From contig BAAIJX010000067.1 in the NCBI GenBank assembly GCA_054600435.1, positions 62,001-96,005 on the forward strand: a DNA stretch of 34,005 nt, in the 5' to 3' direction. A program made the translations under genes and the position numbers. Origin of the DNA: Neophaeotheca triangularis. Its lineage: Eukaryota. The notes below the pieces were generated by a model. That model worked only from the letters and a program-made list of their open reading frames with translations, was not told the DNA's origin and searched no databases. Shown here piece after piece: positions 1 through 34,005 of the stretch (position 1 is the first letter of the stretch; every line of letters begins with the position of its first letter).

Positions 1-2
1 GT

Positions 3-317
3 GAAGCCATAGGCTGCACAATCCAGTTCTCCGGCACCAAAGCCCGCGATCCCGATGACAAAGATGAGAAGCAGGAAGTCGTGACTTTCGACTTCGTTTA
101 CAGGGTCAACGAGACGGATGGCAGGGGCGTTTCGGTTCTGTCGCAGGATTTGCAGGCTGTCAAGTTGCCCAAGAGTTTCAAGGGTTTGGAGCGTTGTGAG
201 TTTAAGGTTTTGGAGGATGGGGTGCGCGGGGATAAGAAGATGGCGAGTCCGAGGTTGGTTTTTGATGATGTTGAGTACAAGATTAAGGGGAAGGGATTGA
301 AGAAGGAGGGGGAGTAG
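3..317 (+). CDS. 3' end of a hypothetical protein (5' part lies outside the window)
   Basis: Frame is open from position 3 (EAIGCTIQFSGTKARDPDDKDEKQEVVTFDFVYRV...PRLVFDDVEYKIKGKGLKKEGE*) with protein-like composition. No family recognised with confidence. Confidence 0.6.
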   Translation, partial: EAIGCTIQFSGTKARDPDDKDEKQEVVTFDFVYRVNETDGRGVSVLSQDLQAVKLPKSFKGLERCEFKVLEDGVRGDKKMASPRLVFDDVEYKIKGKGLKKEGE

Positions 318-688
318 GCGGGATCGAGTTGAGTGGGGAGGGGGACTCGGTTTGGTTTTGGGGGTCTGAATGACATGGAGGGTTGGAAGTCAGGCGGCAG
401 GGGATTCAGGTTTCTTCCTAAGGATTGAGTGATTCAGTGGTAATGCCTAGGCGGAGAGTTTTGGTTGTGTTGCGTTATGTTTTCGTCGTTTTGACTAGTG
501 TCCCTAATGTCTACCACTTACCATTGTCAAGAATGCAAGCTACCTACTCAATGTATTTGATCTCTTTCCCCCCTCCATTCTCGTTTCCGTCCAATGTACC
601 TTCTCGCTCTAAGTGTCACGTCAGCTAGCTCGATGGATCTTGTAAACCACCTTCTCCTTCTTTATCCTTTCCAATCGAATCCCGATAC

Positions 689-880
689 ACCGACGCCTCT
701 CTCACGCCAAATTCGGAAAAGGCATAGCCAACACCGAAACCAGACCATTCACCCACTTCAACACCCCCTAAAAAGCAAGACCAAAACCGACCCTTCTCCC
801 ACGCCATACTTGGAATAAGCAGAACCAACACCCAAACCAGACCATCCATCCACTTCAACACATCCTAGAAAGCAAGACCA
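689..880. repeat. Imperfect tandem duplication, two copies with a ~97-bp period
   Basis: 689-783 (accgacgcctctctcacgcc...cacttcaacaccccctaaaaagcaagacca) versus 786-880 (accgacccttctcccacgcc...cacttcaacacatcctagaaagcaagacca). Confidence 0.85.
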
Positions 881-1361
881 GCGTGCACCCACAGCGTCCA
901 GACTGCTAGCATCAAAACCCCTAAATCCAAAATTCAACTCCAAGTCCGCAAATGGCCAACCAAGGCAATCGCCCTCAGCCGAAACAACCACGAGCGAATA
1001 ATAATATCAAGAGCGTACCTTAAGTAAGATCGACAGCGACAGCGACAGCGATAGCATACAGACCACACAGACTGCTAAATTTTACGAGAAACCTCAAGTT
1101 CAAGTCCGAAGACTGCCAGCTTTCCCCCGTTGGCCATGGCATCGGCAATCGATGGAGATGACTGAGGGCGGACGTGTCTCAGGGTGGGGGAGCGTGTTTT
1201 GGCGAGGGATTGATGGAGAATTGGACGGACTGATGGGGAAGCTTGTTTGCCGAGAAGCTTGTTTCGTGGTGTCTTTGTCCGGCTACCTAGGTGGCTGGTA
1301 CACACTGCACTGATGTAGATGGGTTCGGGTTAGGTTAGTTCAGGTCAGGTAACGTCAGCTG

Positions 1362-1395
1362 CCTTCCTTCCTTCCTTCCTTCCTTCTTTCTTTCC
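1362..1395. repeat. (CCTT)n/(CTTT)n microsatellite
   Basis: ccttccttccttccttccttccttctttctttc read directly. Confidence 0.9.
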
Positions 1396-1763
1396 CGTAC
1401 CGTGGGCCAACTCAACCTAAGCACCTCGGGAGGTATGATGGGAGGAAACGACCCCTTTTTGGCGGAAATGGAACATCCATGTCTCTCCATCACAATTTAC
1501 CATTTGGGGAGGCGAGGGGAGAAAGGGTGTGTCAGGTTTCCGTTCGAGGCGGGTTACGCTTCTTTGCTGGACTTGTTTACTTGGTAGATGATACTTGTCA
1601 ACTTGTTAGCTTGATAGCTTGTCACTTGTTAGTTGGGCTTTTTTTCCCCCTATGCTTCTTTTTTGGTGTCCGAGATGAGTGAGAGTGTGAGCTCGAAGCT
1701 TGGAGGCTGGGACTGTAACCACCCGATGGTATAAGCGGGCGCGGTTGAGGGATATATTGCTGT

Positions 1764-1875
1764 GAGAAAGAAAGAGAGAGGGAGGGAGGCAGAGAGAGGG
1801 AGGCAGAGAGAGGGAGGCAGGGAGAGAGATGTGAGCGAGAGCAAAAGAAAAAGAGAGATGTGAGTGAGACTAAAA

Positions 1876-1906
<31 letters not shown>

Positions 1907-1916
1907 GGAAGAGAAA
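1764..1916. repeat. GA-rich polypurine low-complexity tract
   Basis: Degenerate (GA)n and gagagagggaggca repeats. Confidence 0.85.
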
Positions 1917-2261
1917 CATACAGAGCAGCTTGCACGTCAGCGTGCAAAAAACCCCCGAAAGACGAAAGAGGAAGGAAAATAAGACTCCATGCTGGATTGA
2001 AACCGCTTCATCATCAACAGCCCCTCCAGGTTTTTCGGAATTCTCTTAGTGTCAAGAGAGCTTGGGGAATAAACGGCAAAACGGCAAACGCCCAAAACAC
2101 CATCGCTATACCGTATCTTGACCCTGCCCCTTTCAAACCTAACAAGCCAACGCCACGCCTACCCGGAAACCGAACCCCTTTCATAACTCCAACCGTCAAG
2201 AGCCCGCCAACGCCGCGGAAACCAATACCTTACCTATCCGACCCTTCCGACCATATCTGAT

Positions 2262-3941
2262 CTACCGTCCTGTAACCCCATCAGCCCTCCCATCCGCTCC
2301 CACGCCAGCCTCCCCAGCCGCGCCCTCACCCCCACCACCCCCGGCACTTCCTCCACCAAGATAACTCTCCTTCTCCGCATCCTCATACTCCCCAATCAAG
2401 TCCATAACCACCTCCCTCGCAGTATCAAACTCCCCCAAACCATCCCTAAAAGCCTCTTCCCGCTTATACTGTTCGAGGAAAGCGTTTCTCTTGCGCAAAC
2501 GATCGTATTGCGCTACTGTGCGTTTGAAGAGCGTGGCGACGCCCGTGTGGTTCGCGAGCATTAGCCCGGATACGCGGGGTGGAGTGCGGGTCGTGTAGGG
2601 GGGTTGGGTGTAGGGGGATGTTCGCGTGAGGGCGACTTGGATGCTGGCGGGGCCCCAGGGGATGAAGGGGGTGAGGCTGCGTTCGCGGAGGCGGAGGAGG
2701 GATTTGTGGACCTGTATTGGGATGGAAAGGTTAGCGGGTAAGAAGTGAGATTCGGGTTGGTTGGGACCGGTAGTTGAGATGGATGATCGGATGCATGGCA
2801 GTGACTTACGTCGGTGGGATCTGCTTCGCCCATGATAATGTTGAGGATGCTGATGTAGCAGCTGCTTTTACTGGGCACCGTGCTGACCATGCGGTTCTTT
2901 GGCTGCAACAGTCTGCGCATCACATCCAAGACGGTAGTCTTCCGCACTGTGCGGTTCGCTTCCACATCGTCACCTGTAAAAGGTGTGTAACTCGTTTGCA
3001 AGAAATGGCACCGCGGCGTCGGAATCAAACTCGCCATTATCCCCACCAAATCATTATGCATATAACCCGGATAGCGCAGCGTCATGGTCGCGGCGGACAT
3101 GACGGTGGAGATCAGCTGGTTGGTCTGCTGGTACGAGGGTTCCGACATGTGCAGGGTATCGGCTGCGATGCGCGATAGAGCGCCATTGTCCAGTACCGTC
3201 ACGGCGTCCGCGTTCTCCGTCAAGCGTCGCAGCGACAGTAGCGAATTGTACGGCTGAACCACCACGTTGCCCGCGTTCTGCGTGTCTTCGAAGACAGAGT
3301 ATGTCTGGATGAGCTTCTTGGGGAAGCGGTCGTTGAGCCTCTCGAGCAGAAAACTCCCCAGTCCACTCCCAGTACCACCTGCTATCGAATGCAGCAGCAT
3401 AAAACCCTCCAGACTATCACTCCCGTCGGCTTCGCGATCAATCATATCCAGCACCTCATCCTGCACCGTCTCTCCCATACCATAGCCGGTAGCCCAATTA
3501 TTCCCTGCGCCCGTGCCTTGTTTCGCGACGTAGAAGTTCTCCGGGTTGTAGATGTTACCGTAGGGAGCGGCTTGGATGCCGTTGATGACGCGCGGTTCCA
3601 GGTCGAGGAGGATGGCGCGGGGGATGTAGCGCGTATCGTCGGATTGGTAGAAGAAGACGTCTTTGCGGTCACCGCCGAGGGTCGCAAAGGACGAGAGTTG
3701 GCCGTCTTCGTTGATGCCGTGTTCGAGGCAGAGTTGTTGCCAGAATTTGGAGCCGACTGGGAAGAAGACGAGGTGTCAGTGGTGAAGACAGTCATGGTGG
3801 ACGGGGATGAGAGCTTACCGCTGTTGCCGCATTGGCCTGCTTGGAGGGTGATGATTTCGCTGGGTTTGGTGTTAGTTGGATTGAGATGCACTGTATAGGG
3901 TGAGTATTGAGGGGGGGAGTGGTCGAGTCTTACCGTGGCAT
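2262..3941 (-). CDS. mipA: Gamma-tubulin, 4 exons (3941-3934, 3859-3819, 3756-2810, 2711-2262)
   Basis: Spliced N-terminus [41 protein letters not shown] tubulin signature; [30 protein letters not shown] and GLMLANHT are gamma-tubulin motifs; all three introns are GT..AG and keep the frame. Confidence 0.97.
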
Positions 3942-4448
3942 GTTGCCCTTTGCATGCGAATTACTATCGCCAGTAACAGCTCAAGATTGTGTTTTCTCGA
4001 CCCTGACGGCGAGAGACGACGCGAAGGTGGGCAATGTGGGGTCCAGAGTGTTCGTCACGCGTTTGCTTCGTGAAGTCGGCTTGATGACTAAGACAAGTTG
4101 CGGCTCAAAAGGGAAATTGGATGGAAGCAGGATGAGGTGAAGGATGAGACACGGGAAGACCAGAGGAAGATAGCATTGGGTAGGTAGTATCAGATGTAAA
4201 CTTGATGCAGCGAGTATGTGTTCGGAACATGCTACCATGAACTCCACGCTCATAATTGCGCCCTCCATACCCTCAAGTATTGGGTATCTCCCCTCCCTTT
4301 GTAGAACGCCATCCCTTAAATATCGATTTTCTCTCACTCACGCAAGACCCCCGAACTCAGCAGTCAGCAATAAGTTTCTCGACAGCAGCCGTGTAAACTC
4401 CACAATCGCACCCCTCATCGCCTCACACCACCAAACTGCTCCCCTCAC

Positions 4449-5495
4449 TTAGTCACTCTCCATGCTCCCCCCATCATCCCCCCTTCCCTTCCCCCTTACC
4501 TTCCCATCCGCCCACTTCTCATAAAGGAAGACCTTACACCCACCACCCCTTCCCCTCAACTCCTCAGGACACCAGTCCTCCTCCTCCTCCTCCTCCTCTC
4601 CCCCTTCATCCCCAACAACAACCAAAACATCCTCTGGCAGCGCGTGTTCCTCAACCCCCAAAACCAAAGCCTCCTCATCCAAATCGATCCTCCCCAACGC
4701 CCCCAACTCCCTAACAACCCTCTCACTATAACACCCCAGAACCCTAACCTCAGCCCTCAACCGACTACCCCCAGCTCTCCGTCGCAGACCCCCGAGAAAC
4801 CCAGCGCCACCGCCATTCGGAGCGAAGTTTAAGCCAAACTCCCTGTCATCTGTCCATTTTGGGTTTGATCGCGGTTCCTGCAGGGCTTGCGGTGTCGAGA
4901 GGAGTTTGAGGTGAGGGTGTTGGGAGGGGTTGTCTGGGTTTGAGTGCGTGGTGAGGAGGCTTTGTGGGTTTCCTTGGCTGTCGGTTGTGTGGGTCAGGCT
5001 GGGTACGGCGTTCCAGGGTGTGGTGTGGAAAGTGGAGGTGAAGGCTTTGCAGGTTGGCTTGCTACAGTGGGCGCTGGTCTGGGGAAATGGAGAGGCGTGG
5101 GTGGTTGTGGTTGTTGTTTTGAGTGTGAGAGCGGGAGGCGCGGTTGATGGTGTGGTTGGGACTGTAGTTGTGATTGTGGTTGTGAGGGGCCCAGAGTGGT
5201 GGCGGGTGCGGTTGCGACCGCGTTGGGGCGAATCGCATGGGTCGTAGTTCTCTTCATCTGAGCTGACGGCTTCTTCGTCGGAGCTGAGATCTTCGTCGGA
5301 GGACGAGGAGTATGAAAAGGGTTGAGACTCGGGGGAGGAAGTGGCGGAGATGTCTGATGAGGTGGAGTTGTTTGACGAGGAAGAGGTGATTTTGTCTGAA
5401 ATGTTGGAGTCGTCTGAAGAATCGCTGGGTGTAAGGCTGAATGCTTTTGTTGGGTCGTCAAGCATCACCGCCGATGCTTTTGGTGTGCTCGCCAT
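4449..5495 (-). CDS. Hypothetical Ser/Thr/acidic low-complexity protein (start uncertain: 5495 or 5636)
   Basis: 395-codon open frame with the same C-rich 5' / G-rich 3' coding bias as neighbouring genes. No recognisable domain. Confidence 0.5.
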   Translation of the reverse strand: MASTPKASAVMLDDPTKAFSLTPSDSSDDSNISDKITSSSSNNSTSSDISATSSPESQPFSYSSSSDEDLSSDEEAVSSDEENYDPCDSPQRGRNRTRHHSGPLTTTITTTVPTTPSTAPPALTLKTTTTTTHASPFPQTSAHCSKPTCKAFTSTFHTTPWNAVPSLTHTTDSQGNPQSLLTTHSNPDNPSQHPHLKLLSTPQALQEPRSNPKWTDDREFGLNFAPNGGGAGFLGGLRRRAGGSRLRAEVRVLGCYSERVVRELGALGRIDLDEEALVLGVEEHALPEDVLVVVGDEGGEEEEEEEDWCPEELRGRGGGCKVFLYEKWADGKVRGKGRGDDGGSMESD

Positions 5496-6205
5496 GGTAG
5501 TGGTTTGCGCGGTTGAGTCAGAAGTGGCAAGGGTTTGCTCTTTGCAGGTCTTGTGAAGTGGTGGTGGTGTCGTGACCGTTGGCGGTTGGTTGCGGTCGGG
5601 AGAGGTTGATGAAGGGTTTGTTGGGATGGGTACCATGTTTGGTTGAAGAGGAAGAACGAATACAAGGGTCTAGTGTAGAGTGTAGACCATGCTCCCGCCG
5701 CGTGCGCCGCGCGTGGGATCGACAGCTACAGCCTACCTGTGCTACCACGATACGACTAGACAGGGGTGGTCACTGGATACAGTGGATAGGTAGGGTGCAG
5801 GTGGACGGATGATTTGCAGAGCTTGCGAAGCTTGTGTGCATGTGGTCCCTCTAACCATCCATTACCTCCTATCTAAATCAATTTCTACCTAATCTATACC
5901 TACCTTAGCCACATACCTATAGTAGGTAATCCTAATAGGGTGATAGGGTGGTAGACACTACACCACCTGCACATGGCGTGCGGAAAGAGACGGCGCATAC
6001 ATACCCGCTGTCTCTTACTACTGCAAGCCTCTTTTTTGTCTACCAAAACTACGGGCACCTCACGCCCGCCGTAAGCATTTTGATAGTCATGGTAGTACTG
6101 TAGTCCCTGCCCTCATCTTCTCGCCCCCCAACCTCGTCACAACTCATATCACGCCTACCTACCCTACCTACAATTCATAAGTTACCTTTCGGAACAATCT
6201 CCACC

Positions 6206-7492
6206 ATGGCTACTGACGAGCAAGACGGAGCACCACTACTGCCCACGCCTTCGTTCAAACCCTTCAACCCTCCAACACAGCCAGACCAACATGAATCCGC
6301 CCCCTCTTCCCCAACCGCAACACCCGATGACACCATCTTCCCCTTCCCAACCTTTGCCACCTCCCGTCCAGACGCCCGCAAAACTCACTTCCCCCAATGT
6401 ATCGCCCATCGCGGCTACAAAGCCGCCTATCCAGAAAACACCATGAGTGCATTCCGCGGCGCCATGAAAATCGGTGCCCACGCCATCGAAACCGACCTAC
6501 ACATCACCAGCGACGACATCATCGTCATCTCCCACGACCCAACCCTCCAACGTTGCTACGGCCGCCCGGATAAAATACCCGACTCCACCTGGTCCTCCCT
6601 CTCCACCGCGAAAACTCTCCAGCCCCCCCACGACCCCCTTCCCCGCCTCACCGACCTCCTAACCCTCCTCTCATCCCCGGAAAACCACCACATCTGGCTC
6701 CTCCTCGACATCAAAATCTCCAACGACCCGGTCCGCATAATGTCCCTCCTCGCCAAAACATTCGCAACCCACCCTACCCCGTCCAACTCCCCTCCCTGGC
6801 CCTCCCGCATCCTCCTAGGCCTCTGGGCAGCCAAGTACCTCCCCCCAGCCCACTCCTACCTCCCAAATTACAGCGTCACGCACATAGGTTTCGCACTAAC
6901 CTACGCCGCACACTTCCTCGACCTCCCACACATAGCTTTCAACCTCTTCCTCCCCATGCTCATCGCCCCCGGTGGCACCAAATTCATCCGCGAAGCCCGA
7001 ACGCTCCACCACCGCCCCGTCTTAGCCTGGACGGTCAACGAAATCGACAAAATGTCCTGGTGTGTGCGGCATGGGATTGACGGGGTGGTGACGGATGAGC
7101 CGGAGGTATTTTTGGGACTTGTTCGGGGTTGGGAGGAGGCTGAGCGCCATGCTTCTTCCTCTTCTTCTTCTTCTTCTCGGAGTCTGGGTCACGGCTGGGC
7201 TGGCGGGCTTTTACCCATCGAGCCGAGGGGGTATTGGCGGTGTTTGAAAGTCTGGCTTTGGTTTCGAGTGCTGGGGTTTTGGAGTCTGCGGAATTTGAAA
7301 CCGGTTGCGAGTCGGGGTTTGGTTTTTGGGGGTGTGGAAGGGGAAGAGGGTGGGGCGGGAGGTCGAGGTGGGTTGGAGAGAAATAGTGGCTTTGGGCTTA
7401 AGAGTGTGGAGGGCATTAAAGGGGTCGATGGTGCGCTGGAGGGAGAGCTGGGGGGTGTTGGTGAGCGGGTTGAGGTAGAGGCTGCTACATGA
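6206..7492 (+). CDS. Glycerophosphodiester phosphodiesterase (GDPD) family protein, Pgc1-like phospholipase C
   Basis: PQCIAHRGYKAAYPENTMSAF, AIETDLHITSDDIIVISHD, LLLDIK, WTVN and GIDGVVTDEP motifs of the GDPD TIM barrel; hydrophobic C-terminal segment. Confidence 0.92.
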   Translation: MATDEQDGAPLLPTPSFKPFNPPTQPDQHESAPSSPTATPDDTIFPFPTFATSRPDARKTHFPQCIAHRGYKAAYPENTMSAFRGAMKIGAHAIETDLHITSDDIIVISHDPTLQRCYGRPDKIPDSTWSSLSTAKTLQPPHDPLPRLTDLLTLLSSPENHHIWLLLDIKISNDPVRIMSLLAKTFATHPTPSNSPPWPSRILLGLWAAKYLPPAHSYLPNYSVTHIGFALTYAAHFLDLPHIAFNLFLPMLIAPGGTKFIREARTLHHRPVLAWTVNEIDKMSWCVRHGIDGVVTDEPEVFLGLVRGWEEAERHASSSSSSSSRSLGHGWAGGLLPIEPRGYWRCLKVWLWFRVLGFWSLRNLKPVASRGLVFGGVEGEEGGAGGRGGLERNSGFGLKSVEGIKGVDGALEGELGGVGERVEVEAAT

Positions 7493-8453
7493 TGGGGTTT
7501 GCGACAAACCGTCTCCAAGCGGGAGCACTCTCTTGTGCCTTTTAGAGTGGCTGCAGGCTAGTCATAGGAAACTTTCGTTACGCTTAAGGTCCGTCTCTTG
7601 AGGAACGACGTCGAAGCCCTGGAAGAGACTTTCTCTCGCTATTGTCGCCTGCTACGGCGTTGTTATAGTGGATGTTGCCCTTATTCTGGCTTTCTAATCG
7701 AATCCGGCCCTGTTTTCTGTTCGTGCACAGGTATCATTCCGATTAATCGTTTATAGTCGATTAGCGGACACCAGCCGGAACGGGAGGAACAGAGCCAGGT
7801 GTGCCGCACAGTCAACACAGCGCCAACTCATACTGTAAGGCAGTGGTCTGCCGATTCGCTAGCGACTGGCGCGCGCTGCCTGCTAGTGGGAAATGCGAGA
7901 TGCGACTCTAGGAGAAAGGTCCGCTAACCTTGAGCGTTGGCAGGCGTGCAGAATGTGATGGAGAAAAACGCTGCGCAGGCGAGGAAGGCGAAGATGCTGT
8001 ATTCCAAGTTCTCTTGGGCCTGCCCTAGTCGGCCATGTGTAGCGAATGGACGATGATGTTGACAGCTTATCTTGACGGATGAACTATACTATACAAGCTT
8101 AAGTCAGCCATTGTCTATTTTTTGGCGTCGAGTATATTTAGTATACTCTTTACTTGCAAGAGATTCGCAAGAGCTGCTAACGAACCAATCGAAAACCTCT
8201 TCGGCATTAATGTACCTTTAGGGTTCTGACTCTGCCAGATGTATGGTACCCGCAGACCCGTGAATCCATCGAAAGAGGTGACTGCTCCAAGAGAGGGTGC
8301 CTCGGAGAAATGCGACCAGCAACAGAGTTGACAGCGATGAAGACGAGTAAAGGGACCAAGGTAGAGTCAGTTCAAACAATTTTACAGTAAACAACACGTT
8401 TTACATAGCAATAGGTATCATGAACCGCAAACAAAACTCCGTAGACTTCAGTC

Positions 8454-11189
8454 TCACCTAACCATATCCCGCAGGGAGCGATTCGCATTACTCGCCCTCA
8501 CGATCCCCCCGCCAGTTTTGCCCCGGGGTGACAGAATCTGCTGTTCCTCTTCCATACCCCTCTGCTGCATAATCTCCGCGACACTGTTGCCATCCTCATC
8601 CCTGGCGTCCAAATCAGGCATTCCGAGATCCGCAAGCAGCCTCAAAACCTGCGCGTCACCCTTGTCGAGCGCCTGCAGCACCGCGTTCCAGCCCCGGTAC
8701 ATGAGATTGATGTCTGCGCCCTTTTCGAGGAGGTGTCGCACGTACGACATGTCGTCTTCGCGATGCCGTCGGATGGCTTTGATGATGGGGAGGTGTTCGC
8801 CGGGGAGGTTGGGGTCTGCGCCTGCTTCGTTGAGGAGGAATTGGAAGATAGCTTTGCGGTCTTCACGGATGGAGGTTGTGAGGGGGCTGAAAACGCCGCC
8901 GTTCTTCTCCTCGACGTCGACGCCTTTGGAAAGTAACAGCTTGACTGACTCGAGCTGGTTGGCTTGCACGGCCATTTCCAGAGCACCTTTGGGTATCTTC
9001 GAAACGGACAGGTGCGGCAGTAAACGGTCGAGGATTTCGGGGGTTTTTACGGCCATGTTCACGGGCCATTCGTGTCCGCGCACGCCTGGGGACGCACCAT
9101 TCGATAATAGAATGTCGATGAAGCCGATGTCGCCCTTACGAATCGCCGTGGTGAGAGCGGTGTGACCTTCGGGGCCGCGAGCATTGGGGTCTACGCCGTG
9201 TTTGAGTAAAAACACAAGAGCGTCCTGGTTGTTGTGCGCAACCGCTGCCTCGATTATGCCTTTCGGCCTCTCGGGATCTGCTCCGGCGGCGAGGACCTTG
9301 GGTAAGAGATGTGCGCGGTGATGCGTGACACATTTGAAAGCAGGGTACTCGGAGGCCGGCAGATTTGCGTCGGCGCCGGCTGCGATGATGATGTTCAGCA
9401 GATCCTCTCGGTTATCGCGGATAGCTGTGCACAAGGGTGTGAAGATGCCGTCTTTCTTTGCATTCGGGTCAACGCCGTGCTTGAAAAGTATCTGCACTGC
9501 TTCCAACGAGTTGATTGATGTGGCGAGCTCCAAGCAGCCCGGAGCACGGCGAAGATCGGCGCCTTTTTGGAGAAGACGTTCGAGGATTTGCGGTCGGTGT
9601 ACTGCAGGCCAGAGCATGTGCTTCGGACCCGGAAGGTTTGGGTTGGCAGAGTAGTCAAGTAGAAGCGTGACCAGATCCAAGCGGTTGGCGTTGATGGCTT
9701 TGAACAGAGCCGTCTCGCCGTGGCTGTTCTTCTCGTTTGGATCTGCCTCGTAGACCAACATCAATTCCACAAGCTGCATAGGTACGGTCGAGTTAATCGC
9801 CTTCATGAAAGGGGTGTCTCCATTCTCCATTATTCGCTGCGGGTCGGCGTTGTACTGAAGGTAGAGCAAGGCGAAGTGGGCTTTTCCGTGATTCAAGCTC
9901 AATGCAAACGGAGTCTCCTGCACCGGCCCGGCAGAACGGTTGGTACTGGCGCCGTATTTGAGGAGGAGCTGGGCGGCTTCATAGAACAGAACTTCGGTCG
10001 CAGCGTAAAGTGGTGTACAGTTGTCCTTGTCCTTTTCGTTGGGGTCGGCGCCAAATAGTAAAAGCAAGCGGACGCTGTTGAGGTCATGGTTCATTATTGC
10101 GACTCTGAGGTAACTACACTCCGAAGCGTGCTGTGGCGAGGCGCCACTGTCGAGAAGATGCTCTACCATCTTGTAGTTCCGCTCCCGCAATGCAGCCAAG
10201 AGTGCTGTCTGGGTTCCTGGTGAGGTTGCGCCCTCGGTGTGCTTCGGGCGCCAGCGCGAGACAGTAGAGGTATCGACCTTGATGCGGATGGCCTGTTTGG
10301 GCAGATCTTCCAGCACGTGATGGTCCATCATTCCTTCTACCTGCGAAATGGAAGAAGGCTTCGTACTTTCCGAGGAGGGACTGGTGAGTGTCGTGTTATT
10401 CGTCATCCCCGTACGTGAAGTAAAAGTCTGGGAGGCTACTGTTCCTTTGCTGTAATTGGGAGTTCGCACAGAGTCAGGCCAACTTTCCCGTTCTCGCTCA
10501 GGAGCGCCTTGCGAGTCTGGCCAACCAGCCGGTGATAGGTCTCGTCGTGGATCGCAAATTGTTCCGGAAATGGCCAATGCTGGATCTTGCGGTAACTCAC
10601 GAGTCTCCTCTGCGAATGCCTTGGTGTCTGAAGTTGGTGCGCCTTTTGGTATCCCACGAGTTGGGTCCGGTCGATCGAGTACGGCCGCGAGTGCAGTGTA
10701 GCCGATGCAAATCCCGGTTTCTACGTTGATCTCCCGTACCATCCAGGTGAAGAGCAACGTACTGGTCTTCGAGCTTTCACGGCATTGGACCAAGGATCGT
10801 CTCATCTGCTCAAGGTCGCCATCGCTAAACATGAGTCGGATGCCTCGAGCGAACTTGCTGAAGCCTTGCTTGTGTTCATCATTCAACATTCTATTCACCA
10901 TCTGGTTGAGTAGAACGAGGTTGGTGTTGTACTGGCGAAGTACTTCCCGCAGTTCATTGGTCGCATCTGCTGCGAATGCCTTGGCAGCTCGCGCGGCTTC
11001 TGCGAGGCCGGTCTTCGCGGCAAAAAGGGGGCGACTGGCCTCCAGGAATTCAATCGCAAGCTGCGAGAAGCCGCGGCGTGGGTTACGAGCTTCGCTGATG
11101 TATTCCAGCATGTGCACGGCCGTGCTGTTGCCGACCTTGAGAGAGCTGTTGCATAGCTCGAGGAGAGTTTCTTTGCCCTTGGGAGCCAT
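8454..11189 (-). CDS. Ankyrin-repeat protein, 911 aa, with N-terminal helical domain and S/T-rich linker
   Basis: Single long ORF with many ankyrin repeats (TPLYAA...LLLKYGA, GETALFKAI...LLLDYSANPN, GHTALTTAI...LLSNGA, LLEKGADIN) over roughly the last 580 aa. Confidence 0.92.
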   Translation of the reverse strand: MAPKGKETLLELCNSSLKVGNSTAVHMLEYISEARNPRRGFSQLAIEFLEASRPLFAAKTGLAEAARAAKAFAADATNELREVLRQYNTNLVLLNQMVNRMLNDEHKQGFSKFARGIRLMFSDGDLEQMRRSLVQCRESSKTSTLLFTWMVREINVETGICIGYTALAAVLDRPDPTRGIPKGAPTSDTKAFAEETRELPQDPALAISGTICDPRRDLSPAGWPDSQGAPERERESWPDSVRTPNYSKGTVASQTFTSRTGMTNNTTLTSPSSESTKPSSISQVEGMMDHHVLEDLPKQAIRIKVDTSTVSRWRPKHTEGATSPGTQTALLAALRERNYKMVEHLLDSGASPQHASECSYLRVAIMNHDLNSVRLLLLFGADPNEKDKDNCTPLYAATEVLFYEAAQLLLKYGASTNRSAGPVQETPFALSLNHGKAHFALLYLQYNADPQRIMENGDTPFMKAINSTVPMQLVELMLVYEADPNEKNSHGETALFKAINANRLDLVTLLLDYSANPNLPGPKHMLWPAVHRPQILERLLQKGADLRRAPGCLELATSINSLEAVQILFKHGVDPNAKKDGIFTPLCTAIRDNREDLLNIIIAAGADANLPASEYPAFKCVTHHRAHLLPKVLAAGADPERPKGIIEAAVAHNNQDALVFLLKHGVDPNARGPEGHTALTTAIRKGDIGFIDILLSNGASPGVRGHEWPVNMAVKTPEILDRLLPHLSVSKIPKGALEMAVQANQLESVKLLLSKGVDVEEKNGGVFSPLTTSIREDRKAIFQFLLNEAGADPNLPGEHLPIIKAIRRHREDDMSYVRHLLEKGADINLMYRGWNAVLQALDKGDAQVLRLLADLGMPDLDARDEDGNSVAEIMQQRGMEEEQQILSPRGKTGGGIVRASNANRSLRDMVR

Positions 11190-12644
11190 GCTGACGCTCT
11201 ACCGTCGGCCTGTGATGAGTATACACAAGAGGTGTGGGAGTCGGTTGGATTCGAAAAGGGCGAACAAAGGAAAAAGAGGTGGACCAGGGGAGGAGTCCTC
11301 CACATAAGGCCTGGGCAGTGGGAGCCTGGGAGGCGCCACTATTGAAACAATCTCCACTCATCTGCACATTTACACAGCGAACATGCCGTTGGAAAGTCGT
11401 GCCCCCTATCTCAGACAAGCACGTGGCCAACAAGGTAAGCAGTCCATGTATGGAACAACTGAAGGGCCCACGCAGGGATTGGAAAAACCCTAATCGAATT
11501 GACTAAAGCTATGGCTGGACTTTGCGGCCTGTAATTGGGCTTCCTTATAGACTATGGGTCGCAAGACTATTGAGTTCTCGAAAACCTTGCGCCCGATTGG
11601 CATTTAGGTCTATCAGCATGATTCCAAACTGCCGTGGTAGGAGGAAGTTGGCGGACCGAGCCATGAAAAGTTGAAGAACCGTTGCTCTAAGAGGCAAAGC
11701 AGGGTTGCTATCTCGCTGCAATTCCTTAGCCAGGTATCTGGGCCGTGTCTAGATCAGTTACACGCTTGGAAGTAGATCCCGCCCCAGTATCCAGCTCCGC
11801 ACGAGCACGAGAGCCCGGTTATGGAGACGAGCGTCGATCGAATTTGGACGAGAACGACTGTGAATGTATTGCTTGTTGTTTTGGCTGTGCCATTAGCAAT
11901 GATGGTCAATCCCACACGAGAGAGTTTCAATGCGAAACCGCAGAGTCTTTGATGCCGGAGTCGTCTAGCATCCGCAAAGCACGACTCGCACGAGTAGAGA
12001 CTAACGTTTGGTCAGCCAAGCACGCGGAAGGAAGAAGAAAAAAAAAAGAAAAAAAGGGCGTCTCGACTGCGGTTGCCTTCCAGGGTTCTGCCGTGGTCTG
12101 CCGATTCATGTCCAGGTCGAGGTCGGAGATCAGCACTGCGGCGGCGTCGTAAGCAATAACATGGACTGAATGTTCGCACAAGAAGGCGAAGAGGTCGATC
12201 TAGACGGAGCGCGGAACATCAATACCAACCAACGTCCTCTTCAACGGTTGGTTTGGTTTGAACGAGATTGAGTCTTTGCCTCTAGAGTGCGGCACGTGGG
12301 ATATTCCACGAACCACGGGCGCCTCGCGAACCTAATTCCAAGCATGTAAAATACTCCGAAGCAGAGTGTGGGGAAATTGCTGTGGTACTCTCATCTCCAT
12401 CTCTGTTGCTACCTAGGTAACTAACAACAAAGTATCTACTGTTGCCAGTGCTGTATCTGGCTCTTCTGGCTCAGAGCTATGCAAGTATTAATACCATTAT
12501 GCCAGCATAGCTCTTCCAAGAGAACAGAGTTGCGCGGCGCGGGCATCAGCCAGTCGCAGGCGAGTTTGGGACGCACACAGTGCAACATGCTAATCCAGGT
12601 TCCCGGGATTTACATGCCTCGCTGCCAATATACACCTGGGCACG

Positions 12645-14060
12645 TCAAACAACCCTCGCCATAGTCGCGCTTAGCCTGATTCGGGCAAGAACGACGAACA
12701 CGGTGCCGCCCAATATCATAGCAGCGGAGTAACACGACAGAGCCATGTAGCCGTGCTTGACCAACTCGCCAGAGATTGGAGGGCCGAAGAGTCCACTGCA
12801 ACGCCAACGTCAGCTTTTTGACACTCACCTAAAGCGAGATTGCGTGTTTGCAACTTACGTCAAGCTCACGGATCCCAATATAGCGCCGATAGCAGCACCC
12901 GCATTCTCGGGCAGCGTGAGCGAGGTCGCACATGCAATTTGCAAGCTCATGATTGAGCCCGAGACAAAGCCATACGCCGCGCCCCAGACCGCCACCCCGG
13001 CAACGCCGTCAGCAGTCGTCCAGCAAAACGCCACAAGAGCGCTGAGGACTCCGGCGACGACGAGCGTGTTGAAGCGACCCCAGCGGTCGGCTAAAAACCC
13101 CGGCACGATGCGACCAAAGGTAGAAGCACCGTTAATTATTGCTGGCATGTAAAAGGCAAGCTCGGGCGAGATGCCGAGACCGATGGAGTAAGTCGTGATG
13201 TAGAAGTACGGGGAGAAGAAACCAAAGTAAATCAGAGCCAGGCCAGCACAAAGGAACATGAATGGTGCCGACTTGATTCCTGAAAGATTTCTCTTTTTGG
13301 GACTGGCGGCGTCCGTCGTCCGGTCCACGTTGTCCGGAGTCTCCGGCTTCGCCTTGCTAGGCGGTCGAACTGTCAAGAGAGCAAAAAGTTGCAGCGGAAT
13401 CATGATGAATCCGACGATCCGTATGCACCACGCGAAGCTGAGCCCGTGGCGGTTGAAAAGCTGATTCAATACAATCGGCCACATCACACCTCCGATCGAT
13501 GATCCTGTAATGGAAACCCCGGTCGCGGCTGCTCTGTATTTGTTGAAGTACCTAGGCACTATGCCAGACGAAGGAACGGCCATCAAGGACATGCCGAATC
13601 CAAGGAGAAGGCCTTGTGCAAGAAAGAACTGATAATAATCCGTGCAAAGCGAGAGCGTGAAGATAGCAACTAACATGCAGAATGCTCCTATCGCCATTGG
13701 GAGTCTGGGTCCGTACTTGTCTGCGGTCTTGCGAGATCACATTAGTGGAGAACGTATATCTACCGGGGAGAGAGCAATACTCACGAATCCGGCGATCGGG
13801 GCGCAACCAAAAGCCATAAAGATGGCGAAGGAGCCTATCCAGGATATGTCAAAGGCTGATTTGTCGGGCATCAACTCTGTATAGAGTTGCTGAAAGACTC
13901 CAAAGGCATTCAAGAGCCCAACGGTAGTGAGGTACACAATCGTTGCTCCGGCTGTTGCAAGTCCAGACCGTAGTGTCAACTCCGGAGCGGTTGTGTCTTG
14001 CTGGCCATCCTCGAAGGGGGGTGTGCTTTCAGTCTTGGTCTGCTCATCACCGGGCTTCAT
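12645..14060 (-). CDS. MFS transporter, monocarboxylate-permease (MCH)-like; exons 14060-13785, 13727-12859, 12795-12645
   Basis: [72 protein letters not shown]; two GT..AG introns join the pieces in frame. Confidence 0.92.
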
Positions 14061-14633
14061 CTTTGAAACGGCAGTGTCTCTTGAAAAGTTAGTATCTCGG
14101 GTTTTGTACAAGACCGAGAGAGGTGCCTGTCTTTCAAATAGGCGAGCGAAAGCACTCTGAGATAGATATTCCCGGACAGTCCACGGAGCACCCGCGGAGT
14201 GTCCACGGAGGCTCCGCGTTCGCAACAGCTTTCGCTTGATAGTCAACACAGCCAGTGCGCATGCGGATTCATATGCTTTGCATTGGCACCCCCAACGATA
14301 TGTTGACGTTGATTCGTTCGTTACCCGATGCTTCACACGGTCCAACCTGTTGCACAAGATTCTGTCGCCAATGGACACCGCCTCGGCCGAATCCGATCAT
14401 CACCAGCAGATTTCTCAGGCCTCCAGCGTACCGCGGCAATCCACGATGAACCATGCGATCCATTCAATCGTGGGAGATGTTGCCAGCGAACATGTGAAGA
14501 TTTCATACCCCTGTCTTACTCTTCTATGGACAAGGCCTCAGTTTCCTCGCGCTTGTTATTGAGATCTAGAGACGGACCAGTACAGCAAGGCTGCAACTAC
14601 CAGAGTCTCCGATATCCGACCAAGGGCAAGATC

Positions 14634-16754
14634 TCATTGGTAGGCTTGATTGTCAAGATCTCGAAACAGCGCATCCCAGTCCTGTACCTCCGTAGTCGTA
14701 CTTAAATCGAGGTAATCTTCAAAGAGATTCGGGTATTGTCCAGAAAACAGTCCGTCAGTGGCTGTCTCTCCGGCCGCATAAGCTTGATTGGTCAATGCTA
14801 TTCCTTCGGACGCATTCGTTGACGCCGCAGCACGGGACTGCTCAAACGACGTTTCCGATCCCTGGAGCTTGACCTTGTGCTTCTTTAGAACAATTGTCAG
14901 CGACTCCAAGTACATTCCAGCATGCAAGGAACCTTTCCCGGCCTCGACGAGCATCTCACAGGCCGAGTGGACCTCGGACTTCCGCTCCTCGTCGCCGTCT
15001 TTGTCTCCGTGAACGCACATATCTAGCACTAGCACGATGACAGCGCAAAAAAGATGGTGTAGAACGCACACAAGCTTGAGCGGATTGGAGCGTTGGGGTC
15101 CCAAGTCATTTGTTACTCTGGCCCTGAGGCTCAGGACCTTCCGTGCAGATTCCAAGCAGACAGTTCGTGAGAAGGCGAATCTAGGGTCTTGACTTGCGCG
15201 GATTAGAAAAGGAAGGTGAAGCCTGCAGCGCCTTGTGAGGATGGTAAGGTTTGTAAAATACCGCTGAGAGTCGATGATTTGGTCGCCGGTGACAAGCTGA
15301 GAGTCGGAGCAACTTCTATTCCCATTAAGCGTGAGAGAGCCAGGTAGAGTTTCCAAAAGCTGTGAGAACTTCCCGTCGAGCTCTGTTACGCGATCGTAAG
15401 GCATCTGGCTGATGTCGTCGCAGGCGAAGTAGTCCCATGTGGCGTCGGCAGCCTCGCGGCAGAGTTCTCCGAGCCGAACGCGGGAAAGATAGTAGGACAT
15501 TACGGTAGGCTCTGAGAGCGGACGGTCGAATTCTGCACCTCTCGTCATGAGGTCCTCGTCTGAAACGTTTCTCGGCATGTTGACTCGGATGTGGCGACGC
15601 TGCACGGAGTATGTACATTCCTGCGGGCCGGGGACAAGAGCCAAACTCCAATCCGTAGCTGCTAAATGCCACCAAACCCTCCTCTTCACCTCGGTCTCTA
15701 CCATCTGATCCCGTGTTTGTGGCTGAGAACAAGGCAGAGGTACAGAATCTGTTATGTGGAGGCCCATATGCCGCGCATTAGTGAGGGCTGTTGCGTGCAA
15801 GTAAAATGCCTTCGGAGAGAAGCCCTCTATGTGGAAAATCAGAAACATGACGATAATGGTCCCTTGTATTATCTCCAGAGAGGGTGAGGTCGTGCGCTGC
15901 GAATGCGTGTGGACATCGAGTGCACATCGAAGCCAATACATTCCAATGGCAGTTGCTTCGTCGGAAGAGCCTAAGATCGACGGTAATTCGTATGTGCTGA
16001 AACTTTTGTAGACAGCAGTGGTGGCAAGGATGCTGAAGAGAAGCATGAGCTGATTGACATTCGTAGGCTCATTGTTCCTTAGCCGCTCAAAAATATCGGC
16101 AATCTTAACATGGATGCTCGGTACATGCACAATGTGCTGCAGTGTGTCGACAGTCTCACTGTAGCTGGCAAAAAGATGCAGTGCTTCCGTCTCCGTAGGC
16201 AGGATGAGCTGCCCGTAAGACAAAGTGCCGCAGGCCACCATGGCGTGAAGATTGGCTAGATGTTCTGTGCCAACTCGAAGCCCATATGACATGTTGGGCA
16301 TCCGTGTATTCTCCCGAGTACCAACGCCTTCCAAGAATTGTAGATCGCCAGTGAAAGTCTTCACGACCTCTGATTCTGGAGCGGGAAGACGAGCGTTAGG
16401 TTTGCTGGTTGTGATTGGACCATTCAACTGCTCTGGAGAGTCGGTGAAGCTAGACTTGCCGCTGCGGTTGTTGTTGAATACTGCGTTCTCCAGCCGCCTT
16501 AGACGTGCACGGATGGCTGCGTTGTCCGCATCGAGATCGGATGATGGACCTTGCATCCGCGGTGTCGATCCATTATTCGTCGCAGGGTAAAGGGTCGATA
16601 CAGTATGGCCTCGATGTCCTTGAAAGAGACAAGATACACCACGGGACCTACAGTTAGAGCATGGCTCGGTTCGATCGCATTTCAACTTCTTCTTGCGGCA
16701 TGAATCGCAAGACACAGGCTCCTGACGTGGACGACTTGTTCTCTGCGGAGGCAT
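14634..16754 (-). CDS. Zn(II)2Cys6 transcription factor with fungal middle-homology domain
   Basis: CDSCRKKKLKCDRTEPCSNCRSRGVSC cluster; ARHMGLH...EVKRRVWWHLAATDW middle-homology motif; ATG at 16754. Confidence 0.95.
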   Translation of the reverse strand: MPPQRTSRPRQEPVSCDSCRKKKLKCDRTEPCSNCRSRGVSCLFQGHRGHTVSTLYPATNNGSTPRMQGPSSDLDADNAAIRARLRRLENAVFNNNRSGKSSFTDSPEQLNGPITTSKPNARLPAPESEVVKTFTGDLQFLEGVGTRENTRMPNMSYGLRVGTEHLANLHAMVACGTLSYGQLILPTETEALHLFASYSETVDTLQHIVHVPSIHVKIADIFERLRNNEPTNVNQLMLLFSILATTAVYKSFSTYELPSILGSSDEATAIGMYWLRCALDVHTHSQRTTSPSLEIIQGTIIVMFLIFHIEGFSPKAFYLHATALTNARHMGLHITDSVPLPCSQPQTRDQMVETEVKRRVWWHLAATDWSLALVPGPQECTYSVQRRHIRVNMPRNVSDEDLMTRGAEFDRPLSEPTVMSYYLSRVRLGELCREAADATWDYFACDDISQMPYDRVTELDGKFSQLLETLPGSLTLNGNRSCSDSQLVTGDQIIDSQRYFTNLTILTRRCRLHLPFLIRASQDPRFAFSRTVCLESARKVLSLRARVTNDLGPQRSNPLKLVCVLHHLFCAVIVLVLDMCVHGDKDGDEERKSEVHSACEMLVEAGKGSLHAGMYLESLTIVLKKHKVKLQGSETSFEQSRAAASTNASEGIALTNQAYAAGETATDGLFSGQYPNLFEDYLDLSTTTEVQDWDALFRDLDNQAYQ

Positions 16755-17760
16755 GGTGATCAACACCGTTCGCGGATTTGATGACCCCCACAGCGCTCCA
16801 TGTTGTGACTATCGGGCGAGCACAAGCAATTGGCGATGTGGGATAGGGGGTAGTGAGGTTCAGTCAGTAGAAGTTCGACGGGCCCAAGCTCTGGCCGCTA
16901 GGCTGCATTTGGTATATACACATACGGACACTGAGGTGCTTTCTCACTTCACAACCTCTTTCCTCAAAGCATCCTATCCCTTAGAAGAACCCGTAAACTC
17001 CACCTAAAGAACGGAGTAAAGGCTGCTCGAGACATGCTATCGTTACGATAGAAGAGCGGCGATGATCAAAGACTACGGCAAGGAGCTTTGCTCTGTCCCA
17101 GAACTTGCGAACACGGCGAACACGGCGTCTGCGGCGGGAATACCGGTATTTATATACGCTTCTCGGATCCACTGAAATTGAATAGAAGGCCTAGCAAATA
17201 GCTTAGGTCTAAAGGTATCATGGCGGCAACTCAACGTCGATGTTGCGTCTTCCAACGTCTTGGATTGAGGTTATGTATGAATCGCAGGACCTGCGATGCA
17301 CATATTACAGAGTGGGTGTCACTGCGCAAATCCTGAAAGGCGATAGAGTACTCTGCTTGTAACCGGGCTCGGTGCGGCGAGGTTGGCGGGCTGGAGAGAC
17401 CGTTATCGACAGTCTTTGTCTTTACCCCAAGCGATGCATCCAGACCTCCCGTCGTTCGTCGAGTATCAACATGGGCTGTGCAATTTGCGCACATGGGGTT
17501 AAAACCAGTGCTGCGTCCTCTAAAGCCCAGCGTTCGTGCCTTCCCTGGGACGCACAGCTCTCGGCCGAATGCATCGCGGTTTGCGTTCAAGTGAGCGACA
17601 TGCTTGTTGTGGCCCAGCAGACACGGGAAGCCGTCATTCCAATCTCGCTAGTCGCGAGCTGATCTGGGTGTCCATCTTGCAGACAAGGAGGAGTCATGTC
17701 CCCATGGCGTTATCGAGCCAATCTGTGTGCCGGGCTGCGGGCAAGTCTCCCTTCTGACCT

Positions 17761-18884
17761 TCAGTCATCTCCAACCTCGGCAACAGCAAAGTACCCCTTG
17801 TTTTCCACGACACCACGATTCTTCACAACAGCTGTGTACTTAACGACCCAAAGAGGTCTGACCTCGCCCTTCAAGCTCTCACCTTTCTGCGCGCGTTCAA
17901 GCCCTTTCCCACTCGCATCATCCAAATGCAGACTCTTCCTCTTCTCTCCAGTTTTGCTACCCTCGGCCAAGACACCCGCGCCACCAGGACCAAGCAGCTC
18001 CCTAACCGTCCCTCGCGGTAGAATGTTACTGCAGTCGTTATGCACCAATAGCTCAACGCCTTCCTTCTTCGCCAGCGCCATCAGAGGCCTGGGAACACTA
18101 CAGCAATCACGCAAGTTGATTTGATCGACACTCGGCCTAACGCGAACGCTTTCGACAAACTCCGCCAGCCTATCGTGACCAAACTCAGCCAAACCAAGTT
18201 TCTTGACCACGCCCTCGTCGTGCAAAGCCTCCAATGTCCGCCACGTCGCGAGCTGCGAGGCCAGCTCTTCCGGCTGCGCTTCTACGGGCCCACGGGTGCT
18301 GATCTTGTCCGGGCAGTCTTCCTCCTCGTCGAAGTAGATGCCGGGGAAGGAGACGATGAGTAAGTCGATGCTGGGCATGTGCAGCTCGCGAAGGACGAGG
18401 TCGACGGCCGAGCGGGTTTGCGCCGCGCGAGTTTCAATCGTTTCGTCGGAGGCCGCAGGGGAGGTGGATGGCAAGTAGAACAGTTTGAGCGTGATGTCGT
18501 ATTGTTCGCGCTCTTCTTGTAGGGCTGTGTTGCTAAAGTCCAAGGCAGGGATTTCGAGGGTGCTTTCTGCAGGGGGCGTGGTCGGTCTCGTCCAGGTGTT
18601 GTAAGGGAGTCTTGGGGTCTCGGATGGGGTTGAAGTTCCATTGCTGTTGTTGCCGCTGTTATTGTGGTTGTTTTCCTTCGCTTCGCGGTAGCCATTGGTC
18701 GGAGGGGGGGTGGAGTGCGACTCAAAGTTGTTGCGGAGGGACGAGATCAGCTCGGTGTTGGACTTGGATTTTGATGGGCGGTGAATGGAAGAGCCGCCGC
18801 CCATAATATTGCTGTGGCCATTGTTAGTTATGATCGGAGTGCGGTCTAGCTAGAGTCGTACGAAGTAGAGAGTACGAGCTTCAT
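17761..18884 (-). CDS. Glutamate-cysteine ligase (gamma-glutamylcysteine synthetase) regulatory/modifier subunit; exons 18884-18862, 18811-17761
   Basis: Spliced start MKLVLSTSNIMGGG; EEREQYDITLKLFYLP, IDLLIVSFPG, LGLAEF, PSVDQIN..DCCSVP, LLVHNDC, WVVKYTAVVKNRGVVENKGY match the aldo-keto-reductase-fold GCLM family. Confidence 0.9.
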
Positions 18885-19195
18885 GGCTGCCACGTGAAAA
18901 GCTGAGATTGCGCCTCGACTTGGTATGGGTCGCGCCAGTGGTATGTTGGGTAGCACCGGTGTACTGTCGTTGTTTCTGGACCCGTGGTTTTACATACAAT
19001 TGAACCAAGCAAAATAGAGAAAGGTGTGAGGCGCAAAGTAAGGTAAGGTGATCTAGGAGGAATTATTGATTATGCCATCATCCATTGTTACCGTTGTTTT
19101 CCGCGCACTTGCACTATTACGCGCACCGCACCGGCCTTCCGCTATCGGCATTGGTAAGCGGGCATTATTGCGGGACAGGTTCAAGCTAGGCTATC

Positions 19196-19220
19196 CATTT
19201 GATTAAGCCTTAATCAAATG
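19196..19220. promoter_or_regulatory. Perfect 25-bp palindrome in the divergent GCLM/APS1 promoter
   Basis: CATTTGATTAAG-C-CTTAATCAAATG with exact 12-bp arms; regulatory role is inferred from position only. Confidence 0.5.
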
Positions 19221-19401
19221 CCTCAATGAAAAGCGACCCGGCCGGGTAAGGGAAGGTGTGGGCCGCAGCTGCGGGAATTTGCACACAGCAACAGCAACAG
19301 CAACAGCAACACCTTCGACTTCACCTCACCCTATACCTCCACCGACCAATTCCATCGACAAGTGGTCGCAGGCAACCATCTGGCCGGTTCTACTACTCAG
19401 C

Positions 19402-20153
19402 ATGGCAATCAAGTAAGGCATCCATCCCTCGAGTTCACTCGGTGCATCAGGCTGACAGGCCCCCTTAGATACCTGATCCTCCTGTCCCGCCAGGGTAAAG
19501 TGGTACGAACCATCCTCCGCATCCCCCACCCGCAGCACGACCGACTAACATGTCAAACCTCGACTCCAGCGCCTAGCAAAATGGTTCACCACGCTCTCTC
19601 CCAAAGACAAAGCCAAAATCATCAAAGACGTCTCGCAGCTCGTGCTCGCCCGCCGCACCCGCATGTGCAATTTCCTCGAGTACAAAGACACCAAAATCGT
19701 CTACCGCCGCTACGCCAGCCTCTTTTTCATAGCAGGAACCGACAACACGGACAACGAGCTCATCACCCTCGAGATCGTGCACCGCTACGTCGAGCAGATG
19801 GACAAGTACTATGGCAATGTCTGCGAGCTAGACATCATCTTCAACTTTCAGAAGGCGTACTTCATTCTTGATGAGTTGCTGTTGGCTGGAGAGCTGCAAG
19901 AAAGCTCAAAGAAGAATGTGCTCAGGGTGATAGGAGCGCAGGATGGGTTGGAGGAGATGGAGGTGAGTTGAAGAAATCGTTCCCTTAACCCCGCGCACCC
20001 CCGGTTCCGGATAGCAGTAGCGATATCTGGTGGGTGGACCTAGGTATGATTGGGCGAATGGCTGGTGTTACCTTCTATTGCTTCCGTGAGTCAGAAGCTG
20101 ATACCCTCTTGCTCTCGCAGACCGAAGACGACGCCATCACCAGGATCGGCTGA
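19402..20153 (+). CDS. APS1: AP-1 clathrin adaptor complex sigma subunit; exons 19402-19412, 19469-19502, 19570-19962, 20121-20153
   Basis: Spliced [21 protein letters not shown]...[22 protein letters not shown]...[41 protein letters not shown]...[10 protein letters not shown]. Confidence 0.95.
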
Positions 20154-22180
20154 GCTTCTCCTTTTCCTTTTCCTATCTCCAACACACGCCATTTGCTGCT
20201 ACAGCACGACGCGAAAGTTTCCGCTAACGCAGGCCCCTTTGCGTCCCAAGGACGCCCAGGCATTGGAAGACCGGCTCCGCAAGGGAGGCGTGCTCTGAAT
20301 ACGACAGACCCGGAGTAGGAAGGCGAGAGAAGCGGGCCGTGAGCCAGCGCTCACACATTAGTTCGAAGGCCCTGACTCTCTCTCGCAACGATCACGGGTC
20401 GGGTGGACGAAACGGCGTACAAGGCAAAGAAAAGGCGTTATCATTTCAGAAACGGGCGAAAGAGCGAAAAGATACCCCCCAAGTCACCACAGTTTGCTTT
20501 TTGCTTTCGATGCATTCGATGCATTCGAAGGAACCCGATGATGTATGCTAGGAGTGCCCTCGCCTCTAGGCAGGGTCGAAGGTGTTCGCACCTATCGCTC
20601 TCAATGCAAACAGCTTTTGCTTCATCCATCGCCAATGGCTGGTGTTTTTCTTACTTTGACTTCCTCTTAATCTGGTCGCGAATGTCATGGTGAGGTTGTT
20701 GCTTGTTGCCGATGCGCTTGTTGCTGACTTTGCCTGATCCTCTCCGTCCTGACTTCCGCTAACGTGCAAAGTTCTTCTCGCGTTGTGCTCTGCCAGATCC
20801 GTTCTTGATCTGTTCGCTGCAGTCAAACAAATACGCAAAACGGTGCGTGATGATGCGCGCAACACATCACCGTGATCTCTGCTAAATATCTAGGTCCTCT
20901 CCAAGCCGATTTGAGCGAGCTTCTTGCGCCATGACAAGCCGATCAAACCTCTCCCAGTCTCTCAAGGGTTTGTGCTATTCGCAAGAGTTCCATCGCACGT
21001 CTGATGGGCTACCCACGCCTCCTGTGGCTTGCTTATTGAATAGGTTTGTACGATTCGTTACTCAAAGTCACCAACTGGTGGTTCTGGGGCTTCTTGGTGC
21101 AGCAGGATGCTTTACTTTCATCGTATGGGATCAATGTGCTTGGGTTATCTTTGCTAATATGCGTTCACCAATTCAGCAAAGGTGCCATTTTTGCCCATCC
21201 ATTCTCGCACTGGCTGGGGCAAGTCTGTACCGCTCGTTTCCAGATCGACGTTTACGTTACACTGCACCACATGGTCTGCCGCACGAAACCCAAGGTCATC
21301 TTCTGCGTCTCCTCGACGAAATACCTAATTCAAGAATGGTTCCACCCCCCAGGGATCTCGGCGTCGTGCGTATGGCGCTTCTCAAGTCGTTCGAGGTGTT
21401 CTCCGCGGAAGCTTCCTAACACAATTTTCTTCGATCACTGGATGGCTTACTGTCTTCCACCCAAGGCTAGGAGTACGACTCCGATGAAATCGTCGAAGTC
21501 CATAAGAGCTGGAGATGCGGAGGAACTGGCTAAGCTGTGTGCACTTCCTGGGCTCCTTGACCCTGGCTGCGACTCACTCTTATACCCGTCACGACTGATC
21601 TCGGCAGAAGTGGTCAATTTTTGTCGACAACGACAACACGACCATCAGCAGTCGTGTCCCCTGACTTGGGACACATGTAATGCGTGCTGGCGGTGATTGG
21701 CCAGAAAACGGGGCAGCGCGTTTGGTCAGCTGGGGCGGAAGGGTCCGCGTCTGGGGTCCAATCAGCTCGGACCAAGCCGACGTCAACAACAGCTCCCGCA
21801 CTTGACACCCGTACCGACACCCCTCCATGATCCATCCGCGCGCGTCGCCTTGTTTATCGACACCACCACATTATTGCCTGACATCTCATCGCGGTGCATT
21901 CCACAGCTTCAGCAGTGCTGAGAGCATCGAAGAGTCCGTTTAGCTGCCGTTTGCTACCTCTCGCTCGTCCGGCGCATCGCGGCGCGCACACCACAGAGAC
22001 GCCTACTTCTCTGGCTCCCACCTGATTACAAGTAGACGGCGCGCTCCATCAAACAAGTAACATTTACCGGGTCTGAAAACACTTGCGCAGGGCAATCTAT
22101 AAGGCCATAGTAGGCAAGTTCATGATACGAGGACGGTGCGACTGAACACACACGCCGTGCGCATCAACCATTGAGCAATC

Positions 22181-23361
22181 ATGAAGGTAAGCTGCTGCCA
22201 GGAGATACCCTCTCTCTCTCCACCTGTCTTTCGCGCCATATACACGCATTGCGCGACGAGACAATGCCATGTCAGCCCATGCTAACAAACATGTAGTCGC
22301 TTAGCTTCCCCGTCCCAAGGCAGCCGCTTCCCAGGACAACCGAATCCATGTCCGACGTCCTCAACTTCACCACCCACGATACCCACTGCGTCGGCGCGCT
22401 AGACGTGTTCTCTACAAAGGCCACAAAGGCGGAGAAGAAGGATTATAAGAAGGTCAAGGCCGTGCTCGACAAGAACTACGAGGATCTCCGCCAGGCGCAG
22501 GTCTGCAAACTGGCGTGGATGAAGGCCAAGGGCGTGGAAATCACCGAGGAAGACAGTAGAGAGCCTGAGCAAAGCAGCGTTTTCGGCAATCTCCATACGG
22601 ACAGCAAGGCTCGTCGCACCTTCTACTTCGTTACTCAAGCGCTCAACCTGGTCCATCCAGAGTACGATATCACTCAAGCATTGCAGTTGAGCGACTTCAA
22701 GCGTGTCTCCCTCAACTATATCCAGAAGAAGATGACAGATCAGCTTGGGTATCTATATCCTAGGAAGCGCAATTTCAGCAGATCCGACCGTTTCCGCCCA
22801 ACCCAAGCCAACAAAGCAGGCAACATGCCACCTTGGGACAACAAGTGCTGGGCCGCCTTTCACAAAATCATGGAGCTCCGAGCGTGCAAGATCTACGAGT
22901 ACGCTCCAGAGGAAGACCCGTACGTCGGTGATGTTGGCAGCTCGACTTACGTCCACTTTGTCTTCTTCAACACCTTCCGCAAGCGTATTTCCGTCCTGCA
23001 CTGGCGCATTGTCAGCATCATGGCCACGTCTCCCGTTCGCCATGATTCTCCGCCTAAGCGCCGCAAAGTCAGCGACTCCTTCGACGTAGCTACTGGAGCC
23101 GCCAAACGCAAAGACTACTGGTTTAGCGACCAAGCACCATCCTATGCACGGGACGGCAGCATCACAGGCATGGCCGAGTACGACGACGACGAAGAAGACA
23201 TGGAGCCTGCCACCTACTCATCCACGGACGACGGCTTCTGGGCCCTGGAAGACGCCCGCAACCGTATAGCAAATGACGAGTGGTTTGACGAGGATGAAGA
23301 CGAGGACGACAGCCAGACGCTCGGTTACGTTCACGAGATGGCGGAAGAGGCGAACTTCTAG
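22181..23361 (+). CDS. MAF1: Maf1-like RNA polymerase III repressor (divergent); exons 22181-22186, 22297-23361
   Basis: ATGAAG|GTAAGC micro-exon spliced in frame; LNF..HCVGALDVFSTK...KKDYK, SVFG..SKARRTF...LN..HPEYD, IYEYAPEEDPY, FFN..RKR and an acidic tail match the Maf1 A/B/C boxes. Confidence 0.8.
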
Positions 23362-24390
23362 GCGGCTTTCGACAACTCATTGGCTTTCAACAAGGAAAAC
23401 GACTACGTCGACGACGAACACGTGAGTAAATACTACCACGACAACATTTCCGAACGTCCTGCCCACCGCCACGACGATTTCCGGGACCTAGCAGCCCTGG
23501 ATTACAAGAGCAACGACGCAGGCCCAGCGAAAGTTCGACAGCTTGGCATCGGCGCGGGGGAAGGCAGGTCATGAGGATCCGGCTGCCGGGGGGTTTCGGC
23601 GCTGCGAAGCATAGTCAAGGAGCTCGCGCCAGGTAATAAGCTCCTTGAGGCACTAATAGTCGGCGTCGGGGGTATCTTTGCCTGCCCTCCCGCCCGTCCT
23701 TACGGTTATATAGAAGTAGGAAACGGGAATTGCTAAAGGGGGCATGCGGTAGGGTATGAAGAGGCCGAGAGCTCTTCTCTTGCAATAGAAGGCCGCTTAC
23801 GTGCTAAAGGGGTGTTCCTAAGAAGTTAGGGAGAGCATGTATGCTATCGGAAAGGCTATAGAAGAGTAAGGTTGCCCCTAATAGGCGTTCTTCTCGGCGA
23901 ATTACTAACCGAATATATTAGTCGGCAAAGTTATTTACGAGTTGTAGATTATGTAGCTAAGTTTAGTCTACTTTCTACTATAGTCTTTCATCACTCCTTT
24001 TACGTTCTTTATAGCCTAATTATATTAGTATCAATTTACCTAGTCTTTTAAATTAATAATATAGACATATAAATAATCTTACAATTTATATAGTAATTAT
24101 TAACTAAAGACTTAAAGTAAGAGCTATTTACTACTTTAAACAACCTTAGATATAAAAAGTATAATATATATAATTACTAAGTTTAGATATGTTCTAAGCT
24201 AAAAACATTTTTACTTAGACTTTTTATATTAATCACATTACTTAAGTATTAATTACATCCTCTTTTAATAGCCTATATAGGTATATTACATTTATATACA
24301 TAATACTATTATCGAGTAGCGCGAGTACTTAAGAAGCTAGGAGACTAGTCTTACTTAGGGAGGTATTATTTCTAATAGTTACGAGTAATG

Positions 24391-24817
24391 TGTTACGATC
24401 CTATAAGGTAGTCTTATAGGTTTAGAGCTTATAGTAGAAGAGAAGAGATATTAAGGAAGGCTAGTAAGGGTGTTTCCTTTATTATAAGGATTTTAAAGAT
24501 ATATAAAGTGTTACTATAGACCTTTTAGTAAGATTATAACATAAGTTAAACACAAATCTCTATCTTGGAAATATCGCTACCTAAATATAAGGAGATTTAT
24601 GTCTCTAATTATTATAATCTGTCGCTCTATAGTACTTAGTTAAAGGTAAGTACTAAGTAGAGGTAAGTACTACTCTATCGCTTAGTAGTACTTAGTTAAA
24701 GGTAAGTACTAAGTAGAGGTAAGTATATTATATAACCTAAATGTACTCTATCCTATAACTATAGGTTCTACTAAGCATTCCTTATTATATACTAGGTATA
24801 GCGTAATGTTCATAATA
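24391..24817 (-). repeat. 3' LTR of outer element (427 bp), followed by polypurine tract 24818-24829
   Basis: Begins TGTTACGATCC; ends CATAATA (RIP form of ..TAACA); next to ctatccccctcc (PPT on - strand). First ~210 bp are homologous to the inner LTRs. Confidence 0.88.
24630..24725. repeat. 40-bp perfect direct repeat (56-bp period) in outer U3
   Basis: tagtacttagttaaaggtaagtactaagtagaggtaagta at 24630-24669 and 24686-24725; each copy contains AGTACTTA-N8-TAAGTACT inverted arms. Confidence 0.9.
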
Positions 24818-24905
24818 CTATCCCCCTCCTAGTCTAGCTCGTCCTAAGCTTATTCTCTACTTATCTTTCGTTCTATAGTTAATAGTATCTTCCCTTATTA
24901 ACGCG

Positions 24906-25502
24906 ATACCTAAAACAAAGAAGTCTTCTACTACTCGTTGCTATAAGTTATTTAATTTCCTAGATTCATATAGAACGGTTCTTAACATAGTTCGAAAATG
25001 TATGTAATACTAGGAGGTAGGTCGTATATATAAGGTACACATTTAGTCTAGAAAGTGTACTACCTATATATAGCGAAACATTTCTTCTTATAATATAAGA
25101 GTAATAGAGAACGAGTTCGCTTACCTTTATCATAATCATAAGTGTCTTTATAAGGCGATAGAAGAGGCTTAGTATATATCTATTATTGCTTAGTAAAAGG
25201 TAGCTAAGGCTTAAGAGGAAGCGAATCGTTTACTATCTAAGGAAATATGTCTTTAGAAACAAATAGACCGTTTATAGGAGAAGGAGGGAGAGGCTATAGC
25301 TATTAAAGAGCATAACATCGAGCTCCTCGAGCTTAAAGAAGGTAGTAACGAGCTCTTTAATCCTGATTTTCCTCCTAATTAGCTAGGTCCTAATCTAGCT
25401 TTAAATCCTCTTACTTAGACTTCGATAGACAGCCTACCTAACGAGTTTTAGGACCTTAGTCTAATTCCTAGTGATATTACTATAGGATCCTCTAGTAGTT
25501 AA
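24906..25502 (+). pseudogene. RIP-inactivated antisense ORF of outer element: Zn2Cys6-like plus coiled-coil protein (199 codons)
   Basis: No frameshifts over 597 bp; start ATA (RIP form of ATG); stops are all TAA/TAG. C-M-*-Y-x6-Y-x8-C-x2-Y-x7-Y becomes C-x2-C-x6-C-x8-C-x2-C-x7-C if TAY is reverted to TGY. Confidence 0.75.
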
Positions 25503-26076
25503 GTAAGTTGTCCTTAGGTTCCTAGGTATTTTTACTTACTAGGTATCCTTTCTATTTCACGAGGTAGTTCTAACTATCTCTATCTAGAATCTTTTCGACC
25601 TTATACTTAGCTTCTTCCTCTAGTAGATTATAGTAGAAGGTATCTTAGATTAGTATTTTAGTATCTACTAGTTCGAGTAAGGATATATAGAAGACTAGGT
25701 AGACTCTAGTATCTTTTAGGAGTTAGAGGAGGTAGTTAACTTTTCCTCTTTATTCTTTAACTAGAAATGGTCCGACTTTAATATAGTCTAGTTTTCGCGT
25801 TTATCTCCTTATCTTTAGGTTTTTCGTAAGTAAGTACACCTTATCCCCCTTCTTAAGCTAAGGTACTATTTTAGAGTCCTTATGTCTCTATAACTTAAGT
25901 CGCTATTATAACTATGTAAGTTTGTCTTTCGCTTATTTATATACTTTCTATAGCTACGAAGATGTTTATAGGGCCTTTTCTATAAGTAGTCCTAGCTTTA
26001 GTTCTATAAACATATTTAGATCTTTTCTAAAGTTTATATAGAATAGAGTTATGCCTATCGTCTCTAAGGCATTATT

Positions 26077-26497
26077 TGTTGCGATCCTACAAGGTAGTCT
26101 CACGGGTTTAGAGCTCGTAGCGGAAGAGGAGAGATATCGAAGAAGGCTAGCAAGGGTGTTTCCTTTGTCGTAAGGGTTTTAAAGATACGTGAAGTGTCGC
26201 TATAGACCTTTCAGTAAGATTGTAATATAAGTTGAACACAAATCTCTACCTAGGAAATATCGCTAGCTATATACATAGGAGATTCGTGTTAGATCAGTTC
26301 TTGACTAATCCGTCGTGCTCAGGATCAGACTAATCCTAAGTGTCCTAGCTTAGACTTAGTCTGAGTCTAAGCGAGCATGCTTAGTTAAAGTCTAAGCGAA
26401 CGTCTTGGCTAGTTCTAAGATCACGTGTCCGGCAAGCCTTAGGGTTAGACCCTAGCTCCGACTAGGAATTCTAGCTCTGCTTAGCTTAGCCGTAACA
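26077..26497 (-). repeat. 3' LTR of inner element (421 bp); PPT at 26498-26510
   Basis: TGTTGCGATCC...CCGTAACA; adjacent ctatccccctttc reads GAAAGGGGGATAG on the - strand. Confidence 0.96.
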
Positions 26498-26581
26498 CTA
26501 TCCCCCTTTCAGCCTAGCTTCGTCCTCGAAGCCTAATAAAGTTCCGTTATTCCCTACATCGTTTTGTCATCAAGTTTCGCG

Positions 26582-27181
26582 ATGTCTTCTACCCTGTCCC
26601 GTAAACAACAACGTCTTAATCTCTCGGCCGAAATCGAGAAGTCTAGAACAACCAACATAGTACCCTGTTCAGCCTATCGATCTACGAGGAAATCGCCTTC
26701 GGCCGAACTAGTACGATGTATAATTAGTGCTCGATCTAGTCGGTGTTCGGAATGTATACGCAAAGGGTATACTAAGTGTGACGCAAAGCTTAGTCGTCCT
26801 AAGTGGGAAAAATGGAGAGATTCACGCAACAAACTGTAACGGCAGTTAGAGGAGTGTAAGGAGGAGGAGCTCGAGCTTTTACAAAAACTACACGAGCGTC
26901 GTTCGAAAAAGTTGCGGTTGCGGAAACAGCTTCGTTATGCTAAGGGTCGCACGGAAACCGCGGTGTCTAGAGAGTTAGAGGATTTAGAGCAAGTAGATCG
27001 GTTAGAGGAAGATCTCTTAGGTCCGGTTAACACTAGGGTTAAGGTTACGCAGCGTCTAGGCTTTGTTAGTATTCTAGAGATGTCGACGCAGGACTAGAGT
27101 GCTATCGACGGCTTAGATCTTCCTTCCGAGCTTTAGGATTTCGGTCCTAATGATATTGTTACAGGGCCTTCTAGTAGTTAA
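26582..27181 (+). pseudogene. Antisense ORF of inner element: Zn2Cys6-like plus coiled-coil protein (200 codons, 3 RIP-type internal stops)
   Basis: MSSTLSRKQQRLNL...PCSA(Y>C)RSTRKSPSAELVRCIISARSSRCSECIRKGYTKC...KL*RQLEECKEEELELLQKLHERRSKKLRLRKQLRYA... One frame joins ORF-track pieces 26564-26839 and 26912-27097. Confidence 0.8.
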
Positions 27182-30100
27182 GTAAGTTGTCCTTAGGTTC
27201 CTAAGTGTTTTCGCTTGCGTAGTAACCTTTCCATTTCACGAGGTAGTTCTAACCGTCCTTGTCTAGAATCTTTTCGACCTCGTACTCGGCTTCTTCCTCT
27301 AGTAGATCGTGGTAAAAGGTGTCTTAGATTAGTGTTTCGGGGTCTGCTAGTTCGAGCAAGGATATATAGAAGACTAGGTGGACTCTAGCGTCTCTTAGGA
27401 GTTAGAGGAGATAGTTGACTTTTCCTCTTTGTTCTTTAACTAGAAACGGTCCGACTTTGACATAGTCTAGTTTTCGTGTTCGTCTCCTTGTCTTCAGGTT
27501 TTTCGTAAGTAGGTACACCTTATCCCCCTTCTTAAGCTAAGGTGCCGTTTTGGAGTCCTTATATCTTTATAACTCGAGTCGCCGTTACGACTATATGATC
27601 TTGTCCTTCGCCTATTAGTGTGCTTCTTGCAGCTGCAAAGACGTCTATAGGGCTCTTTCTACGAGTGGTCCTGGCTTTAGTTCCATAAATGTATTTAGAT
27701 CCTTTCCGAAATTTGCATAGAATAGAGTTAAGCCTGTCGTTTCTAAGGCATTGTTATTAAGTGCGAGCTATGCTATAGGTAAGAGCGCTACCTAATTGTC
27801 CTAAGCGTAGTTGACGTAATGTCGCAAATACGTTTCGAGGGATTGGTTTGAGCGTTCTGTCTGTCTATCGGTTTCGGGGTGAAATGCCGTCGAGAGCTTG
27901 TGCTTCACTCCTATTGCTAATATTAAGGTTTTCTAGTAGTTAGATGTGAAGAGCTTGTCTCTATCCGTAATCAGAACCGTTAGAATGCCGTAGTATCGTA
28001 CTAATCTATCGAGAACAAGGTGTCCGAGTTCTTCTACAGTAATTGTCTTATTGTAGGGAACGAAATGTGAGTACTTCGTGAGTCTGTCGACTATGACTAG
28101 GATCGAATCGTAGTCCTTGTTTGTCGATAGGTCTCTAGATCTCGGTAGCTTTACGATGAAATCCATTGTAACCTCGTTCCATAGTAGATCCGGTGGCTCC
28201 TAGAATTGTAGGTTCCTATATTTGGCGTGTCTCGAAGCTTTGTTTCGTTAGCAGCTCGTACATTTCTTAATGTACTCTAAGACCTTCTGTCTCATTCCGG
28301 GGAACACGAAGTTACGTCTAATGTATTCTACTGTTCTAGCGATTCCTAGATGTCCGTTAGTAGGTCTATCGTGGTAGTCCTAGATGTACTAGCGTTCCCT
28401 TTCGTTTAGAACCCTAAACTTCCTATGTTCGACAGGGAATTCCTCGGTGTCATCCCTAAGTACTCGCAGTACTAAGTTAAATTCCTAGGGGTTAGCGCTT
28501 AGGCTTCCGTCCTTATTAACCTTTAGTATGCGGTGTTGCTATAGAAGGTGTCCTTCTATGTAGTCGCTTCTTCTGCTTAGCGCGTCGGCGCGCCCATTGT
28601 CTTTTCCGGGAGTATAGACTATGTCGAACTTATATTGTCCGAGTAGCTCTAACTATCTACATTGTCGGCGTGACAATTCCTTGGTTGTTGTAAAGTATTG
28701 CAGGTTCTTGTGATCCGAGTAAATAGTTAGTCCGGTTGCTCCTTTACAGTACACTCTCTAGTATCGCAATGCTATAACGATTGCGAGCAGTTCTTTGTCG
28801 TAGATCTCGTAGTTCTATTCCGCTAGTAACATCTTCCTTAAGAAGTAAGCGATAGGGTGTCGTTTGCTTTCAACCTCCTACGTAAGGCAAGCTCCTATTG
28901 CTCTGTCGGAGGCATCGGTTTCGATTTGAATTGGTTTCTTAGGGTCAAACATCCTTAGCGTAGGAGCAGTCGTGCATAACTCCTTAAGCTTATCGAAGGA
29001 TTATTGTTGAATCTTTCCCTATACGAATAGTATGTCCTTTTTCGTAAGGTTAGTTAGAGGCGTAGCGAGCCTTAAGTAATCCTTTACGAATTTCCGATTG
29101 TAGTTAGCTAATCCGAGGAATGCTTGGATGTCCTTAACTGACTTGGGTATTAGCTATTCCTCGATCGATTAAGTTTTCTTCGGGTCTATTCGGATCCCGG
29201 TAGTGCTAATCACAAAACCTAGAAAGTCGACTTCCTTCTTGTAGAACTCGCATTTCTCTAGTACTGTTCTAAAGTCTACTTTGTCGAGTCGTTCGAATAC
29301 TGCGTGTACGTCCTTAGTATGTTATTCTCGTGATCCTTTCGTGAAGACTAATATGTCGTCGATGTAAGCGATAACAGTAATGTCGAGTAGGTCTCGTAGG
29401 ATGTCGTTAACGAGTTGTTAACAGGTTGCTAGGGCGTTCGTAAGTCCTATAGGCATAACCTAAAATTCGTAAAGTCCGTAGCGCGTTCGAAAAGCTGTTT
29501 TCCACTCTTCCCCCCTTGCCATTCTAACTAAATAGAATGTATCTCGGAGATCGATCTTGGTGAACTAGTGTGAACCGGTGAGTCGATCTCTCATCTCGTC
29601 GATATTAGGCAGTGGATAACGGTTTTTAGTGGTGATCGCATTGAGTCGTCTGAAATCGATAACTATTCGTAGTTTTCCTCCTTTCTTAGGAACGAAAAAC
29701 GGTGGTGAAGCGGCTAATGAAGTAGAGGGTCGAATCTATCCTTTCTTCATTTTTTCATCTAGCTATCGTCGTTGCTCTTCGAGCTCTTTTTCGGATAGCG
29801 CGTAAAGTGGCCCCCATGGTATCTTCGTACCGGGCTGAATGTCGATTCGGTAGTCCTATAGTTAATGTCTAGGTAGAGCGGCTACTCCTTCCTCTTCCTA
29901 GAAAAGGCGCTTCCATTTTCTAAATTCTCTAGGGATATCTAAAGGTGCGTGACTTCCTTCCTCAACTCTTACTTATTAGTCCGTTTAGGCTAGTTCGGTA
30001 CCTATAGAGTCCGATCTAATTCGTATTAGTATCGTGGTCGATTAGCGATACGTTTCGTTGATCTGCCTTCTCTTATCTGCCGTCGATCGCTGCCGGCGCG

Positions 30101-30548
30101 TAGGGTAGGTTGTAGTAACGTAACTACACCTGTCGAATGTAAGTACTCGTTTTCTCTAATCCACTATAGGATTGTGTCGTTCTAACTAAGGAGTGCCTAG
30201 AACGACGTCATGTCTAGCCATAGGCATAACGTCTAGGACAATTCGCTCGTGATGCTTTTAGAAGACAAGTGGTAGCGGTACTGTTTCGCTATCCACGTCG
30301 GGTAGTAATAAGCCGTCCACGGCTATTAGTTCGTACCCGCTATCTGTTTTCTTCTAGGTAGCTAGCCTATGCTAACGTACGAAAGTTTCCGAGATAAAGT
30401 TTCCGCTAGCTCCGGAATCTATTATAGCGAGGGTTTCGTATCCGTCGACAGTACATGTTGTTCGGAAGACCGTTCCTAATACTATTTCGTGTTAAGCATT
30501 TGTATTGTTTAGTTCCTAACGCTCGCTCTTAGCGACAGGTCCTATTCG
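27102..30548 (-). pseudogene. pol: pol: protease, reverse transcriptase, RNase H, integrase, chromodomain (RIP stops, frame intact; true 3' end uncertain)
   Basis: LAIIDSGASGNFIS (~30415), AYIDDIL (~29360), IETDASD (~28915), MDFIVKLP..DSILVIVDRLTKY (28166 downward), GPFLV (~27445), EYEVEKILD...YLVKWKGY..SENT*EP (~27290-27195). Confidence 0.95.
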
Positions 30549-32761
30549 TTTTTTAAGAAGTAGGTAGATGAATCCGCTGTTTCGAGAGAGACTTCCTAGT
30601 AAAGGGGTCCGTCCCGAGGTCTAATCGTGACTTTTCCTTGGATTGCGTGTGCGGTGATAGGTCCTCGTGTAGTTGCTTTAACATGTCCGAGGATCATCTT
30701 TCGGTCGACTAGTAGTAAGAACTTATCGCGCGGTACTATGGTCTATTGGTCCAAGGAATCCTGTGCTTGCTTCTTCATTTCTTATAGCGTGATTTCTTCT
30801 TCTCTCTATTGCTCCTAGATAAGCTAGAATTCTCTATAACGATTCTTGACTGTTTTGACTCGTTGTCTTATAGAATGTGGGATTCGTATCCCGTCTGGCG
30901 TAATGTAGCCGTTTTCTCCGTGAAAAGTACTTCCTATTAGTGGCCTGTCCTAGACAAAGGTGGTAGCGTCATACTCGACGGCGACCTTTCGGTAGTCCTA
31001 GAACATTGCTCGTAATCGTATAAGTATGGCTTCGAATTAGTTAGGTTCTAAGCGTCGTTTGCCTTAGATTATTAGGAACACTTCTTCGTACGATCGTGCA
31101 ATGTAAATGACCATTTTCTTGATCGGGTTTGGTCCGTGCACAATGAACTCTACTACGTCGTTGTCGTCTAGTTCATCATCGTCGGTGTAGTCGCATTCGG
31201 AGTCGTCTTCGGAATCCGTCACTGTCGTATCCTCTTGCAATTCTGGAATTTCTAGAGGCATCGATAGCCTTAAAGGGCTAATCTCCGGCGTTAGTACGAT
31301 CGCAGTGAGTTCCGGTGTCTAAGATATTTCTTCGTTGTCTGAGTCGGGTGTTAGGGGTGCTATTATCGGTGATAGTGCTTAGTTTTCTTGCAGTTTGTCG
31401 TCCTCCTATGCAAATAGAGGTAGGGACCTTCCTCGGGCTACGTTGCCGTCGTCCCTTGACTGCTGTAGTGGTTAGCGTCTTAACATCATGTTGAGTTCCT
31501 TCTAAGGCTTACGTAGTTGCTTAGATTCTTCGTCTGCTATAGCCTTAATCCTGTCGTTTAGATCTACTATCTAATCGGCTACTTAGATCATAAGGTTAAA
31601 GTGCTCTTTAGTCTACTCCTTATAGCTCACCAAGTCATCGTGAAACTCCCTAAGCTTCTAGTATTGCTCGATTAGCGCGTCCGTTCCGGACTTCGGGGTA
31701 ACTCGTTCGATAACGTTCACTTCCTTCCGAGGTCTAATAGGTATTCCGTTAGTCACTAGTCCCTAACTTTTGTGCACCAAACAGTAATCCCTCTTGTAAA
31801 ACCTCTAGTGAAGTTCGTCGTGTTCCGGTTCTTCGTAGGTTCCGGTGATGTCGTAAGCTCCGCGGCTCTTATCGGTAGGAGAGTCGTTATCCTATCGGGT
31901 CAAAATCGCATTAACCTCCTAGCGTGGGCGCATCTGTTTCCCACGGCAGTCTCGTGCATAGTGCCCTATCTTGTAGCAGTTATAGCATTCCGGTCCGTTC
32001 CGTTTCTTGCCTAGGGCGTTCTGTTTGCCCCGTCCTCTATCCCTACCCTTCCTAGGACGCTGTTACGTAGAGTCGAGTTCTATCGCATCAGGATCGCGAC
32101 GTTGCTAACCGACAGGCCGGCTGCCGGTAGCATAGCTAGTTCGTCCGCGATACTGTCTAGTGTGGCGTTTTTCCATAAACCGTTCGTAGAGAGCGTCATC
32201 AACCTCGATCGCCGATTTAATCATACCGGGGAGAGTTAACTGATCGCCTCCGTAGCGTATGAGTTCGTCCTTCACGTTGTCCTTAAGTCCTCGGTAGTAC
32301 ATGGTTATAAGAGCGTTGTCGTCCTAGTCGGTCTTGGCTAAGTGCTCCTAAAACTTAGCAGTGTACTAAGAGGCAGACGTTTTCTACGTAAGGTGCTGAA
32401 TCATTCGGATAGCAACTTGTCGATCGTTGCTCAATCTATAGACGTTACGGATGACCTTAACAAAAGACTTCTAGTTCGAGAATAGTCCTTTAGGGTCGAT
32501 TCGTTCTATAAGGAAATCCGTAAGCTTTAGGCGGATCTAGTGTTAAGCTTCTCTACGAAGGAAAGAAGCAGTAGTAAGAGGTTGCTTCTACTCACTAACG
32601 CTTTCTATAAGGAAGAACATCATCATCTGGTTAACCTAGTCGTCTAGCTTGTTACGTTCGCCATAGAAGTAGTCCGGTTTGGCAACCTTGCTAGTGACCA
32701 TGGTTAATACTCCTCGTTAAGTGCTAGCGACGCTTGCGTCTCGGTTATCGGATGGGGACAT
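30542..32761 (-). pseudogene. gag: gag (740 codons including stop), with CCHC zinc knuckle and long C-terminal extension
   Basis: ATG at 32761; KVAKPDYFYGERNKL, MYYRGLKDNVKDEL, CYNCYKIGHYARDC (~31945-31990); ends ..KNE* in the same frame. Confidence 0.9.
30548..30554 (-). other. Putative -1 ribosomal frameshift heptamer A AAA AAC at the gag/pol junction
   Basis: - strand TTA AAA AAC GAA TAG ends gag; the -1 frame runs into the protease motif. Confidence 0.75.
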
Positions 32762-32801
32762 ACTTACCTATTAATCTCTCTTTCCTAGAGGGTGTTCAAA
32801 G

Positions 32802-33222
32802 TGTTGCGATCCTACAAGGTAGTCTTACGGGTTTAGAGCTCGTAGCGGAAGAGGAGAGATATCGAAGAAGGCTAGCAAGGGTGTTTCCTTTATCGTAAGG
32901 GTTTTAAAGATACGTGAAGTGTCGCTGTAGACCTTTTAGTAAGATTGTAACATGAGTTGAACACAAATCTCTACCTAGGAAATATCGCTAGCTATATACA
33001 TAGGAGATTCGTGTTAGATCAGTTCTTGACTAATCCGTCGTGCTTAGGATTAGACTAATCCTAAGTGTCCTAGCTTAGACTCAGTCTGAGTCTAAGCGAG
33101 CATGCTTAGTTGAAGTCTAAGCGAACGTCTTAGCTAGTTCTGAGATCACGTGTCCGGCAAGCCTTAGGGTTAGACCCTGGCTCCGACTAGGAATTCCAGC
33201 TCTGCTTAGCTTAGCCGTAACA
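32802..33222 (-). repeat. 5' LTR of inner element (421 bp)
   Basis: Colinear with 26077-26497; by manual comparison 14 differences, all CpA>TpA or TpG>TpA. Confidence 0.96.
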
Positions 33223-33882
33223 TTATTATTAAGTACGAGCTATACTATAGGTAAGAGCGCTACCTAATTGTCCTAAGTATAGTTAACATAATGTCGCAAA
33301 TATGTTTTAAGGGATTAGTTTAAGTGTTCTATCTATTTATCGGTTTTAGGGTAAAATGCTATTAAAAGTTTGTGTTTCACTTCTATAGCTAATATTAAGG
33401 TCTTCTAGTAGTTAGATGTAAAGAGCTTGTCTCTATCTATAATTAGAACTATTAGAATACTATAGTATCGTACTAATCTGTCGAGAACAAGGTATCTAAG
33501 TTCTTCTATAGTGATCGTCTCGTTATAGGGAATAAAATGTGAATACTTCGTGAGTCTATTAACTATAACTAGAATTAAGATATAGTCCTTATTTGTCGAT
33601 AGGTCTTTAGATCTTAGTAGCTTAACGATAAAATCTATTATGACTTCGTTCTATAGTAGATCTAGTAGCTCCTAGAATTATAGGTTTCTATATTTAGTAT
33701 GTCTTAAAGCTTTATTCTATTAGTAGCTCATATATCTCTTAATGTATTCTAAGACCTTCTATCTTATTCTAGGGAACATAAAATTATGTCTAATGTGTTC
33801 TACTATTCTAGCGATTCCTAGATGTCTATTAGTAGGTCTATCGTAGTAGTCCTAGATGTACTAGTGTTCCTTCTTGTTTAGA

Positions 33883-34005
33883 GGGTAGGGTTAGGGTTAG
33901 GGTTAGGGTTAGGGTTAGGGTTAGGGTTAGGGTTAGGGTTAGGGTTAGGGTTAGGGTTAGGGTTAGGGTTAGGGTTAGGGTTAGGGTTAGGGTTAGGGTT
34001 AGGGT
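33883..34005 (+). repeat. Telomere (TTAGGG)n, chromosome end
   Basis: GGG-TAGGG followed by 19 perfect TTAGGG units to the end of the window, G-rich strand pointing outward. Confidence 0.98.

Follow-up and report, generated by a model that had tools for sequence, protein, structure and literature searches.

A 3′ module of upstream U3 and antisense gene, probably exchanged between chromovirus lineages, in nested elements of Neophaeotheca triangularis

Two inactive copies of a single Ty3/gypsy chromovirus family, one nested in the other, adjoin a telomere of Neophaeotheca triangularis (GCA_054600435.1 BAAIJX010000067.1:62001-96005; the whole analyzed stretch of 34,005 nucleotides is called the window), and they raise the question of how elements with a common pol and a common R-U5 come to carry a U3 and an antisense gene that differ so widely. 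The first-pass annotation had treated the gene and the U3 as one block, swapped or rapidly diversified as a unit.

Element B (26077–33222, minus strand) is nested within element A (24391–26076 plus 33228 to about 33880, minus strand), which it splits in the integrase region; the 5-bp TSD, TTATT, can be read from the sequence on the left (26072–26076) and on the right (33223–33227). The direct 421-bp LTRs of element B, of the form TG...CA, match at 407 of 421 positions, with 14 transitions and 0 transversions between the 5′ LTR (32802–33222, minus strand) and the 3′ LTR. The latter consists of a conserved part (26077–26289, minus strand; U5, R, and the core motif CTATATAC-N2-AGGAGATTCGT, also present in the six metagenomic loci, described below, that cover that part of the LTR: L001, L002, L003, L005, L006, and L007) and a B-type upstream U3 (26290–26497, minus strand). 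A polypurine tract (PPT) island (26490–26530, minus strand) abuts the 3′ LTR, and gag (31811–32725, minus strand) encodes a CCHC zinc knuckle (zf-CCHC, 22.4 bits), which completes a set of features typical of Metaviridae. Despite many RIP stops, pol (27102–30731, minus strand; protease, RT, RNase H, integrase, SH3, and chromodomain) gives the profile order RVP_2, RVT_1 (110.6 bits), RT_RNaseH, Integrase_H2C2, SH3_Tf2-1, and Chromo (35.9 bits), an order identical to that of the intact metagenomic locus L006; with this domain order and a C-terminal chromodomain, the elements are Ty3/gypsy chromoviruses (Metaviridae). The antisense ORF of element B (26582–27181, plus strand) has 199 codons plus a stop; three internal stops interrupt it (codons 86, 172, and 185), and its second cysteine position is occupied by Tyr. 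The first stop past the chromodomain lies at 27102–27104, so pol and the antisense ORF overlap convergently by 80 nt, and L006 has an identical overlap.

Element A repeats this arrangement. The conserved part of its 3′ LTR (24391–24602, minus strand), delimited by alignment to B, comprises U5, R, and the TATA-like core motif with about 25 bp upstream of it; there follow an A-type upstream U3 (24603–24820, minus strand) with a 56-bp tandem duplication, a PPT island (24813–24850, minus strand) that is kept in B and in the metagenomic loci, and an antisense ORF (24894–25502, plus strand) that is recognized by the family HMM and bears heavy RIP, with many stops and with Tyr at cysteine positions. 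The 3′ part of pol (25441–26076, minus strand; integrase C-terminus and chromodomain) is interrupted by element B, and the integrase region continues beyond it (33228–33880, minus strand) until it is truncated by the telomere repeats, (TTAGGG)n, that close the window (33885–34005, plus strand).

Both elements have been mutated and inactivated by RIP, as is evident from transition-type damage, dinucleotide bias, and skewed indices. In the backbone, A and B differ by 225 transitions vs. 13 transversions; mutated contexts are CpA (11/16), TpG (29/35), and CpG (44/70), and CpT (9/67), CpC (1/30), ApG (2/69), and GpG (3/34) are spared. The TA/AT index is 1.88 in A and 1.62 in B, compared with 0.71 in genes, and the (CA+TG)/(AC+GT) index is 0.25 in A and 0.58 in B, compared with 1.17 in genes. 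Damage is very heavy in element A, the GC content of which is 28–34%.

Alignment of A with B separates a backbone from a variable block. R-U5 with the core promoter (24391–24602 vs. 26077–26289) is identical in 178 of 213 columns (31 transitions, 3 transversions, 1 gap); pol is identical in 479 of 577 columns on one side of the insertion (25501–26076 vs. 27181–27756; 89 transitions, 7 transversions) and in 539 of 660 on the other (33228–33880 vs. 27762–28415; 105 transitions, 3 transversions). The total of 13 transversions in 1450 columns (0.9%, synonymous sites included) indicates a recent common backbone of A and B. The variable block, in contrast, contains 96 transversions and 280 gap columns. 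Its upstream U3 (24603–24812 vs. 26290–26489; 98/228 identical, 34 transversions, 46 gap columns) scores 38.0 against 31.5 ± 8.2 for 50 shuffles and is thus unalignable; leader and ORF (24851–25440 vs. 26531–27130; 62 transversions, 234 gap columns) score 114.5 against 64.5 ± 12.3 for shuffles, about 4 sd above, which amounts to weak residual similarity only. The PPT island between them (24813–24850 vs. 26490–26530) is identical in 29 of 43 columns, with 0 transversions.

The almost transition-only backbone confirms that integrase, chromodomain, and R-U5 are shared, and the upstream U3 and the antisense Cys-rich gene do make up the variable block, as the first-pass annotation had claimed. Its limits have to be redrawn at both ends. 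The stretch from the end of pol to the TATA-like box had been called unalignable apart from the PPT; this holds for the upstream U3, but leader and ORF are weakly alignable, and the conserved part of the LTR extends past the TATA motif by about 25 bp on its upstream side, which puts the LTR junction within U3 rather than at U3/R. Nor is the whole antisense ORF in the block, since its final ~27 codons, which overlap pol, are of the shared-backbone type. The two ORFs had also been taken as unrelated; both match one family HMM across almost all of its length (B, 166.4 bits; A, 53.6 bits at HMM positions 12–195, E 8.5e-18).

A real gene underlies the antisense ORF, and the fungal family to which it belongs is unannotated. 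Relatives of the B ORF number 144 cluster representatives at E ≤ 1e-3 (31 at E ≤ 1e-10) of similar length, and the names that they bear in protein and cluster databases are limited to “hypothetical”, “uncharacterized”, or none, with no precomputed Pfam domain. Word-indexed searches added little, with 10 and 15 proteins that were likewise hypothetical by name or unnamed. Family proteins are some 200 aa long and combine six Cys, spaced in a Zn2Cys6-like manner, with a long coiled coil and a tail that is acidic and contains Trp. Across the family alignments these Cys vary little or not at all, and the pattern occurs in 109 of 160 stored family proteins, most often with spacing 2-6-8-2-6 (44 proteins); the spacing of B, 2-13-8-2-7, occurs in 17. 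A metagenome scan with seven closer family sequences as query yielded seven short loci (those with L numbers here). Intact ORFs are found in L002, where the order is pol end, ORF, LTR, gag; in L003; and in L006, where the ORF converges on an intact pol. In intact metagenomic copies dN/dS is 0.06–0.10 (three pairs, 165–172 non-overlapping codons); the antisense ORF is under purifying selection. A scan of viral contigs returned 19 pattern matches, with no relative among them.

Canonical Zn(II)2Cys6 domains follow the spacing rule C-X2-C-X6-C-X5-12-C-X2-C-X6-8-C, and the family spacing agrees with it. Like Gal4-type Zn(II)2Cys6 factors (PF00172), family proteins have C-X2-C-X6-C-X8-C-X2-C-X6/7-C followed by a coiled coil; they differ in the Cys3-Cys4 spacer of 8 residues, in the first loop of 13 residues in the clade of B, in lacking the fungal_trans middle domain, and in being encoded by a retrotransposon. 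The gathering threshold of Pfam Zn_clus (PF00172) is not reached: the ORF proteins of the window give no match, and weak matches come from 6 of 21 family members (best E 0.012), under the curated cut-off; a canonical Zn_clus factor of the host, also encoded in the window, scores 36.4 bits. An hhalign comparison with a bona fide host Zn_clus N-terminus gives a probability of 68.7% across 15 columns. The label “Zn-cluster gene” in the first-pass annotation is apt for the cysteine spacing, but it overreaches the curated Pfam threshold.

The AlphaFold model of the protein (pLDDT 88.5) contains a helix, modeled with high confidence as a coiled coil, at residues 69–142; a model of the N-terminal part has pLDDT 74.9. 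Foldseek found nothing at E ≤ 0.001 with the full model, and with the N-terminal model 5 of 15 rows were HAP1 DNA-binding domains at 28–29% identity, non-significant (E 5–10). A VIA-wide search returned generic coiled coils only for the full model (Z ≤ 7.2) and nothing above Z 2 for the N-terminal model (one row, Z 2.0); a PDB sequence search with the family profile gave weak coiled-coil matches only (best E 0.018). One cluster of structural neighbors in the Atlas bears the name Zn(2)-C6 (TM 0.80 by query) and serves as a lead only. The antisense protein may be a small zinc-cluster dimer, nuclear and DNA-binding, that would regulate element transcription.

Although they belong to one family, the ORFs of A and B are deeply separated. 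In a tree of 98 rows, B falls inside the long-loop (X13) clade (15 rows, support 98) and A inside the short-loop (X6) clade (11 rows, support 99), the placement of A resting on RIP-distorted sequence that the tree flags for odd composition. The two ORFs are identical at 31 of 158 positions (20%), and each is 45–47% identical to a foreign protein (A to P0098, 70/157; B to P0004, 82/175). An AU test rejects A and B as sisters (delta lnL 79.6, p 0.00025), the grouping having been named after the tree was seen. The Cys2-Cys3 loop has 6 residues in A and 13 in B, an indel character and hence beyond what RIP can make. Past the conserved Trp, the ORF tail of B is common to A and resembles the clade of A; its scores (11.3 bits to its own clade, 5.1 bits to that of A) make it composite rather than clean, and any assignment of A or B as the recombinant would hang on this short tail.

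A second, independent mosaic with the A/B pattern is present in the metagenomic loci. Compared with L003, L005, and L007, L002 is 88–94% identical in R-U5 and 87–90% in pol, vs. 61–66% in U3 and 63–75% in the ORF. Synonymous divergence differs about 10-fold, with a dS of 2.2–2.9 in the ORF (L002-L003) vs. 0.24 in pol (L002-L005, 68 codons). These comparisons cover the two window copies and seven short metagenomic loci. Between the two origins that the first-pass annotation left side by side, the swap is favored by ORFs in different strongly supported clades, a backbone with <1% transversions, and the recurrence of the pattern in a second lineage.

Sequencing-run contigs are mostly about 200 nt long across these repeats. 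Loose contig ends occur at 27168 (runs X1 and X2, 3 contigs each) and at 26290 (run X3, 3 contigs) and may represent more cassette variants or less mutated A-type copies; bins at 24846–25409, in the A-type ORF, have zero cover in runs X3 and X4.

We propose, with a probability of roughly 0.7, that a contiguous 3′ module was exchanged between element lineages by recombination, most simply by template switching, to give the A/B mosaic. Each copy, like many ascomycete chromoviruses, has its antisense gene between pol and the 3′ LTR, convergent with pol and overlapping its last ~80 nt. A and B share an almost identical backbone (gag-pol as far as comparable, core promoter, and R-U5), and their 3′ modules probably derive from two clades of the family that separated long ago. 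Such a module is made up of upstream U3, PPT flank, leader, and the antisense gene from codon 1 to codon ~171. In the simplest form of the recombination, reverse transcription would switch templates between co-packaged RNAs: once the first strand has been transferred in R, a single template would serve for both U3 and the 3′ internal region beside it, and the two would therefore travel together. One junction would lie at the conserved TATA-core motif in the LTR and the other at the pol stop, inside the antisense ORF, where homology resumes. A mosaic of identical appearance would also result from ectopic recombination at the DNA level or from gene conversion among genomic copies.

Selection might in addition have kept the module together as a co-adapted pair, a sequence-specific Zn2Cys6-like factor and its own array of U3 sites, forming a private autoregulatory circuit in each subfamily; we consider this possible but doubtful. 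With its six-Cys motif, coiled coil, and acidic tail, the protein is indeed laid out like a minimal Gal4-type factor, and the Zn(2)-C6 name of its Atlas neighbor points the same way. Short dyad repeats, which may be the targets of the protein, occur in every U3 type and differ between cassette types. The U3 of B contains a CACGTG box and the dyad CTTAGAC-TTA-GTCTGAG (26349–26365), and CTYAGAC-N3-GTCTGAG is present in both B LTRs (4 matches over both strands, 0.01 expected by chance). The U3 of A has the dyad TAGTACTTA-N8-TAAGTACTA twice, and CTCAGTC-N3-GACTGAG occurs in L001, L002 (twice), L003, and L006; a RIP-tolerant form of this last pattern has no match in the window, where B has a half-site that differs by one base. 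The junctions of both mosaics spare the U3-ORF pair, although the conserved PPT island between the two offers homology for a switch, and in one further copy (476 nt, from another sequencing run) a B-type U3 is still joined to a B-type ORF start. Against co-adaptation, U3 and ORF are contiguous (~130 bp apart) and would be copied from one template, and the contrasts available amount to only ~2–3 independent ones. The CTCAG(T/A)C dyad is common to cassettes with ORFs only ~43–55% identical and is thus not private at fine scale; palindromes come easily in AT-rich sequence made by RIP, and the two dyads of A are copies from a single tandem duplication. CGG triplets are typical of Zn2Cys6 sites, and the U3 dyads have none. 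Physical contiguity explains the co-variation by itself, so that co-inheritance is the null expectation and a matched transcription factor with its own binding sites is a plausible addition to it.

That the block diverged where it stands, under relaxed constraint, under selection for diversity, or by RIP, with pol and R-U5 conserved meanwhile, is strongly disfavored and has very little chance of being correct. Within LTR elements it is usually U3 and the accessory regions that evolve fastest, the Tnt1 U3 subfamilies being an example, and element A is very heavily RIP-mutated. However, RIP makes transitions only and no indels, which does not suit the transversions and gap columns of the block; the backbone is low in transversions even at synonymous sites, each ORF is more than twice as close to foreign proteins as to the other and sisterhood is rejected, and the metagenomic loci repeat the ~10-fold excess of ORF synonymous divergence over that of pol. 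Least probable of all is that the antisense frame is not a functional protein gene but a chance ORF, a captured host fragment, or antisense RNA only, for although both window copies are broken and the databases offer neither an informative name nor a Pfam domain, the many representatives of like length with six near-invariant Cys, the three intact ORFs, the low dN/dS, and the confident structure model all argue for a protein.

The family is widespread in fungi, and its antisense gene most likely passes from one element lineage to another along with the enhancer region of U3. Two consequences are practical: many fungal genomes and metagenomes contain ~200-aa “hypothetical proteins” that can be annotated as accessory genes of retrotransposons, and pol-based and LTR-based families of these elements will conflict in TE classification. 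The recurring junctions also offer a clean natural case of modular recombination. A broader and tentative proposal is that the antisense gene of ascomycete chromoviruses might provide each element with a sequence-specific transcription factor, in the form of a minimal coiled-coil dimer of Zn2Cys6-like type, that would act on the dyads of its own U3, with factor and array swapped as a plug-in module that would give co-resident subfamilies separate circuits. Transcriptional control of LTR retrotransposons is mostly ascribed to host factors on U3, and these elements would be a possible exception. If the protein acts on U3, the elements would carry a portable, self-contained regulatory circuit, and views of fungal TE bursts, of subfamily coexistence, and of TE-driven rewiring of nearby genes would change.

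The system was called undescribed in the first-pass annotation, which is an overstatement: an antisense gene between pol and the 3′ LTR, brtn of the Boty-like LTR retrotransposons of Botrytis cinerea, was published in 2011 (Zhao et al., 2011, Virology 417:248, as cited in PMC8365987, PMC4227169, PMC5987419, and PMC7264820). By its title and the citing passages, brtn resembles the present gene in being an extra antisense gene at the same position in a fungal chromodomain gypsy element. Additional ORFs besides brtn are covered by Fig. S1 of PMC8365987, and one BcGypsy1 subfamily consensus is missing the usual beginning of brtn and yet retains an ORF (Porquier et al.), which hints at variation similar to that of the A and B modules. 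The citing passages contain neither a zinc-cluster reading nor an exchange of U3 plus gene, the comparison being one of descriptions rather than sequences, and none of the family relatives found in databases carried the name BRTN. By title or abstract, no paper was found on a Zn2Cys6-like antisense gene in LTR retrotransposons or, citations of brtn apart, on antisense ORFs in fungal LTR retrotransposons as such. Plant Ty3/gypsy elements (Grande gene23, RIRE2, and Retand) have additional ORFs in antisense orientation that lie between pol and the 3′ LTR; as described in the relevant passages of PMC7264820, these are conserved within families, some of their products are nuclear-localized, a regulatory role has been proposed, and the proteins have no clear database similarity. 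Position and orientation match those of the fungal gene; the plant elements belong to non-chromovirus lineages, and the fungal family is distinguished by the Zn2Cys6-like motif and by its overlap with the end of pol.

If the proposed action on U3 is real, these elements would parallel, among retrotransposons, the control of U3 by Tas in foamy virus or of the LTR by Tax/HBZ in HTLV. Both Tas of foamy virus and Tax of HTLV-1 act on U3, Tas by binding its own U3, and HTLV-1 HBZ is an antisense bZIP factor with a coiled-coil DNA-binding layout. The likeness lies in an accessory regulator encoded beside the 3′ LTR, antisense in the case of HBZ; the differences are that the viral proteins have no homology to the fungal family, and that the present elements live in a fungal host and lack an env gene. 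Modular recombination has familiar examples in Ty1/Ty2 hybrids and in the Tnt1 U3 subfamilies. Others are the recombinant centromeric retrotransposons of grasses (PMC4079200) and envelope recombination in ERVs (PMC10536682). Such cases resemble A and B in that 3′ or regulatory segments have been swapped on near-identical backbones, the explanation given being template switches between RNAs packaged together. In the fungal elements, unlike these, the unit that is swapped links the enhancer region of U3 with an antisense gene of regulatory type, and the junctions recur at the pol stop and at the core-promoter motif.

The window's final 10 kb are a chromosome end, which finishes in (TTAGGG)n telomere repeats (33885–34005) and is preceded by two nested minus-strand Ty3/gypsy chromovirus copies, A and B; GC is ~53% up to 24000 and 28–46% beyond. 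Element B (26077–33222) is an LTR retrotransposon whose two 421-bp LTRs (26077–26497 and 32802–33222) are identical at 407 of 421 positions and differ by 14 transitions and no transversions, and it is flanked by a 5-bp target-site duplication, TTATT (26072–26076 and 33223–33227). It has a gag with a CCHC knuckle and pol domains in chromovirus order (protease, RT, RNase H, integrase zinc-binding, SH3, and chromo). B is inserted in the integrase region of element A, which runs from its 3′ LTR (24391–24820) to 26076 and again from 33228 to ~33880, near where the telomere truncates it. Both elements are dead, with dozens of stops.

A and B carry the signature of RIP: the TA/AT index is 1.88 in A and 1.62 in B vs. 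0.71 in neighbouring genes, and mutated fractions are high for CpA (11/16), TpG (29/35), and CpG (44/70) and low for CpT (9/67), CpC (1/30), ApG (2/69), and GpG (3/34). The more heavily mutated copy is A; of the 89 and 105 sites that differ by a transition in the two pol segments, 74 and 93, respectively, are A/T in this copy. Between 23950 and 24390, starting ~400 bp ahead of A's LTR, GC drops to ~28%; this interval is spanned by one long contig at single-copy-like depth (sequencing run X1) and looks like unique flanking sequence into which RIP has leaked. The subtelomeric genes for a GDPD phosphodiesterase (6206–7492, plus), a 911-aa ankyrin-repeat protein (8454–11189, minus), an aldo/keto reductase (17761–18804, minus), and a Maf1 regulator (22348–23361, plus) are all GC-rich and without RIP effects.

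A transition-tolerant alignment of A with B separates a shared backbone from a variable block, as the first-pass annotation had claimed. The backbone comprises R-U5 plus the core promoter (213 columns: 178 identical, 31 transitions, 3 transversions, 1 gap column) and two segments of pol (577 columns: 479, 89, 7, and 2; 660 columns: 539, 105, 3, and 13, respectively); it totals 13 transversions in 1450 columns, and the two backbones would have been about 99% alike prior to RIP. The corresponding counts are 98, 50, 34, and 46 in 228 columns for the upstream U3, and 269, 147, 62, and 234 in 712 columns for the leader plus antisense ORF, with alignment scores of 38.0 (shuffled sequence, 31.5 ± 8.2) and 114.5 (64.5 ± 12.3); between them lies a PPT island of 43 columns (29 identical, 7 transitions, 0 transversions, 7 gap columns). 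Since RIP yields neither transversions nor indels, the block is truly different, beyond heavier mutation. Its limits differ somewhat from those first drawn: the LTR boundary had been set at a TATA-like box, but the conserved part takes in this motif and the adjoining ~25 bp upstream, and most of the antisense ORF is variable as proposed, but its last ~27 codons, which overlap pol, are common to A and B.

The antisense ORF of B (26582–27181, plus; 199 codons, three internal stops, Tyr at the second cysteine position) belongs to a family of which HMMER found 144 members at E ≤ 1e-3, 31 at E ≤ 1e-10, and 5 at E ≤ 1e-30 among 1.84 billion representatives. Most are ~190–205 aa; few carry names, and these are ascomycete entries called "uncharacterized" or "hypothetical" (Dissoconium aciculare, Pseudogymnoascus sp., Xanthoria steineri), all without a precomputed Pfam domain. 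Six cysteines are near-invariant in the alignment, and among 160 stored family proteins the six-Cys pattern occurs in 109, most commonly spaced C-X2-C-X6-C-X8-C-X2-C-X6-C (44 proteins); the B-type spacing (X13, X8, X7) occurs in 17. The AlphaFold model of an intact member (pLDDT 88.5; 118 aligned sequences) has a small N-terminal Cys domain, a single long helix (69–142), and short C-terminal helices. We call the protein Zn2Cys6-like, short of membership in Pfam Zn_clus, because resemblance to Zn_clus is weak: 6 of 21 members match (best E 0.012), hhalign against the window's host Zn_clus factor gives a probability of 68.7% over 15 columns, HAP1 DNA-binding domains make up 5 of 15 Foldseek rows for the N-terminal model (pLDDT 74.9) at E 5–10, and one structurally neighbouring Atlas cluster bears the automatic name Zn(2)-C6. 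That host factor, a canonical Zn2Cys6 transcription factor (14634–16766, minus; Zn_clus 36.4 bits, Fungal_trans 47.3 bits) ~8 kb from the elements, served as comparator for the Cys motif. The protein has a basic N-terminus, the six-Cys cluster, a coiled coil, and an acidic Trp-containing tail, the predicted layout of a small dimeric DNA-binding regulator; its putative function is most likely transcriptional control of its own element.

Relatives are encoded in seven metagenomic loci, which place the ORF within retrotransposons. In locus L006 an intact 200-aa ORF (350–952, plus) converges on an intact pol (873–3689, minus) with an overlap of 80 nt, the geometry seen in B, where the stop codon of the ORF runs to 27181 and pol meets its first stop past the chromodomain at 27102–27104; the order in L002 is pol end, ORF, LTR, gag-pol. 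The intact ORFs of L002, L003, and L006 give dN/dS of 0.06–0.10 (165–172 codons outside the pol overlap): the antisense ORF is a real retrotransposon gene under purifying selection. L001, L005, and L007 have stop codons where conserved Trp or Gln is expected and C-to-T or G-to-A differences from intact relatives, so other fungi, too, show RIP-like inactivation of this element group.

The ORFs of A and B, first described as unalignable, are indeed divergent but homologous at family level: the family HMM (108 sequences) scores 166.4 bits against B and 53.6 bits (E 8.5e-18, HMM positions 12–195) against the frame at 24894–25481 in A, which has Tyr at most cysteine positions. The first loop, between the second and third cysteines, has 6 residues in A and 13 in B. 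In a quick LG+G4 tree of 98 rows, in which A's composition is distorted, A falls within a short-loop clade of 11 rows (support 99) and B within one of 15 rows, 14 of them long-loop (support 98). Identity is 31/158 between A and B, 70/157 between A and family protein P0098, and 82/175 between B and P0004; an AU test rejects A and B as sisters, a group named after the tree was seen (delta lnL 79.6, p 0.00025). The split is thus deep, and older than the divergence of either ORF from relatives in other sources.

A second, independent mosaic is apparent among the loci, in which U3 plus ORF again behaves as one unit with the same two boundaries. L002 is 88–94% identical to L003, L005, and L007 in R-U5 and 87–90% in pol, vs. 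61–66% in U3 and 63–75% in the ORF; L003, L005, L006, and L007 are mutually 81–92% identical in U3 and 79–90% in the ORF. ORF dS is saturated between L002 and L003 (2.2–2.9), and pol gives a dS of 0.24 for L002 and L005 (68 codons). L006 differs from L002 and L005 in a chromodomain and pol-tail stretch (873–1080; dS 1.7–2.3 over the last 64–66 codons vs. 0.48–0.54 just upstream), which is a further recombination patch, adjoining the module yet separate. Recombination around the 3′ end is therefore frequent.

Both junctions can be located. On the pol side, A–B similarity resumes at ~27098–27130, at the pol stop and the ORF's conserved Trp codon; upstream of this Trp, B has the signature of its own clade (ILEM..D), and downstream it has xIDGL....W....SSS, common to A and typical of A's clade. 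Tail HMMs score B at 11.3 bits for its own clade and 5.1 for A's, and A at 26.1 for its own. Given these signatures and scores over ~27 residues, B's ORF is probably, if tentatively, chimeric, and the backbone is probably native to the A type. The LTR-side junction follows a core motif, CTATATAC-N2-AGGAGAYTCGT (plus strand; 26263–26289 in B and, with RIP changes, 24575–24602 in A), which marks that end of the variable block. It is kept in every locus that covers it (L001–L003, L005–L007; alignment columns ~190–215), including L001, which in R-U5 has an identity of only 52–60% to the others; since TATATA is symmetric, the motif could serve transcription both ways. Another copy, on a 476-nt public contig, has the core motif, B-type U3, PPT, and B-type ORF start together.

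Most likely, then, the upstream U3, PPT flank, leader, and most of the antisense gene form a contiguous module that has been exchanged between lineages. Exchange would most likely proceed through template switching while co-packaged RNAs are reverse transcribed: once minus-strand strong-stop DNA has been transferred in R, a single template would be copied through U3 and the neighbouring internal sequence on the 3′ side, and switching back to the other template would require homology, which is not met again before the end of pol; on the opposite side, homology would come from the conserved core motif, R, and U5. Gene conversion at the DNA level, from one genomic copy to another, would have an equal outcome. 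Co-variation of U3 and ORF is expected because both would be copied from one template, and template switching alone predicts it.

The first-pass annotation had explained this co-variation by a co-adapted circuit, each putative factor matching its own U3 array, which we consider doubtful. Short dyad repeats do differ between U3 types, in keeping with such matching: CTYAGAC-N3-GTCTGAG in both LTRs of B (chance expectation 0.01), CTCAGTC-N3-GACTGAG in L001, L002 (twice), L003, and L006, and TAGTACTTA-N8-TAAGTACTA twice in A, within a tandem duplication. However, the CTCAG(T/A)C dyad is common to cassettes whose proteins differ considerably, palindromes easily arise in AT-rich DNA made by RIP, and the independent contrasts number two or three. 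Separately, CACGTG boxes, possible candidate host bHLH-type sites common to cassettes of the long-loop clade, occur once in the B-type U3 (26427–26432) and twice, 12 bp apart, in that of L002 (3320–3337). Divergence of the block in place, without exchange, is very improbable, because backbones that are near-identical carry ORFs separated by a deep split, a pattern for which block exchange accounts and in-place divergence does not.

Modular recombination is well known in LTR elements and retroviruses. Ty1/Ty2 and Tnt1 are examples among LTR elements. The searchable literature yielded no report of U3 and a gene exchanged as a single module, no interpretation of an antisense gene in a fungal retrotransposon as Zn2Cys6-like, and no account of the breadth of this gene family. 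Comparable genes have been described in part: a review of plant elements treats ORFs that lie antisense between pol and the 3′ LTR as of unknown function (PMC7264820), a figure legend in a survey of fungal chromoviruses labels an "additional ORF with unknown function" (PMC2864245), and Boty-like chromodomain elements of Botrytis cinerea are reported to carry an antisense gene, brtn (2011).

Follow-up and report, generated by a model that had tools for sequence, protein, structure and literature searches.

RIP-inactivated antisense genes of an unnamed six-cysteine family in two nested Ty3/gypsy chromoviruses at a fungal chromosome end

Results

Two nested, RIP-mutated chromoviruses at a chromosome end

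We evaluated a window of 34,005 nt from Neophaeotheca triangularis (contig BAAIJX010000067.1, positions 62,001 to 96,005 of the forward strand; positions below count from its first base unless another locus is named). Because (TTAGGG)n repeats run from base 33885 to the end of the window, we read it as a fungal chromosome end. Two Ty3/gypsy chromoviruses lie next to these repeats, both on the minus strand and one nested inside the other, such that the outer element is broken by an inner sister element and then ended by the telomere. The features of this part of the window are as follows:

24391..24817, minus strand: outer 3' LTR, 427 nt, bearing RIP mutations
24818..24829, minus strand: polypurine tract of the outer element, reading CTATCCCCCTCC on the plus strand and abutting the LTR
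24906..25502, plus strand: RIP-inactivated antisense accessory gene of the outer element, 199 codons, with 13 internal stops and a start codon that is now ATA
24999..25091, plus strand: six-Cys motif of that gene (codons 32-62), C-x2-C-x6-C-x8-C-x2-C-x7-C, with 4 of the 6 Cys now Tyr (TAC/TAT)
25107..25358, plus strand: codons 68-151 of that gene, a long helix in the model of its intact relative P0005, with a hydrophobic period of 3.5 (putative coiled coil)
25471..26076, minus strand: 3' part of the outer pol (SH3_Tf2-1 and chromodomain), up to the point where the inner element is inserted
25503..25587, plus strand: predicted 85-nt intron just past the stop codon of the outer gene (GTAAGT, CTAAC at 25570, AG at 25586-25587)
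26077..33222, minus strand: inner sister element, with a TTATT target duplication at its flanks
26077-26497 and 32802-33222, minus strand: LTRs of the inner element, 421 nt each; the pair agrees at 407 positions, and the remaining 14 show transitions
26582..27181, plus strand: antisense gene of the inner element, 200 codons, with 3 internal stops and the motif C-x2-C-x13-C-x8-C-x2-C-x7-C
27182..27266, plus strand: predicted 85-nt intron with the same signals (GTAAGT right after the TAA, CTAAC, TAG)
33223..33884, minus strand: outer pol resumed (integrase region), to the telomere junction
33885..34005, plus strand: telomere repeats (TTAGGG)n, capping the truncated outer element

The inner element codes for a gag with a zinc knuckle and for a pol of the order PR-RT-RH-IN-SH3-chromo, in which Pfam recognized RVT_1, RT_RNaseH, Integrase_H2C2, SH3_Tf2-1 and Chromo (27150-27284, minus strand, E 1.5e-8). 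In the outer pol, Pfam recognized SH3_Tf2-1 along with a Chromo match (25471-25605, minus strand, E 4.7e-4) that stays under the Pfam cut-off because of RIP. The polypurine-tract motif CTATCCCCCTCC stands beside the inner LTR as well, and beside the LTR of an intact relative from outside the window (L001, see below).

Marks of RIP begin at about base 23900 and continue onward through the window, while bases 1-23800 have a GC content of 0.54 and normal dinucleotide indices. The antisense ORF of the outer element has a TpA/ApT ratio of 1.71, a (CpA+TpG)/(ApC+GpT) ratio of 0.36 and a GC content of 0.34, against 0.72, 1.17 and 0.54 for host DNA. Aligned without gaps, the second pol piece of the outer element (33223-33884) and its inner counterpart (27751-28412) share 551 of 662 nt and differ by 107 transitions and 4 transversions, with the outer copy having A or T at 94 of the 111 differences. 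By its dinucleotide indices and by this transition bias between copies, the outer element is a RIP-mutated repeat, and both copies of the antisense gene in the window are dead.

An antisense frame between pol and the LTR in both elements

The layout of LTR, plus-strand ORF and minus-strand chromodomain is common to the outer element, the inner element and L001. Within the window, the 3' ends of both frames reach 32 nt into the Pfam chromodomain match of the opposite strand, and the last four codons of the outer frame (TCT AGT AGT TAA) are also those of the inner one. The 13 internal stops of the outer frame are all TAA or TAG, and the inner frame has one motif Cys changed to Tyr. A first-pass annotation, made from the letters of this DNA, had described the outer frame as 199 plus-strand codons at these coordinates, overlapping the chromodomain and sharing its final codons with the inner frame, and every one of these details is as it had reported. 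The similar distance from the polypurine-tract side that it had noted amounts to 88 nt from the LTR edge for the outer frame and 84 nt for the inner. What did not survive was its claim that both frames keep one Cys spacing, as the first loop is x6 in the outer frame and x13 in the inner.

Intact relatives of the two mutated frames

We searched the outer translation (P0002, with X at stops) against a database of 5.8 billion sequences, and among 27 candidates it found one protein, P0005, which is intact, 199 aa long and matched at E 5.3e-48. Two or three full-length proteins cluster with P0005 and are nearly identical to it (2-3 residues apart), one of them present on 11 contigs. The global alignment of P0002 with P0005 comprises 198 columns and zero gaps, with 95 identities and 103 mismatches. 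Changes of the type C>T/G>A alone account for 53 of these mismatches, compared with 15.6 +/- 3.2 (maximum 26) in a control of 1000 residue shuffles, and for 11 of the 13 stops. The six motif positions of the outer frame (codons 32, 35, 42, 51, 54 and 62, now TGT, TAC, TAT, TGT, TAT and TAT) all align to Cys in P0005 and in a further intact protein, P0160. The first-pass annotation had reverted four Tyr to Cys and had named Tyr at these positions in less-mutated copies, or frameshifts, as evidence against doing so; these relatives carry Cys, not Tyr, at all four and align without gaps, hence without a frameshift.

The inner translation (P0001) found two proteins among 177 candidates, P0003 (E 3.4e-34) and P0004 (E 8.5e-31), both intact and both with the motif C-x2-C-x12/13-C-x7/8-C-x2-C-x7-C. 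These intact relatives connect the two frames, with P0005 matching P0003 at E 1e-15 (34% identity over 139 residues) and P0004 at E 9e-15, and through them the kinship of the two ORFs as proteins, which the first-pass annotation had presumed, is established. When the mutated translations were compared with each other by BLASTP, the last 37 residues alone aligned (E 0.002), and we rejected this match as proof of homology because these residues overlap pol.

A large family of unnamed Ascomycota proteins

Searching with an inner-type profile, we found 382 representative clusters (50% identity) at E<=1e-3 and 82 at E<=1e-10. A family profile found 138 proteins among 8000 scored; none of the 120 matches listed of these 138 has a precomputed Pfam domain, and the named ones among the matches listed are each a 'hypothetical protein', in Xanthoria, Cladosporium, Pseudogymnoascus, Friedmanniomyces and Hymenoscyphus. 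Named family members are Ascomycota, while the family itself is without a name, and the ESM Atlas matches were likewise confined to unnamed Ascomycota clusters, with no Pfam family in common. In viral contigs scanned with two family alignments, no relative was found.

The six-Cys pattern occurs in 207 of 258 fetched proteins, the chief spacings being 13-8-7 (64 proteins), 6-8-6 (62) and 6-8-7 (26). From these 258 we hand-picked 122 full-length members for alignment, and the six Cys are invariant in all 122 with no other column being so. A Met placed four residues ahead of the first Cys comes close to invariance. Length, the six Cys, a helix motif of the RLRKQL type and the tail are kept family-wide. 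In a FastTree phylogeny of 125 sequences, proteins with a 13-residue first loop form one clade of 41 tips that includes the inner ORF (support 0.89), with one further protein of this loop length falling outside it, and the outer ORF joins P0005 and P0160 as their sister (support 0.96). By loop length and by its place in this tree, the inner ORF is a member of the same family but of a second clade.

An unmutated element with the same layout

The one locus retrieved from outside the window is L001, the 1 relative among 254 pattern matches (metagenome contigs, narrower family alignment). It is 4804 nt long and unmutated, with these two features:

L001, end at 3162, minus strand: pol
L001, 2654-3256, plus strand: antisense ORF, 200 codons, whose last 95 nt overlap pol

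The ORF is followed by a polypurine tract, by a 312-nt LTR whose first bases are like those of the window LTRs, and by gag. Between L001 and the inner element, pol is 59% identical, and the antisense ORF of L001 is 40% identical to P0005 (E 3e-39). The placement between chromodomain and LTR on the opposite strand, which the first-pass annotation had proposed checking in other genomes, recurs in this one outside locus (1 of 1). As no other frame of at least 80 codons covers the L001 ORF and about 500 nt of it are free of pol, overlap with pol does not account for its conservation.

These observations bear on whether there is a gene here at all, rather than a chance frame or one whose conservation stems solely from the pol codons that it overlaps or from cis signals (polypurine tract, U3). 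This is close to refuted, and we give it hardly any probability. It could draw on the overlap of the last codons with pol, where alone the mutated translations match one another (37 residues, E 0.002), and on the reading of spliced antisense Ty3 transcripts in Blumeria hordei as non-coding, in the part of PMC10648671 consulted. Set against these points are the stop of the L001 pol at 3162 with the pol-free stretch beside it, protein matches at E 5e-48 and 1e-15, invariant columns that are exactly the six Cys, and the 198 gapless columns with P0005. Taken together, the sequence comparisons support reading the antisense ORF as a real third gene of an Ascomycete Ty3/gypsy chromovirus lineage.

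Spliced RNA over the L001 frame

Parts of L001 occur in 24 RNA-library runs from 14 studies, and we examined four of these (X1, X2, X4 and X5). Contigs from X2, X4 and X5 differ from L001 by one letter over the ORF (from 2790, 2711 and 2797, respectively, to 3258), and past 3258 they go on with 12 letters equal to L001 3340-3351. The X1 contig has the same joint geometry, and contigs of related elements have a similar joint in X1, X4 and X5. The absent 81 nt (3258-3338) start with GTTAGT, contain CTGAC and end with CTCTAG, and by these signals they read as a canonical GT-AG intron, an assignment that holds for the ORF strand alone. This intron starts one base past the stop codon, in a stretch whose opposite strand codes for the chromodomain.

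A transcript of the gene's own was found for the relative L001 only, and this evidence consists of contigs assembled from environmental RNA libraries, which do not show strand directly or exclude DNA. Because the spliced form was seen for L001, introns were also called in the window copies, and the outer one (25503..25587) is predicted to belong to an antisense transcript and to lie antisense inside the chromodomain coding sequence. Some further properties of these libraries concern assembly and read depth. The contig over the ORF has a depth of 71-89 in X2, X4 and X5, with 0-17 elsewhere, and in X1 it has 7.7 with 17 for the pol contigs, in neither case a measure by which parts of the element can be ranked. 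In X4, an adapter remnant lies beside L001 base 2711.

Two gene versions, each with its own U3, in nearly one backbone

Comparing the outer and inner elements part by part, we found 0.014 transversions per site in the R/U5 of the LTR and 0.011 in pol, but 0.297 across the U3 and the gene (24602-25446 versus 26289-27131), in keeping with the first-pass observation that the DNA of the two frames does not align. The first 216 nt of this block (24602-24817, the upstream U3, which is the LTR start in element orientation) are unalignable with the inner LTR. The divergent block starts near the end of pol and stops 16 nt short of a TATA-like box in the LTR, on the upstream side of that box.

Given backbones (pol and R/U5) that are near-identical save for RIP transitions and ORFs that belong to different deep clades, we infer that a module of U3 plus gene was exchanged between lineages. 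Judged by these substitution rates and by the tree, nearly the same backbone holds two old gene versions, each with its own upstream U3, and recombination between co-resident lineages would be the simplest account. The first-pass annotation had argued that two highly diverged sequences of like length and frame point to selection on the protein; its conclusion of a real third gene is supported, with the qualification that the two versions did not diverge in place and that the module was exchanged. Joint exchange of U3 and gene could also come from their adjacency alone.

A six-Cys domain, a long helix and an acidic tail

The AF2 model of P0005, built on the 122-sequence alignment, has a mean pLDDT of 87 and comprises a helix at residues 8-22, two short helices in the Cys region, a helix at 68-151 (pLDDT 92-99) and short helices at 168-189. 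The hydrophobic period of 3.5 (heptad) in the long helix holds across the family, and acidic residues make up 18% of the tail, basic ones 1.7% and aromatic ones 8.8%. Sequence and model together give a layout of basic N-terminus, six-Cys domain, helix of ~85 residues and acidic, aromatic-rich tail, which looks like a miniature dimeric DNA-binding activator of the Gal4/Put3 type.

Structural comparison points in the same direction at low scores. Foldseek returned 19 matches against the PDB, none at E<=0.001 and with E-values of about 1, and all 14 rows listed of these 19 are Zn2Cys6 DNA-binding domains (Leu3, Gal4, Pho7, Hap1, Lac9, Ppr1, Put3). With VIA-align, superposition on Lac9, Ppr1, Leu3 and Pho7 gave an rmsd of 2.0-2.5 A over 33-37 residues at a Z of only 2.0-2.7. 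The window has a host Zn2Cys6 factor of its own (14634-16805, Zn_clus Pfam match at 5.9e-9), and hhalign aligned the family profile to its Zn_clus domain with a probability of 67.6% and E 5e-5, the six Cys being in register. The usual Zn(II)2Cys6 spacing is C-x2-C-x6-C-x5-12-C-x2-C-x6-8-C, into which P0005 and the reverted outer ORF fit, while the inner clade with its x13 loop lies outside.

Profile scores for this domain stayed below threshold in the proteins that we searched. The gathering score of PF00172 was not reached, P0005 having no Zn_clus match at E<=10 and P0004 scoring E 1.1 (9.9 bits, cut-off 21), and only 11 of the 122 aligned members have Zn_clus at E<=0.01 (best 4.2e-4). Pfam gave nothing above its cut-off, whether for open segments of the inner ORF or for intact relatives, and a sequence profile search of the PDB gave no significant match, with PUT3 at E 0.068 amid coiled-coil noise. 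We liken the protein to a small Gal4/Put3-type factor and do not class it as a proven member of PF00172.

A resemblance to a host factor could also mean that the gene is a passenger, namely a piece of a host Zn2Cys6 gene, picked up in a single capture event and of no service to the element. The profile similarity to the host factor, weak as it is, would fit this, as would the additional ORFs of plant LTR elements, which the part of PMC7264820 consulted describes as often thought to be captured. We nevertheless regard this as improbable. The family is both old and extensive (382 clusters at 50% identity); it has kept its length, six Cys, RLRKQL-type helix motif and tail throughout, as well as its splice signals; both deep clades sit at the same position in near-identical backbones; and no longer form with the fungal transcription factor middle domain turned up in length-restricted searches, which are blind to such forms.

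A more serious competitor accepts a real, element-borne gene and gives its product a role other than LTR regulator, be it a link from the integration complex to chromatin or target sites, a binder of the element's RNA or Gag, or a factor against host defenses such as silencing or RIP. Several results lean this way: the failed Pfam cut-off for Zn_clus leaves room for another ligand in the Cys6 domain, the 13-residue first loop of a large clade is outside the usual Zn2Cys6 spacing, and the gene overlaps the chromodomain, a part of pol linked to targeting. The U3 of L001 is also without enrichment in CGG/CCG triplets (7 observed, 6.3 expected, with 906 of 2000 shuffles reaching 7). Other results count against it, in that the structural neighbors among the matches listed are all Zn2Cys6 DNA-binding domains with a coiled coil behind them, the six Cys align to those of a true host Zn2Cys6 factor (hhalign), the tail, being acidic and rich in aromatic residues, would suit an activation region, and the gene was swapped jointly with its upstream U3. 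Weighing both, we consider a role of this other kind rather unlikely, with enough probability left to be kept in mind.

Discussion

LTR retrotransposons are usually regarded as two-gene elements. The third gene described here is widespread in Ascomycota (382 clusters) and is spliced in an intact relative. Because the copies in the window are dead, the interest lies with the family rather than with the locus: the locus holds one more inactivated copy of a gene kind already known, and the family is large, unnamed and worth study.

To interpret its biology, we favor with fair but incomplete confidence the reading that the window holds a dead accessory gene whose intact protein would be a Gal4/Put3-like zinc dimer regulating its own element through the U3. 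In intact elements the gene is open over ~200 codons with its last codons overlapping the end of pol, and its promoter would probably lie in the ~85-nt spacer or on the antisense face of the U3. The protein would most likely enter the nucleus, bind zinc, pair by its predicted coiled coil and bind DNA, and it would then act through the variable U3 upstream of the TATA box on the transcription of the element that carries it, with variable U3 and gene being inherited and exchanged jointly as a module. If the protein is a DNA-binding regulator, such elements may set their own transcription and depend less on host factors. The module swap offers a natural experiment in which one backbone has carried two cassettes of putative regulator plus U3.

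In its strongest form, this reading would have the element encode a sequence-specific transcription factor with cognate sites in the U3, the two traveling as an exchangeable cassette, with a spliced antisense mRNA whose intron lies in chromodomain coding sequence. We put this forward tentatively, as a possibility with the greater weight of probability against it. Were it true, recombination would move a regulator-plus-target unit between otherwise identical elements, and the gene would be a fungal counterpart of the retroviral accessory regulators HBZ and Tax. In HTLV-1, a spliced antisense mRNA that starts from the 3' LTR codes for HBZ, a bZIP protein. The likeness to the gene here lies in an antisense position at the 3' end of an LTR element and in a small dimerizing factor of DNA-binding type (dimerizing being predicted for the family), and the differences lie in an unrelated fold, another host kingdom and an LTR promoter that for the present gene is presumed.

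Among host proteins, the comparison is with Zn(II)2Cys6 factors (Gal4, Put3, Leu3, Ppr1, Hap1, Lac9, Pho7), which share the C-x2-C-x6-C-x8-C-x2-C-x6/7-C motif, the linker, the acidic tail and what in the family is a predicted coiled coil, and which make up all structural neighbors among the matches listed. The family differs from them in being only ~200 aa long without a middle homology domain, in scoring below the Pfam cut-off, in the 13-residue first loop of one clade and in being coded by a mobile element instead of a host locus. Our literature search found no paper on a zinc-cluster protein coded by a fungal LTR element; it turned up citations of brtn, reviews of plant elements and the Blumeria lncRNA study discussed below.

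As to position, the closest known system is brtn, the antisense extra gene of Boty-like elements in Botrytis and Sclerotinia, which we know from passages in PMC8365987, PMC7264820, PMC4227169 and PMC5987419 that cite a 2011 primary report (Virology 417:248). As described in these passages, brtn is likewise an extra gene of a fungal chromovirus, lying in the interval from pol to 3' LTR and antisense to gag-pol, and one Monilinia transcript is reported there to match a truncated Pol with chromodomain together with BRTN, which fits the overlap seen here. Both frames in the window have the position of this kind of gene, from the end of a chromodomain-ended Ty3/gypsy pol to the 3' LTR on the opposite strand. 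The comparison is one of position and description rather than of sequence, and no Cys6 motif, coiled coil or intron is mentioned in the citing passages, nor is co-exchange with the U3. The name BRTN is absent among the 120 matches listed of the 138 from our family profile search, and a term search for brtn in two supplementary files of PMC8365987 gave no match.

Plant Ty3/gypsy elements (Grande1, RIRE2, Retand, PvRetro13) have antisense ORFs in the same position and orientation, according to the part of PMC7264820 consulted, which describes these additional ORFs as conserved within families and of unknown function. They differ in that their hosts are plants, that the elements are mostly not chromoviruses and that this part of the source mentions no zinc-cluster motif, and they are not known to be related to the present gene in sequence.

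Antisense transcripts of fungal LTR elements have been described for Blumeria hordei, where, in the part of PMC10648671 consulted, spliced transcripts antisense to Ty3/mdg4 and Ty1/Copia elements are termed lncRNAs with no meaningful peptide. They resemble the present case in being antisense to genes of fungal LTR elements and in having splice sites on the antisense strand, and differ from it in that the spliced RNA here bears a conserved ORF of 200 codons. Fungal Ty3 antisense transcripts that have been classed as non-coding may merit a second look, and gene callers, for their part, label the ORFs of this family as host 'hypothetical proteins'.

A possible internal start of the antisense protein

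Evaluating the family protein alignments (A5 and A7), we found a nearly invariant methionine four residues ahead of the first cysteine of the antisense protein, corresponding to Met28 in P0005, the intact 199-aa relative of the outer copy, and to position 2741 in L001, the metagenome locus carrying a related unmutated element. Several database proteins begin at the methionine in this column, and one RNA contig (run X4) ends at L001 2711, with adapter letters adjoining. A putative shorter antisense protein starting at this methionine is possible.

Adjoining the polypurine tract, about 25 nt (roughly TAGCTTAGCTCGTCCTCGAGC) are similar in the outer, inner and L001 elements, at the following positions:

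window 24830-24855, outer element
window 26510-26535, inner element
L001 2593-2615

The remainder of the surrounding module is unalignable between the elements. The conserved stretch could be a priming signal, or could belong to the promoter or leader of the antisense gene.

L001 assembly and splice borders

L001 (1-4804) starts in the 3' end of pol, followed by the antisense gene, a single LTR and gag, and closes in the 5' end of pol. This order implies that the contig is either a collapsed assembly or else a tandem pair or one-LTR circle; the element it represents is apparently intact. RNA contigs from related elements (runs X1, X4 and X5), about 91% alike downstream, connect L001 3257 to 3338 with three additional letters, such that splice borders seem slightly different among relatives.

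Flanks and ends of the elements

The flanking features of the window are:

14634-16805, minus strand, host Zn2Cys6 transcription factor of ordinary type (Zn_clus E 5.9e-9, plus Fungal_trans)
22297-23358, Maf1, last host gene before the outer LTR
33223-34005, outer element end and telomere

The host Zn2Cys6 factor, 8 kb away from the retroelements, served as positive control for Pfam and hhalign. Between Maf1 and the outer LTR lie ~500 nt of strongly AT-rich, RIP-like DNA (23900-24390, GC 0.29). At the other end, the outer element is broken at 33884 inside the integrase region and capped directly by (TTAGGG)n, placing the chromosome end inside a retrotransposon.

Within the diverged portion of U3, the outer LTR contains a tandem repeat of a 55-nt unit (window 24615-24725) with copies 91% alike, in place of which the inner U3 possesses several CTTAG/CTAAG words.

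Follow-up and report, generated by a model that had tools for sequence, protein, structure and literature searches.

A lineage of chromodomain-bearing Ty3/gypsy retrotransposons of filamentous ascomycetes carries, on the strand opposite gag-pol, an accessory gene that lies tail to tail with pol and overlaps its last codons. A copy of this gene occupies positions 26582 to 27181 (plus strand) of a stretch of 34,005 nucleotides from Neophaeotheca triangularis (contig BAAIJX010000067.1, positions 62,001 to 96,005 of the forward strand; hereafter the window), where RIP has killed it; in its conserved form the gene has about 190 codons. That the frame stems from a genuine gene, accessory to this lineage of elements, is close to certain. 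Most LTR retrotransposons are thought to depend on host factors for their transcription, and the explanation which best covers the observations as a whole, and which on balance we adopt, is that of an element accessory gene encoding a small, Zn2Cys6-like DNA-binding regulator.

The last 10 kb of the window form a subtelomeric nest of retrotransposons, and a (TTAGGG)n telomere repeat, beginning at about 33883, ends the window. The younger element, delimited by self-BLAST and by reading its boundaries from the sequence, extends from 26077 to 33222 (7146 bp) and is oriented on the minus strand. Its 3' LTR (26077 to 26497, minus strand, 421 bp) has TG...CA ends and is 96.5% identical by self-BLAST to 32802-33226; its 5' LTR, likewise of 421 bp and located by self-BLAST with the ends read from the sequence, occupies 32802 to 33222 (minus strand). 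Adjoining the 3' LTR is a polypurine tract (26498 to 26509), read as a run of purines on the minus strand and kept in the older copy of the nest. The element is flanked by a 5-bp target-site duplication, TTATT, read at 26072-26076 and again at 33223-33227, and its flanks, once rejoined, match 27749-27755 of the element itself, which indicates insertion into an older copy. The stop-riddled gag-pol region (27104 to 32801, minus strand) was recognized from Pfam matches and translations. Pfam models matched on the minus strand of the younger element are RVP_2, RVT_1, RT_RNaseH, Integrase_H2C2, SH3_Tf2-1, Chromo and zf-CCHC, with the chromodomain at approximately 27150-27284 (Pfam Chromo) and the gag zinc knuckle at approximately 31943-31990 (Pfam zf-CCHC), in another frame than pol. 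The PR-RT-RH-INT order together with the C-terminal chromodomain, both on the minus strand, makes this a chromovirus-type Ty3/gypsy element, and the TG..CA LTRs and 5-bp target duplication found alongside that domain order are those of a chromovirus. The older, related element is represented by an LTR, an accessory region and the end of pol at 24387-26076 (minus strand), resuming at 33223-33882; it is truncated by the telomere and more heavily RIPed. The TpA/ApT index is 1.62 in the younger copy and 1.87 in the older, compared with 0.71 in the 23.5 kb of unique DNA of the window, and the corresponding values of (CpA+TpG)/(ApC+GpT) are 0.58, 0.25 and 1.17.

The initial annotation had described a plus-strand frame of 200 codons, antisense to gag-pol, interrupted by internal stops, and this description holds: the pseudogene comprises 199 codons and a final TAA, with internal stops at codons 86 (TAA, 26837), 172 (TAG, 27095) and 185 (TAG, 27134). 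Its placement beside the 3' LTR is likewise correct, the distance requiring only a slight amendment, as the ATG lies 84 nt inside the LTR end at 26497 and not 85. Two intact homologues (47-48% identity) can be aligned to the frame over its whole length, all gaps being short and in frame, in agreement with the earlier statement that it contains no indels. Three segments can be laid out along it. A six-Cys, Zn2Cys6-like cluster running from C29 to C66 (26666 to 26779, plus strand) has the pattern C29-x2-Y32-x13-C46-x8-C55-x2-C58-x7-C66, in which ligand 2 is a tyrosine. A long heptad helix, or coiled coil, with a conserved RLRKQ motif (26795 to 27016, plus strand) was placed by homology to residues 69-142 of a modelled homologue. 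The acidic C-terminal tail (27017 to 27178, plus strand) contains a conserved Trp motif whose Trp codon is the TAG stop at 27095, and it shares its DNA with the 3' end of pol, which is read from the opposite strand.

Damage to the frame had been ascribed to RIP-type lesions only, and the individual lesions agree with that diagnosis, as do the RIP indices of the element. The position of Tyr32 is a cysteine in all 95 intact family members, and the codon-172 stop falls on the conserved Trp of the family, present in 75 of the 88 alignment rows occupied there. At 26837 other copies read C, giving the codon CAA, in one contig of set X1, one of set X2 and six of set X3 (X1 and X2 possibly derive from the window's own sample). 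When the X1 contigs are compared with the window, transitions account for 278 of the 287 places at which the kind of change was scored. Given three stops and a lost zinc ligand, the window copy is dead and encodes nothing today. Compared with the LTR and the pol end, the accessory ORF had a lower contig depth, a measure that cannot rank parts of the stretch. TATA-like strings occur 38-48 nt before the ATG both in the window and in an intact relative (L001, described below); because the upstream regions of the copies do not align, no promoter claim is made from them.

The dead frame belongs to a large family. A word-indexed search with the window protein returned two intact proteins of 191 and 188 amino acids (47% identity; E of 3e-34 and 9e-31), and a profile made from three sequences, run against 1.84 billion representatives, matched 382 of them at E<=1e-3, 82 at E<=1e-10 and 20 at E<=1e-30. 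Most members recovered by the profile search are 170-230 amino acids long, typically about 190, and the six cysteines are the sole invariant columns of the alignment (95 of 95 intact members aligned). Named members come from Xanthoria, Lachnellula, Cytospora, Dissoconium, Watsoniomyces, Thermoascus and Cercospora, and the family spans at least the Lecanoromycetes and Leotiomycetes. At least four paralogues are found in Lachnellula arida, where the contigs that hold them are about 1 kb long. In the database, many of the short members have suffered Cys-to-Tyr changes, as is expected of RIPed repeats. A scan of the viral_contigs collection returned no relative. Two matches to the cysteine pattern were rejected as spurious, one from a metagenome on high-GC, bacterial-like DNA (L002) and one from the genome_contigs collection on DNA of 70% GC (L003).

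The most informative relative is L001, a metagenome contig of 1728 bp that is free of RIP. It holds an intact accessory ORF at 237-851 (42% identity); an open ORF for integrase, SH3 and chromodomain runs toward it and ends at 670, so that the two overlap tail to tail by 182 nt. Since pol ends at 670, accessory codons 1-145 of L001 face no pol sequence. This contig allows a decision on whether the frame might be no gene at all, and instead the shadow of a conserved minus-strand sequence or a chance open frame. Such a reading could draw on one minus frame of the window that has only five stops, and on a 283-codon minus-strand ORF that L001 has in the same region. The plus frame is, however, the sole frame open in this un-mutated relative, and in the cross-species comparison of the window with L001 it scores 345, against 200 for the next-best frame. 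That next-best frame is the fairly open minus frame of the window, which has four stops in L001, whereas the minus frame open in L001 meets 13 stops in the window and reaches a score of 103. Taken with the 382 homologous clusters, their invariant cysteines and the 145 codons of L001 that have no pol opposite them, these results make an artefactual frame exceedingly improbable, and both the claim of a genuine, conserved gene and the earlier concern that it might merely mirror a sense-strand ORF can be settled in favor of the gene.

It had also been proposed that the gene is part of the element and occupies the gap from pol to the 3' LTR, and several lines of evidence now carry the point. In the younger copy the frame lies inside the LTRs and the target-site duplication, flanked by the polypurine tract and the end of pol, and the arrangement recurs elsewhere: three independent cases, namely the younger copy, L001 and the older copy of the nest, each have an accessory ORF situated after pol and before the 3' LTR and read from the opposite strand. 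The member in the older copy is degraded (24903 to 25442, plus strand; start codon reading ATA) and was detected by the family HMM at E 2e-9 over profile positions 7-174, having been missed by tblastn with close homologues. It sits in the same place and orientation as its counterpart and belongs to a subfamily with canonical 6-8-6 spacing. The LTRs and pol ends of the two nested elements are about 83-85% alike; their accessory versions are very different, and the accessory DNA of the younger and older copies does not align. A weak hint of further variation comes from the contig sets: in one contig of X1 position 26526 is followed directly by 27159, and X1 and X2 each have four contigs that part from the window just short of 27168. 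Some related copies may thus lack the window's version of the accessory gene.

Such variability raises the question of whether the gene is a passenger, that is, a fragment of a host zinc-cluster gene captured once and of no use to the element. Copies that apparently lack or have replaced the region, as judged from the one joint and the several loose contig ends, would suit a passenger, as would the divergent versions in the two nested copies. Against it stand the constancy of position, orientation and length in three loci and the persistence of the gene in several ascomycete classes with six invariant cysteines. Further counter-evidence comes from the distribution of changes over codon positions. 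Transversions, a class of change that RIP does not produce, number 53, 43 and 81 at positions 1, 2 and 3, respectively, over 191 aligned codons, a pattern that fits constraint, favors the plus frame as the coding one and speaks against a useless passenger. A passenger is accordingly quite improbable.

The architecture of the protein was derived from models of intact relatives. AlphaFold2, supplied with the family alignment, returned a full-length model of a homologue with a pLDDT of 88.2, and the N-terminal 96 residues modelled alone reached 94.7. The full-length model consists of a helix at residues 5-19, a knot at 21-64, a single helix at 69-142 and two short C-terminal helices; within the knot, short helices directly follow cysteines one and four, and the N-terminal model has helices at 26-30 and 52-57 before the long helix. 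Hydrophobic periodicity in the long helix has a power of 57.5 at period 3.5, whereas periods 3.0 and 4.0 give 6.4 and 1.5, which is a clear heptad signal. The mean net charge of members is +2.7 for the N-terminus, +4.2 for the Cys domain and -7.5 for the last 55 amino acids. Conservation outside the cysteines is seen in the helix, at the stretch A-(R/K)-x-x-R-L-R-K-Q, and in the tail, at a Trp. The protein is thus predicted to have four parts (an N-terminal helix and a six-Cys knot, both basic, then a heptad helix of some 75 residues and an acidic tail with Trp), and the order of cluster, coiled coil and acidic tail given in the initial annotation is borne out by the homologue model, the heptad signal and the charges.

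This architecture bears directly on how relatives have been named. One member (P0011; family profile E 1.6e-44) is deposited as the 'env' of Cercospora beticola metavirus 1, and two database records in all apply an envelope label to relatives. According to the portions of the source article that concern it, this member stems from a 1247-nt C. beticola RNA contig that carries only this ORF and was positive by RT-PCR, and it is 64.3% identical to an ORF of CfT-1 termed an 'env homologue' (PMC8537984). A membrane-span-like stretch, defined as a 19-residue hydropathy above 1.6, was found in none of the 95 members, the model is that of a soluble zinc knot with a coiled coil, and the gene lies on the strand opposite gag-pol. 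The 'env' label does not fit the family, and the prospect that the gene encodes an envelope protein is vanishingly small.

Whether the knot belongs to the Zn2Cys6 class is a more delicate matter. The consensus spacing of that class is C-x2-C-x6-C-x5-12-C-x2-C-x6-8-C. Among 114 stored proteins with the six-Cys pattern, 82 have a first loop of 6, a middle loop of 8-9 and a last loop of 6-8, and so fit the consensus; the window copy departs from it, with a first loop of 13 residues in place of 6, a length common to 19 proteins. Sequence models give a consistent but faint signal. The window protein has no match to Pfam Zn_clus (PF00172) at E<=10, and of 27 members inspected, eight have Zn_clus matches of 10-16 bits, all below the Pfam cut-off of 21 bits. 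Zn_clus is nevertheless the commonest Pfam match in the family (43 of 95 members at E<=1, the best at 4.2e-4), followed by a coiled-coil model (22 of 95); DUF3716 matches weakly in 2 of the 27. The control, a host Zn2Cys6 factor whose gene lies at 14637-16808 of the window, passes Zn_clus with 36.3 bits, and alignment of the family with this factor by hhalign gives a probability of 65.6% and an E of 5.8e-5, with the six cysteines in register. Against PDB sequences, the strongest match of the family profile is tetherin (E 0.005), over the coiled coil only; PUT3 follows at E 0.014 and 0.052, with the six cysteines and the following coil aligned, and LAC9 (E 1.2), LEU3 (3) and Cep3 (6.8) rank lower.

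In an all-against-all structural search of 48,161 chains the top two hits were HAP1-DNA (Z 3.7, 66 residues aligned) and PPR1-DNA (Z 2.9, 57 aligned), both chains consisting of a zinc cluster and a coiled coil, at low Z and with an rmsd of 8-10 A. Foldseek found no match in the PDB for the full-length or the N-terminal model, a re-examination of two chains by pdb_via gave none either, and the VIA wide structural search with the full-length model returned generic coiled coils only (Z about 7). UniRef and the ESM Atlas automatically name members as having a 'Zn(2)-C6 fungal-type domain'. Between Cys2 and Cys3 there is no conservation of the basic residues with which GAL4-type proteins contact CGG. 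A scan for CGG pairs found none in the window LTR, which is RIPed, and a few upstream of the gene in L001, a count that carries no statistics. The description 'Zn2Cys6-like' given in the initial annotation is therefore retained in part: the profile, Pfam and structural signals are mutually consistent, but all fall below threshold, and the window protein itself has a 13-residue first loop and no Zn_clus match. Because the signals lie under every formal threshold, the family is called Zn2Cys6-like and is not filed in PF00172. The knot is probably of the Zn2Cys6 fold type.

If the fold is of this type, a function can be sketched. The six cysteines would hold two zinc ions per chain, as in the Zn2Cys6 domains of GAL4-type proteins, and the long helix would form a parallel dimer. 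The product would be a small regulator that binds DNA sequence-specifically and is translated from an antisense transcript of its own, the promoter of which may lie in or adjoin the 3' LTR. Its most likely targets would be the element's own LTR or host promoters, through which it could set the transcription or the copy number of the element. To the proposition that the protein is a transcription regulator we assign somewhat less than an even chance. The fuller scenario is tentative, and rather unlikely to be right in its entirety: a lineage-encoded, miniature GAL4-like factor that binds LTR or host promoters and drives or limits the element, its gene being an exchangeable module with subfamilies of 13-8-7 and 6-8-6 spacing.

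The main competitor to a regulator is a real element gene whose product is something other than a transcription factor, such as an RNA or cDNA chaperone, an adaptor tethering particles or integrase, or a decoy for a host coiled-coil factor. The subthreshold resemblance to Zn2Cys6 leaves room for such roles, the best-conserved parts outside the cysteines (RLRKQ in the coil and the Trp of the tail) resemble sites of protein contact, and the relevant portions of a review of plant antisense aORFs suggest that these take part in retrotransposition (PMC7264820). Weighing on the other side, the order of cluster, linker, coiled coil and acidic tail matches that of PUT3, HAP1 and PPR1, the cluster is basic as in DNA binders, and Zn_clus is by far the commonest of the weak Pfam matches. 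A role of this second kind is unlikely, yet it is the alternative that merits most attention, and the DNA-binding regulator stays the preferred explanation.

The window copy itself is no more than a pseudogene, lodged among nested, RIPed elements in a subtelomeric region, and the wider interest lies in the family. If its members are true sequence-specific regulators, a large group of fungal elements would carry its own switch, which could explain bursts of activity, the control of copy number and effects on neighbouring host genes. A function would then also be at hand for brtn-type antisense genes, listed as 'function unknown' in the pertinent part of a 2020 review. Independently of function, the names now attached to members are 'env', 'hypothetical protein' and 'Zn(2)-C6 domain-containing protein'; retrotransposon accessory protein would be the better name, and relabelling would strip false host transcription factors from fungal gene counts.

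Several known systems can be set beside the gene. The likeness to GAL4-type factors (PUT3, PPR1, HAP1 and GAL4) lies in the order of the six cysteines and in the linker, coiled coil and acidic region that accompany them, and the matches are weak. The accessory protein differs from these factors in being only about 190 amino acids long, in lacking the Fungal_trans middle domain, in scoring below the Pfam cut-off and in being encoded by a retrotransposon; the window subfamily has, in addition, an insert of seven residues in loop 1. HBZ of HTLV-1 is an antisense nuclear factor with a coiled-coil dimeriser that is expressed from the 3' LTR. Unlike the accessory protein it is a bZIP and not a zinc-cluster protein, and it belongs to a vertebrate retrovirus. 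CfT-1 has a length of about 7 kb and LTRs of about 427 bp, dimensions close to the 7146 bp and 421 bp of the younger element.

The nearest precedent is found in Boty-like elements, in which Zhao et al. reportedly described an additional antisense gene, brtn, in 2011. The initial annotation had presented an antisense gene in a fungal element as new and had taken Ty3/gypsy elements to encode only gag-pol. With an antisense gene reported at the same position in 2011 and a family member already deposited as 'env', the novelty cannot be upheld, and given brtn the gag-pol premise is out of date. In the sections of the literature that treat it, brtn is located, in Botrytis and Sclerotinia, in the interval that separates pol from the 3' LTR and is of unknown function (PMC7264820), it is noted in BcGypsy1 (PMC8365987), and a Monilinia transcript matches a truncated Pol and BRTN (PMC5987419). 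The supplements of PMC8365987 contain no 'brtn' text, and no database match of the family carries the name BRTN. Like the accessory gene, brtn of Boty belongs to a fungal Ty3/gypsy element with a chromodomain and sits there antisense to gag-pol, in the gap from pol to the 3' LTR, a likeness of position; in contrast to the accessory gene, the passages that describe brtn mention no zinc cluster. A literature search confined largely to the open literature returned no report of a zinc-cluster reading of a retrotransposon antisense gene, and PMC3248453 and PMC2774666 contain nothing that bears on the matter.

Antisense additional ORFs are also described, in the part of the review devoted to them, in the gap between pol and the 3' LTR of the plant elements RIRE2, Grande, Retand and PvRetro13 (PMC7264820). 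As likened by that description only, the plant ORFs share with the accessory gene their position, orientation, family-level conservation and unassigned function, and they differ in having plant hosts and in belonging mostly to non-chromovirus lineages (PMC7264820). The window gene is a new, dead case of the antisense accessory gene of fungal chromoviruses, a kind of gene that was already known. What it adds to these known systems is a family of 382 clusters, a layout repeated at three loci, and an architecture of zinc-cluster-like domain, coiled coil and acidic tail.

The younger element, a RIPed chromodomain Ty3/gypsy element with gag-pol on the minus strand (26077-33222), is an insertion within the integrase-coding region of a related copy that is older and more heavily RIPed (24387-26076 and 33223-33882), and the 5-bp duplication TTATT is found on either side of it (26072-26076 and 33223-33227). 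The older LTR region includes a tandem pair of 55-56-bp units that are 91% alike (24615-24725). The older copy is cut off immediately at telomere repeats, (TTAGGG)n, which form the end of the window (33883-34005).

The LTRs and pol ends of the two nested copies are ~83-85% alike, and yet their antisense six-cysteine accessory genes belong to different subfamilies, with loops of 6-8-6 (24903-25442) versus 13-8-7 (26582-27181). This divergence between otherwise similar copies means either rapid evolution of the accessory gene or module exchange.

TATA-like strings are located 48 nt upstream of the accessory ATG of the younger element (26534-26545) and 38 nt upstream of that in L001, an un-mutated metagenome contig (199-208), both within the element and outside the LTR. 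Conservation of these strings is not demonstrable, as the upstream regions of the window and L001 fail to align. Opposite the accessory gene, L001, a GC-rich relative, also contains an open frame of 283 codons (111-962, minus strand). This frame is not conserved in the window, where it has 13 stops, and it was therefore regarded as a chance shadow frame.

Across window positions 1-23500, a Pfam search of stop-to-stop ORFs detects tubulin (2265-3775, -), a glycerophosphodiester phosphodiesterase (6104-7489, +), an ankyrin-repeat protein (8457-11198, -), an MFS transporter (12858-13736, -), an aldo/keto reductase (17764-18849, -), and Maf1 (22297-23358, +); RIP is absent from all six. A true host Zn2Cys6 transcription factor (14637-16808, -; Zn_clus 36.3 bits plus Fungal_trans) served as positive control.

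In P0021, P0038, P0084, P0145, and P0011, all database proteins of the accessory family, ligand cysteines are changed to Tyr or Arg. Copies of this gene damaged by RIP have been annotated as proteins elsewhere, both in other genomes and in a "virus" record derived from RNA, the deposited "env" of Cercospora beticola metavirus 1 (P0011).
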